Shown here piece after piece: positions 1-64,000 of a DNA stretch of 64,000 nt. A program made the position numbers and the translations under genes. The stretch comes from Oscillospiraceae bacterium (GTDB taxonomy: Bacteria; Bacillota; Clostridia; Oscillospirales; Oscillospiraceae). The notes under the pieces are model-generated. The model saw only the letters and a program-made list of their open reading frames with translations. It made no database searches and was not told the DNA's origin. Position 1 is the first letter of the stretch. Every line of letters starts with the position of its first letter. The stretch lies in NCBI GenBank assembly GCA_902767915.1, contig CACXJE010000004.1:22692-86691 (forward strand). Reading direction: 5' to 3'.

Positions 1-578
1 TTCGTCCGGGCACAGAAGGCCTCCAGCTTCTCGGTGGAAACGTCCAGCAGCTTCGTGTCCACGGCCCCGGGCCGCAGGACGATGACCCGGATCCCCAGCA
101 GCTGCAGCTCCATCCGCAGAGAGGAGGCGTAGGCGTCCAGGGCGGTCTTTGTGATGGCGTAAATTCCGGTGAAGGGCAGCGGGTCCAGCGGGGCGAGCTC
201 GCTGGTGGTGATCACGATCCGGGCCTTGGGCGCCAGCAGGGGCAGAAAGGTCCGGTTCACCCGATAGACCGCGTCCAGGTTCACCGCGAAGATCCGCTTC
301 CAGGCTTCCTCCTCCATCTCCACCAGGGAGTTCAGGTCATAGAGGCCCGCCATGTGGAGGATACCCCGCAGCCGGATCCCCCCATCCCGCATCGTTTCAA
401 AGGCCCGCCGCACCGAAGCAGGGTCCGTCAGGTCCGTCTGCAGGAAGCGCAGGCCTGCCACCGGCGGCTCCGGCTGCCGGAGATCCAGCCCATAGACCGT
501 TTCCCCGGCCTGCAGCAGCTTTTTCACTGCCGCCAGCCCCATTCCGCCGGCAGCGCCGGTAATCAGTACCGCGCCCAC
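1..578 (-). CDS. Short-chain dehydrogenase/reductase (SDR); C-terminus cut by left window edge
   Basis: Minus-strand frame absent from ORF track because it runs off the window. It reads LTVGAVLITGAAGGMG (TGxxxGxG, ~530-586) and, in the same frame, YAITK (YxxxK, ~147-161). Probable GTG start near 578. Confidence 0.7.
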   Translation of the reverse strand, partial: MGAVLITGAAGGMGLAAVKKLLQAGETVYGLDLRQPEPPVAGLRFLQTDLTDPASVRRAFETMRDGGIRLRGILHMAGLYDLNSLVEMEEEAWKRIFAVNLDAVYRVNRTFLPLLAPKARIVITTSELAPLDPLPFTGIYAITKTALDAYASSLRMELQLLGIRVIVLRPGAVDTKLLDVSTEKLEAFCART

Positions 579-580
579 CG

Positions 581-1228
581 TCAGAAGGCTCGCAGGACAC
601 GCACAGCCCCGGCCACAGCCTCCCGGAAGCGATCGAAGTCCTCCGGAACGCCTACCACGCTGCCGTAGTGGATGGGGATCACCGCCTGGGGCCGCATTTG
701 CTTCACAAGGGCCGCCGCCTCCAGGGCGTCCATGGTGTACTTCCCGCCGATGGGCAGCATGGCAACGTCGCACCGTACCGCTGCCGCCTCCTCGGTGGCG
801 TCCGTATCCCCGGCAACGTAGAGCCGCAGGCCGTTGAGCTGCAGCACATAGCCCACCCAGCCGTTTTTTCTGGGATGGAACTGTTTGTTCAGGTTATAGG
901 CGGGCACGGCCTCGAAGGCGATCCCCGCCGCTGCGCCGGGTTTTCCGGGTTCTGCGATCACTGTGCAGCGGTTCCCGATCTGGGCCGCCGCTGCCTTTGC
1001 GGTGCTCTGCGGCAGGACAAACACCGTTGTCTCCTTCAGAACCTTCTCAACGTCCTCGGGAGAATAATGGTCAAAATGGTCGTGGGTCAAAAAAATCAAG
1101 TCCGCATCGTGGGGCGCAGCCTGCAATTTGAACGGGTCGATGTAGAGAACCTTCCCCTCCGCTTCCACACGGACGGAGCTGTGGGCATTGACGGTGATTC
1201 CCCGCAGCAGGGCTTCCGGGTTTTCCAT
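581..1228 (-). CDS. MBL-fold metallo-hydrolase
   Basis: 215-aa ORF with HxHxDH motif (LTHDHFDHY); size and later His/Asp residues fit the beta-lactamase fold. Confidence 0.8.
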   Translation of the reverse strand: MENPEALLRGITVNAHSSVRVEAEGKVLYIDPFKLQAAPHDADLIFLTHDHFDHYSPEDVEKVLKETTVFVLPQSTAKAAAAQIGNRCTVIAEPGKPGAAAGIAFEAVPAYNLNKQFHPRKNGWVGYVLQLNGLRLYVAGDTDATEEAAAVRCDVAMLPIGGKYTMDALEAAALVKQMRPQAVIPIHYGSVVGVPEDFDRFREAVAGAVRVLRAF

Positions 1229-1343
1229 GGTCTTTCCTCCTTTTCTGTGGACAATCGCACTTGCGATTCTTGCTGTAATCTATTATAATCATAACACAGG
1301 CAGCAAAAGATTTCCACCTTATTTTCAAAAAAGGGTTGAGTTT

Positions 1344-2057
1344 ATGCATTACGCCGTTTCTGACATTCACGGCTGCTATGAGTTGTTTTCGGAGCTGCTT
1401 CGGAAGATCTCCTTCACCGAAGCGGACACGCTGTTCTTTCTGGGGGACGCGGCGGATCGGGGCCCGGATGGGATCCGGGTGATTCAGGATCTGATGGATC
1501 GGCCAAACGTGATCTGTCTGCTGGGCAACCACGAGGACATGTTCCGGAAGGTGGCGAAATGCCACGGAAAAGCCCTGAACGAGGACGAACAGAACGCCTA
1601 TGACCGCACGTTCCGGAACTGGACGGAGCGCAACGGCGGGCGCATCACCTGGGAGGCATATCTGCAGCTGCCGAGGCCCCGACAGGAAGCCGTTCTTGCC
1701 TGGATCGAAGCGCTTCCCACTTTCTACGAAATCGCGCTGAACGGCAGAGCCTTTCTGCTGGCCCACGCAGGTGTCGGCGTCTACGAGCCGGAAAAGGCGC
1801 TCTCCGACTGTGTTTTGCACGATTTCATCTGGGAGCGGATGGATTATGACCGGGTCTATTATCAGAACAAGCTGCTGGTTACCGGGCATACACCGACCTT
1901 TTTCATCGACCCCGCCTGCGCGGGCAGGATCCTGCAGCGGAACAATCATATCGTCATCGACTGCGGGGCAGTCTATCAGGGCACCCTGGGCTGTATCTGT
2001 CTGGAGACGCTGGAAACCTTCTATGTGTCGGAAAAAGCCGATCATTCGATGGTATGA
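1344..2057 (+). CDS. Metallophosphoesterase / Ser-Thr phosphatase family (PrpA/ApaH-like)
   Basis: Start trimmed to ATG 1344 (MHYAVSDIHGC). Motifs DIHG, GDAADRGPD and GNHE. The upstream part of track ORF 1188.. overlaps the divergent gene. Confidence 0.8.
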   Translation: MHYAVSDIHGCYELFSELLRKISFTEADTLFFLGDAADRGPDGIRVIQDLMDRPNVICLLGNHEDMFRKVAKCHGKALNEDEQNAYDRTFRNWTERNGGRITWEAYLQLPRPRQEAVLAWIEALPTFYEIALNGRAFLLAHAGVGVYEPEKALSDCVLHDFIWERMDYDRVYYQNKLLVTGHTPTFFIDPACAGRILQRNNHIVIDCGAVYQGTLGCICLETLETFYVSEKADHSMV

Positions 2058-2183
2058 AACAGCTGCCGCGCTTGAAATTATAATCCTTCCTGTGAATCAT
2101 AATCATATACGGAAATTCCGTTCCGACCGTTGGCTCGGGCAAAGGGATTTCTGACAAGATCTGTAGATCTGGAGGCTGCCGAT

Positions 2184-3947
2184 ATGAAAAAAATCATCTG
2201 TGAGCTATGTGAATGTACAGAATTTACAAAAGAAAACGGATTTTTTGTCTGTCACGGCTGCGGAACCAGGTACACGTTAGCGGAGGCGAGAGGGCTGCTG
2301 CACGACGTGGAAGACCCTGTGCCTATTATGGAGGCAGTTGTGACAGCGCAGCCTTCGGCAGAACCTGGACCTGAGCCGGAGGAATCCTTCGGTGCGCAGA
2401 AGGAAGGCGGGGCCGATGCGCTTTATGAACCGGAGGCAGAAGCGGCAGAACCAGTCGCTGCCCCGGAGCCTGAGATGAACCCTGTGGCGGAGCCGGCTTC
2501 TGTCCCCTCCCCGGGTTGTGAGCAGGCGCCCGCTCCGGCGGAACCGATACCTGCCGCGTTTTTCGAGGATAGGATGCCAGAATCCGAAGCAGAGGCCTCT
2601 CCCCTTCCCGCCCCCGATCCTGTGCAGGAACAGATCGTCTCCAAGCTCAGCCTTGCCGCCGAAGCGGTTGAGGCCCGGAACTATCGGGACGGAGAAGCGC
2701 TCTGCAACGAGATCCTCACCCTTGATCCCTCCTGCAGCGAGGCATTTTTTCTGAAAGCAAGGGCGATCGGCTGGCAATCTCGCATCGGAGCCCTTCGCCT
2801 GGATGCCGCCGCGGCTTTATTCCGGGATGCCATCGGCAGCGCGGATCCGGATGCACAGGAAGCCGTGAAGGAGCGCGCCGTTGCGGAGCTGAAAAAGCTG
2901 GGTTTGGCCCTGGTTGCCCTTCGGCGGGACAGATTTTCCAAACAGCCGAACTCCGCAGAACTGGCAGGATATCTCTCTGACAAGGACGCTGTGCTGAAAT
3001 CCCTTGGGCTTATCCTGGAGGCCGGAAGCAGGCAGCCCCTTCCGGAATCGTACTGCTGGCAGATTTCCGCCGTCATGAATCAGGCTGCAGTCTCCGCCTA
3101 CAACAAGACCCGCTCTGACTGGCAGCAGCTTGCGCATCCGTCCAGAGAAGACTGGAATGCCCATATCGAAGCCCTCGGCAGCATTGAGGAGCTGCTCCGG
3201 CAAGCCATCCTTCTGAGCCCCAACGACGATGGGGCGAATCTCACACGGTATCAAAATCTCATCGTCGTCACAGAAGCGCCCTGCAGCGCCTGGGCCTGGC
3301 AGCAGGGCTGGAACGCCAACAAGGGGTGCTATGAATGGCAGCGGAGCTGGCGCCTGTCCGACTCTGCGATCGCCGAACGGAAGAACACGGTCGCCTTCCT
3401 CAAGGTTCGGATCTCCGAGCTGCAAAGCCATATTAAGGAAAAGGAGGAAGCCGCCGCCAAACAGGCGGAGGCGGACCGAAGGGCCCGCGTGATTGCCTAT
3501 TGGCAGGCACATCCCGAGCAGAAGGCCGCCATTGATGACGAGAGAATGGAGGCCAATCAGAAGCGCAACATTCTCAAAAAGGAAATTGCTGCCCTGGATT
3601 ATGAAATTGAAAACGCAAGGCCCACCGGACTTCTTCCCGCCGAACAGGAATTGAATGCCTTGCATACCAAGCTCAGCGGTCTGATGGCCTATCGTTCACA
3701 GCTGGCCCAGCATAACAGCAGCGGAACAAATATGGTTGACGAGAATATTGCGCGGGTCAAGCGAGAGATCGAAGTATACCAGGAGAAGGTTGTCAACGAA
3801 CGGAACGCGCAAAACTCCAGCGCGAACGTGTTGTTTTCAAAGCTCTGCGCCAGAAGGGCGCAGCTTTCCGAAGTGCTGGAGGCAACGGAAAAGCAACTCG
3901 ACGCCCTTACGGCAGCGGTCAACACCATTCCCGAACAGGGGCAGTAA
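2184..3947 (+). CDS. Zn-ribbon protein with Pro/Glu/Ala-rich linker, helical-repeat region and C-terminal coiled coil
   Basis: ATG 2184 preceded by GGAGG (2171-2175). N-terminus has CxxC...CxxC (CELCECTEF...CHGCGTRY), followed by a low-complexity PEPE/AEA stretch; the C-terminal ~170 aa are heptad-like and rich in E/K/Q/A. Confidence 0.6.
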   Translation: MKKIICELCECTEFTKENGFFVCHGCGTRYTLAEARGLLHDVEDPVPIMEAVVTAQPSAEPGPEPEESFGAQKEGGADALYEPEAEAAEPVAAPEPEMNPVAEPASVPSPGCEQAPAPAEPIPAAFFEDRMPESEAEASPLPAPDPVQEQIVSKLSLAAEAVEARNYRDGEALCNEILTLDPSCSEAFFLKARAIGWQSRIGALRLDAAAALFRDAIGSADPDAQEAVKERAVAELKKLGLALVALRRDRFSKQPNSAELAGYLSDKDAVLKSLGLILEAGSRQPLPESYCWQISAVMNQAAVSAYNKTRSDWQQLAHPSREDWNAHIEALGSIEELLRQAILLSPNDDGANLTRYQNLIVVTEAPCSAWAWQQGWNANKGCYEWQRSWRLSDSAIAERKNTVAFLKVRISELQSHIKEKEEAAAKQAEADRRARVIAYWQAHPEQKAAIDDERMEANQKRNILKKEIAALDYEIENARPTGLLPAEQELNALHTKLSGLMAYRSQLAQHNSSGTNMVDENIARVKREIEVYQEKVVNERNAQNSSANVLFSKLCARRAQLSEVLEATEKQLDALTAAVNTIPEQGQ

Positions 3948-4338
3948 CTGACAAGCAGCCTGATCAGAACCGTCCCTCAGACTCCCCAGACACCCCAGAA
4001 TCGCATTTGGCCTTGATCCATGTCACACAGAAAGATACAGGTGGTACAAGGATTGTTCGGCGAGCAGGTTAAGCTCGCCCCGAAAAAAGCGGCGTGTTAC
4101 GCTTCATAAGGCTACCATTGAAAACGACATTTCCTATCTGGGGGCGTTCACATACCAGCACTTCATTCCCGGCACTATTCCATCCTCCTGGCAGCCATGC
4201 TGGTGATCATCAGCTGCCTCGACCTTGTGCTGGGCAAGTGTTTCCCCGTGGAAAAGGCTGTCGGCTTCGGCGGGTCAACCAGTCTGATTTTCCTGGCACC
4301 GGTCGTCCTGCTGTTTTCTTATGGCAGATGTATCACAC

Positions 4339-4388
4339 AAAAATCTCCACGGAGTATGGCGCATTTCATACTCCGTGGAGGTTTTTTA
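4339..4388. terminator. Bidirectional rho-independent terminator
   Basis: 14-bp perfect stem CTCCACGGAGTATG / CATACTCCGTGGAG (4345-4358 / 4367-4380), flanked by an A-run and a T-run. Lies just downstream of the MFS stop at 4407. Confidence 0.8.
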
Positions 4389-4406
4389 GTTAACGTGGGA
4401 ATCAAT

Positions 4407-5644
4407 TCAGCGTCTCTGCTTCCGCAGCAGCGGCACGGCGGGAAGCAGAACCAGGACGCCCGCGATCAGGGCCGCCAGGAAGATGCCGTTGTGAGGAATG
4501 AAGGAGGCAGTGCCGTCGTCGCCGATGACGGTATCCGCGTTTCGCAGCACCAAAGCCCCGATCCAGGGACCGATGACCCCGGGGATCAGCACCTGGCCCA
4601 CGATCCGCAGGCCCTGGAACATACCGGCCCGGTTGGCGGGGGTGTTGTCCCGGATCATGGCGCCGAAAACTGCCATGCCCGCCAGATAGCCGCTCATCAT
4701 CAGAAGCGAGCCCAGGAACACCGGCGCCGTGGCACGGGTCAGGAACAGCAGCACATAGCCCGCTCCCAGCATCCCGAGCGCCGGCGGCAGGGTGCCCCGG
4801 AAGTGGTACTTGTCATACAGCTTGCCGTAGAACACCGTGACCACCGCAGCCAGCACAATGGCGGGAGCCATAATCATGACGTAGTTTTCCATCCCCAGGG
4901 TGACCTCATAATAGAGGATCAGATAGGGCATGAAAATCTGAATGGAGATGCCGAAAACCGCGAAGGCCGCCAGGGTCCAATAGAGGGCAGGATTCTGCCG
5001 CACCACCGAGGGCCGGAAGCCGTAGCTCACGTTCCGGAGGATACTCTGGTTGCCTGAGGTATCCACCTTCGGCTCCCGGATCAGGAAAAAGCCCAACACG
5101 CCGATGACCAGCACCACCGCTCCGATGACGGTGAAGATGGTCACCCAGGCCGAGGCCTTGTCCAGATCAAACCCCATAAAGCCGCCGAACACCACTAAGA
5201 TCGCCAGCAGAGGCATCATGGCGTTGACGCCCTCGGCGGTGCCCCGGTTGGTCTCGTCGGTGGAGTCCGTGAGCCAGGCGTTGAAGCAGGCGTCGTTGGC
5301 GCTGGAGCCGAAGAAGGTCATCACGCAGTCCATCACGATGACAAGGCTGACCCCCGCGGAGGCCGCGGAAACTGTGGCCGGAACGATTTTGGAGATCACG
5401 TCCGTCCGGATCAGCGCAAAGCTCCAGATGGAAATGCCCCAAAGGATGTAGCCCCCGCACATGAAGAGCTTCCGCTTGCCCAGCTTGTCGGACAGGGCGC
5501 CGATGAAGATGGTGGTGAGGCATGGAACATCTTGTAGATGAACACGTTGAAATACATGTTCTCCACCACCCAGGCCACCTGACCCACTAAGCTGAAGATA
5601 ATCAGCGCAGCCCAGAATTTCCCGTTGAGCTTGGTTCGTTTCAT
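4407..5644 (-). pseudogene. MFS transporter, disrupted (frameshift plus probable short internal deletion near 5516-5520)
   Basis: N-terminal 43 aa (MKRTKLNGKFWAALIIFSLVGQVAWVVENMYFNVFIYKMFHAS, ORF 5411..5644) are in one frame. The rest (..TTIFIGALSDKLGKRKLFMCGGYILWG.., ORF 4407..5462 extended upstream) is in another. The TM1-to-GxLSDxxGKRK spacing is too short to hold TM2. Confidence 0.6.
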
Positions 5645-5673
5645 CTCTATCGCTCCCCTCGCCGAGAAAGTTT

Positions 5674-6789
5674 TTATTTCTTCGTCACGCCGTCGCCGTA
5701 AATGGTGGACCAGTCGTTTTTCATGGAGATGGGGACCCAGTCGAACTCCTCACACAGGTCGTACATCTTGTCCGCCTTTTTCTCGCTGCCGTTTTCCCGG
5801 ACCAGGTCGTCGCAGCAGAGCATGAAGGCCAGACTCCTGTAGGGGTTGTTGCTGGTGACGTATTCCGCCATGCTGGCGTCGCCGGTGCTGTTGCCGAAGG
5901 AAAGCACCGGCTGCACGCCGATCTCCTGGGCAATCACGGAAACCTTGTTCATTTTCAGGTTCTTCACCAGGAACTCTCCGCCCAGAACCAACTGATCCTG
6001 ATCCGCGAAAACGTAATCCAGGCCGTCGGTATCCCCCTGATTGGTGGAGACCAGGGTCTCGTCAGAGCCGATAATCTGCCCCATGGGGACCTTCAGCGGA
6101 GAGTTGTACACGATGCCCCGGACAATCAGCCGGTCCGTGCCGCTGACGATATAGACGGTAAAGTCATTGGCCTGCAGGTATTCCACCACCTGCAGCATGG
6201 GCTTGTACCAGCCCTCGCCCCGCAGCATGCCGTCGTAGCTGGGCATGGGGAGCTTTTTGAATTCCTGGATGTAGGCGTTGAACTCCTCCGGGGTCATGCC
6301 GGCAAAGGAGGACGCGATGCACTGACCGTGATCCACCTCCAGGCCTGTGAAGGAGGTGCCGTTGAGGTTCTGGTCAACGATCTTGTGCGCGGTTACCTTC
6401 TCAAAGTCGCTGGCCTTGTCGATATAATCCGGATCCTCCAGCACGCGATGGACCAGAAGGGTATAGTCAAAGTAGTTGGGGTCGGTCTCGCAGAACAGCG
6501 TTCCGTCCAGATCGAAGACCGCGATCCGGCGGTCCACCGGGATGAAATCCGGGCCGTCCTCGGTGGTAACGGCTGTCACATAGTCGATGAGCTGCTGCTT
6601 GGAGGCTGCATCCGCCGTCCAGAGGGAAAGCGCCTCTTCGCCGGAGACCGGCTGGTTTTCGGCAGCCTTCTCCGGGCTCTGCTTCCAGCCAACGCCCAGG
6701 GCATACAGGCAGCTCACCACCAGCAGCAGACACAGGGCGATCATTGCCAGGGATTTCCAAAAAGTGATGGGATTCTTTTCTTTCTTCAT
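5674..6789 (-). CDS. HAD-superfamily hydrolase, probably a secreted lipoprotein
   Basis: 371 aa. N-terminal signal with lipobox-like LVVSC; HAD motif I FDLDGTLF; motif III-like GNSTGDASM. Confidence 0.7.
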   Translation of the reverse strand: MKKEKNPITFWKSLAMIALCLLLVVSCLYALGVGWKQSPEKAAENQPVSGEEALSLWTADAASKQQLIDYVTAVTTEDGPDFIPVDRRIAVFDLDGTLFCETDPNYFDYTLLVHRVLEDPDYIDKASDFEKVTAHKIVDQNLNGTSFTGLEVDHGQCIASSFAGMTPEEFNAYIQEFKKLPMPSYDGMLRGEGWYKPMLQVVEYLQANDFTVYIVSGTDRLIVRGIVYNSPLKVPMGQIIGSDETLVSTNQGDTDGLDYVFADQDQLVLGGEFLVKNLKMNKVSVIAQEIGVQPVLSFGNSTGDASMAEYVTSNNPYRSLAFMLCCDDLVRENGSEKKADKMYDLCEEFDWVPISMKNDWSTIYGDGVTKK

Positions 6790-6819
6790 GGCTGTTCCTC
6801 TTCTTTCTGATGGGTTGAT

Positions 6820-7485
6820 TCAAATCCGGGTATTCCCGGTGATTTTCAATTTGTCCGGCTCCACGCGGCAGGGCAGATACAGAATCTGCACCCCTGCCTG
6901 TTTGGCCGCCTCCAGAGCCGCAGCAAAGGCAGGGTCTGTCTCCCCGTTGGGCAGCACAAGCTCCAGGCCCTCCGCCTGCATGACAAAGGCCACAGCGGCG
7001 TGATAGCCCCGGGCCGCCGCTCCGGCGAGCTCCTTCAGGTGCTTTGTCCCCCGCTCCGTGGGCGCGTCGGGGAAATAGCCGATTCCCTCCCGCTCCAGGG
7101 TACAGCCCTTGACCTCCAGCAGGTATTTCTCGCCGCCCCGTTCCATGTAAAAGTCAATCCGGGACTGACCAAAAGGGTATTCCGGAATGATCCGGTCAAA
7201 GCCCTGCCGGGTCAGCCACTCCCCTGCTGCGGCGTTCGGCGCCTGGCTGTCGATGTTGAACAGGACGCCGCTGCTTTTCCGGACGGCAATCAGGTCATAT
7301 TTCGTTTTCCGCGCTGGGTTGTCCGACTTTGCCAGCCATACCTCCGCCCCGGGCACCAGCAGCTCCCGACACCGCCCCGTGTTCTTCACATGGACGGTCT
7401 CTTCCAGCCCGCCGATCTCCACCCGGGCAATAAACCGATTGGGCCGCGCCAGAAAAACCCCACGGCAAATATTGTGATAAATCAT
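6820..7485 (-). CDS. sfsA: Sugar fermentation stimulation protein SfsA
   Basis: 221 aa. N-terminus GVFLARPNRFIARVEIGG...VHVKNTGRCRELL matches the characteristic SfsA N-terminal pattern. Confidence 0.8.
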   Translation of the reverse strand: MIYHNICRGVFLARPNRFIARVEIGGLEETVHVKNTGRCRELLVPGAEVWLAKSDNPARKTKYDLIAVRKSSGVLFNIDSQAPNAAAGEWLTRQGFDRIIPEYPFGQSRIDFYMERGGEKYLLEVKGCTLEREGIGYFPDAPTERGTKHLKELAGAAARGYHAAVAFVMQAEGLELVLPNGETDPAFAAALEAAKQAGVQILYLPCRVEPDKLKITGNTRI

Positions 7486-7565
7486 AGACTTTCCGTTCTG
7501 TTATGAAGGCTTTTTTGTTCTCGCACGCAGAGCAGCCGCCCTGGGCCGATCGGCAGACGGCCCTT

Positions 7566-7637
7566 CTGCCCTCAGGTCAGGCCGCAGATCAGGTTCCGAT
7601 AGAAATCCACCGCGCCGGGGAGACAGCTGGATTCGAT
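7566..7637. repeat. Direct repeat copy A (relic of M20 peptidase 3' end)
   Basis: Hand alignment to 13409-13480 gives 68/72 identical, with the first 54 nt differing at 1 position. Confidence 0.85.
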
Positions 7638-7652
7638 CTCTTTTATCGTCAT
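7572..7652 (-). pseudogene. Relic 3' fragment of an M20 peptidase gene (26-codon ORF)
   Basis: Encodes MTIKEIESSCLPGAVDFYRNLICGLT*. The intact peptidase at 13415.. ends ..GLPGAVDFYQNLICGLT*. Confidence 0.7.
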
Positions 7653-7693
7653 GATCTGTTTCTCCACGATGTAATGGTTAATTATTTAAATGA

Positions 7694-9145
7694 TTATAAT
7701 GCAAACCCGAATCGGAACTTTCCGTTGACAGGATACTCTGCGGTTTTCCATGCCCGGTTAATCCTATCTATAACTTCAGGAGAAGCCCAAGCAATCTCGT
7801 CACATTGCTTGTAACCCAATTGGGATAGTTTTTCTGACAGCTCGGTCTCTCGTACGGATGGAAGCTGCAAGTAGGCCATTGCCCATTGAAACGCCCGCCG
7901 GGTGTATTCCTTTGAACTGCGGATGGCTCGGGCTACAGCCTCGCAATCCATATCATGTTCTTCCGGGTAAACCTGTCTGCCCTGTTCCATAAGATTGAAG
8001 ATCTTCTCACAGAGGTCTTCCGAGTGCCGGAATTTCACTTTTGCGAAGCATGGATCCAGGAACATGTCATAACTGAATCCCGTTTCTATCAAATACCCGT
8101 GCTGCGCTGCGCAGCGAAGAAACGGTTGATAGCCTATGGGCGTGATATTGGTAAAATGCGGGCTCTGCAGTTGGGCCGCATGGCTCAATTCACAGAGATC
8201 TGCAGGTGCAGAGAAGAGAATTCCGTATCTGGAATCCCCACCTCGCTTAGCTACCTCAGGCCGGGAATCTGCTGTGGAAAATTCATTGGCACGCAATGGA
8301 CGCCATTGCCCGGATTCCTTGTCAATGGTACAGCAGGCAAAAAACAGCGCAACCTTCAAATCTGAGGTGACGTCCAAGCCGTTTGTCGCAATCCCATAAT
8401 GTTGTGCGACAGCTCCATGAAACACGTCTCCCAAAGGCCATTGGTTGACACAATCCAGCTGCTTCAACCAGATGCTGAAATCACAGATCTTTGTTTCCGC
8501 GATCAAATCCTGGATTTCTGCTTTCTGAGGGTCCCTTGATCTTCCTCGGAATAAGGATGCAATGCTTCGGACATTGTAAGCATTTTCCCCTCGGTAATAG
8601 AATCTCGCATAACCCTGGGAGCAAATTCGGTGTCCGTTATACTCAAAAATCTGCCCATCGCGGATGCTGTCCATCATTCGATCCACAAGGAGCTCCAAAG
8701 GTTTCGGATTATCTCGAACGCAGCAGTACACCTCTTCCGCTTCTTCCTCAGAGGAAACGTAGAGATCCAGCAAGTGAGGGAACAGTGTGTCTACCCGATC
8801 AGTTTGCCCCGGAGCAATACCCATAATCCCAGCTACAACCTCATATTCGCTATGCGTCATCTTGCCTTGCGCCAACAACGCATCATACTGCTCCTGCGTC
8901 TTCTTTGCATAACGCTGGAACAGCTCATGCCGGTCCACACACTGCCAGAGCAGATCCTCCGTCAGCTCCGGAATCTGTTCGATGGAGTTAGCATAATGAC
9001 ATCCGGAATGATACTCATCGCTGTCAAAATGCCGCTCCAAATTATGCTTCGCTGAGCCCCGCTCTCCGTAAATCAGCTCCAGCGTGTCTGTCAAGGTTTG
9101 GTATCCGTTTCCACAGATAAACAGCCCGTTATTTGTATCTCTCAT
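7694..9145 (-). CDS. FRG-domain protein
   Basis: 483 aa. FYYRGENAYN..., AVAQHYGIATNGLDVTSDLKVALFFAC and LRCAAQHGY resemble the FRG domain core (YRGQ / QHYGxxTxxLDxT..ALFFA). Visibly more AT-rich than its neighbours. Confidence 0.6.
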   Translation of the reverse strand: MRDTNNGLFICGNGYQTLTDTLELIYGERGSAKHNLERHFDSDEYHSGCHYANSIEQIPELTEDLLWQCVDRHELFQRYAKKTQEQYDALLAQGKMTHSEYEVVAGIMGIAPGQTDRVDTLFPHLLDLYVSSEEEAEEVYCCVRDNPKPLELLVDRMMDSIRDGQIFEYNGHRICSQGYARFYYRGENAYNVRSIASLFRGRSRDPQKAEIQDLIAETKICDFSIWLKQLDCVNQWPLGDVFHGAVAQHYGIATNGLDVTSDLKVALFFACCTIDKESGQWRPLRANEFSTADSRPEVAKRGGDSRYGILFSAPADLCELSHAAQLQSPHFTNITPIGYQPFLRCAAQHGYLIETGFSYDMFLDPCFAKVKFRHSEDLCEKIFNLMEQGRQVYPEEHDMDCEAVARAIRSSKEYTRRAFQWAMAYLQLPSVRETELSEKLSQLGYKQCDEIAWASPEVIDRINRAWKTAEYPVNGKFRFGFAL

Positions 9146-9171
9146 TTCTTTATTTCATATAACTAATTGCT

Positions 9172-10728
9172 CTAAGGCTTTTTTTCTGATGACATACTAC
9201 CCTTTCGTTCAATCAAGCACTTTTTTGCGTCCTTCATGAAGCTCCAGATCATGATAATCATGATGATCCCGATTGGGAACGCAGAGATTATGCTGACCGA
9301 TTGGATGTTGCTCATGGAGCTTTCAGAGAAGACCAGACCTATGGGTAGAACAATCAACAGAATACACCAAAGGAATTGAATCAGCTTATGGGGATGTTCT
9401 TCCTCTCCAAGACGCTTATAGCTATAGCAGGCGGCAGTGTAGGCAATAGAATCAAAGGATGTAGCATAGAAAGCAATCATACAAAGGAGGGTTAGCACCA
9501 ATATGAATTTCTCTCCGGGCATCGTGTGGATGATGCTCAAAATCAGTCCATAGAGATCTCCGTTCGCTTCATACTCGGCAATAAAGTCTGCTGCACCGGA
9601 AGTCTGCAAGCCGAGAGAGTAGTTCCCCAACACAACAAAGCTGACAATTGTAGCACCAACGCCGAAGATATATCCGCCGAGAATCGTCTGCTTGATGGTT
9701 CTGCCCCGCGAAATGTTGCCAATAAAGAACGGCGCAGCGATACACCAAACCATCCAATAGGCCCAATAATATATCGTCCAATCCTGAGGGAAATTGTTGG
9801 TTCGCCCGGGATCTGCATATGTAGACAAGCCGAGGAAGTTCTGAATCATTTTGCCAAAGGATTGGAAACCGTTTTCAATGATAAATCTGCCCTGACCGCC
9901 GATCAGCAGAACAATCAGCAGAAGGCCAAAGAAGAGATAAATACACAGCTTTGCCAAAAAACTGATGCCTTTGAAGCCGTGTAGAACCGCATAGGTATAG
10001 ACGCCGCAGGTGATCAGCAGAATAATAATGGTAACTGCAGTTCTGCTGAGAGAAATATGGAAGAGATCCACCAGGATGCTTGCCATCAGCGGTGTAGCCA
10101 CAGAGAAGGTCGTTGCTGTCCCGGCCAGCAGGGCAAATAGTGCAAATAGGTCGATCACTCGACCCAGCAGGCCGTCAGCGTGCTTGCCGATCACCGGGCG
10201 GCAGGCTTCCGAGTACCGCTGGCGGTTGCGCTTGCGTACATGAAGCATAAAGCCAAAGGCCACAGCCAGCACCAGATAGAACGCCCAGGGGATAAAGCTC
10301 CAGTGAAACAGCGGGAAAACCCCAGCCCATTCCACAATGGAGCCGCCCATTTCCGCCAGGTGCGGGTTAGCTGCGTACATGACCCACTCCGCAAAGGAAT
10401 AGAACAGGATGTCTGCGGCCAGCCCGCAGGTGAACATCATGCTTCCCCAGGTGAAGAAGGAATACTTTGGCTTTTCATTGGGCTCGCCCAGTACGATGTT
10501 CCCATACTTGGACAAAGACAGGAACAGGGAAACCAACAACACACCCAGACCAATGATCAGATAATAGACGCCCATGGTGTCGCCTACAAAGAAGCGCACC
10601 TTTCCGATCACTCGGTTTGATTGTTCCGGTAAAAGAAAGAGCAACAACGCCAGACCGATAATCGTGATAAAGGGGACCAACGTTACTAGCCAGTCGACCC
10701 TTCCTTTGATTGCCTTATCCTTTTTCAT
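9172..10728 (-). CDS. BCCT-family (betaine/carnitine/choline) transporter
   Basis: Start trimmed to ATG 10728 (MKKDKAIKG...), removing a 140-aa extension that overlaps licC. BCCT signature region WTIYYWAYWMVWCIAAPFFIGNISRGRTIKQ; about 12 hydrophobic segments. Confidence 0.8.
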   Translation of the reverse strand: MKKDKAIKGRVDWLVTLVPFITIIGLALLLFLLPEQSNRVIGKVRFFVGDTMGVYYLIIGLGVLLVSLFLSLSKYGNIVLGEPNEKPKYSFFTWGSMMFTCGLAADILFYSFAEWVMYAANPHLAEMGGSIVEWAGVFPLFHWSFIPWAFYLVLAVAFGFMLHVRKRNRQRYSEACRPVIGKHADGLLGRVIDLFALFALLAGTATTFSVATPLMASILVDLFHISLSRTAVTIIILLITCGVYTYAVLHGFKGISFLAKLCIYLFFGLLLIVLLIGGQGRFIIENGFQSFGKMIQNFLGLSTYADPGRTNNFPQDWTIYYWAYWMVWCIAAPFFIGNISRGRTIKQTILGGYIFGVGATIVSFVVLGNYSLGLQTSGAADFIAEYEANGDLYGLILSIIHTMPGEKFILVLTLLCMIAFYATSFDSIAYTAACYSYKRLGEEEHPHKLIQFLWCILLIVLPIGLVFSESSMSNIQSVSIISAFPIGIIMIIMIWSFMKDAKKCLIERKGSMSSEKKP

Positions 10729-11461
10729 TGCATACAACCTCTTTTCCTGACTCCAACCAGGAGCTATACGACGGATCCTCCCGAACCAGTTCTTCCAGCG
10801 TGTCAATCTCCCGAATATCGGTTTCCGCCATAATCCGGATTCCCAACCGGTATTTCTCGGGATAACAGAACATCGCAACGTCATCCCAATAAATCTGACG
10901 ATTCTGCTTTTCCTGAAATTCGATTTCCAGATGTTTTTGCAGCTGCCTTCCATCCTCTGCCGTCCAACGGCTGATTGAGTAGAGCTGCCAGCCTCGACAA
11001 CCTCCCGTTCTGGAGCAGGAGCGGACGATTCCGTTTTCAACCTGCATGAGCCATTCACTCGTTTGTCCTTCGCACCAGACTGCATTGTAGCCGGAACGCT
11101 CAAAGGCTGGAGAAAGGATCTCCGGATTATAAATGATCTGGTCTCCATCCAGAATGATGCAGTCCTCCAGATGCCCCCGCGCTACATAGAGCGAACTGAT
11201 GTTGTTGCAGCTGTCAAACCAAGGATTCTCGACAAGCTGTACTCCGGGATACTCAGAGGGCAGTTCAGAAAACCGTTCCTTCAGATACCCCACCACAACA
11301 TAGATTTCGTTGATTCCATTCTGATGCAGGGCTTGAATTACAGTGTCGATCATGCGAATACCATTTACGGCAACCAGCGGCTTCGGGGTGGTAAGCGTGA
11401 TGGGCTTCATCCGCTCGCCTTTTCCGGCTGCAAGAATAATCGCTCGTTTCACCTGGTTCAT
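10715..11461 (-). CDS. licC: LicC-like nucleotidyltransferase (putative CTP:phosphocholine cytidylyltransferase)
   Basis: 248 aa. N-terminus AIILAAGKGERMKPITLTTPKPLV (GxGxR NTP-transferase motif). 4-nt overlap with the upstream kinase gene; adjacent to the BCCT transporter. Confidence 0.7.
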   Translation of the reverse strand: MNQVKRAIILAAGKGERMKPITLTTPKPLVAVNGIRMIDTVIQALHQNGINEIYVVVGYLKERFSELPSEYPGVQLVENPWFDSCNNISSLYVARGHLEDCIILDGDQIIYNPEILSPAFERSGYNAVWCEGQTSEWLMQVENGIVRSCSRTGGCRGWQLYSISRWTAEDGRQLQKHLEIEFQEKQNRQIYWDDVAMFCYPEKYRLGIRIMAETDIREIDTLEELVREDPSYSSWLESGKEVVCNEKG

Positions 11462-13233
11462 TTTACAGCCTCCGCTTTTTTCATTGCCTCCAAGGCATAT
11501 CGGTAAAAGTCCTTGGCATAACGGTACTGCCGCATACCGTACTCGCCAAACTCCACGCCCAGATTGCGCTTGTATTCAGTCCAATTGGACCAAAGCAGAC
11601 CGCAGGCAGCAATGTAGCAATAAATCTTAGCCCGCACTGCACGATCGCAGTTGCCTTCAAAATAGATATCGATCAAATGATCAATCTTTGGCTTGTCGTA
11701 CAGACTGTAGATGCAGAACATGGCAATGTCCACATGGGGATCCTGCATTCCGGCATATTCCCAGTCTGTCAACTGCAATCGCTCTTCTGCTGCCCCGTCA
11801 GGAGTATAGAACAAGAAGTTGTCCGGCACGGCGTCAATGTGAGTCAGACACCGCTCTATCGGTTGGTGATCGAGATAGTCACGCAGCGACAGCACATTTT
11901 GCTTGGTTTTTTCATAATCACGATAGGCGGAGGGCTGCCCGTTCCAAAGCCTTTCATAGAACTCTATTTGACCGAAAATATCGAAGCAGTGATCCACCTG
12001 TAGGCGCATTTCATGGAAATGCTTCAATAGGGTCATGCAGCGCCGCAAATCCGACGGATCCTCCGGGTCACAAACCCGGACGCCTTCCAGATACTTGGTG
12101 ATTTTATATCCATTTGCAGGATTAAGATATACTGGATCGTCACAGAGTCCTGCGCCGCAGATTGCCTGAAAGACAGCGGCCTCCTGCCTGCGGTTAATCA
12201 GTTTGTCGGTTCCCTCCCCTGGGATCCGCATGATATACTTTTTCCCCTTCACGCGGAAAAGGAACGAACGGTTTGTCATTCCTTTTTTCAGAATAGAAAT
12301 GTCTACTATATCTTCCGCCCTGCAATGAAGCGCATTGGAAATCACATCCAAGGCATCAGACTGAATACTACCGGAATTGCCGTCCAGTTCCCGCAACTGT
12401 TCAAAAGTGTTGATTTCCTTGACCAGATCTGCAGGGATTACCCTGGCGGGGATTGCCATTTTATTTTCACGGTCTAACGCGGCCTCCCAGAAGGCTCCAT
12501 CATAGTGGGGACTACTGTTCATCATTCGTAGTCTTGCTCGCAGATCGACGGCATTCTCTTCCAGAAGGTAGGATAAGCCAACCATCCGATTGCCTTCCTC
12601 TCCTTCATTTACCCTGACAAGCTCTTGCTTTCGATTAACTCGCACTTGGCTGCCGGGACCTTTCCGATCGGTCACCATGTACCACGAATAGAGCTCATAT
12701 TGGGAAAACGGGTTTTCAGCAAACCACAGATCTCCTGGAATGATATATGTATTCGAGATTTCCTCTGCTGCAATGGCGAGAGAGCAGAGGTTGTTTTTCT
12801 CGGCATAGGCAGGATTAACGACCAGCTTGACCCCAAACTCATCAATCAGATAGTCGAAGCGTTCCTTCATAAAGCCGACGACCACTGTGATTTTTTTAAC
12901 CCCCGCTTCCCAAAGCTGATGGATTATTCGTTCGATAAGCGTTTCTCCCCGCACCTCCAACAGCGCTTTGGGAGTCAGAGAATTGATCGGAATCATGCGC
13001 ATTCCAAGGCCGGCCGCTAGGATAATCGCATTCTGCGGCCTGCATTTCTCAAACAGCGCATGAGCCTTTTCCGTCAGCTGGCGTGCGTCAGAGAGTAAGC
13101 CCGCGTTGCTGAGCCTCCGAACAGATTGATTCACTGCACCAAGAGAATAACCTGTCTGATCAGCCAATGTGCGCTGATTTTGATAGCGACAAGTGGATAG
13201 AATTTGAAGGATAGTATAATCTTGAACGTTCAT
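11458..13233 (-). CDS. Tri-domain fusion: winged-helix HTH + NTP-transferase + choline/aminoglycoside-type kinase (LicA-like)
   Basis: 591 aa. N-terminus QRTLADQTGYSLGAVNQSVRRLSNAGLL (wHTH); AIILAAGLGMRMIPINSLTPKALL (NTP transferase); C-terminus LTHIDAVPDNFLF and LTDWEYAGMQDPHVDIA (APH/choline-kinase catalytic motifs). Confidence 0.75.
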   Translation of the reverse strand: MNVQDYTILQILSTCRYQNQRTLADQTGYSLGAVNQSVRRLSNAGLLSDARQLTEKAHALFEKCRPQNAIILAAGLGMRMIPINSLTPKALLEVRGETLIERIIHQLWEAGVKKITVVVGFMKERFDYLIDEFGVKLVVNPAYAEKNNLCSLAIAAEEISNTYIIPGDLWFAENPFSQYELYSWYMVTDRKGPGSQVRVNRKQELVRVNEGEEGNRMVGLSYLLEENAVDLRARLRMMNSSPHYDGAFWEAALDRENKMAIPARVIPADLVKEINTFEQLRELDGNSGSIQSDALDVISNALHCRAEDIVDISILKKGMTNRSFLFRVKGKKYIMRIPGEGTDKLINRRQEAAVFQAICGAGLCDDPVYLNPANGYKITKYLEGVRVCDPEDPSDLRRCMTLLKHFHEMRLQVDHCFDIFGQIEFYERLWNGQPSAYRDYEKTKQNVLSLRDYLDHQPIERCLTHIDAVPDNFLFYTPDGAAEERLQLTDWEYAGMQDPHVDIAMFCIYSLYDKPKIDHLIDIYFEGNCDRAVRAKIYCYIAACGLLWSNWTEYKRNLGVEFGEYGMRQYRYAKDFYRYALEAMKKAEAVK

Positions 13234-13327
13234 GAACTGCCCTTCTTTGCGATATTGTGAACATCGGAGTTATTATATCATTCCACCTCAAAAAGTCAAG
13301 CCAATTGTCTTCAGATGTTGAATAGAA

Positions 13328-13375
13328 CACAAATAAATCGGTGCGAGCTGCAAAGCAATGAGCTGCAGCTCGCAC
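13328..13375 (-). terminator. Rho-independent terminator after the M20 peptidase operon
   Basis: 11-bp stem GTGCGAGCTGC / GCAGCTCGCAC (13341-13375), followed on the minus strand by ATTTATTTGTGTT. Confidence 0.65.
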
Positions 13376-13408
13376 TGAATAGTGGCAATGACCTGGCAGG
13401 AATACGCT

Positions 13409-13480
13409 CTGCCCTCAGGTCAGGCCGCAGATCAGGTTCTGATAGAAATCCACCGCGCCGGGAAGACCGCTGTATTCGAT
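13409..13480. repeat. Direct repeat copy B (functional 3' end of the M20 peptidase gene)
   Basis: See copy A; includes the stop codon at 13415-13417. Confidence 0.85.
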
Positions 13481-14854
13481 GTTCTCGTTGACGCCGTGCA
13501 TGCCCTTCATCTGCTCAGGGCCGTAGATCACGGGCGCAAACCGGATCACGTTGTCGCAGATGGCCTGGTAGAAGCGGGCGTCGGTGGCGCCGGTCATCAC
13601 GTAGGGGCAGGCGGGCAGACCGGGGAAGGTCTGTTCCACGATCCGGGTCGCGTACTGCCAGCCCTCGCCGGAAATGTCCGTGGCTGCAGTGTAGTCGCTG
13701 GCGGCCCGAACCTCCGTCTCCAGGCCGTATTCCGCGGCCAGCGCCCGGATGATCCGCAGGCTCTCGTCCATGCCCTGATGGGGGATGAAGCGCAGATTGG
13801 CCCAGACAGCGGCCTCCTGGGGCAGGACGTTGCAGGCGTCGGAGCCGGACTGCATGGTAAAGGCAATCGTGGTTTTCAGCAGGGCGCTGGCCTGGGGGGA
13901 GAGCTTCGGCATCACGAGCTTCAAAAGGGGCCCGAACAGCCAGATATTCCCGAAGAGCAGCCGCAGGCCGAAGCCCGCATAGGGGGAAAGCCGGGTGAAC
14001 ATGGCCTTCACCTCGGGCTCGAATTGCTTCTTGAAGGGAGATCGCCGCTCCACCCGGTCTACAAACGCCGCCAAGCGGGCAATGGGGCTGTGGGCAGGGG
14101 GTGCGCTGGCGTGGCCGCCCTCGGAGCGGGCTGTGAATTTCACGTCGGCCTTGCCCTTCTCAAAGACGCCCATCATCGCGAAGTTCCCGGGGATCCCGGC
14201 GATGGGATCCGTGATGATGCCGCCGCCCTCGTCACAGACCAGCCAGGGCTTCACACCCCGGCGGGCCAGCTCGTCCACCAGCTTTTTGCAGCCGGGGCCG
14301 GCCCATTCCTCGGTGCAGGAGGAGGAGAGATACACGTCCTGCGGCGGGACGAAGCCCTGTGCCAGCAGCTCCTCCACCGCCTCAAAAAAGGCGAAGACGG
14401 AGCATTTCGTATCCGAGCTGCCCCGGCCCCAGACCTTGCCGCCCTCAATATCGCCGGAGAAGGGCTCGTGGCTCCACGCTCCTTCCGCCGGGACCACGTC
14501 CTGGTGGCTCATAAGGACGATGGGCTTTTCGCTGCGCTTGCCCTTCCAGTAAAAGAGCAGGTTCCCGTCCAGCTCCGTCTTTTCAAGATTGGCATGGACC
14601 AGGGGAAAAAGCTCCGCCAGCAGCTGATGAAAGCCAAGAAACTTCTCCCGCTGGTTTTCTCCGGGCACAGAGACGGTTTCATACCGCACCATGCGGGAGA
14701 GGGCCTGGGCGTAACGCTCCGCCCGGGCGGGGTCCGGGTCGGGCTGGTAGGTGGAAACCTTGTGCCCTGCCAGCAGGGTTCGCAGGACGGCGATGCCCAG
14801 CAGCAGCACGATCAGCCCCAGCAGACCCAGGAGCACATAGACGATCCACATCAT
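13415..14854 (-). CDS. M20/M25/M40-family metallopeptidase with N-terminal membrane anchor
   Basis: 479 aa. N-terminal TM (WIVYVLLGLLGLIVLLLGIAVL); motifs SHQDVVPA and GRGSSDTKCS; ATGA overlap with the upstream gene. Confidence 0.8.
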   Translation of the reverse strand: MMWIVYVLLGLLGLIVLLLGIAVLRTLLAGHKVSTYQPDPDPARAERYAQALSRMVRYETVSVPGENQREKFLGFHQLLAELFPLVHANLEKTELDGNLLFYWKGKRSEKPIVLMSHQDVVPAEGAWSHEPFSGDIEGGKVWGRGSSDTKCSVFAFFEAVEELLAQGFVPPQDVYLSSSCTEEWAGPGCKKLVDELARRGVKPWLVCDEGGGIITDPIAGIPGNFAMMGVFEKGKADVKFTARSEGGHASAPPAHSPIARLAAFVDRVERRSPFKKQFEPEVKAMFTRLSPYAGFGLRLLFGNIWLFGPLLKLVMPKLSPQASALLKTTIAFTMQSGSDACNVLPQEAAVWANLRFIPHQGMDESLRIIRALAAEYGLETEVRAASDYTAATDISGEGWQYATRIVEQTFPGLPACPYVMTGATDARFYQAICDNVIRFAPVIYGPEQMKGMHGVNENIEYSGLPGAVDFYQNLICGLT

Positions 14855-15576
14855 TTCCCGCCGCCTCCCGTTTTCTTATACTTCAGCCAAGCCAGAAGGA
14901 TCGCCAGCGCGCCGCTGGGCAGGATCATAAAGCTGGTGGAGGAGATCAGGCCGGGGACCAGGATAAAGAGCAGGCTCATGATCAGCAGGGGAGCCGCTGC
15001 GATGTCCAGGTTTTTGCGGAAATACTTGTATGCCATGGCGCCGAAGAGGGCCGGGACCACGTTGTCGAAGGCCGGGGCCAGAGTCGGCGACTGGAGCAGA
15101 GGCTGCAGCGGGATCAGCAGCGCGACGCCCACCGCCAGCACCAGGATCGTCACCAGCGAGGAGGTGGCAATGGAGAGTGTGGAGATGATCTCGTTCTCCG
15201 GGGTGCCGGCCTTGACGCCCACGATGTCCCGGGCGTTGACGGCACAGGGAATTTTCATGTTGATGAGGTTGCCGGTGATGAAGGCCAGATAGCCGCCGCC
15301 GGCCCCCAGCATGGGCGTATAGACCAGCCATTCGGCGATGCAGCTCACGAACCAGACCAGACCGATGGCCAAAAAGCCGCTCCCGGCGGCCTTCAGATCC
15401 GGGGAGGTTCCCAGATAGCCGCCGATCACGAAGGGGACGCCCAGCAGGAGTACCAGGGTAATGACGCTGGCGATCCGGCCGAAGAGATGGGTGCTTTTGT
15501 TGTAGGCCTCAAAGAGGGCCTTTTTTTCTTCGTCAAAAGCGGAGCTTTCCGCCGCGGGAAGGTTTTTCTCGTTCAC
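14851..15576 (-). CDS. Polytopic membrane protein, unknown function (operon with M20 peptidase)
   Basis: 241 aa with GTG start 15576 preceded by AAGGGGGG. About 6 hydrophobic segments. Translationally coupled to the peptidase. Confidence 0.6.
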   Translation of the reverse strand: MNEKNLPAAESSAFDEEKKALFEAYNKSTHLFGRIASVITLVLLLGVPFVIGGYLGTSPDLKAAGSGFLAIGLVWFVSCIAEWLVYTPMLGAGGGYLAFITGNLINMKIPCAVNARDIVGVKAGTPENEIISTLSIATSSLVTILVLAVGVALLIPLQPLLQSPTLAPAFDNVVPALFGAMAYKYFRKNLDIAAAPLLIMSLLFILVPGLISSTSFMILPSGALAILLAWLKYKKTGGGGK

Positions 15577-15592
15577 GTTGACGCCCCCCTTC

Positions 15593-16345
15593 TCAGAGTC
15601 TGCCCAGAAGGACAGCGATGGCCATGGCCAGCAGCATGCTGCCCGCGATGGAGAAGCTCTCCACCCAGGCCTGCTTCTTCTTTTCCGCCAGCCAGACGAA
15701 GCCTGCCATAGCCAGGCTCGCCGCCAGGGCCACAGCCAAAGGCAGCCAGGAGCCGGTAAACGTAAAGCGGCCGTTTCCGGAGATGAAGCCGCCGATATAG
15801 CTGCCCAGGTAGGCGCAGATCAGGCCGATGAACATGGCGGTCATGGCCTTGTCGCCAAAGCCGGAAACCCCGGCGCTCTTTCCGCTGCCGCTGCCGAGGC
15901 GCTTGAGATAGCGTTTGTTGAAAAGCGTGGAGAAGACCATACCCCACATAATGCACAGGCTCATCAGCAGGCAGATCGTGACGAAGCCCCGGGCCGTCAT
16001 GGTGGTGGCGGAAAGGCCGCCCAGCCCCGCCTGCTCCGCGGCGGCGGTGGCCACCTGGGTCTCATAGTGCAGGGCCCCGATCACAGACAGCCGCAGCCAG
16101 GGCCAGGGTGTGCCCAGGCTGCCGGACAGGGCGATGACCCCCAGCAGAATGCCCACGCTGGGCAGCAGGGTGAAGGTGGCGCTGGCGGCGATGACCCGCT
16201 TCATTTTGGTCGTGTCGATGCCCATGGCCTTGCCCGCCCGGTAGGCCCGGATCAGGAAGAACAGGCTGACCGCCGCGATAAAGAGGATGATCGTCCCGCA
16301 GACGATGTAGAGAAAGGGGCTGTTGAGCTGGGTCAGAATCGACAT
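15593..16345 (-). CDS. Polytopic membrane protein, unknown function (first gene of the M20 operon)
   Basis: 250 aa with about 6-7 hydrophobic segments; 16 nt upstream of the next gene. Confidence 0.6.
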   Translation of the reverse strand: MSILTQLNSPFLYIVCGTIILFIAAVSLFFLIRAYRAGKAMGIDTTKMKRVIAASATFTLLPSVGILLGVIALSGSLGTPWPWLRLSVIGALHYETQVATAAAEQAGLGGLSATTMTARGFVTICLLMSLCIMWGMVFSTLFNKRYLKRLGSGSGKSAGVSGFGDKAMTAMFIGLICAYLGSYIGGFISGNGRFTFTGSWLPLAVALAASLAMAGFVWLAEKKKQAWVESFSIAGSMLLAMAIAVLLGRL

Positions 16346-16422
16346 ACGCAGGACATCCTTTACTGTTCAGCCGAATCGCGCATTTTTGATGCGCCTCGGC
16401 CCACTCGATTCGTTATCGTATC

Positions 16423-16803
16423 TCATGCCAGTTCTTCGTCCATATGGATCAAAAACGATTCAAAGGAATCGGAAACGGTGTAGTAAGTGTCCGCGCCCGT
16501 GTTGCAGCTGTCGATCTGGCAATAGATCCGTTTTTCCGGGTTATACGCCCAGAGCTGGTCGTCGACGCCGCCAATCACGACGTATCCCGGCCACCATTTG
16601 GGAACCTCGTACTCGTCGTTGATTGCCTGCAACTCCTCCAGCCGATAGAAACGGCCGTAATTGTTTTCGCCCAGCGGGCCCTCTCCGCCGTTGTGCTCCC
16701 GCATAAAGGCGAGATAGTCCTCCGGCAGATCCAGTCCGTTGACGCTTGTAATCATCTGCTTCGGCTTCTCATTGAACTCGAATTCTTTGAACATTTCATC
16801 CAT
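16423..16803 (-). CDS. SMI1/KNR4 (SUKH-1) family protein, polymorphic-toxin immunity type
   Basis: 126 aa. LPEDYLAFMREHNGGEG...YRLEEL...GYVVIGG...LWAYNP fits the SUKH-1 pattern. Confidence 0.65.
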   Translation of the reverse strand: MDEMFKEFEFNEKPKQMITSVNGLDLPEDYLAFMREHNGGEGPLGENNYGRFYRLEELQAINDEYEVPKWWPGYVVIGGVDDQLWAYNPEKRIYCQIDSCNTGADTYYTVSDSFESFLIHMDEELA

Positions 16804-16818
16804 AACGGTCTCCCTGTC

Positions 16819-17562
16819 CTATTCTTCTCTCAGCACCGTGACATTGTAATAGGCGTTGTTATAATCCTCGTTCTCAAAATCATTTACAAATTCCGGATGG
16901 ACGACAAAGGCCTTCCCGTTTGCAGTGTGAAGCCTCGTGTCCTGCTGGAAAAAAACGCCTTGTCCGCCGTAGAAGATCATCTGATCCACGATCTTCGTAT
17001 AATCCTCCAGCCTGTCTTCAGGGACCCGGTGGATCCCGATATCCGGTCTCCCGAATTCGGCCATCCCCCTGGTGTGAAGCCAATAGCCGTCCTCTTCCTT
17101 GGAATAAAGAATCACCACATGGTTTTGCGCGTTGACTTCTTTGTCAAAGAAGCGCTCCGTCCACTGCTCCGGCGCGTACAAAGTTAGGGCCTGCGGGTCC
17201 AGGATCCCCACCGCGCCCTTCTCCACAAAGGCCTGGAGAATGCCGATGACGTTCCGCATGTAATCCAGCGTGCTGTCCTTTCCGATGCTGCCCTGCAAAA
17301 TCGAACAGGTTTCCGCCTCCCGGCAGCGCCGGAACAGAGCAGGGTCTTTCTCTTCCAGGACCTTTCCCATGGCTCCGGTAAGGAACCCATCGATATAGCT
17401 TCCGTGCTGTTCCCTGTTCAGGCTGCGAATATCGAGCCCTTCCGGGAGCTCATCCACTTTGTGCCGGTTCCGGGACACCTCCAGCTCTTCGGCGGAAACG
17501 CCGAACACCACATAGAACAGGAATGGTTTATAGCCGATATCCCGATAGTATTTACGTTCCAT
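16819..17562 (-). CDS. Hypothetical cytoplasmic protein (possible immunity-type)
   Basis: 247-aa ORF with plausible composition, stacked between two immunity-like genes. No motif recognised. Confidence 0.5.
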   Translation of the reverse strand: MERKYYRDIGYKPFLFYVVFGVSAEELEVSRNRHKVDELPEGLDIRSLNREQHGSYIDGFLTGAMGKVLEEKDPALFRRCREAETCSILQGSIGKDSTLDYMRNVIGILQAFVEKGAVGILDPQALTLYAPEQWTERFFDKEVNAQNHVVILYSKEEDGYWLHTRGMAEFGRPDIGIHRVPEDRLEDYTKIVDQMIFYGGQGVFFQQDTRLHTANGKAFVVHPEFVNDFENEDYNNAYYNVTVLREE

Positions 17563-17580
17563 TTCTCTGTCCTCCGGTTT

Positions 17581-17970
17581 TCATTCAAAATATCCTTCTT
17601 TACCAAACAGGATGCTCTCTGCCGCACCGTCCGGGGCATAGACTGCCGCGGCCCAGCGGAAGCTGATCGGCCCGTCGTCATCTTCCTCAAATTCGGGGAA
17701 GAGCTTGAGCATCTCTTCTGTCTCCAGCGGAAAGACTTTTCTGCCTTCGATCAGGACCTCCGCGTCGTCAAAAACCTCAATGGCCTCGCAGCAGTTATTT
17801 CCGTCGTAATAGACGTGGCAAAAGCCGAAGTCGTCCGTCGCGGCAGTCGCCTCCGGGGTCTTTTGGAACTCCTCTGCATTGCCCCAGACCGCTCTGATCT
17901 GACCTCTCGACATGCCGAACCGCACGGAACCGACGCCCACAAGGGGGATCACATTCAATCTCATATCCAT
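17581..17970 (-). CDS. Hypothetical small protein (immunity-protein-like)
   Basis: Start trimmed to ATG 17970 or 17964 (MDMRLNVIPLVGVGSVRFGMSRGQIRAVWG...) to avoid overlapping the hydrolase gene. The G.G.vrFGMsr..v pattern is typical of small immunity-type families. Confidence 0.5.
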   Translation of the reverse strand: MDMRLNVIPLVGVGSVRFGMSRGQIRAVWGNAEEFQKTPEATAATDDFGFCHVYYDGNNCCEAIEVFDDAEVLIEGRKVFPLETEEMLKLFPEFEEDDDGPISFRWAAAVYAPDGAAESILFGKEGYFE

Positions 17971-17989
17971 TACCGTATTCGATCTGTGC

Positions 17990-18838
17990 TCAGATGCCAT
18001 ACTCACGCTTGGAGCCGAGATGTTCCACCCGGTAGACGTCTGTCCGTCTGTGCGCCAGGAGGGGCAGCTCCGCCCGGATCTGATCCACCAGGTCCAGATC
18101 CAGCTCCACGAACCGGATTCCCTCGGCTTCTTCCATCTGGGTCACAACCCGCCCCCAGGGATCTGTGACGATGGAGTGGCCCCAGGCGTGGTAGCCGGCC
18201 TCCACGTCTCGGGCCGGAGAGGTGGCGACGCAGAACACCTGGTTGTCCACCGCCCGCTGCCGGAACAGCAGCTCCCAATGGGCCGGACCGGTGGTCAGGT
18301 TGAAGGCGGCGGGAACCAGGATCAGCTTCGCGCCTCGGTCCACCATCAGCCGGAACAGCTCCGGGAACCGGGCGTCGTAGCAGATGCAGAGGCCCATCTT
18401 GCAGAACTCCGTGTCGAACACCGTGACCCGGTCCCCTGCAGTCAGCGTCGCGGATTCCATAAAATGCTGCCCGCCGGTGATCTGAATGTCGAACAGGTGC
18501 ATCTTGCGGTGCCGGGCTGCCTCCTTGCCGCTGCGGTCAAAGACGTAGGCCGTGTTGTAGACCTTGCCGTCCTCCCGCTCCGCAATGGACCCGCCGGAGA
18601 GCCAGATCCCGTATTCCGCGGCCAGCTCCGAAAGAAACCGCCAGGAAGGCCCGAAGCGCGGCTCGGCAAAGCTCGGAAACAGCTCCTGCTGATAGGGCCC
18701 GTTCCAGATCTCCGGCAGCGTCACCAGGTCGATCCCCTGCCCCGCCGCCTGCTCCACCAGCGCCCGGACGTGTTCTCTGCGCTCCTCCGCAGTCCCGCGC
18801 AGGAGCGCCTGGATCATCGCAATCCGTATCTTGTTCAT
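17990..18838 (-). CDS. Carbon-nitrogen hydrolase (nitrilase superfamily, omega-amidase-like)
   Basis: Start trimmed to ATG 18838 (MNKIRIAMIQ). Catalytic E-K-C context: LVTLPEIWN, HRKMHLFD, LCICYDARFPE. Confidence 0.8.
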   Translation of the reverse strand: MNKIRIAMIQALLRGTAEERREHVRALVEQAAGQGIDLVTLPEIWNGPYQQELFPSFAEPRFGPSWRFLSELAAEYGIWLSGGSIAEREDGKVYNTAYVFDRSGKEAARHRKMHLFDIQITGGQHFMESATLTAGDRVTVFDTEFCKMGLCICYDARFPELFRLMVDRGAKLILVPAAFNLTTGPAHWELLFRQRAVDNQVFCVATSPARDVEAGYHAWGHSIVTDPWGRVVTQMEEAEGIRFVELDLDLVDQIRAELPLLAHRRTDVYRVEHLGSKREYGI

Positions 18839-19191
18839 GCAAATCCGCCTCCCGGATAAGAATCGCGCATTGTTTTCGAAAACAGTATACCGCACAATCG
18901 GCAAAAACGCAACCAATGATTCGATCGATAGGGCTGCAAAAGACATAGTCGTCGGATCATTGCGTTCATTTTCGGAAAACGCACTGTTTACCACGACGGA
19001 TAAGCAAACTGCCTCGGCAACAGCATCGCAATGGGAATAGCAAATCTGCAGATCCCGTTTTTTAATACCAGATCATCAGAATAGAATCACGGACTGGAGC
19101 AGGAAAATGAAGATCAACTAATTCTGCCTTTTTGCTCTATAATGCGGACTTCTGGATATTGGGCTTTTTCTGCATTTTTAGTCCATCTTCA

Positions 19192-19240
19192 CAAAATAAT
19201 CCTAAACCGAGTGCCCCTCGGTTCAGGATTATTTTTTATT
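19192..19240. terminator. Bidirectional rho-independent terminator
   Basis: 17-bp stem AATAATCCTAAACCGAG / CTCGGTTCAGGATTATT (one G-T pair) with a T-run to 19238; ~100 nt downstream of the cassette's last gene. Confidence 0.75.
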
Positions 19241-19337
19241 GCGGTCTCGTCACCACAAGATTTACAGAAACAAACGATTGCTCAATGACTTAGTCTTCGC
19301 CCTCATCGAGAAACACGTCCAACCTGCTGTTATCGCC

Positions 19338-19547
19338 TCACGCCACCAAGACGGATGCAATGTAATTGATGCCGCGAAAAGTCTTTTCTGTTTCGCCCGA
19401 TGATGTCTGCGGGTCGATTCTTCTTAGACGTATGCTATATTTGTTATTGTCTGACTGACGGATAAGCGAACCAGGCAGGCTTTTTTCCGAAGCTGATATG
19501 ACAGCAGTTGTTTCCGAAATCGATGTGTAATAAACTTCAATTTCCAC
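19338..19547 (-). CDS. Hypothetical small protein (AT-rich cassette, gene 3)
   Basis: 69 aa; overlaps the upstream gene's end by 11 nt. Confidence 0.4.
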   Translation of the reverse strand: MEIEVYYTSISETTAVISASEKSLPGSLIRQSDNNKYSIRLRRIDPQTSSGETEKTFRGINYIASVLVA

Positions 19548-19992
19548 CCAATGCCCATCCCATTTTATACGGAATCTGGATAAAGTCTATGGTGTTGCCA
19601 ACGCCCACATAAAAGGTGTTTCCTGTCCCGGCATAGTATTTACCTTCCTGGATGGAGGAGAAAACACCATCATTCTGCCAAGTTGACGATGGAGAAGAAT
19701 CATCTGGCGCTGTAACGTTTGCCATTCTCTTATAGCCTCCCGCCATGTTGACAACGCTTCCGTCTTGCAGTACAACGATGCCCATCTTTCCTCCAACCGT
19801 TCCAGAGCCCTGATTCACCGTTCCCCGAATGTTCCAAATCAGAATTTCGTTTGGAGCTGTCGGCGAGATCGCAGCATTGTTGAATTCGGCATTCACTAAA
19901 CCTGCCGTAGTTGTGTACTGTGTATATTTTGCTCCCTGCAGGGTTGCCAGTGCTGCCATCATAGCGCGTCTGCGCTGCATCATGTCATCCAT
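19537..19992 (-). CDS. Hypothetical protein (AT-rich cassette, gene 2)
   Basis: 151 aa. N-terminus MDDMMQRRRAMMAALATL; Gly/Thr/Asn-rich, beta-like composition. Confidence 0.5.
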   Translation of the reverse strand: MDDMMQRRRAMMAALATLQGAKYTQYTTTAGLVNAEFNNAAISPTAPNEILIWNIRGTVNQGSGTVGGKMGIVVLQDGSVVNMAGGYKRMANVTAPDDSSPSSTWQNDGVFSSIQEGKYYAGTGNTFYVGVGNTIDFIQIPYKMGWALGGN

Positions 19993-20004
19993 CTTGTTAC
20001 CTCC

Positions 20005-20367
20005 TCATTCATCCCGGATTTCCCAACTGGCTACCAGCGCGTAGCCATCCTGTACATTGAGCTCATATCGCGTATTTGCCTGTATAGTGTAGTCTTTCGG
20101 CATGACGAGTGCTTGCGGCACAGTCAAAACTGTCGGCACAGCACCGGACGTGAAGCTGACAGCAAAACTGCCCCTGGTCGGATAGTCCGTAATCGTCAGG
20201 CCGGTCAAAGTTCCGCAGTTATAGACACTTTCCGCTTGCGGATTGAGTGTAATCTCAGTCCCTGGCAACTCAACACACTGGACAGTGTTGCCCGACGGTA
20301 CAATCAGCTTTGCGCTGACAACCTCTCCGAGATCGCTTTTGAAATTTGAAATTACATAGGGTTTCAT
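20005..20367 (-). CDS. Hypothetical protein (AT-rich cassette, gene 1)
   Basis: Start trimmed to ATG 20367 (MKPYVISNF) with AGAGGAGGAAAAA upstream; 120 aa. Confidence 0.5.
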   Translation of the reverse strand: MKPYVISNFKSDLGEVVSAKLIVPSGNTVQCVELPGTEITLNPQAESVYNCGTLTGLTITDYPTRGSFAVSFTSGAVPTVLTVPQALVMPKDYTIQANTRYELNVQDGYALVASWEIRDE

Positions 20368-20483
20368 TTGTTTTTCCTCCTCTTTTGCATAGTTCGTTCT
20401 TCCTTTCATTTTTCCCAGTAGGAGATGCTTGAAAAACGAGATCCTCCCTCCACATAATAATCATCTTATTAAGATACTTTATA

Positions 20484-20516
20484 TACAAAATAAAAGCAGT
20501 TCCCACGCTGCTTTTA
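20484..20516 (-). terminator. Rho-independent terminator ending the glycopolymer locus
   Basis: Stem AAAAGCAG / CTGCTTTT (20492-20499 / 20508-20515), followed on the minus strand by ATTTTGT. Confidence 0.6.
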
Positions 20517-20576
20517 TTATACCATATATTAATCACTTTTTCAGGATATTTTTCGCATTTTTTCTGATTCGTTTTT

Positions 20577-21485
20577 TCAATCCTTCGGATATAGCTCCAC
20601 CACACATATTTCGGGTGGGTTAAAAAATCTAGGAAGTCCGTAACTACCAGCCATACCAGTCGTCAGGATACAAGTTGCCTTCGAGCCGACAAACATTCCC
20701 TTCGTGTAGGGCGGGAATTTGCCGACGTAGGGGGCGTAGAGCCCCTGCTCCAGGATGGGAATGCGGATGACCCCGCCGTGGTAGTGGCCCGAGAGGACCA
20801 GATCGACGGAATCCTTGTGGATAAATCCCCAGTCCAGCCAACCGGTGGGGATGTGGTTGAGCAGGAGCTTGAAGCTCTCCGTGCGCTTGAAGGCTCCGAA
20901 GAAGTCTTTTTCCTTCTGAATCAGCTCCGGGTCATGGGTCATCATGTGGGGGTAGGGATAATAGCCCATGTACCCGCCCAGGCGAATCGGATTGCCGTTG
21001 ACGGTGATGTCCTGAAACTCGTCGTTCACCACAACCGCCCCGGCCTCCCGAATCCGGTCCAGAAGCCCGGCGGCGTCGGTTTCCAGATAGCTCGTCTCGT
21101 GATTGCCCAGGCCAAAATAGGTCGGGGCGATTTCCGTGCAGGCCCGGATAAAGCCGCACATGGCGTCGATCTCCGCCGCCTCGGCGTCCTCGTTGAAGAT
21201 GTCGCCCACCAGGGCGATCAGGTCCGGCTCCTGGGCTGTGATCTTCGCGAGCAGTCTGGAATTGTCCTTCCCGAACTCCCTGCCGTGGAGATCGGAGAGG
21301 AAGACGATCCGGACCGGCGCGGCAAGCTTCTCCGAGGAAAGGCTGTAGCTGCTGACCGCAAGATGATAGTTGGACCAGAGCAGCTCGCCCAGACCCAGCA
21401 GGAGCAGCGCCAACAGGATAGCCAGCAGTCGCCGAAGTACTTTTTTCTTTTTCAAACAGATTGTCTCCTTATACCGCTTTTGCAA
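20577..21485 (-). CDS. Membrane-anchored metallophosphoesterase (YkuE-like)
   Basis: 302 aa. N-terminal TM; motifs LSDLHG, GDIFNED, GNHE, SGHYHGG. Confidence 0.75.
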   Translation of the reverse strand: MQKRYKETICLKKKKVLRRLLAILLALLLLGLGELLWSNYHLAVSSYSLSSEKLAAPVRIVFLSDLHGREFGKDNSRLLAKITAQEPDLIALVGDIFNEDAEAAEIDAMCGFIRACTEIAPTYFGLGNHETSYLETDAAGLLDRIREAGAVVVNDEFQDITVNGNPIRLGGYMGYYPYPHMMTHDPELIQKEKDFFGAFKRTESFKLLLNHIPTGWLDWGFIHKDSVDLVLSGHYHGGVIRIPILEQGLYAPYVGKFPPYTKGMFVGSKATCILTTGMAGSYGLPRFFNPPEICVVELYPKD

Positions 21486-22536
21486 AGCGCTTCGTCAAAA
21501 ACCCGCTCAGCCTGTTCAGATGCCACGCCGCAAAAACGGCAAGCACATAGGCTGCAATATTCATAAAAAAGATCGCGACGGTGCTATAGTTGGAATAAGT
21601 CGTATAAACCAGCAGGACTCTCTCATGGATCAGATAAACAGGCAGTGTAATCTGGCCCAAAACCGACAGAAACCGCCAGGAAATTTTCCGTTTTTTCAAG
21701 CCGTGAAGGGCGCTTCCAACCGTTCCGCACAGCAGAATCGAGCAGGGCAGAAACAACACACGCTCCAGCCACCTGCAAAAAAACAGATCGGCAAAGCTGT
21801 TCACCGTTAGCAGGATCAGGCAGCCAAGGAGCAGGAGGGCGCTGCGGAGGGGCGGCAACTCGAAATCTTCCTGGCGGCACGCCCTCTGTGCCAGTAGGAG
21901 GCCGGCGAAAAATGTGGGAACGCGCACGGCAAAAAGCCGCGCAATCCCTTCCAGCGCGCACTCCCCGAGCTGCGTCATGCAGTAAAAGCTCCCAAGATAC
22001 AGGACAGCAGAGAGGAGATACAGGACGACCCGCGCTCTTTCGGCAGTCCGGTACAAAAGCGGAAAGAGAAGATACAGCAGAATAATCGCGCTGATAAACC
22101 AGACCGTCGCCTCGCCGCTGATGAAGAAAGAAATCAGGGTGTATTTCCAGAGGAAGGAAGCGGCGGTTTCTATTCTCAGCGCAAGGGAGATCACAAACCA
22201 GGCCGCCGCAAACAGGAAATAGGTCGGGAAAATGCGCAGAAGTCTTTTTTTATAAAAATGCCAGGGGTTTGGATCACGCCTCATGGAATGATAGAGGCCG
22301 AAGCCAGAGAGGAGGAAGAACAGATCGACGCCAATGGAAAACAGCCACCGGATATGCGAATAAATGCCGGAGACCGCGGCGTTTGGAATGCGATAGGTGC
22401 TGTGATAGAGCATGATAAGGACCATTGCAACACCCATCAGTTCCACCCGATACTCCCGGATTCGGGCGATTAGTCCATTCTCAGCCGTTCCTCTTTGAAA
22501 TTTCTTTTTTGATCCTGTCATAGTTTTTCGCTCCAA
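21469..22536 (-). CDS. Acyltransferase family 3 (O-acyltransferase), polytopic
   Basis: 355 aa, about 10 TM segments. RVELMGVAMVLIMLYHS and FFLLSGF are typical of AT3. Start uncertain (22536 or 22521); overlaps the upstream stop. Confidence 0.7.
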   Translation of the reverse strand: MERKTMTGSKKKFQRGTAENGLIARIREYRVELMGVAMVLIMLYHSTYRIPNAAVSGIYSHIRWLFSIGVDLFFLLSGFGLYHSMRRDPNPWHFYKKRLLRIFPTYFLFAAAWFVISLALRIETAASFLWKYTLISFFISGEATVWFISAIILLYLLFPLLYRTAERARVVLYLLSAVLYLGSFYCMTQLGECALEGIARLFAVRVPTFFAGLLLAQRACRQEDFELPPLRSALLLLGCLILLTVNSFADLFFCRWLERVLFLPCSILLCGTVGSALHGLKKRKISWRFLSVLGQITLPVYLIHERVLLVYTTYSNYSTVAIFFMNIAAYVLAVFAAWHLNRLSGFLTKRFAKAV

Positions 22537-23272
22537 TCAGCTTTCTGATAAAGCGCTTCGGGCCGTTGATCCAGCGCTCATGGCGCAGCTCTTTTTTCAT
22601 TTTCGCGGAGGTCCGCTTGAACCAGGCCTTCTCCTTTTCGCTGTACCAGCTGGAGGCGTAGCGGTGGATGGAGACGGTGTTTTCGGTCTTTTTGAGGACC
22701 CCGGTCAGGTAATCCAGGGGGCGGAACCAGTCCGTGGGGAAGACGGCCGCGTTTCCGGGCAGGAGCTGGCGGCTGTTGTCGCAGACCAGGCCGTGCCGGA
22801 CAAGGGCCTCGGTGTTCCGGACGGGGCAGGGGGTCAGGTCGAAGCTCCCGTCCTCCAGGACGAAGGGGATGTCCTGATAATCCGCCAGCATGTCCGCCAG
22901 GATCGGGCTGCCCTTCTCCGCGCCGAAGCCCAGGCCGGTGTTGACGTGGACCTCGTCCTCGAAACCAAAGTAAGCCGAATAAGCCAGCAGGGCCTCCGGA
23001 CTCTTCACCAGCTCCACGTCGGTATCGAAGTAGATGCCGCCGTTTTCATAGAGGATGCGCAGCCGGGCGTAGTCCGAGACAAAGGCCCATTTTTTGGCCT
23101 CATAGGCCTGCCGGACGTAGAGCGGGGCCGCGGACAAGTCGAAGTTGGATTCGTTCCACTCGACGATTCGATAGTCTGGACAGTACTTTTTCCAGCTTTT
23201 GATACACTTTTTTGCCAGCTCCGGCAGAGGATTGCCGCCGAACCAGCAGTAGTGGATGATTTTCGGGATCAT
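22481..23272 (-). CDS. Glycosyltransferase, GT32-like (DXD sugar-binding region)
   Basis: Start trimmed to ATG 23272 (MIPKIIHYCWFGG...). YFDTDVE DxD motif. The upstream 377 aa of track ORF 22481..24403 is an Arg/Gly/Pro-rich shadow of the FeS gene. Confidence 0.75.
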   Translation of the reverse strand: MIPKIIHYCWFGGNPLPELAKKCIKSWKKYCPDYRIVEWNESNFDLSAAPLYVRQAYEAKKWAFVSDYARLRILYENGGIYFDTDVELVKSPEALLAYSAYFGFEDEVHVNTGLGFGAEKGSPILADMLADYQDIPFVLEDGSFDLTPCPVRNTEALVRHGLVCDNSRQLLPGNAAVFPTDWFRPLDYLTGVLKKTENTVSIHRYASSWYSEKEKAWFKRTSAKMKKELRHERWINGPKRFIRKLIGAKNYDRIKKEISKRNG

Positions 23273-23292
23273 TTGCCTCTTCCTTTCCGCGG

Positions 23293-24468
23293 CTAATTGT
23301 GAAAGATCTTCTCGTAGCGCTTGTTGCCGAGGGCTCTGCGGGCAAACCAGCGCAGCCGCCGCTCCAGGGTGTACTCCCCCTGGTATTTGCCGGCCACCAC
23401 GTCGAAGGGCCTGCGGCGCAGTTCCTTCAGGAAGGCCTCCCGGTTCGGGTTGTGGGTCTCGGACGCCACCAGGGCGCCGTTTTCCTTGACGGCCGCGTCG
23501 AAGTCCAGGGGGTAGAGCCGGACGGAGGCGGAAATCTTCTCCAGAAAGGCGGCGGCCTTCCCGGAGTTGACGAGCAGGAGCGAAACGCCCTTGTCGTCGT
23601 TGATCCCGGGAAGCAGATTGTCCACGCCCCAGAGATCCGCAAGCGTAAAGTCCGCCAGGCGATACCTGTCCTTGAAATCGCAGGCGTAACAGCAGGGGCG
23701 GGAGCAGATGCCCCGCAGATAGGCGATGATATAGGGGTGCTTGAACTGGCTCAGCTCGTAGAAGGAGCCGTCCCGGAAGTCCATGCGCAGATGCCAGTTC
23801 TTCCAGCCGTGGGCCTTGTCGCGGAAGAAGACGCGCTCGGTCTTGGCCCGGGCCAGGCGCTCCCGGAGCTGAACGTATTTTCTCCAGGCCATTGGGGAGG
23901 GCACGCCGTGGCAGATCAGGTCCTGGGTGAGCAAATTCGGATAGTCCTTGCCCAGGAAGCCGAGCAGGCCCGAGGTCTGACAGGCCGTGCCGGAGAAATA
24001 GACCAGCCGCCCGGCGTCCAGACATTGCTTCGCCTGCACATAGCAGTCGCCGATCCGGCTCTGGACGTACTTGCTGCCCCGGAGCCGGTCCAGCTCCTTC
24101 TCCTCGGTGACGGCGATGTGCCGGACCTCGAAATTCTCGTCGAAGGCCGCGCCGAAGACCACGCCGCCCTGCCGCAGGACCGCGCTTGCCAGGGCTGAGA
24201 AGGCCCCGCCGGAGGAGCTTTTGCGCCGCACATCTTCGTCCCTGTGGATCAGGGCATAAGCGGCCACGTCCTCCCTGGTTCTCCGATTTTCCAGCGGGGA
24301 GAGGACGGGGCAGGCCTTCTCGCAGAGATTGCACTTGACGCAGGCCGCCGGGTCGATCCGCGGATACCAGAAGCCCTCTTTGTCTTCGACCATGCGGATG
24401 CACTGCTTGGGGCAGGCGCTGACGCAGGCGTAACAGCCCGTACAGCGCTGACCGATCTTGTCAATCAT
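23293..24468 (-). CDS. Coenzyme F420 hydrogenase/dehydrogenase beta-subunit-like FeS protein
   Basis: 391 aa with two ferredoxin-type motifs (CTGCYACVSACP, CVKCNLCEKACP). 4-nt overlap with the upstream pyruvyl transferase gene. Confidence 0.7.
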   Translation of the reverse strand: MIDKIGQRCTGCYACVSACPKQCIRMVEDKEGFWYPRIDPAACVKCNLCEKACPVLSPLENRRTREDVAAYALIHRDEDVRRKSSSGGAFSALASAVLRQGGVVFGAAFDENFEVRHIAVTEEKELDRLRGSKYVQSRIGDCYVQAKQCLDAGRLVYFSGTACQTSGLLGFLGKDYPNLLTQDLICHGVPSPMAWRKYVQLRERLARAKTERVFFRDKAHGWKNWHLRMDFRDGSFYELSQFKHPYIIAYLRGICSRPCCYACDFKDRYRLADFTLADLWGVDNLLPGINDDKGVSLLLVNSGKAAAFLEKISASVRLYPLDFDAAVKENGALVASETHNPNREAFLKELRRRPFDVVAGKYQGEYTLERRLRWFARRALGNKRYEKIFHN

Positions 24469-25658
24469 AGTTGGTCCTCCTGTATTGCCAATAAGCTGCG
24501 GGAGAGGTATTGCAGAGAAGCCTCCCGGAAGGCCGCGAGCTTCGCCGAAAGGGCGGCATGGTCCATCGCCTCCGGCCGGGGCGCGTCCGCCCGGTCCTCG
24601 CTGACAATCCGGTCCTCCAGGGAAAGCAGGCCGAAGAGGGATTCGATCCGCAGATTCTGGCTGTTGGGGTCGTCGGGACGGAAGCGCAGCAGATATTGAA
24701 AGTCCCGCTCAAAGAGCAGGGAGAAGATGGAGCCGTGGTAGGAGTCCGTCAGCACCCAGGCCGCGTCCCGGAACCGGGCGACGAATTCCCGGGGGCCGAT
24801 GACGCCGGTATCCACACAGCCCCGGCGCAGATGCTCCCAGCGGCTGGGCAGGAGCAGAAGCCGCAGCCCCAGCCGCTTCCCCAGGGCCTCCGCGTACCGG
24901 AAATACCAGGCCCGGTCCTCCAGAAAATAGCAGAGCAGATACTTCCCGCCGCGCTTTGGAACGGAGCGGCAGAAGTCCTCCCAGAAGGGCCGGTCGTGGA
25001 GGAGGGTGGGGTCCGCCACCCAGGAGACCTCCCGGCCCAGGAGCGCCGTCAGCTGCTCCGCGGAGCGGCTTTCCCGGACGGAGAGGGCGGAAAAGTCCTG
25101 CAAAAGTCCGGCAAGCTCCGCCGCCCGTTCATCGGAAATCCGCTCCGTGCCCAGGCTCGGGGCGTAGGCGAGCTTCGGTTTTTTCGCAAAGCTCAGGAAA
25201 TAATAGGGGTTGAAGTCGGCCGGGCGGAGGGACCAGATCTGATCGCTGCCGCAGAGAAAGGCGTCGTATTCCCCGTTCAGGACGGCGAGGCTGTCCGGCG
25301 AAAGCTCCCGGCGGACAGTCATATCCTGTTCAATAAAGGCGGCGATCGCCTTTTGGGATTCCTCGTAGGGGGCGGCGTAGCCCTCCCGGTCCAGCCGGGC
25401 CTTCAGGGCGCGCAGAAGCCTGCGGGGCTGCCGGAGCAGGCCGAGGCCCCGAGCCTCAGCTTCCACTTCGGCTGCGTCGTTCTCCACAGGCTTTGCCTTC
25501 TCATAGGGATGAAGCCTGCGGTGCTCTGCCAAGACCTCCCGGTCGGATAGGATCTCGTTTTCATACCCCAGCTGCCGGACCGCCTGCTGCAGGGCGCAGG
25601 CCTGGAGGACGGTGCCGTAGTTTTGGTAGGTGATCCAGGTGACTGTCGCGGTTTTCAT
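24465..25658 (-). CDS. Polysaccharide pyruvyl transferase family protein
   Basis: Start trimmed to ATG 25658 (MKTATVTWITYQNYGTVLQA) with AAGGAGAAG upstream. CGSDQIW motif. Confidence 0.7.
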   Translation of the reverse strand: MKTATVTWITYQNYGTVLQACALQQAVRQLGYENEILSDREVLAEHRRLHPYEKAKPVENDAAEVEAEARGLGLLRQPRRLLRALKARLDREGYAAPYEESQKAIAAFIEQDMTVRRELSPDSLAVLNGEYDAFLCGSDQIWSLRPADFNPYYFLSFAKKPKLAYAPSLGTERISDERAAELAGLLQDFSALSVRESRSAEQLTALLGREVSWVADPTLLHDRPFWEDFCRSVPKRGGKYLLCYFLEDRAWYFRYAEALGKRLGLRLLLLPSRWEHLRRGCVDTGVIGPREFVARFRDAAWVLTDSYHGSIFSLLFERDFQYLLRFRPDDPNSQNLRIESLFGLLSLEDRIVSEDRADAPRPEAMDHAALSAKLAAFREASLQYLSRSLLAIQEDQL

Positions 25659-25708
25659 AGGCTTCTCCTTATCGAATCGGAACGGCTTGTCCCTTGGCCG
25701 GCGGCGAA

Positions 25709-26596
25709 CTACCGGAGATGGAGCCGAAACTTGAGCAGCGTCTCCGAGAGCTTGACCCGGAACAGGACGGGATTCCTGTGCAGGATCTCCGCCATCTCCC
25801 GGACGCTCAGCCGATCCTTGCACAGCAGGTAGTAATCGCCGATCACGTCCCACTTGCCCGGCCCCTTGAGCTGGCCGTATTGGATCCGGTCGTAGATGTA
25901 CAGGCCCCAGCCCCGGGGATTTTTGCGGAAGCGCTCCTTGCTGCTGGCGGTCAGGCCGTCGGGCAGGTACTCGATTATCTTGATCGGCTGGTTGAAAAAC
26001 CGCATTTTCAGTCCGTCCGCCGCCATCTCGTAGAGGGCCGTCGCTTCGGTCAGGAAGTTTTCTCCCGGAAACTCCGCATAGGGGTACTTCCGCCAGACCT
26101 CCGTGTACAGAACCTCAGAACAGTCGCCGACAATCTCATTCCGGAGGCGTTCGATATAGGTCATATCCAGATAGCCGGGTCCCGCGAAGGAGCCCTTCAG
26201 GGGAAGCAGATCCGGGCCGCATTTTTGCCCGCAGACGCCCGCGAACCGGGGCTTTTCCTCCGGCGGGATGCTTTTTTCCACCCGATCGATGATCTCCAGG
26301 GCGTCATCGGTGAGATAATCATCGGAGTCCACACAGGTAAACAGCTCCCCCCGGGCCAGGCGGACGCCTAAGTTGTTGGCCCGGTGCTTTCCGCCGTTCT
26401 CCACCTTCTGATAGCGGATGGGGAAGCTCTGTTCTTCCTTCTGGAAGGCCGCGATCCGGGCCTCCGTATCGTCGGTAGAGCCGTCGTCTACGATAACCCA
26501 CTCAAAATCCCGGAAGCTCTGCCGCTGCAGGGAGCGGAACAGCTTCTCGATGCAATAGCCCCGGTTATAGGCCGGCGTAAAAACGGTAAATCGCAC
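25709..26596 (-). CDS. Glycosyltransferase family 2
   Basis: GTG start 26596 with GAGGAG 8 nt upstream. FTVFTPAYNRG...WVIVDDGSTDDT and DSDD motifs. Confidence 0.75.
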   Translation of the reverse strand: MRFTVFTPAYNRGYCIEKLFRSLQRQSFRDFEWVIVDDGSTDDTEARIAAFQKEEQSFPIRYQKVENGGKHRANNLGVRLARGELFTCVDSDDYLTDDALEIIDRVEKSIPPEEKPRFAGVCGQKCGPDLLPLKGSFAGPGYLDMTYIERLRNEIVGDCSEVLYTEVWRKYPYAEFPGENFLTEATALYEMAADGLKMRFFNQPIKIIEYLPDGLTASSKERFRKNPRGWGLYIYDRIQYGQLKGPGKWDVIGDYYLLCKDRLSVREMAEILHRNPVLFRVKLSETLLKFRLHLR

Positions 26597-26601
26597 GGCA
26601 A

Positions 26602-27897
26602 TTACTCCTCGGTCACAGAATTCACCGCCTGGACCTTCAGCTCCGGCAGGGTCAGATAGCCCCATGTTCCGTGCAGCCACTCCTTGTGGTTAAAGGCAGC
26701 GGGGTCCTGGTCTATTACAAAGGAACAGATGTCCATAATCCGGTCATGCACCTTGTCGGTTCCATATGTGTTGATGGAATAGTACACAATGGTAAGCTGG
26801 TAGGACCCCGGCGCAAGCCCCGTCAGGGGGAGCTCCACCCGCATGGACTGCGGACCCGGCCGGATGTGCAGGACGGGGGCGGTGGTGGTCATGCCCACGC
26901 GGACGCCGTCCAGCGTGCGGACCATGATTCGCAGCGCAATTTTCGGATCGTCCTTCTCGGAATTCAGGTCAATCCTCAGCTTCAGCGTATCACCCATTCG
27001 GTAGAGAGGCTCGGAGGCAAGCTCCAGAAAGCCGATCCGGGAAATTCGCATCCAATCATCCAAATCCTTGTAGGGCCGTTCGTCGCCGAGGTCATAGGAT
27101 AACTGCATCAGGCTGTTGCGGTTCATATAAATGCTGATGGCCTTCTCCGTATCTCCGTCGAAAACCACCTTGCCGTGATCCAACACAATGCAGCGGGTGC
27201 AGAGCTGCCGAATGGTATTCATATTATGGCTGACATAGAGGACCGTTCTGCCCTCTGTGTTGGCAGCGTCTCCCATTCGTCCCAGACATTTTTGCTGGAA
27301 TTTCATATCGCCCACGGCCAGGACCTCGTCCATGACCATGATTTCGCTGTCCAGATGGGCGGCCACGGAGAAGGCCAGCTTGACATACATGCCGGAGGAG
27401 TAGCGCTTGACCGGGGTGTCGATGAACTGCCGCATTTCGGCAAAGTCGATGATTTGATCCATTTTCCGGTCAATCTCCGCTTTTGTCATGCCCAAAATGG
27501 CGCCGTTCATATAGACGTTTTCACGGCCTGTCAGCTCCTGATGGAATCCGGTGCCCACCTCCAGCATGGAGGCGATGCGGCCGTTGTAGGAGATGGAACC
27601 GCTCGTGGGCGCCGTGACCCGGGAGAGCAGCTTCAGCAGGGTGGATTTGCCCGCGCCGTTGTGGCCGATGATGCCCACTGCTTCGCCCTTTTTGACCTCA
27701 AAGGAGACGTCGTCCAGGGCCAGGAATTTATCTCCTGTCTTCAGGTCAGTCCTGGACCCGATCTTGCTGTTTGGGTCTTCCCTGCCCCGCTTCCGGGCCC
27801 ACCAGGATTGCAAATCACCCTTCAACGTGCCGCCGCCGATGGCGCCGAGGCGGTACTGCTTCGATACGTGTTCAATTTTGATTGCCAGTTCGTCCAT
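26602..27897 (-). CDS. Polysaccharide/teichoic-acid ABC exporter ATPase (Wzt/TagH-like) with C-terminal beta-sandwich extension
   Basis: Start trimmed to ATG 27897 (GAGGTGAATCAT upstream). Walker A GHNGAGKST, signature YSSGMYVKL, Walker B IMVMDEVLAVGD. About 190 extra C-terminal residues. Confidence 0.8.
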   Translation of the reverse strand: MDELAIKIEHVSKQYRLGAIGGGTLKGDLQSWWARKRGREDPNSKIGSRTDLKTGDKFLALDDVSFEVKKGEAVGIIGHNGAGKSTLLKLLSRVTAPTSGSISYNGRIASMLEVGTGFHQELTGRENVYMNGAILGMTKAEIDRKMDQIIDFAEMRQFIDTPVKRYSSGMYVKLAFSVAAHLDSEIMVMDEVLAVGDMKFQQKCLGRMGDAANTEGRTVLYVSHNMNTIRQLCTRCIVLDHGKVVFDGDTEKAISIYMNRNSLMQLSYDLGDERPYKDLDDWMRISRIGFLELASEPLYRMGDTLKLRIDLNSEKDDPKIALRIMVRTLDGVRVGMTTTAPVLHIRPGPQSMRVELPLTGLAPGSYQLTIVYYSINTYGTDKVHDRIMDICSFVIDQDPAAFNHKEWLHGTWGYLTLPELKVQAVNSVTEE

Positions 27898-27907
27898 ATG
27901 ATTCACC

Positions 27908-28762
27908 TCACACCGTATCCATAAAGGTCTTCTCGACCCGGTTGAAGAGGACGATGCCAATCACCAGGACCGCGAGGGTCATGGCCCAGCTGAGCAGATA
28001 GTGGGGCAGGTCGAAGCTGCCGATGCCCAGGAAGGCCAGCCGGAAGGTATTGATGACCGGGGTCATGGGGTTGAGCATGTACAGGCCCAAAAACTTTGCC
28101 GGAACGATGCCGATGTCGTAGGCCACGGGGGTGCCGTACATCCAGAGCTGGACGCCAAAGCCCACAAGCATCACCAGGTCCCGGTACTTGGTGGTCAGGG
28201 AGGAGATGATGACGCCGACGCCGAGACTGAGCATGGCCATCTGGAGCAGCAGCAGGGGCAGCAGCAGGGCGTAGAGGGTGGGCTGGACCGTACCGCGGAT
28301 CCAGTAGATTACCAGGAAGACCAGGAACATGGCAAACTGAATCCCGAAGCCGATCAGGTTGGAAATGACTGTAGAAATTGGCGTCACCAGCCGGGGAAAA
28401 TAGACCTTGCCGAAGATGGCGGCGTTTCCGGTGAAGGTGTTGGCCGTGGCGGTCAGGCAGCCGGAGAAATAGCCCCAGGCGATGTTGCCGCTCATAAAGA
28501 ACAGGAAGGAGGGCACCCCTCCGGGGGCCAGGCCGGCAAGCTTGCCGAAAACCACGGTGAATACCACCGTCGTCAGCAGGGGCTGGATCACCGCCCAGGC
28601 GGGGCCCAGGACCGTCTGCTTATAGTGGGCCACAAAGTTCCGCTTGACAAAGAGGAAGATCAGGTCCCGGTAGCGGACCAGCTCCTTCAGGTGAAAGTCC
28701 AGCAGCTTGGTCTTCGGGACGATGACGGTGCTGAACTGCTGTGCGCTGTTGTTGTTTTCCAT
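27908..28762 (-). CDS. ABC-2 type polysaccharide exporter permease (Wzm/TagG-like)
   Basis: 284 aa with 6 hydrophobic segments. N-terminus LKELVRYRDLIFLFVKRNFVAHYKQTVLGPAWAVIQP is typical of ABC-2 permeases. Confidence 0.8.
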   Translation of the reverse strand: MENNNSAQQFSTVIVPKTKLLDFHLKELVRYRDLIFLFVKRNFVAHYKQTVLGPAWAVIQPLLTTVVFTVVFGKLAGLAPGGVPSFLFFMSGNIAWGYFSGCLTATANTFTGNAAIFGKVYFPRLVTPISTVISNLIGFGIQFAMFLVFLVIYWIRGTVQPTLYALLLPLLLLQMAMLSLGVGVIISSLTTKYRDLVMLVGFGVQLWMYGTPVAYDIGIVPAKFLGLYMLNPMTPVINTFRLAFLGIGSFDLPHYLLSWAMTLAVLVIGIVLFNRVEKTFMDTV

Positions 28763-28792
28763 GCTGCAATCCTCATTTTTCTTCGTAGAGGC

Positions 28793-29836
28793 TTATTTTT
28801 CTACGAAATGATAGAACAGATACCAGACGGCGAAGCGGTCCGCGAAGCAGGCTATCTGTCTGGTGGTGCTCTTCGGGAGCTGCCGGGCTCCGGCTCTGGC
28901 GGCTTCCCGGTAGACGGGATCCGCGATGAGCCGCTTGTAGAGCGCCTTCCGCTCTGCCCTGCCCACGGCCTCGCTGTGGGCGAAGAGCATCCGCATCCGA
29001 TTGAAATAGTGCTTGTTGGCGGCCCAGGCCTCGATCTCGGGCCGGAGCTTCTCATATTGGCCCATGCGCTTTGCCAGGTCCACGATGCCGTGGGCCATGA
29101 TATGGGCGCTCTTGATCTCTGAATCTCCGAGGACGCCGTGGTTGGAGGGGAGGTAAGTTTTATAGTCCACCCGGTAGTGGTAGGTGGCAGCCGGTTCGTA
29201 GCGGATGGCCTTAACACGGGTCAGATAGCGCATATTGAAGTCGTAGTCCTCCGCCGTGCGAATCTCTGTTTTGAAGCGCAGACCCAGGGCCTCGATCACG
29301 TCCCGCCGGTAGAGCTTGCAGTAGGGCGGGAAGAGCCGGAAGCCGAAGATCAGGTCCCGAAAGGCCTGGGGATCGGCGTCGGGCCCGTCCAGCCGGGCCG
29401 TGAAGGGGGCCGGGAAGTCCCGGGCCTCGGGGCCGTCGGGGGCAAAGGGCCGGTAGTCGGTCATGACCAGCACGCCCTCCTCCGCGGTCTGCGTATGCAG
29501 GGCCAGCAGCCGCGACAGGTAGTCCGGCTCCGCCCAGTCGTCGCTGTCGATAAAGACGACAAATTTCCCTGCGGCCGCGTCCAGCCCCGCGTTGCGGGCG
29601 GAGGAGACGCCGCCGTTGGGCTTGTGAATCACCCGGACCCGGGCATCCCGGGCCGCGAAGCCGTCGCAGAGGGCGGGGCAGCCGTCCGGAGAGCCGTCGT
29701 CGATGAGCAGCAGCTCAAAGTCCCCCTCCCTTTGCCCCAGGATGCTCTCCACGCAGGCGTTGAGATAGGCCTCCGCCTTGTAGACCGGGACGATCACGCT
29801 GACCAGGGGCCTTTTGTATTCTTTTGGCGGTTCCAT
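28793..29836 (-). CDS. Glycosyltransferase family 2
   Basis: VSVIVPVYKAEAYL...LLLIDDGSPDG and DSDD motifs. Confidence 0.75.
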   Translation of the reverse strand: MEPPKEYKRPLVSVIVPVYKAEAYLNACVESILGQREGDFELLLIDDGSPDGCPALCDGFAARDARVRVIHKPNGGVSSARNAGLDAAAGKFVVFIDSDDWAEPDYLSRLLALHTQTAEEGVLVMTDYRPFAPDGPEARDFPAPFTARLDGPDADPQAFRDLIFGFRLFPPYCKLYRRDVIEALGLRFKTEIRTAEDYDFNMRYLTRVKAIRYEPAATYHYRVDYKTYLPSNHGVLGDSEIKSAHIMAHGIVDLAKRMGQYEKLRPEIEAWAANKHYFNRMRMLFAHSEAVGRAERKALYKRLIADPVYREAARAGARQLPKSTTRQIACFADRFAVWYLFYHFVEK

Positions 29837-30150
29837 GCTTTACTCCCCTTTCGGAGGCTCGTTGTATGCGGATCGGAAATTCCTGATTGACGGAGCTCCT
29901 CGATTCCGCAGCGCAGGTAGTGTTCCAGACTGCCCGCGAAGCGGAAGAAGTCCTCGTCCTCGAAGAAGAGGTTGATCGTGGGTGTCAGAAAGGGCAGGCC
30001 CAGGTCGTGGTATATGATGCCCGCGATGCAGTTGTTGGTGATCAGGGAAAAGTCCCGGTTGCGCAGCCGCAGTCTCCGCAGGCCGCGCCAGGTCTTTAGG
30101 AGAACGTCGCGGAGCCTGCCGGAGAAGTCCCCTCCCCTGCCCTCAGCCAT
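29794..30150 (-). pseudogene. DUF1919-like exopolysaccharide-locus protein, C-terminally truncated
   Basis: NRDFSLITNNCIAGIIYHDLGLPFLTPTINLFF matches the DUF1919 N-terminal core. The ORF ends after ~118 aa and overlaps the next GT2 start; the conserved C-terminal half is absent. Confidence 0.45.
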
Positions 30151-30310
30151 GGGCGTCACGCACTTCCCCGGCGGGCCGGAGCCCGTCCTCATCCGCTGTC
30201 CGCATTGGCACAGGCTTTGCCCCCGGAGCCGAAAGCTTCCCTCTGCCCGACAGTCGATTTTGTGTCTGCGTATTCGCTGTCATATCTGCCTTCCTTTTTT
30301 CGAGGGTTGT

Positions 30311-32476
30311 CTACGGAAGCTCTGTCAGAGCGTCCAGATAATCCTCGCCGTCCGTGAGAAGATTATATTCCATATAGTAGTAATTTTGAATCAATTCATA
30401 GCGGGGATCGTTTTCATCGTATTGACTGATCGTCCCCGCCGCGTCGAGAACGGTTCCGTTGCTGGTCCGCACCGGGAAACGGTCATGGACCTCCAGGACG
30501 CCTTGATAGAAGGGGGTCTCTGGCATTCCCGCATAGGACAGCAGGAGGGGGAGCAGGTCGGTCATGGAGGTCTCAATGGATTCCTCCGGGAAGGAGACCG
30601 GATAGTTTGCCCAAATCACAAAGGGTACACATTTCTTCATCAGATCGTCCTCCTCGGCGCTTCTGGGGCAGGCCGAAGGCATTTGGCGGATGAAAGACGG
30701 AGCGTGGTCCCCCACCATGCAGATAACGACCGGACGCTCGCTGCGGGAAAAATAGTCCGTCATGTCCCGGAAGGCCTCCGCGGACAGGGCCACGGAGGAC
30801 AGATATTCGTTCACCTCTTCGGTCATATCTCCCAGGTCCTCCGTCACATGCACCGTATCCAGAGCGGGATCGTTGCTGTCATAGCCGCCGTGGTTCTGGA
30901 AGGTCAGCAGATAGTAGAAGCGATGCGCGCCGGGTTCCGCTTCATATTTCTCGATCAGTCCCTTGAAATCGTCCTCGTCCAGGATGTGTCGGTTTCCATA
31001 GTACCGCATCTCGGAGAAGCTGCCCTTTCCCATAATGACGTGATCAAAGCCCATGGCGGGAAAGGCGATATGGCGGGAATAGTTCGTCCCGTCGTTGCTG
31101 TGCAACGCCGTCGTCGTATAGCCCAGTTCCTTGAGATAGGTCGGCAGCGTCGCGTTCCGGGACGTGAAGCGGATGTAATTAAACGGCGCATAGATTGGCA
31201 GCAGATACATGGAGCAGGAGGTCAGAAGCTCAAACTCCGTGTTGTTGGTGCCGCCGCCCACATTGGGCGAATAGGCCTTGCCGTAGCAGGCATTTTCGAT
31301 CCCGTAGAACGGCGCCAGATAGTCCCGGTCAGTCTCGATTCCGCTGTAGTCGGACAGATCACAGAAGGATTCGTTCAAAATCAGGATGATATCCGGGAAC
31401 TGCTCTGCGGTCCCGGCCTTCCCCTCCGGGATCTCGATGCGGTCAGATGAATAGCCGGAGGGCCTGCGGATCGGATGAAGCACCTGCTCAATATTCGCCG
31501 CCGAGCAGCACAGATAGCCGTTTTCCTTGATTGCGGTGCGCCAGGAGAATTTCACGCTCTGATCCACGGCGATCGGGCTGTACAGGAACGTATAGAGGAA
31601 GGCCGCGTCGAGGACAAGCAGCAACGCGGTACGGAAGCTCCAACGCAGACGGCGCTTTGGCTCTTCCATCCGAAAGCGGCTGATCAGATACAGCTCCAGG
31701 AGCAGGAGCCCCAGGATCTCCGCGATCTCCGGTCCGAAGAACAGGGAATAGGCGCCGAGCACGCTCATAGCCGTCTTTGCGTTTGCGAATTCACTGGGGA
31801 AAAGCGGACTTCCGTGAAAGGCGATCACATAGTAGTTGACGATGGAAAGCAGGGCGACAAGACAGCAGCTCAGAACGGCCCCGCGCCTGCGGCTCTGGGA
31901 AAGCAAAGACAGCAGCAGCCACACAAGCAGAAGGATCCCAAGGTTCAGCAGCAGCGAGAATGGCCGGACGCGGACGCAGTCTCCCAGCATATCCAGACAG
32001 CTCCGCTGAAGCTGAAGAAGCTCCAGGAAGAACAACACGACCGGCAGTACGACGGTTATCGCTTTTGTACTGCGGGAGACACGCCCAAAGGTCCGCGAGC
32101 CCTCCAGGGCATTCAGACACACATTCAACCCATAGAAGGCCAACAATGCCAGGGCGAAGCCTGCCAGAATGAGAAAGGCGCTCGATGACAGCGAGATCTG
32201 CGAGGCAAGCCTTCTGACTAAGGAGGCGTTTTGCCAGCGATTATAAAATCGGCCGACGGCAAAGAGCAGAATCGCTGCGGTCGGCACCAGCTGCTGTTTG
32301 CCAAAGCGAAGTCTTCGCCCCGTGAGAAGCAGCGCCAGACAGAGAATGAGAAAACACCCGACGACCACGGCGATCCTGACCCAGTTCAAGGACACAAGCA
32401 GGGCGACAAGCGCGCCGAGGGAGCAGCAGGTCAGAATTGCAGTTTTCTTGCCGGAAGGCTGTGCTGTTGATTTCAT
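30311..32476 (-). CDS. LtaS-like / sulfatase-family phosphotransferase with large N-terminal membrane domain
   Basis: Start trimmed to ATG 32476. About 330 aa of TM segments, then an alkaline-phosphatase-superfamily domain (LILNESFCDLS...TNNTEFE...MVGDHAPS). Confidence 0.7.
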   Translation of the reverse strand: MKSTAQPSGKKTAILTCCSLGALVALLVSLNWVRIAVVVGCFLILCLALLLTGRRLRFGKQQLVPTAAILLFAVGRFYNRWQNASLVRRLASQISLSSSAFLILAGFALALLAFYGLNVCLNALEGSRTFGRVSRSTKAITVVLPVVLFFLELLQLQRSCLDMLGDCVRVRPFSLLLNLGILLLVWLLLSLLSQSRRRGAVLSCCLVALLSIVNYYVIAFHGSPLFPSEFANAKTAMSVLGAYSLFFGPEIAEILGLLLLELYLISRFRMEEPKRRLRWSFRTALLLVLDAAFLYTFLYSPIAVDQSVKFSWRTAIKENGYLCCSAANIEQVLHPIRRPSGYSSDRIEIPEGKAGTAEQFPDIILILNESFCDLSDYSGIETDRDYLAPFYGIENACYGKAYSPNVGGGTNNTEFELLTSCSMYLLPIYAPFNYIRFTSRNATLPTYLKELGYTTTALHSNDGTNYSRHIAFPAMGFDHVIMGKGSFSEMRYYGNRHILDEDDFKGLIEKYEAEPGAHRFYYLLTFQNHGGYDSNDPALDTVHVTEDLGDMTEEVNEYLSSVALSAEAFRDMTDYFSRSERPVVICMVGDHAPSFIRQMPSACPRSAEEDDLMKKCVPFVIWANYPVSFPEESIETSMTDLLPLLLSYAGMPETPFYQGVLEVHDRFPVRTSNGTVLDAAGTISQYDENDPRYELIQNYYYMEYNLLTDGEDYLDALTELP

Positions 32477-32501
32477 ATGCAGATCTCCGTTTATGATGTG
32501 A

Positions 32502-33119
32502 TCAGGCTTCGGAATGCTCCGAGGCCACCCGCTCCTCCACACGCACGGCGTCCGAGGCTGCAGGCGGCTCTTCCTCCGCTCCGGTGTGCTCCGGCTGCGG
32601 GAGTCTGGATTTTAGGAAATGCGCCGGGTTGCCGCCCCAGATCTCGTAGGGGGGCACGTCCTTGGTCACCACGGAGCCCGCGGCGATAATGGCCCCATTG
32701 CCGATGTGGACGCCCTTCATAATCAGAGACCGCGAGCCGATCCAAACGTCGTCTCCGATCACGATGGGCTCAATTTCCGTGCGGCCCTGGAGGCCCATGG
32801 GGATCGTAACATCGTCGTGCCGGTGCTCGTTGGTGAACATCAGCACGTCAATGCCGATCATGCCCTGCTTGCCGATGGTCACGCCGGAGGGGATCTGGCA
32901 GTTGGCCCCGATCCCAGCCCCGTGGCCCAGCTTCAAATCGTAGGCGAAGGTCACGTTCCGGTCGATGTTGACCCATTTGCCGCAGTCCTCCAGCATCAGA
33001 TGGGCACAGAACTGCCGGAAGCGCCGGGCCCCGAGGCTGACCCTGGCCCCGGAGAGGGGCAGCCGCTTGCCGATGAGGTGGTAGAGGAGCTTGCCGGTCA
33101 TTCGTTTGATTTTATTCAT
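32502..33119 (-). CDS. Hexapeptide-repeat (LbH) acetyltransferase
   Basis: Start trimmed to ATG 33119. IGDDVWIGSRSLIMKGVHIGNGAIIAAGSVVTKDVPPYEIWGGNPA. Confidence 0.75.
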   Translation of the reverse strand: MNKIKRMTGKLLYHLIGKRLPLSGARVSLGARRFRQFCAHLMLEDCGKWVNIDRNVTFAYDLKLGHGAGIGANCQIPSGVTIGKQGMIGIDVLMFTNEHRHDDVTIPMGLQGRTEIEPIVIGDDVWIGSRSLIMKGVHIGNGAIIAAGSVVTKDVPPYEIWGGNPAHFLKSRLPQPEHTGAEEEPPAASDAVRVEERVASEHSEA

Positions 33120-34101
33120 GATTTGCCTCTCCCCTCCCGAGGAAAGAAGATAGTTTGCGGAGAATCGCGTCCGGTCGGACGAGCTTCGGATGGACCTGGG
33201 CCAGATAGTACTGGTACTTATCCGCTGAGACCCGGCTTCGCAGATAGCGCAGAGCCTTTCCGGTGCCGACACGGTATTCCTCCGGAACGGTCACGCCGTC
33301 CCGCTTGGCGTAGATCGCATAGACGCACAGGAGCCGCTTCCGCTTGTCCTCCGCCGCCTGGAGAATCTCCGTCTCGCCCTTCTGCCTGAAAAATGCCTGA
33401 CATTGGTCCACGCCCCAAATATCGTCGTAGCGCTTTACGGAGAATTTCTTGGAGGTGATGCTCTCGGGGCGGTCCCGGTAGTAATAGGCCCTTGCATTGA
33501 CCGCGGCCACGGCTTTTGCCCGCCAGCAGGCGACGGGGACGAAGGCCTGGTCCTCGTGGAGCTTCCCCACCGGGAAGCGCAGGTCGGCAATCAGCTCCCT
33601 TCGATAGAGCTTCCCCCAGGCGTTCACCGGAACGGCGTCGTCGCCCCGGTAAAGCAGAATCACGGCCTCCCGCCCGGTCAGCACTTTGCTGTCCGCTTCG
33701 GCGGCGGACGGAGCTGCCGCCGGGTTCTGCCCGTCTTCGAAAACACGGGTCCGGCAGACGGCAAGCTCCGCACCGGACTGCTCGACATTGCGATACAGCA
33801 GCTCCAGATAATCCGGGGCCACGTAGTCGTCGCTGTCGATGAAGGTCATATACTTCCCCTGAGCGATCTCCATGCCGGAGTTTCGGGCGGCAGAGAGGCC
33901 GCCGTTGGGCTGGTGGATCACCCGGATGCGGGGGTCCCGGGCCGCATAGGCGTCGCACAAGGCGCCGCAGTTGTCGGGGCTTCCGTCGTCCACCAGGATC
34001 AGCTCAAGGTCCGAAAAGCTCTGGGCCAGGATGCTCTCCACACAGGCGGGCAGATATTGCTCCACCTTATAAACAGGGACTATCACAGAGATTTGCGGCA
34101 T
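33112..34101 (-). CDS. Glycosyltransferase family 2
   Basis: Start trimmed to ATG 34101 (MPQISVIVPVYKVEQYL...LILVDDGSPDN); DSDD motif. Confidence 0.75.
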   Translation of the reverse strand: MPQISVIVPVYKVEQYLPACVESILAQSFSDLELILVDDGSPDNCGALCDAYAARDPRIRVIHQPNGGLSAARNSGMEIAQGKYMTFIDSDDYVAPDYLELLYRNVEQSGAELAVCRTRVFEDGQNPAAAPSAAEADSKVLTGREAVILLYRGDDAVPVNAWGKLYRRELIADLRFPVGKLHEDQAFVPVACWRAKAVAAVNARAYYYRDRPESITSKKFSVKRYDDIWGVDQCQAFFRQKGETEILQAAEDKRKRLLCVYAIYAKRDGVTVPEEYRVGTGKALRYLRSRVSADKYQYYLAQVHPKLVRPDAILRKLSSFLGRGEANHE

Positions 34102-34139
34102 GGTCCGCTCCTTTCCGATCACCCGCGCGGCGCGTGGGT

Positions 34140-34844
34140 TCACTTGCAGCTTTTCCGAAGTACCTCGATGGCGCAAAGCAGGGGATCATAGATCCGCATT
34201 CCGTCGAAGGTCCTGGCAGGGACCCGGGAATAGAGCACCGGGAACTCCGTGCAGCCTAAGATCAGGGCGTCGCCGGAAAAGGACTTCACGAGCCCGATGA
34301 ACTTCCGGACGGTCTCCTCCGTGACGCAGTCCTGCTTGACGGCCTCGATGAGCTCCCGCTGCATGAGATACTGTTCGTTCTCCGGGCTGCGGACCGTGAT
34401 GCCATAGGGGGCAAGTCCCCAGGCGAAGACGCCGGATTGGATGGTGCCCTCCGAGGCGATCAGAGAGACCTCCTTTTCACCGGCGGCGGCGATCCTGTCG
34501 CAGCAGGCGTCGATGATGCTGACGATTTTCCCCTCCGCCTCCGGCAGGCTCCGGTAAATATCCGGCAGGAAGCAGTGGGAGGTGTTGCAGGCCAGGATGA
34601 TTTTGGTGGCCCCGGCCCGCAGCAGGGAGGAAACGGAATCGCAGAGCTCCGCGGTAAGGCGCTCGTATTCATAGCCCTCCAGCACGGCCCGGACCCGGCT
34701 TGGCATGGTGCAGCGGTTGTCGATGAGAATCCGCGGGCGGTCCCACTCCTTTTGGGCGGGGAAGGCCTTCAGCAGGGCCTCGAAAAAGTGCAGGGTGGCG
34801 TAGGAACCCATGCCCCCCAGCACGCCGATTACGTCTTGATACAT
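34140..34844 (-). CDS. Asp/Glu/hydantoin-racemase-family protein (aspartate-racemase-like)
   Basis: 234 aa. GVLGGMGSYAT plus two catalytic-Cys motifs, ILACNTSH and LGCTEFP. Confidence 0.7.
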   Translation of the reverse strand: MYQDVIGVLGGMGSYATLHFFEALLKAFPAQKEWDRPRILIDNRCTMPSRVRAVLEGYEYERLTAELCDSVSSLLRAGATKIILACNTSHCFLPDIYRSLPEAEGKIVSIIDACCDRIAAAGEKEVSLIASEGTIQSGVFAWGLAPYGITVRSPENEQYLMQRELIEAVKQDCVTEETVRKFIGLVKSFSGDALILGCTEFPVLYSRVPARTFDGMRIYDPLLCAIEVLRKSCK

Positions 34845-34847
34845 CCT

Positions 34848-35498
34848 TCAATCCTCATAGTTGTTGCGGACCCAGCGGACGGCCCGCTCATAGTCGTCGA
34901 TGGTGTCGATCTCCTTGGTGTGCAGGAAGATCATGGGCAGGGGCAGCATCGGCTCGATCAGGTGGAAGACGTGGCGCTTGCCGGGCCGCAGCTCTGCGGT
35001 TTTCAGCTTTGCAAGCCCCGTCCATTCGTAGTCGCCCTTCTCCTTGGAAAAGCCGGTCACGCACTCCACACCGTTGATGGTTTCCGTCGGCATGGTCCAG
35101 GGGTTGTCGGTGGAGGGGGTCGTGCCGCCCACGCAGCAGCCGTCATATTCCACGGCGCGGATCAGATCGTCGGGGCGGACCAGCAGGTCGCCGTCCAGGG
35201 CCACTGCGTACTCCCGGGCATGCTGGGCCCCCAGCCAGAAGCTGGCCCCCGTGCCGGTGTTGCGGTAGTCGTGGTTGAAGACATAGAGAATGTCCCGCCG
35301 GACGCTGTTGACCACCTCCATGACCTTCTCGGCCTGATAGCCGACCACGATGCGGATGTCGTCATAGTCCTTCAAAATTTCAAGCTGCCGCTCGATCAGG
35401 GTCTTGCCCTCGATCTCCACCAGGGCCTTGGTGCAGCCCAGGCCCAGGCGGGTCCCCATGCCGGCGCAGCTGATGACGATGCTGACGTTATTCTTCAT
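34848..35498 (-). CDS. Nucleotidyltransferase (NTP-transferase fold, cytidylyltransferase-like)
   Basis: 216 aa. VISCAGMGTRLGLGCTKALV (GxGxR-type signature). Confidence 0.65.
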   Translation of the reverse strand: MKNNVSIVISCAGMGTRLGLGCTKALVEIEGKTLIERQLEILKDYDDIRIVVGYQAEKVMEVVNSVRRDILYVFNHDYRNTGTGASFWLGAQHAREYAVALDGDLLVRPDDLIRAVEYDGCCVGGTTPSTDNPWTMPTETINGVECVTGFSKEKGDYEWTGLAKLKTAELRPGKRHVFHLIEPMLPLPMIFLHTKEIDTIDDYERAVRWVRNNYED

Positions 35499-36126
35499 CC
35501 TGTTTTTCCTCCTGTTCCTCCTCGTACAGCGTCCGAAGGAAGCGGCAGAGCCTGTCCTCGTCGTAGATCACGTGGGAGGCGTTGCTCATAAGGGCGTAGG
35601 CCACGGGCCGGACGCCGCCGAAGCCGATGCCGATCTCCGCCAGGCGGACCATCTCCGCGTCGTTGCTCCCGTCGCCCACGGCTACCACCGGCCGGACGAA
35701 TTGCTCCACAATCCGGCCCTTGTCCACCACGCTGTTGACCCGGATCAGCCTGTCATCCTGGGCGCTGGCCGTGGAGCAGAGGCAGTGGGACATGGGCAGC
35801 CCGATCTTTTTCATCAGCTTCGCAATCCAGATATCCAGATTGCCTGTGACGATATAGCAATCCTCCACATGCTCCCGAATGAATTGGACAATTCCCTCGT
35901 GCAGAGGCACCTTGGAAACGATCTCCGCCACCTTGCTGACCGGGATCGGGCGCAGCATCTCCACCCTTGCCAGGAAGCTGCTCTTGAAGGGCAGCTCGCC
36001 CCGCATGGTCCGTTCTGTCAGCTCGCTGATCTCCCGGGTGAGTCCCACCTGTTCCGAAAGCGCAGGCAGAATCTCCTCCTTGGTGACCGTCGCGTCCAGA
36101 TCAAAGAGAAATACTCTGTGGTTCAT
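35488..36126 (-). CDS. HAD-IB-type phosphatase (phosphoserine-phosphatase-like)
   Basis: Start trimmed to ATG 36126 (MNHRVFLFDLDATVTKEE). Motif I DLDAT, motif III VGDGSNDAEM. The upstream part of the track ORF is a shadow of the LicD gene. Confidence 0.7.
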   Translation of the reverse strand: MNHRVFLFDLDATVTKEEILPALSEQVGLTREISELTERTMRGELPFKSSFLARVEMLRPIPVSKVAEIVSKVPLHEGIVQFIREHVEDCYIVTGNLDIWIAKLMKKIGLPMSHCLCSTASAQDDRLIRVNSVVDKGRIVEQFVRPVVAVGDGSNDAEMVRLAEIGIGFGGVRPVAYALMSNASHVIYDEDRLCRFLRTLYEEEQEEKQDEE

Positions 36127-36140
36127 GGTTTCTTTCCTCG

Positions 36141-37142
36141 TTATTCTATGATTCCCTGCTTGCGCAGCCAGGCAAAGCCCTCCTCCAGGCCCTCGTCGAA
36201 CTCCGTGGTGTGGGGCTCGCTCAGGGACCGGGGCAGGCACCAATAGTCTCCGTAGGAGGAGCGCAGCGCCCAGTCGTAATTCTGCCAGACGTCGTATCTG
36301 CGGCCCTCGAACTCCACCTCGTCCTTCAGCAGGGGGAAGAACTTTTCCACCGGACGGATTCCGCGCTCGTCGCGGCTCCACCAGGGGCAGTTGATGGGCT
36401 CGCAGAAATAATCTCCACGCCCAAAGTAAGGGAACCGCTTTTCCTGCTCCGCCTCGAATTCGGCGGTCAGCCGGTCCAGCTCGTGGTTTTCCACCGGGCG
36501 GCAATAATACTTGCCCTGCTCCTGCGCGGAGAGCTCCCGGATCTTCCGGATGTGCTCCTGATTGAGCGCCTGGGTTCTTTTCCACATCTCGTCCAGATTC
36601 TCCGGCGTCACGTCGATGCAGTCAAAGACCAGAATGTCGATCCAGAAGACGTCCACGGCCCGGAACTTGACCTTGGAGATTTTCAGGCCCTCTTTGTAGT
36701 TGTAGCAGTACTCCACCCGCAGGGTCTCGTCGTGGGCAAGCAGCTCCCGGAGCTTCAGGTAGTCCTGCCGCATCATGCCGATGTCCACATCGTTGTCCCA
36801 GGGGATGAAGCCGTGGTGCCGGACGGCGCCCATCAGGGTCCCGCCCACCAGGAACAGGGACAGGCCGTTGGCGTCGCAGACGTCCTTGACCCGCTCCAGG
36901 ATGTATTTCTCCGCCAGCTGGATGTTCCGCAGGCGGCCCGTGGCCTTGGGCATTTGCAGGCAGAGGCGCTGTCTCGTCTGTTGCATCGTCTCGCCGGGCT
37001 TCATCTGGGAGAGGAAAAACAGGTACTCCTGCTTCTTGTCCATCTCCCGGATTTCCTTGCGCAGGGTCTCCATGGCCTCGTTCATTCTGCGCTCCGTTCG
37101 GTAGGAGGGCAGGACCTTTTTCAGCTTTTCTCTGATGCTCAT
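36141..37142 (-). CDS. LicD-family phosphotransferase
   Basis: 333 aa. LFLVGGTLMGAVRHHGFIPWDNDVDIGM core motif. Confidence 0.75.
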   Translation of the reverse strand: MSIREKLKKVLPSYRTERRMNEAMETLRKEIREMDKKQEYLFFLSQMKPGETMQQTRQRLCLQMPKATGRLRNIQLAEKYILERVKDVCDANGLSLFLVGGTLMGAVRHHGFIPWDNDVDIGMMRQDYLKLRELLAHDETLRVEYCYNYKEGLKISKVKFRAVDVFWIDILVFDCIDVTPENLDEMWKRTQALNQEHIRKIRELSAQEQGKYYCRPVENHELDRLTAEFEAEQEKRFPYFGRGDYFCEPINCPWWSRDERGIRPVEKFFPLLKDEVEFEGRRYDVWQNYDWALRSSYGDYWCLPRSLSEPHTTEFDEGLEEGFAWLRKQGIIE

Positions 37143-37172
37143 AAAAGCCTCCGTAAAGCAGATATTTTCAAT

Positions 37173-38162
37173 TCAGTTTCCGGCTGTGCGCTTCGGGTAA
37201 TGCTTTCCGGCCAGGAAAGGCAGCCAGCGGTTGATGATATAGATGATCGGCGGCTCCAGGACGACCACCACCGCCAGCATGATCAGGCCCGCCCAGAGCG
37301 GCGTCGTACCGAAGTCGGAAATGCCCAGCAAGACCGCCACAGCCGCGTAAATGATGTGGTGCGTGCCGAAAATGATGATGGAATTCCTTCCGGCTCCGCT
37401 TAGAATCCGGTTGAAGGGCTCCGGCGGCTGAGGCTGTGAAATCTGAAGCACGAAGTAAGTGCCAAGAACGCCGTAGCAGATTTGGATGAGATATTTCAGC
37501 GGCTGGAACGGAATCCGCAGATCGGCGAATTTGGGGCCGAAGAACAGTCCCGCCGCCAGCACCGCCGCTCCGGAGAGGCAAATCAGCCAGATACGCCGCT
37601 GCTCCAGGAGCTCCCGTCCGTAGAAGCCGACGACGAAATAGGGCAGGTATTTCATGGAGGAGGCCAGGGTGGACAAAACAGGGATTCCCCCCAGCGGAAG
37701 GAAGGACGAAAAAAGCAGGGCGGCAGCGGCGGCGCACACGGCCCATTTTTTCCGCAGCAGAAGAGCCAGGGCCGCAAAGATCAGCTCCACCAGGAAGAGC
37801 GAAACGATGAACCAGAGGTTATGGTCGTTATAGCGCAGACTCAAGGTGTTGAAGAGATAGCCCTTCCAGTTCAGGGTGACGCCGTTTCGGATAATATCCG
37901 TCAGCACCCCCAGCAGTTCAATAAACACAAAGGGAATGCCAAAGGCATAGAGTCGCCGCAGGAAGAAGCTTCCGAAGCCCTTTCGGTAGGATCTCGTAAT
38001 CCCCAGCAGCAGGCCGCTGATGACGAAGAAGGCGGGCATGTGGAAGACGTAGATCGTATTGAAGACCGGACCCGACTGCCAGATGTGGCCGATCACCACA
38101 AGAATGATCAGGATGCCCTTGGCCCGGTCGATATAGTCCAGTCTGTTTTTTCGTTCACTCAT
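37173..38162 (-). CDS. Acyltransferase family 3
   Basis: 329 aa. RLDYIDRAKGILIILVVIGH; about 10 TM segments. Confidence 0.7.
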   Translation of the reverse strand: MSERKNRLDYIDRAKGILIILVVIGHIWQSGPVFNTIYVFHMPAFFVISGLLLGITRSYRKGFGSFFLRRLYAFGIPFVFIELLGVLTDIIRNGVTLNWKGYLFNTLSLRYNDHNLWFIVSLFLVELIFAALALLLRKKWAVCAAAAALLFSSFLPLGGIPVLSTLASSMKYLPYFVVGFYGRELLEQRRIWLICLSGAAVLAAGLFFGPKFADLRIPFQPLKYLIQICYGVLGTYFVLQISQPQPPEPFNRILSGAGRNSIIIFGTHHIIYAAVAVLLGISDFGTTPLWAGLIMLAVVVVLEPPIIYIINRWLPFLAGKHYPKRTAGN

Positions 38163-38191
38163 TCCGATTCTCCATGATTGTTGGAATACGG

Positions 38192-39193
38192 TTATTTTTC
38201 AAAGCTGCTCTTCTCCGGCAGGATGGTCTCGAAGGCCGCCTTCAGCTCGGCGGCGAGGGCCTCGAAGGGGATGTCCCCGGAGGGGTCGTTGATGCACACC
38301 ATGTCGTGCTCCTGACCGCGGATCAGGCCGCAGAGCCGGTCCACGGTATCGGGGTTGCAGTCCTCCACCACGTTGTCGGTCATGAAGGGGCTGAATTTCC
38401 CCGCGGCCACCTGCCACCAGAGGGCCAGCCACTGGTTCACGTCCTCGTTGCTCCGGAAGCGCCTGGCGGTGGTTGCCTCCAGCAGCTCCGGCTCCTCCGC
38501 CCAGATCGTCTCCAGGGTCGATTTCAGGAAGGCTGCGGGGGCGTGGAGGTTCTTGAAGCCCAGGAAGTTCTCCGGGTAGAGCCGCTCCAGCAGCCTGGTA
38601 CGGAGATTGTCCTTCCAGGGGTAGGCCCGGTTTGCGTATTTTTTCCCGTTTTTTCGGACCTGCTCCGGCTTATGGAAGTGGTTGTTGATGACCCGCAGGT
38701 CGTTGGCGATCAGATGCTGCCAGATCCCCGGGACGCCCCGGAAGGCGGCGGGGACCTCCCCGCCGAAGGTGCAGGGCAGGCCGTCCCGGAAGAAATTCGT
38801 CTCCGGCTGGGGCCGCAGCAGGAACATGTCGTCGTTGAAGAATACATAGTGATCGGCCAGGCCGGGGATCCGATGGACGTTCATCTCAATGGTGTTGGCG
38901 CTGAAGGTGGGCAGACAGGCCGCCGGAATGTAGTCGCTGTGGCGGACGTGGTGCAGCTTGGGGGCGTCCAGGTTCAGGAAGTCCGGCACGTGGCCGCAGG
39001 TGACGAAATGGACGGTCCGCACCCAGGGGGCGAAACGTTCGATCCCCCGGAACCAGTAGGGCATGAGGCCCCAGTCCCGGAAGCGGTTGACGGAATTGGC
39101 GTCGGTCAGGGTCTTGCCCTGGTACTTCGCCTTCTGGGCCTGCCAGGCGGGATCGCTGCCGTCCACCCAGAGAACTACAATATCAATGTCCAT
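38192..39193 (-). CDS. Stealth-family (CR1-CR4) sugar-1-phosphate transferase
   Basis: 333 aa. IDIVVLWVDGSDPAW (CR1), RFRDWGLMPYWFRGIERFAPWVRTVHFVT (CR2), FFNDDMFL (CR3). Confidence 0.75.
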   Translation of the reverse strand: MDIDIVVLWVDGSDPAWQAQKAKYQGKTLTDANSVNRFRDWGLMPYWFRGIERFAPWVRTVHFVTCGHVPDFLNLDAPKLHHVRHSDYIPAACLPTFSANTIEMNVHRIPGLADHYVFFNDDMFLLRPQPETNFFRDGLPCTFGGEVPAAFRGVPGIWQHLIANDLRVINNHFHKPEQVRKNGKKYANRAYPWKDNLRTRLLERLYPENFLGFKNLHAPAAFLKSTLETIWAEEPELLEATTARRFRSNEDVNQWLALWWQVAAGKFSPFMTDNVVEDCNPDTVDRLCGLIRGQEHDMVCINDPSGDIPFEALAAELKAAFETILPEKSSFEK

Positions 39194-39203
39194 GTCTTGC
39201 TCC

Positions 39204-40097
39204 TTATCCTTTCAAGCGGCGGATCAGCCGCCGGGGCAGCTTCCAGAGGTCGAAGTCCCTGAGGCGCAGATCGACGGCCTCGAACCGGGAGGAGCGGCAG
39301 TAGGTGTGGGCGCCGTCCACCCGGAATCCGGCCAGTTTTCCCATCGGCGTTTGCAGGAGTCCCGCGGGCTCCTCGGCGTGGGACCGCTCCGTATCCCGCA
39401 GGCGGACGAGCTCCACGGCGTCGCCGTAGCGCTGCTCCTGATTCCGCTGGACGGGCCGGTACAGGACGCCATTCTCGGCGAAGACCGGTCCCGCGCCCCG
39501 GACCCGGAGCCCGTCGTACTCTTTCCAGTCCAGCGGCTCCAGAGCGGCTTCGGCGACGCTCAAGCGCAGGCTGTAGGCCCTGGGCGTCACCCGCTCGGTC
39601 TTCCCGTCCGTCAAAAAGCTCAGCAACCGGAGACCGCCGTCCCATTCATAGACCGTGGTGTCCACGGCCCGTTCCCGGAGCAGGACCTCCCGGAGCTTCC
39701 ATCGGTAGGGAAAGGCCTCCGCCTGGTACAGCCGGAGCTCCCTCGCCGCCGAGGACTCGGGAATCATGTACCAGATGCCCTGCCAGCGGAAGAGAAAGGG
39801 ATAGGAGTAGTGGCATTCGTCCCGCAGGATCACCCGGGGCTCCCCCAGGGAGCAGTCCGGCAGAACTTCCGCGGCCTCGATGTGGCCGTGGTCGTTTTCC
39901 ACGGCCTCATAAAACAGCCAGGTTCTTCCGTCCTCCTCCGCCAGCATGGGGTCCGCTGCCCAGCGGGCGGCCTCGGCGGGCAGGACGAAGGCCGGGGAAA
40001 AGCCCGCTTCCTCCAGGACGCTCTTCACCGCTCTGGGGCGGAGCGCCACCGTAAAATAGCTGTGGGTCAGAAACAGCTTTTGCAGCAATGGATTCAT
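39204..40097 (-). CDS. Conserved hypothetical, beta-propeller-like (resembles the GINT1 N-terminal/GH43-like family seen in glycan loci)
   Basis: Start trimmed to ATG 40097 (MNPLLQKLF). WAADPML...HYSYPFLFRWQGIWYMIPES pattern; family name recalled from memory only. Confidence 0.45.
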   Translation of the reverse strand: MNPLLQKLFLTHSYFTVALRPRAVKSVLEEAGFSPAFVLPAEAARWAADPMLAEEDGRTWLFYEAVENDHGHIEAAEVLPDCSLGEPRVILRDECHYSYPFLFRWQGIWYMIPESSAARELRLYQAEAFPYRWKLREVLLRERAVDTTVYEWDGGLRLLSFLTDGKTERVTPRAYSLRLSVAEAALEPLDWKEYDGLRVRGAGPVFAENGVLYRPVQRNQEQRYGDAVELVRLRDTERSHAEEPAGLLQTPMGKLAGFRVDGAHTYCRSSRFEAVDLRLRDFDLWKLPRRLIRRLKG

Positions 40098-40099
40098 AT

Positions 40100-41146
40100 T
40101 CAGCCTCGTTTCAGCAAGGGCTTGACCGCCCGGACGGCTCTGGCCCGGGCGCTCCGGTAACGGACCCGGGTCCAGATGGGCAGGGCCTTTCCGGCGACGA
40201 GCTGCCCGCAGAGCCGCCGGCTCCCCTCGGAGAGCCGGGGAAGCGCCTCCGCGCATTCCCGGAAATTCCGGTTTGCCGCGAATTCCGCGCAGTGCTTCCG
40301 GACCTCCCCAAGGGGGGCGGTCTGCATCTTGACCCAAAACAGATCCAGATAGATTTGGAGCACGATTGCCTTCAGGGCCTCCCGGTCCTCGCCGGCGAAG
40401 CCGCAGCAATCGGCCAGCTCAAAAAAGCGTTTGGCGACCAGGTCCGTATTGGCGGCCACGGCGTCGATTTTGGCGATCCGGTCCACGGTCCGGTCGTGGT
40501 CGTAGTCGGTATTGTATTGATAGCAGATCTCCGGAAGCACCAGACAGCGGGCGCTGTGGGCCATAGCCTCCAGAGAAAAAGCCAAATCTTCGTAGTTGGT
40601 GAGCCCCCGGTCGAAGCGGACGCCGCTTTCGAGCAGCAGGCTGCGGCGAAACAGCTTGTTCCACACCGGGGAGAGGTAATTCGTACGGAAGAGCTCCGCG
40701 AACCGCGGGCCCAGGGCGCTCCGCTCCAGCAGCAGCCGCTGCCCGAAGCGGAGGGCCTCGGTCTTCATCAGCTGCTCGCCCCGGAAATAGCGAAACTCCA
40801 TGCCGAAGAGGACCACGCCCGGCTGGGAGCGCTCCAGCTCCTCCAGGGCCGCCGCGGGCAGGGGCAGGGCCCCGTCGTCGGCGTCCACGAACCAGAGATA
40901 GTCGCCCCTTGCCTCCTCGATTCCCAGATTCCGAGCCGAGGAGACGCCGCCGTTGGGCTTGTGGACACAACGGACCGCGGGATATTCTCCCGCCAGGGCG
41001 TCGCAGAGCGCCGCCGTGCCGTCGGTGGAGCCATCGTCGATCAGCAGGAGCTCCGCCAGGGGGAGTCCGATGCCGAGGACCCGGGTGACCGTCTCCCGGA
41101 GGGTGGCCCCGCACTGATAGGCCGGAATGATAACGCTGACAGTCAT
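40100..41146 (-). CDS. Glycosyltransferase family 2
   Basis: VSVIIPAYQCGATL...LLLIDDGSTDGT and DADD motifs. Confidence 0.75.
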   Translation of the reverse strand: MTVSVIIPAYQCGATLRETVTRVLGIGLPLAELLLIDDGSTDGTAALCDALAGEYPAVRCVHKPNGGVSSARNLGIEEARGDYLWFVDADDGALPLPAAALEELERSQPGVVLFGMEFRYFRGEQLMKTEALRFGQRLLLERSALGPRFAELFRTNYLSPVWNKLFRRSLLLESGVRFDRGLTNYEDLAFSLEAMAHSARCLVLPEICYQYNTDYDHDRTVDRIAKIDAVAANTDLVAKRFFELADCCGFAGEDREALKAIVLQIYLDLFWVKMQTAPLGEVRKHCAEFAANRNFRECAEALPRLSEGSRRLCGQLVAGKALPIWTRVRYRSARARAVRAVKPLLKRG

Positions 41147-41172
41147 TGGGAATCACCTCGCAGGAAGGCCTG

Positions 41173-42264
41173 TTACTGGAAGAAGAATTTAAAGGGATAG
41201 AGATGCCAGTCGCCGTGGGCGACGTTCAAAAAGCGGTAGATGCCGAAGCCGCAGAACAGATATGGCGCAATAGTATCCACGGTTTGCAGAAATCGCCAGC
41301 TTAGAAGGGATTTCCGATCTGACCGTTTGTCAAAAATCATCGGTATGAAAATAACTGCAAACTGAAAATAATAGTCCGCCAGTCGTTCAAAAATGTTGTT
41401 ATAACCGCAGAATGTCTGAAGCACAATGGCAATGCCGCATAGCTGCAGCAGAATGACGTACTGCCGATCCTCTGCAGTCGGGACACGAAACACCACCGCT
41501 GCGACAACGATGACAATCATGATCAGTGCCTTTGTTCGCAGGAACGTCACATCCGAGAGATCGATGCCGGCTTCCTCGTCCTTATAGTATTTCATCAGGA
41601 AATTGATAATCTCGTTGCGGAACACATAGGTCAGCACCAGCAGGCCCACCAGCAGCAGCAGATAGGCGCGGCCGGGCTTGATCTTCGCGATCCAGTAGGC
41701 CGGCAGGAAGATCAACGCCGGGAGGTGAATCTGGCCCGCCAGCAGAACAATCACGATGAATTTAATGGGCTTTTTCTCTATGATCGCGTCGAAGGCCAGC
41801 ATCAGGAAGGCCATGGCGATGCTCTGCTTCAGGGCGGAAAAGTGGAAGGTAAAAAACAGCAGGCCGAAGTGATAGAGGATGCTCTGGAGCGGATTGGGCG
41901 AGTATTGATAGACCATCCGCCCAAAGCAGATCGTGACGAAGGCCGCGATCACAGAGATATAGAGCTGATAGTCCCTGCTGATATACGTGGCGAAGGCCTT
42001 GGTTAAGAAATAAAACAAGGCGTTTCTTCCTTCTGTGTAGCTGATGATCCCGTCCCAGCTCATTGTTTCCATTTTCCGGAAGTTTGCCAGATAGGAGGTC
42101 CTGGTATCGTCGCCGATGACATAGGTGTTCCGCAGGCCGTAGATCGCATACAGGAGCAGACAGGCGACGATCACATATTGGAGATTTTTTTCCCGGGTCC
42201 CGTGCATGATCAGCGCCGTAACCAGCACCATCACCACGAGCAGCAGGTAATAGTCCATATTCAC
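41173..42264 (-). CDS. EpsG-family / Wzy-like polytopic membrane protein
   Basis: 363 aa with about 10-11 TM segments and aromatic-rich loops; more AT-rich than flanking GT genes. Confidence 0.55.
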   Translation of the reverse strand: MNMDYYLLLVVMVLVTALIMHGTREKNLQYVIVACLLLYAIYGLRNTYVIGDDTRTSYLANFRKMETMSWDGIISYTEGRNALFYFLTKAFATYISRDYQLYISVIAAFVTICFGRMVYQYSPNPLQSILYHFGLLFFTFHFSALKQSIAMAFLMLAFDAIIEKKPIKFIVIVLLAGQIHLPALIFLPAYWIAKIKPGRAYLLLLVGLLVLTYVFRNEIINFLMKYYKDEEAGIDLSDVTFLRTKALIMIVIVVAAVVFRVPTAEDRQYVILLQLCGIAIVLQTFCGYNNIFERLADYYFQFAVIFIPMIFDKRSDRKSLLSWRFLQTVDTIAPYLFCGFGIYRFLNVAHGDWHLYPFKFFFQ

Positions 42265-43377
42265 TCATTCCTCAAGAAGATCGATGAAAAACCGTTCCGT
42301 TTCCCCGGCAAGCGCCCTGGCGGAGAAATCCCGGCCCCGAAGCGCGGCGGTAGCCGCGAAGCGTTCCCGCAGGGCGGCGTCGCGCAGCAGCCGCTCTATG
42401 CCCTCGCGGAGGGCCTCTTCCTCATTTTCCACGATCAGGCCGTATTCCGAATCCCCCAGCAGCTCCCGCATGCCGGAGCATTCCGTGGTCACAATGGGCT
42501 TTCCGAGGACCAGGCCCTCGGTGACGAAGGTGCTCAGGCCCTCGTAGCGGGAGGAGCAGACCAGCAGGTCCGCCGCCTTCATAAAGGGGTAGGGGTTGGA
42601 CTGAAAGCCAAAGAGCTTCACGGAATCCGTCAGGCCGAGCTCCGCGATCAGAGCTTCCAGCACACCCCGCTGGTCCCCCTCCCCGACGATCCAGAGATCG
42701 TGGGCAAGTCCCGCGTCCAGAAGCTGTTTGTGGACCCGAATCAGCCGGTCGTAGCACTTCTCCTCAGACAGGCGGCCCACTGCCGCGACGGTCAGCCGCC
42801 GCTTTGCGGGCAGCGCGGGCAGGGTCAGCTCCGCCTTCTCCCGGATGGCGGCATCGTCCACGGTGTTATACAGCACCGAGACCTCGGATTCCCGTCCGAA
42901 CAGACGGACGAAGCTCTCCTTCGCCGTGTTGGAGACGCAGACGATCCGGTCGTAGGCCGCGTACTGCCGGGCGAGCTTCGCCCGGGTCTCGGGCTTCCCG
43001 TCCAGCTTCCGCGCCAGGTCGCTGTGGACCCAGGCGATCTTTTTGGCCTGCTTGTTGGTGGAGCCCGCCAGAATCTTCGTGGAGCCGAACTCCAAATAGG
43101 CGACCTCGAGCTCGTAATTGTCTCTGATGTGCAGGGGGTAGGTCAGGCCCGCGGCGGCCTCCGCGCGGCTGCGCAGGCTGTTCAGCCTGCCGGGGGCGGC
43201 ATAGCAGTACCGATAGCGGATCCAGGGCTTCAGAAGCCGGGCCGCGTCCGCCTTCCAGAGGGTCTGCACCGTGATCTCGAATTTCTCCGGGTCCATGGCG
43301 TTGACCAGGTCGCAGAGCACCTTCTCGGCGCCGCCGCCCCGCAGGGTCTCAATGAAAAACAGGGTCTTGATTGCCAT
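42265..43377 (-). CDS. Glycosyltransferase family 4 (GT-B, group 1)
   Basis: Start trimmed to ATG 43377 (MAIKTLFFIETLRGGGAEKV) with GAGGTAATT upstream. EGLSTFVTEGLVLGKPIV (E-x7-E). Confidence 0.75.
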   Translation of the reverse strand: MAIKTLFFIETLRGGGAEKVLCDLVNAMDPEKFEITVQTLWKADAARLLKPWIRYRYCYAAPGRLNSLRSRAEAAAGLTYPLHIRDNYELEVAYLEFGSTKILAGSTNKQAKKIAWVHSDLARKLDGKPETRAKLARQYAAYDRIVCVSNTAKESFVRLFGRESEVSVLYNTVDDAAIREKAELTLPALPAKRRLTVAAVGRLSEEKCYDRLIRVHKQLLDAGLAHDLWIVGEGDQRGVLEALIAELGLTDSVKLFGFQSNPYPFMKAADLLVCSSRYEGLSTFVTEGLVLGKPIVTTECSGMRELLGDSEYGLIVENEEEALREGIERLLRDAALRERFAATAALRGRDFSARALAGETERFFIDLLEE

Positions 43378-43379
43378 AA

Positions 43380-44438
43380 TTACCTCACCCGGTTCCACCG
43401 GAACATCAGCTTGTATTGGAACCAGCTCACGACGGGCTGGAGAATCCGCAGGGAAAAGAGTCGGCGCTTCAAAAACAGGGAAAGGCCGGGGTGGAGCCTG
43501 GACCGCAGCCAGAAGCGGAAGGGGTGGGTCCGCCAGGCGGCCAGGGTCGGCTCGGCGCTCTGCCAGGGGCGAATTTCGTCCTGGCGGAGTATGGCGAAGT
43601 CCGGCCCGTCCAGATAGGCCTTCAGCTCCTTCCAGCCCATCTCACAGCAGAGCCGGGGGAGCTTTTCGAGGATCATGGTCAGCTCCTGCCGCTTGGTGGA
43701 GTAGCCGTCAAAGCCCTTCGCCCGGAAATCCGCCTCCTCCAGCTCGAAGGCCTTCCGGGAGGTCTCCAGAATCTCCCGCTCGCTGTGGGTGTGGATGCAG
43801 CTGGTCGGGTTGACCCAGTAGCCCAGCATGACCCGGCTGCTGTACCGGATGGATTGCGCCAGGGCCGTGGTCAGATGGGCGAAGGGGATGTCCTCGTTGA
43901 TCCGTACAGGCAGATAGCGAATCCCGTGCCGGTCCAGGAGCTTCCGGTTGTAAAGGCAGGACCAGAAGCCCAGGGTGTAGGGCCGCTCCGGGTCCGGCGG
44001 CAGCTCCCGCCGGGCTTCGTCCTCCAGGGCATAGGGCTTTTCCCAGCGGCGGTTCATGCTGACGGCATGGTAGGAGAAGCGGTACAGGTCGAAGTCCTCC
44101 TCCAGCAGGGCCAACAGGGCCTCGTCGAAAAAGTCCGCCTCCCACCAGTCGTCGGCGTCGAGAAAGCCGATATAGGCGCCCTGGGACGCCTCAATGCCCA
44201 GGTTTCGGGCGGAGAAGGCCCCGCCGTTGGCCTGGTGGAAGACCCGGACCGCCGGGGCCGGATGCTCCGCGGCGATCCGGTCACAGATGGCCCCGGTGCC
44301 GTCGGTGCTGCCGTCGTCCACGATCAGCAGCTCCAGCCGGTCCGCCCGGGGCTGGCCCAGGACGGAGGCCGCCGCCCGCTCCAGAAAGGCCGCGCCGTTG
44401 TAAACGGGGATGACAACGGATACCAGGGGGTTTTCCAT
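43380..44438 (-). CDS. Glycosyltransferase family 2
   Basis: VSVVIPVYNGAAFL...LLIVDDGSTDGT and DADD motifs. Confidence 0.75.
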   Translation of the reverse strand: MENPLVSVVIPVYNGAAFLERAAASVLGQPRADRLELLIVDDGSTDGTGAICDRIAAEHPAPAVRVFHQANGGAFSARNLGIEASQGAYIGFLDADDWWEADFFDEALLALLEEDFDLYRFSYHAVSMNRRWEKPYALEDEARRELPPDPERPYTLGFWSCLYNRKLLDRHGIRYLPVRINEDIPFAHLTTALAQSIRYSSRVMLGYWVNPTSCIHTHSEREILETSRKAFELEEADFRAKGFDGYSTKRQELTMILEKLPRLCCEMGWKELKAYLDGPDFAILRQDEIRPWQSAEPTLAAWRTHPFRFWLRSRLHPGLSLFLKRRLFSLRILQPVVSWFQYKLMFRWNRVR

Positions 44439-44456
44439 AGGGTTCTCCTTCTCGAT

Positions 44457-46346
44457 TTATGTTCGTTCCCGCAGCAGCTTAAACTGTTCGGCGCTGGTGC
44501 AGACCCGCAGAACGCCGCGCTCCTGCATATCCAGCAGGGCAGCGCAGAGGCGGCGCATCTTCTCCTCGCTCCATGTCCAGACGTCCGAGGCCGCGGGCTG
44601 GGGCTCCACGCTGTGAAACATCAGCACCAGGGCTCCACGGCGTTTTACGCAGTCCCGGACCAAAGTTAGAATCTGGGGCACAGTCACGTCCCCCATGACG
44701 GGAACGCTGTAGAGAATCTTCCCGTCGCATTCGGTCATAATCGTATCGTGATAGGCAATCCGATAGAAAATCGGAAGGTGGATGACTCTCCCTGCTTTTC
44801 GGAGCATCGTACGCAACAGTTTCCTGGATCGGATCCGGTAGCTGATACGGATATATTTCACGTTGCCGCAAAAGGGATCGGATCCATCCGGCTGGAGCAG
44901 TTCGGGAGCGATCTTGGAATTCGGACTGGCGAACCCGAACGCTGTATTATCATCCAGTGCCAGCCATTCACGCAGTTTCCCAGCGCACGCAGACACATCC
45001 TCCGGCGTGTTCTGGTGCCGATCCCCGTGCATAGCGATCTCAATCTCTGGCTCCGCGGCAAGTCGTTGAACATCTTCACGTTTCATCGCAGGTTTGTCGC
45101 ACGGAAGCTGTTCCGTTGGGCAGGTCCTGTCCACATAACCCGTGGTAATGTTGAGCGTCATAGGCAGTCTATTGGGGGAAAACAGGCTGTCCGCCAAAGC
45201 AGCATTGTCACCCCGTCCGTCATCGAAGGAAAAGCTGACTACTGCCTCGCTTCGATAAATGGAGTAAAGGGGTTGATACGCCTCCCGAAAATCATATCCG
45301 CTGGTCATAAGCTCTTCGCAGCCCTTTGCGGCGTCTCTCCGCTTCGCGTCGAGCAGCGCGGATATCCACGACTCCGGAGTCTCCAGGGAAAGAGGCTTAA
45401 CAAGCTCGGTCAGCAGTGCGTCCTTTGGAATTCGATCGGAAACAACACAGGGCAAGCCATTCGCCTGCGCTTCCAAAAGCGCCAGAGGGGTCCCCTCGCG
45501 CAACGAAGGAAACGCAAATACATCCATAACGCTTAGCAATTCATTAACATTGCTTACACCGCCTGTGAACATTACGGCATCTCGGACGCCGCAGCTCTGC
45601 GCGATTGTTTCGAGCCGCGTCCGTTCTTCCTCGATTCCGCCGCCCACCAGCAGCAGCAACACTTTCGGATTCCTTTTTCGCAGTTCCGGTAGCAGCCGGA
45701 TCAGAAATTCCTGATTCTTGACAGGGAGAATCGTACCCACGTGGCCGATCACATAGGAGTCCTCCGCAATCCCGCAGGCCTCTCTCAACCGGTTCCGATT
45801 TTCCTCGGAAAACGCACAGGCCGCTGTGTCGATCCCATTTTTTAATACGATCCCGCGCTTATCAAACGCTCGTTTTCCAAACATCCAGCGACCTGCATCT
45901 ATACCGCAGGCCATAAGATGTGTCGCATTTCTACGAACCAGATGCCTCATCAAGCATTCGTACAGCTTTTGCGCCGTCGAAACCGCACACTCGGTTTTCG
46001 TGGTATGAGAATGGGCGATTCGGATCGGGACCCGCATGAGCTTTGCAATCAACATATTGAAACCACTGTTGAACTGGGTATGCGAATGTACCGTGGTATA
46101 GCGATATTTGCGGATCAAATCTGCGATTGTCTGGCAATAGCGCAAATATCCCCTCCTGGGTGATGGAATCGTAATGACCTTTCCACCATGCGCCTCAATT
46201 TCCGGTCCGTATACGTTTTCATAGCCCTCGAATACTACATAATGAAATTCAAACTGCTTCTCATGGGCATAACAGCAAATATTAGCCGCGATCCGTTCCG
46301 CACCTCCTATATGGAGCGCTCCGGCAACGATCAATATGCGTTCCAT
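44457..46346 (-). CDS. Fusion: GT4 glycosyltransferase + NodB-type polysaccharide deacetylase
   Basis: 629 aa. N-terminal half GGAERIA...REGTPLALLEAQANGLPCVVSD. C-terminal half VSFSFDDGRGDN (NodB motif 1-like) and MHGDRHQN (His motif). Confidence 0.7.
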   Translation of the reverse strand: MERILIVAGALHIGGAERIAANICCYAHEKQFEFHYVVFEGYENVYGPEIEAHGGKVITIPSPRRGYLRYCQTIADLIRKYRYTTVHSHTQFNSGFNMLIAKLMRVPIRIAHSHTTKTECAVSTAQKLYECLMRHLVRRNATHLMACGIDAGRWMFGKRAFDKRGIVLKNGIDTAACAFSEENRNRLREACGIAEDSYVIGHVGTILPVKNQEFLIRLLPELRKRNPKVLLLLVGGGIEEERTRLETIAQSCGVRDAVMFTGGVSNVNELLSVMDVFAFPSLREGTPLALLEAQANGLPCVVSDRIPKDALLTELVKPLSLETPESWISALLDAKRRDAAKGCEELMTSGYDFREAYQPLYSIYRSEAVVSFSFDDGRGDNAALADSLFSPNRLPMTLNITTGYVDRTCPTEQLPCDKPAMKREDVQRLAAEPEIEIAMHGDRHQNTPEDVSACAGKLREWLALDDNTAFGFASPNSKIAPELLQPDGSDPFCGNVKYIRISYRIRSRKLLRTMLRKAGRVIHLPIFYRIAYHDTIMTECDGKILYSVPVMGDVTVPQILTLVRDCVKRRGALVLMFHSVEPQPAASDVWTWSEEKMRRLCAALLDMQERGVLRVCTSAEQFKLLRERT

Positions 46347-46441
46347 TTTTTCCCTCTTTCTTTATCTTGTGAACGGTTCCGTATATAAAACCAACGTTTT
46401 AAAAACGAATCGATATCGGAGTAATATGTTCCGTCGCCACT

Positions 46442-47431
46442 TTAATGAAGCAACCGTCCCGCAATCAAATCGATCATCCAAGTCTGTCGGAGCCGGACGG
46501 GAAGAGTGATCGCTCTGCAATATTTTGTCTTCGGGTAGCGCATATGCTTCCGATTGATCTCACCGCAGGCCTTCCAGAGGGCCCTTTGCCGTTTGGCCCA
46601 GGAAAGGCCCTCCCGGCGCAGGTCCTTGGCGTCCTTGTAGATCCCCCGGCAGACGCCGAAGTTGTAGGCTCGGCGGTACAGCTTCTTCTCCGACTCCGGG
46701 AGCACCGCCCCGGCGATGGCCTGCCGGACGAATTCCCCCGTGATCTCGAACTGAGCGGAGAGGTCCGCGTGCTGTTTCCGGGAGAGGGAGTCCTCGTTCT
46801 CCGTATTCACGTAGTAAACGATCTGATCGGAGGTCAAATAGCTGTTTACAAACATGGAATATCGGATGTTCAGAGCCCGGTCCTCGGCCACGGAGGCCCC
46901 CAGGGGGAAGCGGATTCCTTCCCGCTCCAGAATGTCCCGGCGGTAGATCTTGGCGCAGGGGGAATTAATCGTTTTATTACAGATTTCGTCTATGATCCGT
47001 GGAAAGAGCTCCTTCCGGGTCCGGAAGGCGTGAAGCGTCGGCGGCTGAGCTGGGGATTCTTTCCCTTCCGGGCAGATAGAAAATCGAATCCAGTCCCAGT
47101 CCGATTCCGCCAGCAAAGCGGAGGCCGCGGAGAGCAGATCACCGGAAACCCAGTCGTCGCTGTCCATGAAGAGCACATAGTCTCCCCGGGCCGCGTCCAG
47201 CCCCGCGTTTCTCGCGGAGGAGACGCCGCCGTTTTTCTGATCGATGAAATGAACCCGGGCATCCCGCCCGGCGTATTCGGCGCAGATCGCGCCGCTTCCG
47301 TCTCTGGAACCGTCGTTTATCAGGATCAGTTCATCTTGATCCCGGAGCTGGGGCAGCAGACTGTCCACGCAGCGGCATAGGGTCTTTTCCGCATTATAGA
47401 CAGGAATGATAACAGAATAACACGGGCTCAT
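46442..47431 (-). CDS. Glycosyltransferase family 2
   Basis: YSVIIPVYNAEKTL...LILINDGSRDGS and DSDD motifs. Confidence 0.75.
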   Translation of the reverse strand: MSPCYSVIIPVYNAEKTLCRCVDSLLPQLRDQDELILINDGSRDGSGAICAEYAGRDARVHFIDQKNGGVSSARNAGLDAARGDYVLFMDSDDWVSGDLLSAASALLAESDWDWIRFSICPEGKESPAQPPTLHAFRTRKELFPRIIDEICNKTINSPCAKIYRRDILEREGIRFPLGASVAEDRALNIRYSMFVNSYLTSDQIVYYVNTENEDSLSRKQHADLSAQFEITGEFVRQAIAGAVLPESEKKLYRRAYNFGVCRGIYKDAKDLRREGLSWAKRQRALWKACGEINRKHMRYPKTKYCRAITLPVRLRQTWMIDLIAGRLLH

Positions 47432-48345
47432 GATGGTCCCTTTCCAAAGTTCCTCAAATCAGCATCGTCTTCTTGCTGTTTGATGGTTTCCCAATCCCGC
47501 TCCAGATCAATATACATATTCCCGTGGTTGCTGCATCGCTTTTCCTCGGGTGGAAGCTGCATATAGTCCCCATAATTATTTCGAAGAACCGCGTCGTAAT
47601 CCTCTGGCGCGGCACAAGCCAAGCCTTCAAAGAGAAGGCTGACAGGCTGCTTCTGATATTGTTCGGCTGGAACAACAGCGGTAATAGATCCCCATACCTC
47701 GGCCAAGTTGTCTTTCCCTGTCTGAGAAAAGAGTCTTCGGCGGATCCATTTCGCAAAGCGCTTTCGGTTTTTACCCAACAGTCTTCGCAGCGCCGTAGCT
47801 AGCGCCGTCTTTCCTCTGCCGCTGGTCTTCTTCATCCAGTCCCGATTCTTGGCAAAGGCCTCCGCAGACATGCAGAGCACATTCGTAATAGGAATCAAGG
47901 TTTTTTTCAGCTTTACATCCATTTTTCCGCCCACAGAGATCAGAGGAAAGATGTCAATCCAGACGCCATGATGGCCGCCCTCGCACTCCCAATCACGAAT
48001 CATCGTAGAGTTGTTCCTTCGGACCCGAGCAAACCCAAACTGAAAACTTTCATCCGTATCCGACGTCTGCAAAAAGTACTTTTCGCCCAAAGCCTTTTGC
48101 CCCAGCTCCAGAAAGCGCTGGAAGTCCCGATAGGTCATAGAAATGTCTATATCGTCATCCCATGGGATGAAACCTTTATGGCGGACTGCACCCAGAAGTG
48201 TGCCGCCGGATAAAAAATATTGCAGCTTGTTATCCTCGCAGACACGCTTCACGTCGCGAAGCATATCCAGCTCAAAAAGCTGAAGATCTCTCAAATTTGG
48301 CCGTGCCATAATCTCGCTCCTTTGTAATGGTTCCGCCGCACTCAC
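47428..48345 (-). CDS. LicD-family phosphotransferase
   Basis: YFLSGGTLLGAVRHKGFIPWDDDIDISM. Alternative start ATG 48309. More AT-rich than neighbours. Confidence 0.75.
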   Translation of the reverse strand: MSAAEPLQRSEIMARPNLRDLQLFELDMLRDVKRVCEDNKLQYFLSGGTLLGAVRHKGFIPWDDDIDISMTYRDFQRFLELGQKALGEKYFLQTSDTDESFQFGFARVRRNNSTMIRDWECEGGHHGVWIDIFPLISVGGKMDVKLKKTLIPITNVLCMSAEAFAKNRDWMKKTSGRGKTALATALRRLLGKNRKRFAKWIRRRLFSQTGKDNLAEVWGSITAVVPAEQYQKQPVSLLFEGLACAAPEDYDAVLRNNYGDYMQLPPEEKRCSNHGNMYIDLERDWETIKQQEDDADLRNFGKGPS

Positions 48346-49199
48346 TCCAGCGCCTTCGCCTGTTCCTCCGGGGAAAGCTCCTCATAGTTCCGGGTGAAGT
48401 CCACTAGCAGGGGCGGGTGCTTCCAGACCCGATCCTCCTCGGGAGGGAGCTGCCGGAAGTCGCCGTAGCGGAGGGTCAGAAATTCCTCCGCCCTTGCGAA
48501 GGCGGAGTAGGTCCTGCCATGGAAGCCGATCCTTTGCAGGGAATCAAACAGATCGGCCGGATAGTACCGCTTGCAATCCCGGATTGTGACCGGACAGACG
48601 AGATACGCGGCGGGCTTGCCGTTCCAGCGCCGTCCGCGGCGGGCAAAATGCTGACTGAGCGCATAATATCTCTTTTTCGGCACGAGGCTAAGCAGCATTC
48701 GTTCGCCGAATCCGACGATCCCCTTGCTGCCGCTGGGAAAGCCCCGATTGAACAGGAGCATGAGCGCGAAATCCGCATACTGCAGCTTTCGTGCCAGCTT
48801 GCCATGCGGTACGTGTTCTGCGGGAAAAATATCGTTGAAAACCCCCTTGTGAAAGTGCGCGGTGCTCTCAGACTCGAATTGCAGAAAGGTTGTGTGGTCC
48901 TTTCTGGCCTTGGAAAACACGTTGCAGTTTTCCGGGTCCAGATCACAGCGGTCCAGGATCAGAGTTTTGGGAGCTGCAGTCGGCCAAAGCTCCATCAGCC
49001 TGTCATAATCCTCCCGCGGCATCATAATATCCACGTCATCGTCCCAAGGGATAAAGCCTCTGTGACGGACCGCTCCCAGCAGGGTCCCATAGGCCAGAGA
49101 ATAACGCAGATCATGATGGGTACAAAGGCGATCCAGCTCATCCAGAATGGATTGCTCCGCGTCCCAGACCTCTTGCATATTGATTTCTTCCGGTCTCAT
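48342..49199 (-). CDS. LicD-family phosphotransferase
   Basis: YSLAYGTLLGAVRHRGFIPWDDDVDIMM; ATGA-type overlap with the downstream LicD gene. Confidence 0.75.
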   Translation of the reverse strand: MRPEEINMQEVWDAEQSILDELDRLCTHHDLRYSLAYGTLLGAVRHRGFIPWDDDVDIMMPREDYDRLMELWPTAAPKTLILDRCDLDPENCNVFSKARKDHTTFLQFESESTAHFHKGVFNDIFPAEHVPHGKLARKLQYADFALMLLFNRGFPSGSKGIVGFGERMLLSLVPKKRYYALSQHFARRGRRWNGKPAAYLVCPVTIRDCKRYYPADLFDSLQRIGFHGRTYSAFARAEEFLTLRYGDFRQLPPEEDRVWKHPPLLVDFTRNYEELSPEEQAKALE

Positions 49200-49209
49200 A
49201 GGCGTCCTT

Positions 49210-50343
49210 TCAGCTTGTAAGCTCGTTCAGCAGTCGGGAAAGCTCCTCCCGGGTGGAGCGGACCGCGTAGGGCCGGGCGGCGGCTTCTCCGGCCTCGCCC
49301 AGGGTCTTTCTCAGCTCCGACTCCTCCGCGAGCCGCAGCAGCAGGGCGGCCAGGCAGTCGGCGTCCCCCGCGTCGAAGAGGAAGCCCGTCTCCCCCTCCC
49401 GGACCAGCTCGTCGTGGCCGCGGTTATGTGAGGCGACGACAGGCTTTTGGCAGAGCATAGCTTCGATGATATTCAGGGGCATGCCCTCGCGGTGACTGCA
49501 GGAGACCACCAGGTCCACAGCCGGGACAACCTTCTCCAGGTCGGTGCGGTAACCGAGGAGCTTGACGATGCCCTCCAGTCCTTCGGCTTGGATCTGGTCC
49601 CGCAGTTCCTGCTCCTTTGGACCGTTGCCGGCCAGGAGAACCCTCAGATTCGGGATCTTGTCCTTCAGCTGGGCAGCGGCGGAAATCAATGTCTTTTGGT
49701 TCTTGTTTTCGTTGAGCTCACCGGTACAGAGGATCACGAAGTCCTCCGGTGACAGGCCCTCGGCCTTGCGCATGGCGAGCTGTTCCTCCGGCGTTGCCGG
49801 ATGGTAGCGCTTCTCGTCCACACCAACGCCGTGGATGTGGGCCACCTTCGTGCGTTTGCTGAACTTCTCCTTCGCCAGGGCATAGTCTTCCTTGTTGATG
49901 GTGATCAGCAGGTCGCACTTCTTCGCCATATACTTCTCGATGGGGTAGAAGATCAGCCAGGCCTTCTTGGAAGATCCCTTGTAGAAATGGAATCCGTGGG
50001 CCATGTAGATGACCTTGGTGCCCTGCTTTCGGGTCTTCTTCGCCGCCAGGCGGGTAACGATGCTCCCCATGGGCGTGTTGCAGAGGATCACGTCGTAGTG
50101 CTCCTCCGACAGGAGCTTCTTGAGCTGCTTGTACGCTTTCAGATTGTCCGGGCTCCTGGGAGACCGGGAGAAGGGCGTCTCTATGAACTTGTCACAGTAT
50201 TTGAGCTGCAAGCCGTTCTTGACCGCCAGGTTGTCGTGGGCGGCCACGTGGACCTCCCAGCCCTGCTCCTGCAGATATTTCATGTGGGGCAGATGAAACT
50301 GGCAGACGTGGGAAAGAACGGTGGCGGTGTAAAGGATTTTCAT
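49210..50343 (-). CDS. Glycosyltransferase family 4
   Basis: Start trimmed to ATG 50343 (MKILYTATVLSHV) with GGAGGTACC upstream. REGMPLNIIEAMLCQKPVV. Confidence 0.75.
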   Translation of the reverse strand: MKILYTATVLSHVCQFHLPHMKYLQEQGWEVHVAAHDNLAVKNGLQLKYCDKFIETPFSRSPRSPDNLKAYKQLKKLLSEEHYDVILCNTPMGSIVTRLAAKKTRKQGTKVIYMAHGFHFYKGSSKKAWLIFYPIEKYMAKKCDLLITINKEDYALAKEKFSKRTKVAHIHGVGVDEKRYHPATPEEQLAMRKAEGLSPEDFVILCTGELNENKNQKTLISAAAQLKDKIPNLRVLLAGNGPKEQELRDQIQAEGLEGIVKLLGYRTDLEKVVPAVDLVVSCSHREGMPLNIIEAMLCQKPVVASHNRGHDELVREGETGFLFDAGDADCLAALLLRLAEESELRKTLGEAGEAAARPYAVRSTREELSRLLNELTS

Positions 50344-50377
50344 ATGGTACCTCCGACGGGGGTCGGTGTTATTTTCG

Positions 50378-51295
50378 TTAAGGCGTGCTGTGCCCGGTGC
50401 TGAGCAGCAACCTGGCCCGAAGCCAAACCCGCTTGAAAAGGGTTGCAGCATCATGCCGCAGCAGCGTGCAGTAGCGGAGCCTTGCCCGGAATGGAGACAT
50501 GGGCTTCCCAGCCAGATCCCGGTTCAGGCGCTCGACCTCCAGAAGGTATTGCGCTTTCATGGTGCCGAAATTGCCCCAATGAACCAGCTTGACGGGAAAG
50601 GTTCTGCCGCCATAGGTCCAGCTTGCGGACGGCTTCAAAATGTCCATGGGAAGATCCTTGCGCTTGACGTAGATGCCCACCTCGGACACATCCACCGGCC
50701 TGCAGTCGCAGACCGCCATGCCAAGAGCCAGAACCGGCTCGTCGGCCGGCGCGTTGAAAATCACAAATGGGTATTCCTTGTAATGCGCCGCGGCATATTT
50801 CGCCAGATCAAAAACCTTTTGAGCGGTCTGTGTTTTACGGACGTAGTAGATCCCGCCGCTGAAGCTGGGCACAAAGTGGATCTGGTCCTTGAACTCGCCC
50901 ATGCCCTCCCAGCGGAACCAGCCCTTGTCGGTGGTTAAGTCATCATAGGCATAGCCGAAGCAAGAGAAATCCGGCCCGTTCTCAAAGTAGGACCACCAGT
51001 CGTCGATGGTCCCGTACACCAGGCAGTCGGCGTCAATGAAGATGGCTTCATCAAAGGGCAGGCAGTCCTGAAGCCGCAGCTTGTCCATATAGCTGTGGGT
51101 GGGCTTCGACATCAGAACGACCTTGTCGAAGGCCTTCGTGTATTCGTTTTCCTCCTCCGCTATAATCGCAAACGGAAAGGAACATCCGCCGTTGCGTCGA
51201 TAGGAGCGAAGCAGGTTGTAAGCCAACTGGTAGTAGTGCTCCGAGCCGGTGGCGATGGTGACGAAGCCCCGGCTGGAGGAGTGGTCAGCCGACAT
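50378..51295 (-). CDS. GT8-like nucleotide-diphospho-sugar transferase
   Basis: 305 aa. FVTIATGSEHYYQLAYNLLRSY and FIDADCLV (DxD). Confidence 0.55.
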   Translation of the reverse strand: MSADHSSSRGFVTIATGSEHYYQLAYNLLRSYRRNGGCSFPFAIIAEEENEYTKAFDKVVLMSKPTHSYMDKLRLQDCLPFDEAIFIDADCLVYGTIDDWWSYFENGPDFSCFGYAYDDLTTDKGWFRWEGMGEFKDQIHFVPSFSGGIYYVRKTQTAQKVFDLAKYAAAHYKEYPFVIFNAPADEPVLALGMAVCDCRPVDVSEVGIYVKRKDLPMDILKPSASWTYGGRTFPVKLVHWGNFGTMKAQYLLEVERLNRDLAGKPMSPFRARLRYCTLLRHDAATLFKRVWLRARLLLSTGHSTP

Positions 51296-51337
51296 AGGGT
51301 AGATCCTCCATGGCGTATTCGGAATCTATGTGATCGA

Positions 51338-52333
51338 TCAGTTTCTCCGCCTCCGAACAGCAATTCGCGCGGAGAGATCGATCAGAGTGATGAATCGCAT
51401 ACGAATCGGGATCGCGATCAGCGGGGTCGTCAGCTTGTCCGGACAATCGGAAAAAACATGACAGATTTCCCGGACCTTTGCCCGACGTTGTTTCCTTGTC
51501 AGGTCATACTTCAACAGCTCAGCAGCCGAAGAGTAGGCGCTCCGGTAGTAAACCCAGCTGACCGCTGAAGATAGATTCCGTGCATTCTTGCCCTCCGGCT
51601 TTGCCTGCTGCAGCATGGCCGAGCGGCGAAGGCCGGCGTCATGCAGCTGCTGACAGAGATAATCCCGGCGTTTTCTGGTCAGGGATTCCTCGTTTTCCAG
51701 ACTGGTATTGTACAGGACTCCATCAATCATGTTCAGCCTGCTGACATGCAAGCTGTAGGAGAACACAAAGTTCATGTCCTCGTCGATGCACAGGGCTTCG
51801 TTGAAGCGCAGGTGGTTCGCTTCGATCAGATCCCGCCGAAACACCTTGGACCACAGCGTGTTCAGCTCCCCCATTCGAAGATACCGGGCAACAACTCCCA
51901 GAACCTCGTCCCTTCCGCGAACGATTCGATTCTCCACCGGGACCTCATAGGTGTTCCGACCGAACAGCCGGTGCGCAAAGATGACGAGCTCCGGATCGCC
52001 CTGGGCAAGCGTGCGGTCAATTTCCCGGAAGTAGTCCGGCGAAACATAGTCGTCGCTGTCCACAAACAGGATATAGGTTCCCCTGGCCAGCTCCAAGCCA
52101 AGATTGCGCGCTGCAGAAACGCCGTGGTTTTCCGTGGTTCTACAGAGGATATTGGGGATTTTTCGGGCATATGACGCGCAAATCTCCGCACTCCGGTCCG
52201 TAGATCCGTCGTTGATCAGAAGCAGTTCGGCATCCGGGTAATTCTGCTCCAAAATGCTGTCCAAACAACGTGAAAGAGTTTTTTCCGAATTGTAGATCGG
52301 AACAATAATCGAATACTTCATGATTTCAGACAA
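51338..52333 (-). CDS. Glycosyltransferase family 2
   Basis: YSIIVPIYNSEKTL...LLLINDGSTDRS and DSDD motifs. Start is TTG 52333 (GGAG 4 nt upstream) or ATG 52321. Confidence 0.7.
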   Translation of the reverse strand: MSEIMKYSIIVPIYNSEKTLSRCLDSILEQNYPDAELLLINDGSTDRSAEICASYARKIPNILCRTTENHGVSAARNLGLELARGTYILFVDSDDYVSPDYFREIDRTLAQGDPELVIFAHRLFGRNTYEVPVENRIVRGRDEVLGVVARYLRMGELNTLWSKVFRRDLIEANHLRFNEALCIDEDMNFVFSYSLHVSRLNMIDGVLYNTSLENEESLTRKRRDYLCQQLHDAGLRRSAMLQQAKPEGKNARNLSSAVSWVYYRSAYSSAAELLKYDLTRKQRRAKVREICHVFSDCPDKLTTPLIAIPIRMRFITLIDLSARIAVRRRRN

Positions 52334-52342
52334 TCCGCTCCA

Positions 52343-53914
52343 TTAAAACCGAATTCTGGAGAATACTTCCAAATAAATGCGCATTAGCAGGGCTCGCTTG
52401 TCTGTGTGAGCCAAGTTCTTAACCACAACACTGGTTTTGGTAATTGCCGGGTTCATATGCTGAATAATATCTTTCGGGATTGCGTCTTCTTTGCGTAGTT
52501 CCAGCGGAACCGTCAACATTTTCGCCACATATCGTCTGTTATTGAACGGAATCGCGATCTCGGAAGACGTTCGGTGCTCAGCGGTAAGGAAAATTCCTTC
52601 CCCGCCGCTCCAGCAGAATTCCCACCAGAACAGCTCCACCCAAGGAGCCATTTTAAGAACCTGCTCCGGATAATACTGCTTGAGATAAGCCCGGAACACC
52701 TTGTCCGTGTCGTGAATCAGTCTGGGAGAAACATAGATTTTGTGTAGCGCTCTGCACAAGCTCGCTGTCGGCTTGGCCGGAAACTTCTTTTTATTGTACT
52801 TGACATACTGAGATCCGCGTCCCAGCTCATTCACCCATGATTTGATTTCCACATCGTATTTCGGATTCTGAATGAAGTACAATCTCTTTCGGACATCATT
52901 CGGGTTGTTCTTTCCGATGCATCCAGCGTTACACTCTAAAACGGCCGCAAACGTTTCCATGTCAGAAAGGGCAGAATCGTCTGCAGGGATTTCATAGATT
53001 TCGTGCGGTAACCCGAGTCGAGTGCAAATCTCCTTTGCCGCCAAGGCATCAACACGCTCTGCCTCATTTGAGATATAACTGAAATAATGGAATCTGTCGT
53101 ACAAGCCATTGGCACATGCAAGTGTAGTTGTGCTGTCGCGACCACCTGTTATGCTGATGGAAACCTTTTTCCCCGGCCATTTTTTCGAATAAAGGGAAAG
53201 AGTTTTGTGTAATGTGTCAGACAGCCAGAGAATTGTCTCCTGGTAGTCTGTTTCCGTCGGCTCCTCGCAAATCGCTTCTGTCGGGAAAAAACGAGTCGGT
53301 TCCAGCTTGCCAACGGTTGAAGAAATATAGTGATTTGGCACAAGCCTGCGGAGCTCAGTATACGGTGACAAGTCTCCGGGAAGCCAGGTTCCCATGTAAT
53401 GATAAAAATGGCTTCCTACCAATCGCCGGATATACTTGCTTTGCTCCAAGCCAGTCAGGTCTGCAACCAGCTTGCTGTGAGACGTGAAATAGTGCTTTCC
53501 ATGAATCGTACCGTAGTATACGATTTGCATCCCAGCGCAGTCATTGGAGATGTAGATTGCGTCATCAGTAACCAATCCGGTGCAATAGACTCCGGTTAGA
53601 TCCGCTTGAGCGTTATAATACGCGTCAATCCCCTCTTTTTGATATGCGGCAGAAAGCTTTTTTAGGATGGCAGTTTCCTCGGTCAGCAAGTCGAAGGGGT
53701 CAACTGCATGTCCGATGAGAAAGAAGGAAGCATCCCCTTCGGTACATGTTATCATCCGCGCATTCTTGTGGACAAAAATATGATACCCCCGCAGCTTGGC
53801 TGTGATCCAGTTTCCGTAAAAAGGGTATTGATCATTGATGCTGTAATCCTGGTTTGTGATCAGAAAGCCGTTTGCATACAGCTTCTCCTGGAGATACTGC
53901 TTTCCGTCCAGCAA
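52343..53914 (-). CDS. Asparagine-synthetase-like PP-loop ATP pyrophosphatase (no N-terminal catalytic Cys)
   Basis: 523 aa. SISITGGRDSTT (SGGxDS PP-loop). The N-terminal domain is Ntn-amidotransferase-sized but begins MLDGK rather than MCG. The only in-frame start is TTG 53914, 22 nt from the GGAGG box. Markedly AT-richer than the rest of the locus. Confidence 0.6.
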   Translation of the reverse strand: MLDGKQYLQEKLYANGFLITNQDYSINDQYPFYGNWITAKLRGYHIFVHKNARMITCTEGDASFFLIGHAVDPFDLLTEETAILKKLSAAYQKEGIDAYYNAQADLTGVYCTGLVTDDAIYISNDCAGMQIVYYGTIHGKHYFTSHSKLVADLTGLEQSKYIRRLVGSHFYHYMGTWLPGDLSPYTELRRLVPNHYISSTVGKLEPTRFFPTEAICEEPTETDYQETILWLSDTLHKTLSLYSKKWPGKKVSISITGGRDSTTTLACANGLYDRFHYFSYISNEAERVDALAAKEICTRLGLPHEIYEIPADDSALSDMETFAAVLECNAGCIGKNNPNDVRKRLYFIQNPKYDVEIKSWVNELGRGSQYVKYNKKKFPAKPTASLCRALHKIYVSPRLIHDTDKVFRAYLKQYYPEQVLKMAPWVELFWWEFCWSGGEGIFLTAEHRTSSEIAIPFNNRRYVAKMLTVPLELRKEDAIPKDIIQHMNPAITKTSVVVKNLAHTDKRALLMRIYLEVFSRIRF

Positions 53915-53979
53915 AGTAACAAGGCAATTTGCAGCACCTCCTATTGCAGGCTATAAAACCCCATCAATAGCCAACCTAT

Positions 53980-54008
53980 ATTATACATTGATGTAATTAA
54001 AAAGGCAA
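53980..54008 (-). promoter_or_regulatory. Candidate sigma-70-type promoter of the glycopolymer locus
   Basis: Minus strand reads TTGCCT - 17 nt - TATAAT (-35 at 54003-54008, -10 at 53980-53985), about 60 nt upstream of the first gene. Confidence 0.5.
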
Positions 54009-54317
54009 CACTTTTTCTTCATTTAATCTGCACAGATATTTTTCTTTTCCTTTACAGCTGCCAAATGAATTAATTGACGCATTGCATTAAATCGCCGTTC
54101 CGCAGAAAGGTCACTTCTGCGGAGCGGCGGTTTATGGGAAGAACTGATGCACGACATAATGCTTCCCGCTCGTGGTCAAACACGTTTCACGCTCCAGGCT
54201 GATCACGCCTCCCGGTCCGGGTCGGGGCGAAGGAGGGCTTCCGGTTGGGAGATTAAGGGCAGCAGGCGCAAAGCGAAAAACTCACCCTCCCAGGAGGAAA
54301 GCCGGTCAAGATCCGGG

Positions 54318-54357
54318 AAAAAACGCAAAAAAAGAAAGCCGCTTCACGCGACCTTTC
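54318..54357 (-). terminator. Rho-independent terminator (minus strand) in ORF-free spacer
   Basis: Minus strand: AAAGGTCGCGTGAAGCGGCTTT stem-loop (with G-U pairs), followed by CTTTTTTTGCGTTTTTT. Confidence 0.55.
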
Positions 54358-54467
54358 CAAACAGACGGTTGGACGAAAAATGTGCGGTTTCCGGCGCTTT
54401 TCGCCCCGAATCGAGGCCCAGCGCAGCGGGTTCGATTCGGGAAAGGAGGAGCAGCGGAGTACAGTCG

Positions 54468-54498
54468 AAGAAAAACCAGCCGCCGAAAGCGACTGGGT
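54468..54498 (-). terminator. Rho-independent terminator immediately downstream of tRNA-Cys
   Basis: Minus strand: CCAGTCGC TTTCG GCGGCTGG, followed by TTTTTCTTCG. Confidence 0.65.
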
Positions 54499-54528
54499 TT
54501 TCTGAGCCGTACGGAGCTTGCTCCGACG

Positions 54529-54603
54529 TGGAGGTGATGGGCAGATTTGAACTGCCGAATGACGGTTTTGCAGACCGTTGCCTTACCACTTGGCTACATC
54601 ACC
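54529..54603 (-). tRNA. tRNA-Cys (anticodon GCA), CCA encoded
   Basis: Minus strand: GGTGATGTAGCCAAGTGGTAAGGCAACGGTCTGCAAAACCGTCATTCGGCAGTTCAAATCTGCCCATCACCTCCA. Acceptor stem GGTGATG/CATCACC, anticodon loop CT-GCA-AA, T-loop GTTCAAATC. Confidence 0.9.
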
Positions 54604-54744
54604 ATATTTTGCGCTTTGTTGGGCGAAAAAGGGTGTTAAAACACTATATATTGTGTTTTGCCCCTGCTGATTTTTCACACATTTTTTTGCTCTTTACCAA
54701 TATTTTACCAGTATCTTCAGAATTTTGCAAAAAAGGAGCAAAAA

Positions 54745-55989
54745 ATGGCTAATAAAAGGAGAGAAAAAGGAGCCGGAAGCATCCGAAAAATTGGAGCCAA
54801 ATATTATGGTCGGCTAATGATTGATGGAGTTACAAAAAATTTTGTTGGAGATTCCGCCGCCGATGTGCGGCGGCAGATGCGTGAGTATGACCCAGAACGA
54901 GAGGAAAAGGAAAGAAATAATCCACTTGTTACTGACTACATGCAGTCATGGCTGACGACATATAAAAAACCATCCCTGCGCCCATCCAGCTATGACCGCA
55001 TAGAATGTACTGCTACTTATCAGATATTACCTTATTACAAGGGGGTGAGGCTATCAGACCTTACGCCGGAAACAATATCACAATGGATGCAGAGGCTACA
55101 AGCAGAGGGATTGAGTTACAGCAGTATCAAAAAAGCCTATGTTGCCTTAAATGCAGCACTTGACCAAGCTCTTCTTTCCGGCCTTCTCTCTCGGAGCCCC
55201 ATGGCGGGGCTCTCCATGATCTCCCCGGATCACTTCACGCCATCAGATATTAGATATTTAAGCAAATCCGAAATACAGTTGTTTCATAGTTATTTAACTA
55301 CACAGTGTAGTGAAATGACTAACAACCCCGAAAAGAACACTTCAAATTGTAGTGATTTAACTACAAAACCACAGGAAAGAAAGAAAAAAGAAGAAATTTG
55401 TAGTTATTTCACTAACAGCTATTGGTATGCCCCGGCTCTGATCCTTGACCTGCACACCGGTCTGCGCGGCGGAGAGCTCGCAGCGCTGCAGGTATCGGAC
55501 TATGACGCGGAGGCTCACACACTCCATGTACGCCAAACAGCCCGGAAGTTCCGCACCAGGGATCAATCCGGTGCTCTGCAGCAGGGGATCACAGTGCAGT
55601 ATGGGCGGCCTAAAACCCGCGCCGGCACCCGTATCGTGCCTTGTGACACCATCGCGCAGCAGGCAGTGCAGGAGCTCATTCGGCGGGCTAAGGCAGCCCG
55701 GAGCCCCTTCCTGGTCGTCAGCAAGGCAGGAACGCCCACAACCATCACACTCCTGGAGCACGCGGCGGAGAGGATATACAAGCGCATTGGAGCAGAGGGT
55801 GCAACGCTCCACTCCCTCCGCCACACTTTTGCTAGTCAGCTTTTTGCCGCCGGGGTTGACGTCCTCACAATCAGCAGGACCCTGGGCCACGCCTCCACCG
55901 CCATCACGATGCAGGTATATGTACATATGACGCAAGAGAGCCAAGCGGCGGCAGCCGCCAAAATTGAGGAGGCATTGAGCTCTATATAA
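54745..55989 (+). CDS. int: Tyrosine recombinase / phage integrase
   Basis: Start trimmed to ATG 54745 (AAAGGAGCAAAAA upstream). Catalytic region HTGLRGGEL...HSLRHTFASQLFAAGVDVLTISRTLGHASTAITMQVYVH. Confidence 0.85.
   Translation: MANKRREKGAGSIRKIGAKYYGRLMIDGVTKNFVGDSAADVRRQMREYDPEREEKERNNPLVTDYMQSWLTTYKKPSLRPSSYDRIECTATYQILPYYKGVRLSDLTPETISQWMQRLQAEGLSYSSIKKAYVALNAALDQALLSGLLSRSPMAGLSMISPDHFTPSDIRYLSKSEIQLFHSYLTTQCSEMTNNPEKNTSNCSDLTTKPQERKKKEEICSYFTNSYWYAPALILDLHTGLRGGELAALQVSDYDAEAHTLHVRQTARKFRTRDQSGALQQGITVQYGRPKTRAGTRIVPCDTIAQQAVQELIRRAKAARSPFLVVSKAGTPTTITLLEHAAERIYKRIGAEGATLHSLRHTFASQLFAAGVDVLTISRTLGHASTAITMQVYVHMTQESQAAAAAKIEEALSSI
55286..55416. repeat. Four copies of an ~18-nt palindromic unit TGTAGT-N6-ACTA(C/A)A inside the int ORF
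   Basis: Units at ~55286-55302, 55306-55324, 55348-55365 (perfect palindrome TGTAGTGATTTAACTACA) and 55398-55416. AT-rich and in frame. Confidence 0.75.
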
Positions 55990-56045
55990 TATTATCTATA
56001 TTATCTATATTATCTATATAATATTATAATATATATAATACAAGG
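55981..56045. repeat. A/T-only tandem repeat (TATTATCTATA x3 plus ATATAAT variants)
   Basis: Read directly; begins at the int stop codon. Related CTATATAATAT-type runs recur at 56263-56310. Confidence 0.7.
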
Positions 56046-56055
56046 AGGAATCATT

Positions 56056-56271
56056 ATGACCATATGGGGAGAGATGCTAGACCGCGCATATGAGGAGGGA
56101 CAGCGGGACGCGATGAAAGAGATGTTTCGCAAAAAATTTGCCGCCAAGCCTCCCGAGAGCAAAATTTATATCGTGCAGAGTCTCTACAGAGCTGGTTGGC
56201 CCATCGATGAGATAGCTGACTACACTGGACTCACGCATAACGAGATACGGGATATCATAGAGACTCTATAA
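56056..56271 (+). CDS. Small HTH protein (possible excisionase/regulator)
   Basis: 71 aa with AAGGAGGAATCATT upstream. C-terminus GWPIDEIADYTGLTHNEIRDII is HTH-like. Confidence 0.55.
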   Translation: MTIWGEMLDRAYEEGQRDAMKEMFRKKFAAKPPESKIYIVQSLYRAGWPIDEIADYTGLTHNEIRDIIETL

Positions 56272-56324
56272 TATATAATATAAATAAATCTATATATAAT
56301 ATATATAAATCAAGCAAAAATCAA

Positions 56325-56364
56325 AACCCCGAGCGGTTCACAGGCCGCCCGGGGTTATATTTTT
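56325..56364 (+). terminator. Rho-independent terminator
   Basis: AACCCCG...CGGGGTT stem followed by ATATTTTT. Confidence 0.7.
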
Positions 56365-56472
56365 AGTTATTCCTCTTTTTTGCAGCAGCAGAAGTCAGCA
56401 CAACTCCCATTGAAGAATTGAGTCAGATAAAGGAAAGGAATTAAGTCGGAATACGATAATTTGTATTCGAAA

Positions 56473-57060
56473 TCACATATCAAATTTTGTTATCACGCTT
56501 TTTATTACGCCTAGAATAGTATATGACGGATCTTCTTTTTCGCCATTTTTTGCAAAAATCTCTGGGACGCCATCAGATTTTGGATAGAGAAGTTCGATTC
56601 CGGGAAGTCTGATGTACTTCCTGATGGTTCTATTACTAGTCACGACCCAGCATACTTCAGGCAACGCAATCCACTCATCTTCAGCTGATATGGAACTTTG
56701 TAGGAGGACAACATCCCCTTTTTTCAACTTGAGTTCAGGTACTCCATCCTCTTCTTCGATTTGCCAAGCTAGATCCGCTTTCCATTTTTCAGGGAGGGTG
56801 TACGGGTTGCTATACTGATCGATCACCGTTGCCATTTTGCTAGCAGGAGCTTTAGCAAGCGGTGGATCCAGCGGTTCCATGCCAAGTAGTTGTCCCGCTG
56901 TCACGCCAAAATGATCACATAGCTTCTGAATATGCTTTTCACTCAGCGGCCGAAGTCCACGATCATATGCGCTCCAGTTCGGTACATTAGAGTCAAAAAG
57001 ATCTGCGATGTCCTGAATTTTTTCTCCATGCCGCTTTCGCAGTTCTTTCAAGTTATTCAT
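56473..57060 (-). CDS. CI/LexA-like repressor (XRE HTH + C-terminal beta-barrel domain)
   Basis: 195 aa. N-terminus LKELRKRHGEKIQDIADLF...LSEKHIQKLCDHFGVTAGQLLG (XRE HTH). C-terminus KKGDVVLLQ...TIRKYIRL resembles the S24 fold, but no GDSM-type Ser motif is seen. Divergent from the early operon. Confidence 0.7.
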   Translation of the reverse strand: MNNLKELRKRHGEKIQDIADLFDSNVPNWSAYDRGLRPLSEKHIQKLCDHFGVTAGQLLGMEPLDPPLAKAPASKMATVIDQYSNPYTLPEKWKADLAWQIEEEDGVPELKLKKGDVVLLQSSISAEDEWIALPEVCWVVTSNRTIRKYIRLPGIELLYPKSDGVPEIFAKNGEKEDPSYTILGVIKSVITKFDM

Positions 57061-57180
57061 TATTACATCCCTCTTAGATATGATAATAAGTATTACTGAT
57101 TAGATATTACCATGCAACGGCAACAATGTCAAACGAATTTTTTATTATACTTCTTTCTATATTTCGTTACAATTATTTTT

Positions 57181-57302
57181 CGGCTCTGTGGAGCCGGAGC
57201 GCCGCTTTTGCGTCACTCACCGCCCTACCATCACCCCCTTGCGGCTTGGCCCCCTCTTCCTCCCCTGCGCTGTGAGGACGATGGGGCTGCCGCCCTTTTT
57301 TG
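57181..57302 (+). ncRNA. Candidate small RNA or structured element (GC-rich island with intrinsic terminator)
   Basis: GC-rich ~115 nt inside an AT-rich spacer. Possible -10 TACAAT at 57168-57173. Terminal hairpin GCGGCTTGGCCCC...GGGGCTGCCGC (57241-57293) followed by TTTTTTG. Contains the pyrimidine tract CCCTCTTCCTCCCC. Confidence 0.35.
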
Positions 57303-57406
57303 TATGCAAAACTCGATTTTATGTATAAATAATCGAGTTTAAGGCTAAAAAGCCGATTTTAACCGATTATTATGAATAAATACCCGGTTTTAAGATTTTC
57401 TTATGC

Positions 57407-57458
57407 AAAAGTTTGACGATATTGTCAAAGTGTTTGATCCCTAAGAAGTCAAACTTTT
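57407..57458. promoter_or_regulatory. Operator-like inverted repeats in the repressor/early-gene switch region
   Basis: AAAAGTTTGAC (57407-57417) and GTCAAACTTTT (57448-57458) are perfect inverted repeats, with a third half-site GTCAAAG at 57424-57430. Further palindromes lie at 57470-57520 (TTCTGGGCC-TATATATA-GCCCCAGAA; CGATTCTAGAATCG). Confidence 0.5.
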
Positions 57459-57815
57459 TGTTTTCCGGTGGGTTCTGGGCCTATATATAGCCCCAGAAGA
57501 GGTCGATTCTAGAATCGGGTTTTCCGAGTTTTGATGCCTCATTCCAGAAGCAAATTCTATCTCTAAAACCGCGTTTACAAATAGTTTACATTTAAATATC
57601 CAAAATTTGGCAGAAAACGACATGTTTTTAATCTTATTTTTTTACTTCTCTTACATAATAAAATATAATAATTAGTTCAGTTTTTCAAAGAAAAATCTCT
57701 TATATAAGAATTTTAATTTTTTCAGTTTTACTTACATAATAAGTCGTGATAATCATTTCAGATATAATTTTGGTCGCCACCGGACCACAAGCGGGTGGAA
57801 CGGAAGGAAAGAATT

Positions 57816-58376
57816 ATGAGTATAAAAGATTATGATTACAAGAAAATCACGGAAGAAGTGAAGAAGTCCATCAAAGATGCAGTTATTGATTGTGCTGTTA
57901 TATTATTTGTCGACGCTCCATATATCCAGGATGAATACGCAATATGCCTCTATCTTATGAACGATATGCGCATTTATCATGTCTTTTTGTCCGACGAGGA
58001 AATAACTGATTCTACTGTTGTTGTATATGAAAACTTGTCCAATGCATGTAATGGCTATGATGAAATTACAAAATTTATCGCTGAAGAGTACATGCATAGT
58101 GGCCTTTCCTGCGGTCATTTCCTGCAGGATTATCTAGATCAGGCGATAGATGACATTGACGACTATATCAAGGCGATTGATACACATCCGGAGTATGCAG
58201 ACTTCCTTCGGAAGACCATTAGATTCTGTTTTGACCATAACAGGGTGGAGATTGACTATAGCAGGATTGATCAGGTCGTGAATTTCATCATCGATGAGCG
58301 CCGTAAGATGAATAAAGATATCATCTTGGATGGTGCTCCAAAAGGATCAGGAGGGATAGAATCATGGGAGCGTTGA
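57816..58376 (+). CDS. Hypothetical early protein
   Basis: Start moved to ATG 57816 (GGAAGGAAAG upstream) from the GTG at 57795; 186 aa, no motif recognised. Confidence 0.5.
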   Translation: MSIKDYDYKKITEEVKKSIKDAVIDCAVILFVDAPYIQDEYAICLYLMNDMRIYHVFLSDEEITDSTVVVYENLSNACNGYDEITKFIAEEYMHSGLSCGHFLQDYLDQAIDDIDDYIKAIDTHPEYADFLRKTIRFCFDHNRVEIDYSRIDQVVNFIIDERRKMNKDIILDGAPKGSGGIESWER

Positions 58377-58699
58377 AACAACTATTGATTGAGGCCGAAG
58401 AGTATGATCCCTATGATGAGTTAGATCTGATCACAAAGTCCCTAGAAATCTGGGACGATAGAATTGGATGGGTACCGTATGTTCCGAACGATATTCCCGA
58501 CGATTACGACGACGAGGACTTAGCGCATCCTACAATAAACAAGCTACAGAATGAGGCATCAATCATTTTATCCAACTTGAGCCACTCTGAAGGCTACGAG
58601 GAAGAGTCAGAAGGCAATGGAACTGACCTTCTAACTTCAGAACAACTAAAAAAGTTGGACGAACTGCTTAGCGAGGTTGAAAGCATGGGGGGCAGATGA
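58364..58699 (+). CDS. Highly acidic small protein
   Basis: 111 aa, very rich in D/E (e.g. DDYDDEDL, EGYEEESEG); overlaps neighbouring genes at both ends. Confidence 0.5.
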   Translation: MGALKQLLIEAEEYDPYDELDLITKSLEIWDDRIGWVPYVPNDIPDDYDDEDLAHPTINKLQNEASIILSNLSHSEGYEEESEGNGTDLLTSEQLKKLDELLSEVESMGGR

Positions 58700-58764
58700 C
58701 AGCCCCTCACCAAAGGAAGATTATCCTGAGCATAACAAAGCAAAATCTTAGAGGAGGATGCACT

Positions 58765-59394
58765 ATGGAACTAATCAAAAATTTAAATGCTCAGCCTGGA
58801 AGCCCGATGTGCAGACGTACATATGCTCTGCTCAGTTCTGAGATCCGAAAGCTGACGCAATCAGCTGATGCTGAAATTACTATGGGCTACATTGTGTCCA
58901 AGCTGCTATATAGCTTGGATGAAGCTACATGTAGCCGAGAGCCTAAGCACCACACTATGTACAAGGGTCGTCCGTTTTTTCGATGCAACGAAAAATTTAT
59001 CGCAGAGCAGTTAGGGTACAGTACCCGACAGGCGTCGATTGTCTTACAGAAACTACGTGATGGATATGGGCTGATCGAAGAACACCCCGAAGTCAACTAT
59101 GAGCTCTTTTTACAGTGCCACGCAGACCGTACACACTGCATGACAATCACTGATGAGGGCCTTAGTTATTACCCTGAACTCCAGATCGAAATCGACACAT
59201 GGAATCGTAATCACCCGAACGGTTTTTGGTTTGGGCCTCCCAAGCGAAAAAAGCGGAAAAGGGTTGAGCAAAAGCCTGCTACAAAGCAGGAACCCTCTCA
59301 GGAGCCAAAAACTCATGAGCCGGTTCCAGTAGAGAGCTACGATATGGGCGAATCAAAAGAAAACAAAAAACATTATGCCCCAAATCTCGACTAA
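58765..59394 (+). CDS. Winged-helix DNA-binding protein with Lys-rich tail (possible replication organiser)
   Basis: Start trimmed to ATG 58765 (GAGGAGG at 58751-58757). FIAEQLGYSTRQASIVLQKLRDGYGLIE is wHTH-like; PKRKKRKRVEQK basic tail. Confidence 0.5.
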   Translation: MELIKNLNAQPGSPMCRRTYALLSSEIRKLTQSADAEITMGYIVSKLLYSLDEATCSREPKHHTMYKGRPFFRCNEKFIAEQLGYSTRQASIVLQKLRDGYGLIEEHPEVNYELFLQCHADRTHCMTITDEGLSYYPELQIEIDTWNRNHPNGFWFGPPKRKKRKRVEQKPATKQEPSQEPKTHEPVPVESYDMGESKENKKHYAPNLD

Positions 59395-59457
59395 CTACAT
59401 AAGCCTCTGGTGGGAATCCGCCTGGGGGAAACAAAAATCAAACTACAGGAGGATCAA

Positions 59458-59682
59458 ATGAATTACAACAAAAAACTGAATGAAGACAAGAAGAAGCAAA
59501 AAGAGCTTCAGCTCGACGCCATCAGACTGATCACAGCCGATATCATCATCGACTGCTACGTCGGTGGACTGTCAAAGGACCTCATACTCAAAATCACCGA
59601 TATCTGCTTCGCCGAAGCAGAACGAATTGCAGCAGAAAAGAATCCCGCAGCAAACCACTGCAACGGGGATGAGGAGGGCTGA
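59458..59682 (+). CDS. Hypothetical small protein
   Basis: Start trimmed to ATG 59458 (AGGAGGATCAA upstream); 74 aa. Confidence 0.45.
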   Translation: MNYNKKLNEDKKKQKELQLDAIRLITADIIIDCYVGGLSKDLILKITDICFAEAERIAAEKNPAANHCNGDEEG

Positions 59683-59685
59683 GCA

Positions 59686-59850
59686 ATGATGGATCTTCAG
59701 GAGCTTCACGCATTGTTCGTTGAAATTGTTGTCGGCGCCGCAGCTATGGTCGCGCTGAAGCTTATGACGACAGATGAATATGACGAATTTATGACTGATA
59801 TAGAGCCTGACGTGAAAATGCTATTAGAAGCCATGCGCGCCGGTGCTTAA
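59686..59850 (+). CDS. Unlisted 54-aa ORF, hypothetical
   Basis: ATG 59686 preceded by GAGGAGGG (59671-59678). MMDLQELHALFVEIVVGAAAMVALKLMTTDEYDEF...; fills the gap between tracked ORFs. Confidence 0.4.
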   Translation: MMDLQELHALFVEIVVGAAAMVALKLMTTDEYDEFMTDIEPDVKMLLEAMRAGA

Positions 59851-59875
59851 CACTACAAAAAGGAGGACAAACCAT

Positions 59876-60232
59876 ATGACTTATCCACATACACAAAAAG
59901 AGATCAAGCGTGCGCTGAAAGACCTCCACACCACCCGCTTCTCGCTGGACTCCCTTCGAAATCAGCGCCGCTACTGCAATCCCGAAGATGTTGCAGACAT
60001 ATCAGACCGCATCGCAAAAACCGCTGCCTTCGTGGGAATAATGGATGATGCCATCGCGCACATTCCCCCACGGGATCAGGAAGTGCTAAAAATTTGCATG
60101 GAGATTAACGGGCCATGGCAATCAACCCTAGCTGATGCACTAAAGGTTTCGCAGTCTACAGCATGTCACCGTCTTCATAGCGCCCTTCGTTCCATGCAAA
60201 TTGCGCTCACCGGGGAGGCCGAAAATGAGTAA
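59876..60232 (+). CDS. ArpU-like / sigma-70 region-4-like phage late transcriptional regulator
   Basis: Start trimmed to ATG 59876 (AGGAGGACAAACCAT upstream). C-terminus PPRDQEVLKICMEINGPWQSTLADALKVSQSTACHRLHSALRSMQ is region-4 HTH-like. Confidence 0.55.
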   Translation: MTYPHTQKEIKRALKDLHTTRFSLDSLRNQRRYCNPEDVADISDRIAKTAAFVGIMDDAIAHIPPRDQEVLKICMEINGPWQSTLADALKVSQSTACHRLHSALRSMQIALTGEAENE

Positions 60233-60234
60233 TC

Positions 60235-60528
60235 TTGAGGGAATCTCCGCTGCAAAAAGCCGCTTGTTGGGACAAGTATCCGTGCCAAGAATGCATGCGC
60301 AATGGGCGCTTTACGCCTGTCACTAAGATGCACCGTACCGCACATGACACCGTAAAGAAGCTTGTATGGGTTCTAGACAACCTTCGCTCCGTCTGCCGCG
60401 CCTGTCATAACTTCGAACAACCGGATGAAGTAGCAAGTAGGCCGAAACTCCGGTATTATGGCACCCTTATGGATGACAGTTCAGCTTTGACCAAGCCCCG
60501 GAAAGCCCGGGGCTTGAATGAGAGCTGA
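60235..60528 (+). CDS. HNH-endonuclease-like protein
   Basis: 97 aa (TTG start in track; start uncertain). CQEC...H..AH...N..SVCRACHN arrangement. Confidence 0.55.
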   Translation: MRESPLQKAACWDKYPCQECMRNGRFTPVTKMHRTAHDTVKKLVWVLDNLRSVCRACHNFEQPDEVASRPKLRYYGTLMDDSSALTKPRKARGLNES

Positions 60529-61027
60529 ACTCTCAAAAAGAAATATTATGGAGGTTTTATCAGTGGAAAAATTATGGGACTTAAGCAAATTGGATGTACG
60601 TGAACGGGCAGCTCTTCGGAAAAGCATTGGTCAGCCGTTCGGAACCGACGCTGGTGCGATGATAGCGTTTTTTAAGGCGCTTTGTACTGAACCCGGCGAA
60701 AAAAACAAAGACATTCTTTTTAAATGTATGTGTCTGGAGTGTCTATGGAGGCCCGGCGAAACAAAGGGACGGCCAAAGATGCTTCAAGAAATACTACATG
60801 ATATGATTAAAGCTGGTGATGTCATAGCAACGAGACGGTTTTTTTACATGCTAGATATCAGCAGCACCAACAATCTGCTATACCAATTGGAAAAATGCGT
60901 CCGCCTTATCAAAGTGCGTTATCCGAGACAAGCAGTTGACTTTCAGGCGTTAGTAAGGGATCTTCTGCAGTGGGGGGATCCCGACCTAAAGAAATCATGG
61001 ATTAATAGTATTTTCTGTGAAACTTGA
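60518..61027 (+). CDS. Cse2/CasB-like protein (type I-E Cascade small-subunit homologue), orphan
   Basis: 169 aa. RERAALRKSIGQPFGTDAGAMIAFF..., ..ATRRFFYMLD..LLYQLEKCVRLIK....AVDFQALVRDLLQWGDPDLKKSWINSIF parallels the recalled Cse2 pattern (aALRR..; vErRF..LL; vDw..L..DL..W.....v...Wa..Fy) and hand-aligns to E. coli and T. thermophilus Cse2 C-termini from memory. Confidence 0.55.
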   Translation: MRAELSKRNIMEVLSVEKLWDLSKLDVRERAALRKSIGQPFGTDAGAMIAFFKALCTEPGEKNKDILFKCMCLECLWRPGETKGRPKMLQEILHDMIKAGDVIATRRFFYMLDISSTNNLLYQLEKCVRLIKVRYPRQAVDFQALVRDLLQWGDPDLKKSWINSIFCET

Positions 61028-61115
61028 TACAGCCCCGGGTATTGTCCCTAGAATGCAATGATGGAGTACTTTTTTGTATACTTATATAATAGAAATAATA
61101 GTATATCGATAACAG

Positions 61116-61146
61116 AAAGAGAAGGCGTTAAAACCTTCTCTTTTTC
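61116..61146 (+). terminator. Rho-independent terminator closing the plus-strand operon
   Basis: AGAGAAGG cgttaaaa CCTTCTCT followed by TTTTT. Confidence 0.75.
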
Positions 61147-61156
61147 GTGCTGTGAA

Positions 61157-61229
61157 ACTGAACAGAGTGCAGTTTTGAAAAAGCGGCTTACTGAACAGAG
61201 TTTAGAAGATCGCTGAACAGAGTTCAGTA
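61157..61229. repeat. Three copies of a 17-bp site ACTGAACAGAGT(T/G)(C/T)AG(T/A)
   Basis: Copies at 61157-61173, 61190-61206 and 61213-61229. The third is a perfect palindrome, CTGAAC-AGA-GTTCAG. Confidence 0.7.
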
Positions 61230-61897
61230 CTATAACAGCACCGAGTTCGGCGCTGGAACCGAACGGAATGCGATCACTATACCATATAGTATATATATTG
61301 GAGAAAAATGTTCCGTAGCTCCTGCTGGTGACGATCAATATAATCATCATGGGAACTTTTTGTTAAATGCACAGTGGATGGCGTATTCCAAAAATCTCGC
61401 AAAAAGTGCTTTAGTAACCATGATGGCAGGGGCCGGCGGAGGAACGACAAGATTACTGCAAACATGTGGTTTTTAATTTGAGTAGTTCCGTAGCTTCAAT
61501 TAATTTATCTGGAGAAGGCGCGCCCCAAGCAGGATAGTGGATGGAGCTGGTCCCTCGCGGCTGGTGGCTGGTGCGTGATCGGTGGATTTTTGGCGCGGCG
61601 GTCACATGGGTCTGTATCGGAAATACTGGACTTTTGGCCCATTGCCCTGGACATTGTGTATCTGCTGGTACGCAAGCAGGAGCGGCATAGTGGTACGATG
61701 GATGTAATTCAAAGATTTTGGGGATTAAAAAGAGATATAGATTGATAATAATGAAACAGAAGATATAGTGTGCAAAGAAGTCAATCCTCTTTCTTCCTTT
61801 TGATATTCCAATACCTTTTTCTATTGGAGGATTATTACTATAGGTGTATACTAGAGGTTTTGACATAGTATACCATATGTCATATCCACTCCATGAT

Positions 61898-62284
61898 CTA
61901 TGACCTTTGATCTATGACAGAGCCAAGGAAAGCAAACACTGCATCGGCAACATAGCGCCTATACGGGCGATCCTCAGACACAATGCCTGGATATATCGGA
62001 GCTACGCCAAAAGACTCAGCCATTCTGTTTAGTAAGCTGACATTGGCGATTACGGCGTTGTGAGTTGTTGTTCTGCGCTTATCAAGAGCCGCACGCTCAT
62101 TGCGATATGTATCAGGATCTATACTACCGCCATAGATAACCGGATATATTTGCTCAGCAATAACAGCACTGTGGTAATCAGCAAAAGACATAAGCGCTTT
62201 GTGGATGTACTCTAGCAGTTCAGGATCCTCTTTGGATTGCTGGATAAGTTGGGAAAGGGCCTTTGTGTTGATTGTGTTTTCCAT
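61898..62284 (-). CDS. Hypothetical protein
   Basis: Start trimmed to ATG 62284 (AAGGAGGATCAAAACAAA upstream); 128 aa, helical composition. Confidence 0.5.
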   Translation of the reverse strand: MENTINTKALSQLIQQSKEDPELLEYIHKALMSFADYHSAVIAEQIYPVIYGGSIDPDTYRNERAALDKRRTTTHNAVIANVSLLNRMAESFGVAPIYPGIVSEDRPYRRYVADAVFAFLGSVIDQRS

Positions 62285-62640
62285 TTTGTTTTGATCCTCC
62301 TTATGATAGTTGGGGGTACGGGGACAGCACACCATGCAGCACAGCACCTATTTATCGCTGGAAAATATCAGCGCGCCGAAGATCTGATGCGGGAGTTTAA
62401 CCCCCGGGGTTGCGTGGAAACCTTTAATCCAATTCGCACGGTTTGGTTTTGGTATTTGCACATTCGTCTCCTCGCTTATGAGAGTTTTTACGTATCACAT
62501 TCCCAGGAAAATGTCAAGTATCAAAAGCTCTCATATAACTTTTTTGAAAAGATTCCAGCTGTGTCAGCGCATGTAATTGACTGTCAACAGGGCAAAAGGA
62601 GAGGCTTGAAAGTCTCTCCCAGGAAAGATGTTTATATTAT

Positions 62641-62796
62641 TTATGTGGTCTGCTCCCAAGCACGTAGATCTGTTTTGAAAATTTTCTTTGATTGATCATT
62701 TCTAATGCTGTAATTCTCATACTGCTGAAAACTTGTTCTGGAATCACTTGCAGCAACAATCCCATGATCGCTACGCATCATAAGCACTAAGCTCAT
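62641..62796 (-). pseudogene. N-terminal fragment of a proteasome/Ntn-hydrolase-like gene
   Basis: ATG 62796 with ACGGAGGAAC upstream. MSLVLMMRSDHGIVAASDSRTSF... resembles the N-terminus of T1/Ntn proteases but stops after 51 aa. Downstream frames contain only short open stretches. Confidence 0.4.
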
Positions 62797-62977
62797 TTTT
62801 GTTCCTCCGTTGATATCAGTATAGGTTTTTTCTGTCTTTTGCGATTGGTTCAACGCTGTTTGTCTTGCCATTTCTATCTCCATAAAATAATACCATGCCC
62901 TTTTGTTAATTTCAATTTTTTATTATGTAAGAAATAGAGAGACCCGCAGCCTAATGGCTGCGGGTCAATGTTTATTT

Positions 62978-64000
62978 TCAATAATACTCAATCAAGCCAC
63001 ATCGAGAACACTGACGATATGCGGGCTTGTCGATAATCTCTTCATCATAGTTTCTATAGCCGGCATGAGCATTTTGTTCATCAGTAAAAAGATAAGCATC
63101 TTGATGAGCACATAATTCCTCGTAAGTCCAGAAAACTGCGCCACAGTAGCATTCGACACCATGCAACCAATGGGTTTCTGCATCATGGTGTACCCAAGAA
63201 TGACCAAGCGCTTCACCAACAGTTTCTTGGCTTGTAGCACCGCAACGAGAACACTTATAATTTACAGTGAACGGAGCAGTGCAGGTAGCCTGCGTAAAAC
63301 CGGCTTCCTGATAATCATGGCCGAGGGCAGCAGTCTGGGTCCTCTGGGTGTCACCGCATCTGGTGCACTTCTTCTCTACATAGCCGCCGCTGGTGCAAGT
63401 AGCGGTTCCATTACTTGTTACCTTGTAGTCATGACCAAGTGCATTGGTCTGATTGCGCTTTTCCGAAGCACCGCAACGGCTGCACTTATATTCGGTGTAA
63501 CCGCCGGCAGAGCAGGTGGCTGCTACGGTGTTGCCCTTAGTCCAATTGTGACCAAGCGCATTCTTGTAGTTATCTTTATAAGAATCGCCGCAGCTGCACT
63601 TATACTCAGTATAGCCCTTATTGGTACAGGTAGGAGCTACTACGGTTGCCTTGTAACTATGTGCATGAGGAGGATTCGTAGGAGCAGGAGGATCCGTGGG
63701 CTTGGGATTGGTGGGTTGAGGACTGGTCGACTCAGTCGGTGATGTGGGATTCGTTGGTTCCGGATCGTCGGGCTGAGTTGGCTGAACCGAATCAGTCGGC
63801 TTGGTAGTATGCTCAGACGCAGGTTCAGTTACCTCCTCGTTGCTGCCGTCATGTTCCGTGCCGACAACATCTGTATTCTCAATTGGATCCGTATGAGCAG
63901 GCTCTGTTACGTCATCCACAAACGTTACATCGGGCGTGGTAATACTCGGTACGGTATTGGTTGAGCCGGTTGACTGACCATTGTGGTTATTCATGGTACT
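62978..64000 (-). CDS. Cys-repeat (zinc-ribbon-like repeat) protein with Pro/Thr/Glu-rich linker; N-terminus may lie beyond the window
   Basis: Four ~40-aa repeats of ..(A)TC(T/S)xxGY.EYKCSRCG......ALGH(D/N/S)(Y/W). Preceded by PTQPDDPEPTNPTSPTESTSPQPTNPKPTDPPAPTNPP. No signal peptide after the ATG at 63994, so the ORF may extend upstream. Confidence 0.65.
   Translation of the reverse strand, partial: STMNNHNGQSTGSTNTVPSITTPDVTFVDDVTEPAHTDPIENTDVVGTEHDGSNEEVTEPASEHTTKPTDSVQPTQPDDPEPTNPTSPTESTSPQPTNPKPTDPPAPTNPPHAHSYKATVVAPTCTNKGYTEYKCSCGDSYKDNYKNALGHNWTKGNTVAATCSAGGYTEYKCSRCGASEKRNQTNALGHDYKVTSNGTATCTSGGYVEKKCTRCGDTQRTQTAALGHDYQEAGFTQATCTAPFTVNYKCSRCGATSQETVGEALGHSWVHHDAETHWLHGVECYCGAVFWTYEELCAHQDAYLFTDEQNAHAGYRNYDEEIIDKPAYRQCSRCGLIEYY

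What the first reader, a model, noticed from the sequence alone, without database searches (positions are those of the whole stretch)
34140..37142. Racemase + nucleotidyltransferase + HAD-IB phosphatase + LicD: candidate pathway for a novel nucleotide-activated head group
Four tightly packed genes (gaps of 3 and 14 nt, one 11-nt overlap) are involved. They are an Asp/Glu-racemase-family enzyme with both catalytic Cys motifs, a small NTP-transferase, a phosphoserine-phosphatase-like HAD and a LicD phosphotransferase. This does not match the choline (kinase + LicC), CDP-glycerol/ribitol (TarD/TarI/J) or CDP-2-glycerol routes I know. One reading is that a phosphorylated or amino-acid-derived small molecule is epimerised, CMP/NMP-activated and transferred as a phosphodiester. 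A racemase inside a glycan locus hints at a D-configured amino-acid-derived substituent.
Basis: inference. Interest (0 to 1): 0.65.

Follow-up and report, generated by a model that had tools for sequence, protein, structure and literature searches.

The report
Amino-acid-phosphate glycan decoration genes with racemase
Four tightly linked genes in a gut Clostridia cell-wall sugar locus most likely make a cytidine-activated amino acid (threonine-like), flip it to the D form and attach it to a surface polysaccharide through a phosphate bridge; this adds a racemase to a pathway discovered only recently on Clostridioides difficile flagella.

Summary
Four co-directional minus-strand genes lie at 34140-37142: LicD, a SerB/ThrH-like HAD-IB enzyme, a LicC/IspD-fold nucleotidyltransferase (NTP) and a two-cysteine Asp/Glu-type racemase (RAC). 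Their junctions are +14, -11 and +3 nt.

The set is co-conserved. LicD-HAD-NTP-RAC recurs collinearly in Oscillospiraceae and other Clostridia. HAD-NTP-RAC occurs in Streptococcus ovis, Ruminococcus flavefaciens, Saccharibacteria and Selenomonadaceae. Single-chain HAD-NTP-RAC and NTP-RAC fusions exist.

The module is not wholly without precedent. HAD+NTP belong to the family that also occurs as HAD-NTP-methyltransferase fusions and as LicD-MT-HAD-NTP in flagellin glycosylation islands. That is the gene content of C. difficile ftaABCD, which makes CDP-threonine and transfers phospho-(N-methyl)threonine (2023 paper, 2026 preprint). I could not align directly to CD0241/CD0242.

Best reading:
- HAD makes a phospho-amino acid, probably phosphothreonine.
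- NTP makes the CDP-amino acid.
- RAC inverts the alpha-carbon.
- LicD transfers the phospho-amino acid to an ABC-transporter-dependent wall glycan.

The racemase, the LicD partner and the polysaccharide context are undescribed, so this is a new variant of a very recently defined kind. The substrate identity and the racemase's step are inferred, not shown.

The parts
36141..37142 (-). LicD-family phosphotransferase (333 aa). It is the third LicD paralogue of the window and the predicted transferase of the phospho-amino acid from the CDP donor to the glycan.
   Evidence: PF04991 E 3e-24. The GAVRHHGFIPWDNDVD motif is present. An orthologous LicD lies directly upstream of HAD in L001-L007, and a more divergent LicD (best match to the window's LicD at 47428-48345) sits there in L035, L059, L064 and L073. 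LicD sits next to MT-HAD-NTP in flagellar islands L162 and L163.
35488..36126 (-). HAD-IB, phosphoserine-phosphatase/ThrH-like enzyme (212 aa), of the FtaA type. Its predicted role is phosphoserine-dependent phosphorylation of the amino-acid hydroxyl group.
   Evidence: TIGR01488 is above cutoff, and SerB is the best equivalog (E 2e-28). The best PDB hit is M. jannaschii PSP 1F5S (E 3e-18), with Asp11/Asp13/Glu20/Met43/Phe49/Arg56 conserved as D9/D11/E18/M41/F47/R54. It is 39% identical (E 3e-57) to the HAD of the Rheinheimera flagellar LicD-MT-HAD-NTP cluster.
34848..35498 (-). LicC/IspD-fold nucleotidyltransferase (216 aa), of the FtaB type. Its predicted activity is CTP:phospho-amino-acid cytidylyltransferase.
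   Evidence: PF12804 E 6e-12; the best PDB hit is LicC 1jyk. The family has 318 representative clusters at E<=1e-10. These include HAD-NTP, NTP-RAC, HAD-NTP-RAC, NTP-MT and HAD-NTP-MT fusions. It is 33% identical (E 5e-37) to the NTP of flagellar cluster L162.
34140..34844 (-). Asp/Glu-racemase-family enzyme (234 aa) with two catalytic cysteines. It is the predicted alpha-carbon epimerase of the amino-acid head group; the step at which it acts is unknown.
   Evidence: PF01177 E 4e-24 and TIGR00035 above cutoff. It aligns to P. horikoshii aspartate racemase 1JFL (E 1e-25), with Cys82/Cys194/Arg48/Lys164 conserved as C86/C198/R50/K170. The family signature IDNRCTMPSRV is invariant. It is fused to NTP or to HAD-NTP in other organisms.
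37173..38162 (-). Acyl_transf_3 membrane acyltransferase immediately upstream of LicD. It is a possible accessory gene; membership in the module is uncertain.
   Evidence: PF01757 E 9e-28. The same family flanks the module in the Oscillospiraceae relatives and in L020 and L042. It lies within 3 kb in only 6 of 80 RAC loci.

Best explanation
The four genes form a head-group cassette of the Fta (CDP-amino-acid) type, working on a cell-wall polysaccharide that is assembled in the cytoplasm and exported by the Wzm/Wzt ABC transporter of the same locus.

Proposed steps:
1. The PSP/ThrH-like HAD phosphorylates the side-chain hydroxyl of an amino acid, most likely threonine, using phosphoserine as donor.
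2. The LicC-fold nucleotidyltransferase condenses the phospho-amino acid with CTP to give the CDP-amino acid.
3. The two-cysteine racemase inverts the alpha-carbon. By analogy with the methyltransferase FtaC, and from its position in fusion proteins, it probably acts on the CDP-linked or phosphorylated form.
4. LicD transfers the phospho-(D-)amino acid to a sugar hydroxyl and releases CMP. The result is a zwitterionic phosphodiester-linked amino-acid substituent.

What is shown here: gene structure, family membership, catalytic and ligand-binding residues, co-conservation, fusions, and homology to flagellar fta-like clusters. What is inferred: the identity of the amino acid, the phosphoryl donor, the nucleotide, the step at which the racemase acts, and the acceptor.
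For: Genes, junctions and families:
- Gene structure and junctions are confirmed, as are the family assignments.
- HAD keeps the nucleophile motif and the residues that hold the amino-acid moiety of phosphoserine in MjPSP.
- RAC keeps both catalytic Cys, plus the Arg and Lys that are conserved with P. horikoshii aspartate racemase. From my own recollection these bind the substrate's acidic groups. The best-scoring equivalog model is cysteate racemase, whose substrate resembles phosphoserine.

Co-conservation anchored on RAC (80 species-level genome loci):
- 23 loci have HAD and NTP adjacent, 20 of them in the window's order.
- LicD lies directly upstream of HAD-NTP in 11, and a TagF-like transferase in 5.
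- The taxa include Oscillospiraceae, Lachnospiraceae, Bacilli, S. ovis, R. flavefaciens and Saccharibacteria.

Co-conservation anchored on NTP (metagenomes, 19 dereplicated clusters):
- HAD is adjacent in 17 and RAC in 10.

Fusions:
- Among the 150 best representatives of the NTP family I found HAD-NTP x6, NTP-RAC x3, HAD-NTP-RAC x1, NTP-MT x7 and HAD-NTP-MT x3.
- Loci L078 and L074 carry fusions as well.

Links to the Fta pathway:
- Rheinheimera soli and Lysinibacillus flagellin islands encode LicD-MT-HAD-NTP beside flagellin and Maf genes. The window HAD and NTP are 39% and 33% identical to the Rheinheimera pair.
- A human-gut locus (L143) carries TagF-like ... MT-RAC-HAD-NTP. That is a full fta gene set with the racemase inserted.
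- A Selenomonadaceae locus carries TagF-like, RAC, HAD and NTP.
- Literature: CDP-Thr and CDP-N-methyl-Thr depend on ftaA and ftaB in vivo. FtaC methylates CDP-Thr. FtaD transfers the phospho-amino acid. FtaA is modelled on MjPSP/ThrH, and FtaA-FtaB are predicted to dimerise.

Support for phosphothreonine:
- In the commonest gut relative (NTP 63% identical), HAD-NTP is followed by an NTP fused to a CobD-like domain. Threonine-phosphate decarboxylase TIGR01140 is the best model, E 1e-49, below cutoff.

A separate choline route:
- The window encodes its own choline route (BCCT transporter plus a LicC-choline kinase fusion at 9172-13233) and two other LicDs. The LicD at 36141-37142 therefore needs a different donor.
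Against: - There is no biochemical or structural-chemistry evidence for any step.
- No direct alignment to C. difficile CD0241/CD0242 or P. aeruginosa PA1089/PA1090 could be made. The link rests on family, context and fusions.
- The phosphotransferase activity of FtaA is itself only a hypothesis in the literature.
- The window LicD resembles the flagellar-cluster LicD only around the catalytic motif (E 1e-9).
- RAC homologues also occur without HAD or NTP. In 50 of 80 loci they sit next to a small TagD-like cytidylyltransferase, in 14 loci alongside an ATP-grasp ligase (12 of them within 3 kb on the same strand), and in 4 they are fused to a metallophosphoesterase. The racemase may therefore serve a more general role, such as supplying a free D-amino acid.
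- HAD-NTP pairs are common without RAC.
- One triple fusion (L078) has lost the first catalytic cysteine.
- No phospho-amino-acid substituent has been reported on a Gram-positive wall polysaccharide in the papers I could search.
Confidence: 0.55

Rival explanations
1. Direct phospho-D-serine route. RAC racemises the central metabolite O-phospho-L-serine, NTP makes CDP-D-serine and LicD transfers phospho-D-serine. The HAD is a phosphoserine phosphatase that tunes or proofreads the pool rather than acting as a phosphotransferase.
For: - HAD keeps every phosphoserine-binding residue of MjPSP.
- RAC's best equivalog is cysteate racemase, and cysteate is close in shape to phosphoserine. RAC also keeps Arg50 and Lys170.
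- Many loci have LicD-RAC plus a cytidylyltransferase and no HAD, which fits a substrate that needs no dedicated phosphorylation.
- A close relative (L088) lacks the HAD.
Against: - HAD-NTP is the near-obligate pair (17 of 19 clusters) and is often a single chain. That is hard to explain if HAD only degrades the substrate.
- In C. difficile, ftaA is required for CDP-Thr formation.
- The CobD-like neighbour points to phosphothreonine.
Confidence: 0.15
2. The racemase is functionally separate. It supplies a free D-amino acid (D-Asp or D-Glu type) for peptidoglycan or for an amide-linked glycan substituent. HAD+NTP+LicD install an L-amino-acid phosphate exactly as Fta does.
For: - RAC aligns best to aspartate racemases and keeps their conserved Arg and Lys.
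- 14 RAC loci pair it with an ATP-grasp (D-Ala-D-Ala-ligase-like) enzyme.
- A Na+:dicarboxylate/amino-acid symporter gene precedes a RAC fusion in L046.
- From my own knowledge, aspartate racemase and an ATP-grasp D-Asp ligase form an operon in Enterococcus faecium.
Against: - NTP-RAC and HAD-NTP-RAC single-chain fusions exist in several lineages.
- 3-nt and overlapping junctions recur across phyla.
- RAC is inserted between MT and HAD inside a complete fta-like set.
- The window has no ATP-grasp ligase.
Confidence: 0.12
3. Polyol-phosphate route, of the CDP-2-glycerol or CDP-glycerol type. The SerB-like HAD acts on glycerol or glycerol phosphate, NTP makes a CDP-polyol and LicD transfers it, as WchX does with Gtp1-3 in S. 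pneumoniae. RAC has some other role.
For: - The pneumococcal order wchX-gtp1-gtp2-gtp3 is also a LicD-family gene followed by three genes, one of which is a nucleotidyltransferase.
- A SerB-like domain is fused to glycerol-3-phosphate dehydrogenase in PDB 6iuy.
- RAC is usually next to a TagD-like gene in other loci.
Against: - gtp1 is annotated as a dehydrogenase and gtp3 as a phosphotransferase. From my recollection of the abstract of Wang et al. 2010, Gtp1 is a reductase. The window module has no dehydrogenase.
- HAD keeps the Glu and Arg that bind the amino and carboxyl groups of an amino acid.
- The NTP family is fused to FtaC-like methyltransferases and neighbours a CobD-like decarboxylase.
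- A two-cysteine racemase needs an acidic alpha-carbon, which polyols lack (established enzymology).
- No pneumococcal protein appeared among the top 120 relatives of the S. ovis RAC.
Confidence: 0.06
4. Ordinary phosphocholine or phosphoethanolamine decoration. NTP is a LicC paralogue, and HAD and RAC are housekeeping serine or aspartate enzymes that merely lie nearby.
For: LicC is the best PDB match of NTP. The locus has three LicD genes.
Against: - The match to LicC is weak (E 5e-7, N-terminal half only).
- A dedicated LicC-choline-kinase fusion and a BCCT transporter exist elsewhere in the window.
- The module has no kinase.
- Conservation and fusions of HAD-NTP-RAC argue against chance adjacency.
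Confidence: 0.03

Closest known systems
C. difficile flagellin Type A post-glycosylation pathway FtaABCD (CD0241-CD0244) and P. aeruginosa PA1088-PA1091 (PMC10714395; bioRxiv 10.64898/2026.02.12.704994; bioRxiv 10.1101/2024.09.23.614423)
   Same: - It has a PSP/ThrH-like HAD next to a LicC-like nucleotidyltransferase, plus a CDP-alcohol-type phosphotransferase.
- The logic is a CDP-activated amino acid transferred as a phosphodiester to a sugar, with a tailoring enzyme acting on the head group.
- The window HAD and NTP are 39% and 33% identical to the pair in flagellar LicD-MT-HAD-NTP clusters.
- The family shows HAD-NTP-MT fusions.
   Different: - The window has a racemase instead of (in other loci, in addition to) the methyltransferase FtaC.
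- It has a LicD-family transferase rather than the TagF-like FtaD.
- The acceptor is presumably an ABC-transporter-dependent wall polysaccharide, not flagellin O-GlcNAc or rhamnose.
- No direct alignment to the C. difficile or P. aeruginosa proteins was possible.
Phosphocholine decoration pathway LicA/LicC/LicD (S. pneumoniae, H. influenzae)
   Same: A LicC-fold cytidylyltransferase feeds a LicD phosphotransferase, and the head group is attached as a phosphodiester.
   Different: - The module has no choline kinase or transporter; those are encoded separately at 9172-13233.
- Phosphorylation is predicted to be by a HAD phosphotransferase.
- A racemase is present.
S. pneumoniae CDP-2-glycerol pathway Gtp1/Gtp2/Gtp3 with WchX (Wang et al. 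2010, J Bacteriol 192:5506; not held, recalled from its abstract)
   Same: A LicD-family transferase gene is followed by three head-group genes that include a cytidylyltransferase.
   Different: Gtp1 is a reductase or dehydrogenase and Gtp3 a glycerol phosphotransferase (own knowledge). The head group is achiral glycerol-2-phosphate, and there is no racemase. Homology could not be tested.
Cofactor-independent aspartate racemases (P. horikoshii AspR 1JFL, McyF) and cysteate racemase CuyB
   Same: The fold and both catalytic cysteines are shared. The Arg and Lys conserved in P. horikoshii AspR are also present.
   Different: - This is a distinct subfamily signature (IDNRCTMPSRV, KEWDRPR).
- It is embedded in glycan loci next to nucleotidyltransferases and fused to them.
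- It scores below the CuyB cutoff (141 versus 190 bits).
C. jejuni CDP-L-glutamine intermediate of O-methyl phosphoramidate synthesis (as cited in the 2026 preprint)
   Same: It is a nucleotide-activated amino acid in surface-glycan decoration.
   Different: The linkage differs (a phosphoramidate through the amide nitrogen), and the amino acid is hydrolysed off rather than transferred. The enzymes are unrelated.

Membership tests
Fta-type CDP-amino-acid pathway (FtaA/FtaB/FtaC/FtaD) | FtaA: a HAD-IB enzyme modelled on M. jannaschii PSP / ThrH, with the DxD nucleophile motif and phosphoserine-binding residues | tested here: met
   TIGR01488 is above cutoff, and SerB and ThrH models hit. 1F5S is the best PDB match, with D9/D11/E18/M41/F47/R54 conserved.
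Fta-type CDP-amino-acid pathway (FtaA/FtaB/FtaC/FtaD) | FtaB: a nucleotidyltransferase next to FtaA, homologous to those in flagellin-island fta-like clusters | tested here: met
   There is an 11-nt overlap with HAD. It is 33% identical (E 5e-37) to the NTP of the Rheinheimera flagellar LicD-MT-HAD-NTP cluster. HAD-NTP and HAD-NTP-MT fusions occur in the family.
Fta-type CDP-amino-acid pathway (FtaA/FtaB/FtaC/FtaD) | Direct sequence homology to C. difficile CD0241/CD0242 (Q18CY2) or P. aeruginosa PA1089/PA1090 | not testable with these tools
   The sequences were not retrievable.
Fta-type CDP-amino-acid pathway (FtaA/FtaB/FtaC/FtaD) | FtaC: a small SAM-dependent methyltransferase acting on the CDP-amino acid | tested here: not met
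   No FtaC-like methyltransferase is detectable anywhere in the window. RAC occupies the tailoring position. MT and RAC co-occur in L143-type loci.
Fta-type CDP-amino-acid pathway (FtaA/FtaB/FtaC/FtaD) | FtaD: a TagF-like (Glyphos_transf) phosphotransferase | tested here: not met
   The adjacent transferase is LicD (PF04991), not TagF-like. LicD fills this position in flagellar clusters L162 and L163. TagF-like genes fill it in L017, L020, L032, L050, L074 and L143.
Fta-type CDP-amino-acid pathway (FtaA/FtaB/FtaC/FtaD) | Flagellin-locus context with protein O-glycan as acceptor | tested here: not met
   The locus holds GT2/GT4 glycosyltransferases, Wzm/Wzt, EpsG, Stealth and LTA-synthase-like genes. 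No flagellar genes are present.
Fta-type CDP-amino-acid pathway (FtaA/FtaB/FtaC/FtaD) | CDP-threonine as the product | not testable with these tools
   This needs metabolite MS or an enzyme assay. The only indirect hint is the CobD-like (threonine-phosphate decarboxylase) neighbour in relatives.
Asp/Glu racemase superfamily (PF01177), aspartate-racemase type | Two catalytic cysteines in the CNT(A/S)H and GCTE motifs | tested here: met
   C86 and C198 are invariant in alignment A1 and align to Cys82 and Cys194 of 1JFL.
Asp/Glu racemase superfamily (PF01177), aspartate-racemase type | The Arg48 and Lys164 equivalents of P. horikoshii AspR (roles recalled from the literature) | tested here: met
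   R50 and K170 align to them and are invariant.
Asp/Glu racemase superfamily (PF01177), aspartate-racemase type | Racemisation of free aspartate | not testable with these tools
   An enzyme assay is needed. The protein scores below the equivalog cutoffs for cysteate, aspartate/glutamate and glutamate racemases.
LicD phosphotransferases (PF04991) | A LicD domain with the conserved D-x-D-containing motif | tested here: met
   PF04991 covers residues 89-298. The motif GAVRHHGFIPWDNDVD is present.
Choline route (LicA kinase + LicC + LicD) | A choline kinase and choline transporter serving the cytidylyltransferase | tested here: not met
   There is none within the four-gene module. A separate BCCT gene and an HTH-LicC-choline-kinase fusion lie at 9172-13233.
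CDP-2-glycerol route (Gtp1-3 + WchX) | A dihydroxyacetone/glycerol reductase (Gtp1) and homology to Gtp2 and Gtp3 | tested here: inconclusive
   The module has no dehydrogenase. The Gtp sequences and the defining paper were not available. gtp1 is annotated as a dehydrogenase and gtp3 as a phosphotransferase.
CDP-glycerol / CDP-ribitol route (TagD/TarD, TarI/TarJ) | An HxGH-type glycerol-3-phosphate cytidylyltransferase, or TarI/TarJ | tested here: not met
   No TagD-like ORF is found anywhere in the 64-kb window. TarI/TarJ were not searched for specifically.

The most novel reading that the evidence does not exclude
The racemase would be the first cofactor-independent racemase that works on a nucleotide-activated or O-phosphorylated amino acid. 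It would convert CDP-L-threonine or phospho-L-threonine to the D-allo form, or the serine equivalent. The cassette would then install a phosphodiester-linked D-amino acid on the cell-wall polysaccharides of abundant gut and rumen anaerobes: Oscillospiraceae, Lachnospiraceae, Ruminococcus, some streptococci, Selenomonadaceae and Saccharibacteria. That zwitterionic, protease- and phosphodiesterase-resistant surface tag is so far unknown. CDP-amino acids would then be a general currency of surface decoration rather than a flagellar curiosity.
Probability: 0.3. Interest if true: 0.75.

Novelty: new variant of a known kind. Interest (0 to 1): 0.6.

Why it matters
- CDP-threonine was shown to be a cellular metabolite only in a 2026 preprint, and only for flagellin glycans. 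This module suggests the same chemistry decorates cell-wall polysaccharides of widespread gut and rumen bacteria.
- It also suggests a further tailoring step, alpha-carbon inversion, that would produce a D-amino-acid phosphodiester. No such substituent turned up in the papers I could search.
- Zwitterionic substituents such as phosphocholine, D-alanyl esters and aminoethylphosphonate govern autolysin binding, phage adsorption, resistance to cationic peptides and host immune recognition. A new one on abundant commensals would be directly relevant to host-microbe and phage-host biology.
- The comparative data give ready experimental handles. There are cultured carriers (Streptococcus ovis DSM 16829, Ruminococcus flavefaciens Y1), natural single-chain HAD-NTP(-RAC) fusions that might get round the insolubility reported for FtaB, and a defined candidate substrate list.

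Tried and rejected
1. Mapping to the pneumococcal CDP-2-glycerol genes. The gene order looked collinear, but gtp1 is annotated as a dehydrogenase and gtp3 as a phosphotransferase. The defining paper is not held, Bentley 2006 has no held supplement, and a search from the S. ovis racemase listed no pneumococcal protein. I kept this as a low-probability rival.
2. Literature search for LicD + racemase + phosphoserine phosphatase + nucleotidyltransferase: no papers.
The single-protein run gave unnamed representatives. Cluster look-ups gave no organism names. A profile search of the distant subfamily listed neither C. difficile nor P. aeruginosa. It did give named Rheinheimera, Lysinibacillus and Selenomonadaceae members, whose contexts served instead.
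4. The idea that MT and RAC are mutually exclusive alternatives was rejected. L143-type loci and L069 have MT directly upstream of RAC.
5. The idea that the TagD-like gene, which follows RAC in 50 of 80 loci, is part of the window's module was rejected. No such ORF exists in the window.
6. The S. pyogenes qim 'teichoic-acid-like' preprint was checked for racemase, LicD and cytidylyltransferase and has no mention of them.
7. The promoter and terminator scan gave nothing above shuffled expectation worth interpreting.

Full report
**Observation.**

The region 34140-37142 holds four co-directional minus-strand genes:
- LicD, 36141-37142, 333 aa
- a HAD enzyme, 35488-36126, 212 aa. The mechanical ORF is longer, but the ATG at 36126 (MNHRVFLFDLD) follows an AGGAAAG ribosome-binding site.
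- a nucleotidyltransferase (NTP), 34848-35498, 216 aa
- an Asp/Glu-racemase-family protein (RAC), 34140-34844, 234 aa

An independent gene call on an identical metagenome contig gives the same four products.

The family assignments hold:
- LicD matches PF04991.
- HAD matches PF12710 and TIGR01488 (HAD-IB). SerB is the best equivalog, below cutoff, and ThrH models also hit.
- NTP matches PF12804. Its best solved relative is pneumococcal LicC.
- RAC matches PF01177 and TIGR00035. Cysteate racemase is the best equivalog, below cutoff, and P. horikoshii aspartate racemase is the best solved relative.

Both catalytic cysteines of RAC (C86, C198) are present. So are the Arg and Lys conserved in the archaeal aspartate racemase (R50, K170). 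All four are invariant in diverse homologues. HAD keeps the DxDxT nucleophile motif. It also keeps the residues that hold the amino-acid part of phosphoserine in the M. jannaschii enzyme (E18, M41, F47, R54).

**Context in the window.**

The genes sit inside a ~30-kb minus-strand glycan locus. It contains:
- a Wzm/Wzt ABC exporter
- many GT2 and GT4 glycosyltransferases
- EpsG
- a Stealth hexose-phosphate transferase
- an LTA-synthase-like sulfatase-domain protein
- acyltransferases
- a pyruvyl transferase

Two further LicD paralogues lie at 47428-49199. A BCCT transporter and an HTH-LicC-choline-kinase fusion lie at 9172-13233. The choline route is therefore encoded separately, and the LicD at 36141-37142 probably uses another donor. 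No TagD-like gene occurs in the window. The closest genomic relatives are uncultured Oscillospiraceae (RAC 83% identical).

**Is the set co-conserved?**

Anchoring on RAC gave 80 species-level genome loci. A phmmer census of their six-frame ORFs shows:
- The full LicD-HAD-NTP-RAC order recurs in L001-L007 (Oscillospiraceae and Ruminococcaceae) and in L035, L059, L064 and L073.
- HAD-NTP-RAC occurs in 20 loci, and as RAC-HAD-NTP in one more.
- The carriers include Streptococcus ovis DSM 16829, Ruminococcus flavefaciens Y1, Bacilli MAGs, Lachnospiraceae and a Saccharibacteria genome.
- A TagF-like transferase replaces LicD in five loci.
- 63 of 80 RAC loci have a nucleotidyltransferase within 3 kb on the same strand.
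- 43 of 80 have LicD or TagF within 8 kb.

Anchoring on NTP in metagenomes gave 80 loci, which dereplicate to 19 clusters. HAD is adjacent in 17 and RAC in 10. HAD-NTP is therefore the near-obligate core, and RAC is a frequent add-on.

**Fusions.**

L078 encodes HAD-NTP-RAC as one chain, and L074 encodes NTP-RAC. An exhaustive search of 1.84 billion representatives found a small NTP family: 318 clusters at E<=1e-10. The 21 multidomain members I examined break down as:

| Architecture | Count |
|---|---|
| HAD-NTP | 6 |
| NTP-RAC | 3 |
| HAD-NTP-RAC | 1 |
| NTP-methyltransferase | 7 |
| HAD-NTP-methyltransferase | 3 |

RAC and a SAM methyltransferase thus occupy the same C-terminal position after NTP.

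**What it maps to.**

A literature search for CDP-amino acids led to the C. difficile flagellin Type A pathway:
- FtaA (CD0241) is a PSP/ThrH-like HAD, hypothesised to be a phosphoserine:threonine phosphotransferase.
- FtaB (CD0242) is a nucleotidyltransferase.
- FtaC methylates CDP-threonine.
- The TagF-like FtaD transfers the phospho-amino acid to O-GlcNAc.
- FtaA and FtaB are predicted to dimerise.
- P. aeruginosa PA1088-1091 is analogous.

I could not obtain the C. difficile sequences. A profile of the distant branch of the NTP family did retrieve named members whose contexts are decisive:
- Rheinheimera soli and a Lysinibacillus encode LicD-MT-HAD-NTP directly beside flagellin, FliD/FliS and Maf genes.
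- A Selenomonadaceae contig encodes TagF-like, RAC, HAD and NTP.

Pairwise comparisons with the window proteins:

| Window protein | Compared with | Identity | E-value |
|---|---|---|---|
| HAD | Rheinheimera HAD | 39% | 3e-57 |
| NTP | Rheinheimera NTP | 33% | 5e-37 |
| RAC | Selenomonadaceae RAC | 49% | 1e-61 |

The LicDs resemble each other only around the catalytic motif.

A human-gut locus (L143, ten copies) carries TagF-like ... MT-RAC-HAD-NTP beside an aminoethylphosphonate cassette. That is a complete fta gene set with the racemase inserted. In the commonest gut relative (NTP 63% identical), HAD-NTP is followed by an NTP fused to a CobD-like domain. The best model for that domain is threonine-phosphate decarboxylase (E 1e-49, below cutoff), which points independently to phosphothreonine.

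**Mechanism proposed.**

Step 1: HAD forms a phospho-amino acid, probably O-phosphothreonine, from phosphoserine. This is inferred from the retained phosphoserine site, the FtaA hypothesis and the CobD-like neighbour.

Step 2: NTP forms the CDP-amino acid. This is inferred from family membership and the genetic evidence on FtaB.

Step 3: RAC inverts the alpha-carbon. Inversion itself is inferred from the intact two-cysteine machinery. Action on the phospho- or CDP-form is inferred from the conserved Arg and Lys, from the similarity to cysteate racemase, and from RAC taking FtaC's place in fusions.

Step 4: LicD transfers the phospho-amino acid to the glycan at the cytoplasmic face before ABC export. 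This is inferred from adjacency here and in flagellar clusters.

None of these activities is demonstrated.

**Rivals.**

- A direct phospho-D-serine route, with HAD as a plain phosphatase.
- A racemase that merely supplies a free D-amino acid. RAC homologues also pair with ATP-grasp ligases and with a small TagD-like cytidylyltransferase (50 of 80 loci), and are fused to a metallophosphoesterase in four loci.
- A polyol-phosphate route like pneumococcal Gtp1-3/WchX. gtp1 is annotated as a dehydrogenase and gtp3 as a phosphotransferase, and the sequences were not testable.
- Ordinary phosphocholine.

The fusions, the cross-phylum junction conservation and the amino-acid-binding residues argue against the last three.

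**Novelty.**

Neither Fta paper mentions a racemase, an epimerase or LicD. Searches for such a combination, or for phospho-amino-acid substituents on wall polysaccharides, found nothing. The 2026 preprint does note fta-like genes inside larger glycosyltransferase clusters in some Clostridia, so extension to polysaccharides has been anticipated. I therefore rate this as a new variant of a very recently defined kind. It has a moderately high chance of yielding a new surface substituent, a phosphodiester-linked D-amino acid, and a new racemase specificity.

Noticed in passing
window 9172-13233 (minus strand); also 47428-49199: There is a BCCT betaine/choline transporter (658 aa) and a 591-aa fusion of an HTH domain, a LicC-like nucleotidyltransferase and a choline kinase. 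Together they form a complete CDP-choline route about 21 kb from the module. It presumably serves the tandem LicD paralogues at 47428-48345 and 48342-49199.
   Followed up: partly
L092 7357-10487 (and 48 near-identical human-gut metagenome loci, for example L096 and L132): In a very common human-gut bacterium the FtaA-like HAD and FtaB-like NTP (63% identical to the window's) are followed by a 605-aa fusion of a second nucleotidyltransferase with a CobD-like (threonine-phosphate decarboxylase-like) PLP domain. The locus has no racemase, no LicD and no glycan genes. It may be a route to a CDP-aminopropanol or ethanolamine-type head group.
   Followed up: partly
L008-L080, for example L020 10674-11096 and L066 9947-11086: In 50 of 80 loci the racemase is followed, usually with overlapping codons, by a ~140-aa TagD-like (HxGH) cytidylyltransferase. 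That enzyme is distinct from true TagD, and in L066 the two are fused. The gene is absent from the window and its closest relatives. Its substrate and its relation to the LicC-like NTP are unexplained.
   Followed up: partly
L026-L034, L038, L048, L053, L055, L066 (for example L026 6225-12335): A recurrent Lachnospiraceae cassette reads methyltransferase, MFS transporter, 425-aa protein with no Pfam or NCBIfam match, RAC, TagD-like, ATP-grasp ligase. It has no LicD or TagF. It looks like a small-molecule or peptide pathway that uses the same racemase family.
   Followed up: no
L046 2219-4150, L065 6494-8335, L068 3199-5070, L070 213-2069: The racemase is fused to a ~370-aa calcineurin-like metallophosphoesterase and followed by the TagD-like gene. 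In L046 the fusion is preceded by a sodium:dicarboxylate (Glu/Asp or Ser/Thr) symporter-family gene.
   Followed up: no
L078 8741-10681: In the single-chain HAD-NTP-RAC fusion the first catalytic cysteine motif of the racemase domain (LACNTSH) reads LDSSTPY, while GCTELP is kept. The domain may be one-base, as in arylmalonate decarboxylase, or degenerate.
   Followed up: no
L162 5735-8654 (Rheinheimera soli) and L163 5721-8654 (Lysinibacillus sp.): These flagellin glycosylation islands carry LicD-methyltransferase-HAD-NTP next to flagellin, FliD/FliS and Maf genes. This is an fta-like pathway in which LicD replaces the TagF-like FtaD. In Rheinheimera it lies beside a PEP-mutase phosphonate cassette.
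   Followed up: partly
L143 3122-14951: A human-gut locus combines a full fta-like set plus racemase (TagF-like ... MT-RAC-HAD-NTP) with an aminoethylphosphonate cassette and a second TagF-like gene. The cassette comprises a class V aminotransferase, a LicC-like NTP, phosphonopyruvate decarboxylase and a CTP_transf_like-PEP mutase fusion. Two different CDP/CMP-activated head groups therefore share one locus.
   Followed up: partly
L088 1295-3777: In a close relative (NTP 77% identical), LicD abuts NTP-RAC directly with no HAD gene. This is a natural HAD-less variant and could help decide whether HAD is essential.
   Followed up: no
window 52000-64000, integrase at 54658-55989: G+C drops from about 0.58-0.62 to 0.39-0.47 just beyond the glycan locus, and a phage-type integrase is encoded there. 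This suggests a mobile element or prophage boundary next to the locus.
   Followed up: no
window 30311-32542, 38192-39193 and 39204-40409: The same locus has other phosphotransfer or unusual enzymes. These are a 743-aa polytopic LTA-synthase-like sulfatase-domain protein, a Stealth-family hexose-1-phosphate transferase, and a protein matching the N-terminal domain of GINT1 (glucosamine inositolphosphorylceramide transferase). The polymer probably carries several phosphodiester-linked groups.
   Followed up: no
window 23293-25853: An FrhB/FdhB-like iron-sulfur protein lies next to a polysaccharide pyruvyl transferase, which implies a pyruvylated glycan. An alternative reading frame at 22481-24403 holds a DXD sugar-binding glycosyltransferase domain that overlaps the FrhB-like ORF, so the gene calls here need checking.
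   Followed up: no

Follow-up and report, generated by a model that had tools for sequence, protein, structure and literature searches.

A solitary Cse2/CasB (Cas11e) homologue on an integrative element from rumen Clostridia as a candidate Cas-derived anti-CRISPR

The last gene of a plus-strand operon (57795-61027) resembles the small subunit of type I-E Cascade but lies on what looks like an integrative element rather than in a cas locus. This locus raises the question of whether the resemblance is real and, if so, what a small subunit might do alone on a mobile element. The window analysed here is a stretch of DNA of 64 kb; the final genes of the operon encode a sigma-70 region-4-like regulator, an HNH endonuclease and the Cse2-like protein, and the coordinates of all features are collected in Table 1.

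Identity and origin of the orphan gene

According to profile searches, the gene is a genuine Cse2/CasB/Cas11e homologue, with a resemblance far beyond chance. The protein scores 39.1 bits against Pfam PF09485 (gathering cut-off 24.6; profile positions 1-133 of 137) and 29.5 bits against NCBIfam TIGR02548 casB_cse2 (cut-off 28.5), so that both of the profiles proposed for checking it are matched above their curated cut-offs. Five Cas11e models of PADLOC match as well (best 47.8 bits, E 6e-13), and phmmer against 1.8 billion cluster representatives reports 66 matches, every one of which that was looked up is Cse2. As for the fold, the AlphaFold2 model built with a 59-sequence alignment has a pLDDT of 96.4 and a pTM of 0.90 (the single-sequence model reaches a pLDDT of only 44), and it superposes on solved Cse2 structures. 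The best 12 chains reported by Foldseek against the PDB are all Cse2/CasB (TM 0.61-0.71), among them those of T. thermophilus, M. ruber, T. fusca and a type I-E HNH Cascade, and there is no other significant match. The original prediction of a Cse2/CasB-like gene is thus borne out by the Pfam, NCBIfam and PADLOC HMMs and by structure. A match to a terminase small-subunit family, which it had named as the contrary outcome, was looked for and not found, while the Cse2 HMM and structural matches are significant.

The residues of the family core are retained (L18, G23, F36, C57, C60, W62, D98, D126, L130, D133, W137, and W146). At positions conserved within the subfamily the protein deviates by W101S, K108Q, Q143K, and deletion of the DG loop, and the acidic C-terminal tail of close relatives is missing. 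Judging by the alignment, these deviating residues are not clearly disabling. In particular, loss of the DG loop carries no clear loss-of-function meaning, since the functional Thermus Cse2 lacks the same loop.

The gene had been described as a 169-aa reading frame, the last on the plus strand. Such a frame (60518..61027) does exist and contains all of the quoted motifs, RAALRKS, RRFFYML, and AVDFQALVRDLLQWGDPDLKKSWINSIF. The likeliest start, however, is GTG 60563, which yields 154 aa; it is favoured because GGAGG lies 8 nt upstream, because the gene call of a 99%-identical metagenome protein (P0001) begins at the matching position, and because the N-termini of homologues line up there. Likewise, the interval first assigned to the gene, 60235-61027, covers it but also takes in the separate HNH gene. 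The frame is intact and full length, with a ribosome-binding site in front and a terminator-like hairpin ~90 nt 3' of the stop codon.

Regarding its solitary status, which applies to the 64-kb window with the gene located 3 kb from the window end, the searches agree with the original statement that no other cas gene or CRISPR array is present. In tblastn, Cas3, Cse1, Cas7, Cas5, and Cas6e of a complete type I-E operon (L004) have no match in the window, and no array was detected in it by Tandem Repeats Finder or by a spaced-repeat search. No cas genes occur in the 6 kb upstream and 3 kb downstream of the orphan, nor is there one beside the Cse2 copy on a 3-kb metagenome contig (L001). Instead of the cse1-cse2-cas7 setting with a CRISPR array, the neighbours of the orphan are the HNH gene and non-coding DNA.

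Beyond near-identical copies, the nearest relative is P0002 (42% identity), whose locus (L004) is a complete operon, cas3-cse1-cse2-cas7-cas5-cas6e. P0003, P0005, P0006, and P0054, the further close relatives whose loci were inspected, have cse1 and/or cas7 next to them, and wherever a type I-E operon was looked up, cse2 stood immediately between these two genes. A neighbour-joining tree places the orphan as sister to P0002, on a branch of ordinary length. This sister position, together with the location of the relatives within cas loci, points to an operon gene that escaped and not to a convergent helical bundle.

The survey of homologue contexts suggested at the outset gave cas operons for these close relatives; outside cas loci it also gave P0056 and P0073, two proteins with 45% mutual identity in which an N-terminal HTH_3 domain is fused to a Cse2 domain. 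They form a separate clade in the neighbour-joining tree, and the neighbours of P0056 match phage protein families. Going by these fusions, orphan Cse2 genes arose on at least one further, independent occasion. The fusions lend circumstantial support to an anti-CRISPR role, since anti-CRISPRs joined to an Aca-like HTH are a known self-regulating architecture (AcrIIA1, AcrIF24).

Copies of the orphan itself are few: four are known (the window and three near-identical contigs), with 2 nt differences in all, and selection on the gene (dN/dS) is not measurable from copies so similar. In one variant from a metagenome (L002), 1.3 kb of the operon (58826-60114) are missing, and the Cse2 gene is still intact. 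Searches of IMG/VR gave no homologue, whether the query was the orphan protein, a two-sequence profile, or P0056. GenBank phages and PLSDB plasmids gave no homologue, GTDB species representatives gave no further copy or relative, and the single match in JGI metagenomes (L014) is a false positive.

The element and its cargo slot

Table 1. Features of the element around the orphan gene (positions in the 64-kb window).
Feature	Position	Strand	Details and evidence
tRNA-Cys, adjoining the left end of the element	54529..54603	-	ARAGORN; Rfam tRNA 70.6 bits
Tyrosine integrase, 414 aa from ATG 54745	54745..55989	+	Phage_integrase 77.4 bits; 77% identical to L008 integrase
cI-like HTH repressor	56473..57060	-	PHROG repressor families; HTH_26; 38% identical to L008 repressor
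Conserved non-coding block with YCGATTTTA iteron-like repeats and a palindrome	57181..57523	.	~75% identity to L005, L006, L008, L009
Promoter-like site TTTACT-17-TATAAT before the operon	57641..57669	+	Consensus scan; consensus match only
Upstream operon genes (193, 111, 232, 90, and 54 aa)	57795..59850	+	ORF list
Sigma-70 region-4-like regulator, 118 aa from ATG 59876	59876..60232	+	Marker common to sister elements
HNH endonuclease gene, 97 aa	60235..60528	+	Pfam HNH 24.6 bits; PHROG HNH families
Conserved GC-rich stem-loop AAGCCCCGG/CCGGGGCTT with motif GAATGAGAGCTGAA	60493..60529	+	Alignment with L008 and L009
Ribosome-binding site GGAGG	60550..60554	+	8 nt 5' of GTG 60563; sequence
Orphan Cse2/CasB/Cas11e-like gene	60563..61027	+	154 aa from GTG 60563; alternative ATG 60518 gives 169 aa
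Terminator-like hairpin followed by a T-run	61114..61147	+	Ends the plus-strand operon; RNA fold of 61020-61160 and sequence
Three palindromic CTGAACAGAGTTCAG-type repeats, operator-like, 3' of the terminator	61158..61227	+	Pattern search
Second conserved non-coding block, common to L005 and L006	61587..61818	.	blastn 68% identity and alignment

The surroundings of the gene form an integrase/repressor element of foreign composition, with a GC content of 44% (43.7% for the Cse2 gene) against 57% for host DNA. The integrase, the repressor, and the GC content thus support the proposed location on a mobile element, and the gene does come right after the HNH gene. The tRNA at the left end of the element is the only Rfam match. 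Between the repressor and the operon, the conserved non-coding block may be an origin or operator region. The upstream operon proteins have no Pfam or PHROG assignment; the 232-aa one is related by blastp to putative winged-helix/replication proteins of sister elements (L009 1452-2228, L005 8668-9285, and L008 3822-4367). The next protein, referred to as ArpU in the original prediction, is merely a sigma-70 region-4-like protein, with both of its matches below threshold (Sigma70_r4 21.9 bits, TIGR02937 25 bits).

Downstream of the terminator, the CTGAACAGAGTTCAG-type pattern stands out: it has 6 matches in all versus 1.3 expected, and three close copies occur only there. The second non-coding block lies further on, and since it is shared with two sister elements (L005 and L006), the element backbone extends beyond the Cse2 gene. 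Neither direct-repeat nor exact-word searches linked the integrase side to 61-64 kb through an att repeat, and the right end of the element may be beyond the window. A comparison of the element DNA with phages gave no match. The remaining 54 kb of the window are a polysaccharide and choline-related locus, and the DNA of the host, an uncultured Clostridiales/Oscillospiraceae bacterium of the rumen, is ~96% nucleotide-identical to a contig of the rumen Clostridiales isolate RUG104.

Homologues of the sigma-like protein, 64-72% identical, are found on metagenome contigs (L005-L010), which makes it possible to compare gene content. L008 carries the same integrase together with a repressor, the sigma-like gene, and the HNH gene; in L009, the sigma-like gene and HNH are present; and L005 and L006 share the integrase and the sigma-like gene. 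According to hmmsearch, Cse2 is absent from L005, L006, L008, and L009. Nucleotide homology between the window and L008 ends at 60529 (blastn), where the window, L008, and L009 all carry the conserved stem-loop followed by the motif AATGAG(A/G)GCTGAA. This stem-loop marks the end of the shared module and the start of a cargo slot. Beyond the boundary each element has an AGGAGG / TTTAGGAGG-type ribosome-binding site of its own, and the gene behind it differs: the window has Cse2, L008 an unrelated protein of 19x aa, and L009 an 87-aa protein. The 19x-aa protein, also present in L005 and L009, proved not to be a Cse2 relative in disguise (hmmsearch negative, hhalign probability 0.15, no PDB match). 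Because homology ends at the hairpin and unrelated genes follow it in sister elements, Cse2 is cargo swapped in at a defined slot and not a core life-cycle gene.

The HNH gene on the other side of the boundary seems partly decayed and looks inactive. In alignments with L008, L009, and L010, it has a 17-nt frameshifting deletion just past the ancestral ATG, because of which a TTG is the only in-frame start left, HR in place of HH at what is probably the catalytic His, and a diverged C-terminus. This deletion, the His-to-Arg change, and the retention of the HNH gene by sister elements that have no Cse2 make it unlikely that HNH and Cse2 work as a pair, and the HNH nuclease can hardly be the partner that had been suggested as one option.

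Candidate functions

The best available reading, tentative and rated a little short of an even chance, is that the orphan serves as an anti-CRISPR of Cas origin, in the role of a faulty small subunit. Like anti-CRISPRs of this kind, it is homologous to a Cas subunit and is carried by a mobile element rather than by a cas locus. Cascade contains two Cse2 copies in its belly. According to the proposed mechanism, a Cas11e small subunit would have left a type I-E cas operon and entered the gene pool of mobile elements. As the last gene of a repressor-controlled operon, it would be transcribed upon induction or when the element enters a repressor-free cell. The protein, with its Cse2 fold kept, would then take one or both of the small-subunit positions in the belly of the recipient's Cascade. 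In the resulting defective complex, the R-loop would not be stabilised or locked, or Cas3 would not be licensed, and the element, along with any helper phage, would be shielded from targeting spacers. Incorporation into Cascade, the dominant-negative effect, and the presence in the hosts of a cognate type I-E system are what we infer.

Two observations bear on this proposal from other sides. The gene is the last in its operon and not a promoter-proximal early gene, which is a point against an anti-CRISPR; in addition, none of its neighbours is recognised as acr or aca by Pfam, PHROG, or PADLOC, none of which is an Acr-specific library. According to one study, E. coli can do without Cas11 in plasmid interference, and the protein is described there as having no definitively assigned function (PMC12235044). 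A decoy would thus have to poison the complex, as inertness would be insufficient.

Among the alternatives, the one that survives best is a functionless passenger, i.e., a fragment of a cas gene brought in by illegitimate recombination and drifting to loss in a decaying element. It is unlikely, even though the adjacent HNH gene is visibly decaying, the variant L002 has lost part of the operon, and the gene is known only from the window and three near-identical contigs, so that purifying selection is not demonstrable. A fragment in decay would hardly be expected to keep a full-length frame with its own ribosome-binding site and terminator, every residue of the fold core (AlphaFold2 pLDDT 96), and an intact sequence even in the deleted variant. 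Moreover, no cas fragments flank it, and the 42% identity to the nearest operon copy combined with an element-like GC content argues for a long residence in the mobile pool without stops.

Exaptation of the helical bundle for a role other than CRISPR, whether in binding of ssDNA or R-loops during replication or as an accessory or small-terminase-like packaging protein beside a cos-like site, is quite improbable. The attraction of this idea is positional: a phage HNH gene normally precedes cos and terS, a conserved hairpin lies 3' of the HNH gene here, and Cse2 proteins bind nucleic acid within Cascade. PHROG, however, has no match at all for the orphan protein and Pfam none to a terminase, and the BFVD viral structures contain no match, with the terminase entries among those listed having a TM of ~0.2 and E > 2. 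Identity as a small terminase was therefore dropped, and the packaging role placed at the terminase position in the original prediction has no support. Furthermore, the slot is variable: as sister elements hold unrelated genes there, of which the 19x-aa protein is not Cse2, it does not house a conserved life-cycle function, and the HNH gene itself looks inactive.

It is rather doubtful, too, that Cascade is modulated or hijacked and not inhibited, either by a complex whose other cas genes lie on the element beyond the window or by turning the host Cascade into a binding-only form. The window stops 3 kb past the gene and the right end of the element was not found, and Cascade-only type I-E operons without cas3, cas1, and cas2 do exist (L081). 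In all type I-E operons looked up, however, cse2 is directly between cse1 and cas7, and the flanks of the orphan, as well as the contig L001, are free of cas genes. A broader conjecture, equally a long shot, is that mobile elements have captured Cas11e repeatedly, solo here and independently in the HTH-Cse2 fusions, and that it either re-programmes Cascade (Cas3 licensing blocked with DNA binding intact, so that host spacers silence competing phages or a helper for the benefit of the element) or serves as a bundle exapted for a non-CRISPR DNA transaction.

Finally, a two-gene effector in which the small subunit recruits the HNH nuclease to Cascade, by analogy with HNH-Cascade variants, is largely refuted and most improbable: the two genes are adjacent and type I-E Cascades that bear an HNH domain are known (one of the structural matches is PDB 8yb6), but HNH is conserved in sisters lacking Cse2, the copy here is frameshifted by a deletion and no longer has the probable catalytic His, and a conserved module boundary separates the two genes.

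Precedents and comparison with known systems

The faulty-subunit reading has a close precedent in type I-B, and the original view that a subunit-mimic role had not been described does not hold, since Cas-homologue anti-CRISPRs that assemble into a defective Cascade have been published (Katz et al., bioRxiv 10.1101/2023.06.24.545427). In that work, two Listeria proteins each show 38% identity to part of the Cas machinery, AcrIB3 to Cas5 and AcrIB4 to the last 90 residues of Cas8b; both come from mobile elements and join the type I-B Cascade, which then fails to engage DNA, while overexpressed genuine Cas subunits cause no inhibition of type I-B (bioRxiv 10.1101/2023.06.24.545427). As the C-terminal part of Cas8b serves as the type I-B small subunit via internal translation (McBride et al.), AcrIB4 may, in our interpretation, effectively be a small-subunit mimic. 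The 358 orphan viral cas genes listed by Katz et al. include type I-E cas3, cas8e, and cse1 and no cse2 (bioRxiv 10.1101/2023.06.24.545427), and text searches of the literature gave no report of an orphan Cse2 as an anti-CRISPR. A Cas11e-derived anti-CRISPR candidate thus appears to be new.

If active, the orphan would be the first case of a type I-E small subunit turned into an anti-CRISPR and would extend the "faulty subunit" strategy from type I-B to the best-studied Cascade. With two independent orphan Cse2 lineages, the small subunit would then be a recurrent entry point for sabotage. An active protein would also provide a genetically encoded probe of the share of Cas11e in R-loop locking and Cas3 licensing. 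As for practical use, the locus offers a route by which slots for anti-defence cargo can be located in uncultured Clostridia of the gut and rumen, within integrative elements that are small and unannotated.

Among known systems, phage TerS at HNH-cos-terS shares with the orphan only the position after HNH and a similar size; there is no sequence or structural likeness, and the slot of the orphan varies among sister elements. With Cse2/CasB/Cas11e (PF09485, TIGR02548; PDB 2zca, 4h7a, 3wa8, and 5u07) the orphan shares the family, the all-helical fold, the length, and the core. Genuine type I-E Cse2, in contrast, is found in a cas operon with cse1, cas7, and an array, whereas the orphan lies on an integrative element with none of these. 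AcrIE1-AcrIE10 have the same presumed target system and a location on mobile elements; to our knowledge, however, these are small and not homologous to any Cas protein, while the orphan is a full-length Cas11e homologue. AcrIE9 and AcrIE10 are described as binding Cas7, and several AcrIE proteins as acting on Cascade subunits. The closest parallel is with AcrIB3 and AcrIB4. Their activity is demonstrated, in type I-B of Listeria, whereas that of the orphan is predicted, for type I-E in rumen Clostridia; all three are Cas-subunit homologues that mobile elements carry away from cas loci, with ~38-42% identity to the genuine subunit, and the mode proposed for the orphan, assembly into a defective Cascade, is that of AcrIB3 and AcrIB4.

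Conserved non-coding DNA and the cargo-slot boundary

Directly 3' of the HNH gene, a GC-rich stem-loop with the motif AATGAG(A/G)GCTGAA is kept in three related elements (those of the window, L008 and L009) and marks the end of homology among them, with differing cargo genes beyond. Candidate roles are those of a cos-like site, a processing site and a boundary of recombination. In the first conserved non-coding block of the table, the YCGATTTTA repeat occurs about six times, accompanied by a TTTGAC..GTCAAA palindrome and by a GC hairpin with a T-run. The block resembles a replication origin or operator region and has no match in Rfam. As for the palindromic 15-mer CTGAACAGAGTTCAG, its close copies within the window are confined to the tabulated interval and look like sites that a dimeric DNA-binding protein would recognise. 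The second conserved block is located downstream of the cargo slot in the window element and in L005 alike.

Features of the element, the host DNA and other Cse2 loci (L005, L006, L008 and L009 are metagenome contigs with sister elements lacking Cse2)
Feature	Position	Remark
Strain-variable 5.8 kb insertion	window 7638-13407	absent from RUG104 contig (L015), otherwise 96% identical
Conserved non-coding block	window 57181-57523	about 75% identity to L005, L006, L008 and L009
HNH gene	window 60225-60528	apparently decaying
GC-rich stem-loop and motif	window 60493-60529; L008 about 6430-6470; L009 about 4255-4295	conserved
Palindromic 15-mer, three copies	window 61158-61227	just past Cse2 terminator
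Second conserved block, no called gene	window 61587-61818; L005 11065-11298	shared with L005 and L006
Secreted protein with repeated Cys-rich motifs	window 62978-63994 (-); L005 13372-14340 (+)	55% identity between loci
HTH_3-Cse2 fusion proteins	P0056, L012 2287-2982; P0073, L080 513-1253	outside cas operons
Cascade-only type I-E operon cse1-cse2-cas7-cas5-cas6e	L081 6479-10945	

Sequence to the right of the cargo slot, and host DNA

With respect to the element backbone, the gene for the Cys-rich secreted protein has opposite orientations in the window and in L005. It may be cargo common to both elements, an invertible segment, or flanking DNA that matches by coincidence. Synteny with L001, a metagenome contig with a near-identical Cse2 gene, breaks at window 62789 (L001 2379), midway through a minus-strand ORF of 80 aa (62641-62883), and this break is a mosaic junction rather than an obvious att site. 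Outside the element, the segment missing from the contig of the rumen isolate RUG104, a relative of the host, encodes an FRG-domain protein, a BCCT transporter and a LicC/choline-kinase-like protein.

Cse2 genes elsewhere

The two HTH_3-Cse2 fusions are a second, independent orphan Cse2 lineage, and the gene neighbours of P0056 match phage families of unknown function (phrog_29409 and phrog_29248). Regarding the Cascade-only operon, no cas3, cas1 or cas2 was found within 8 kb on either side, and genes with CTD7, MC3 and LmuB_C domains lie 3' of it.

Apparent decay and variation of element genes

In the HNH gene, 17 nt are deleted after the ancestral ATG, the probable catalytic histidine is affected by a change from HH to HR, and the C-terminal 25 residues of the product are divergent. 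The element variant on L002, another contig with a near-identical Cse2 gene, lacks 1.3 kb (window 58826-60114, from within the 232-aa gene to within the sigma-like gene) with Cse2 intact; this gap is a genuine deletion or else an artefact of assembly.

In the sister elements, proteins with a putative replication or winged-helix assignment (L009 1452-2228, L005 8668-9285 and L005 14954-15451) end in DGLPF or DDDLPF, and their window homologue (58696-59394) is without such a tip. These ends resemble the acidic C-terminal tip of SSB.
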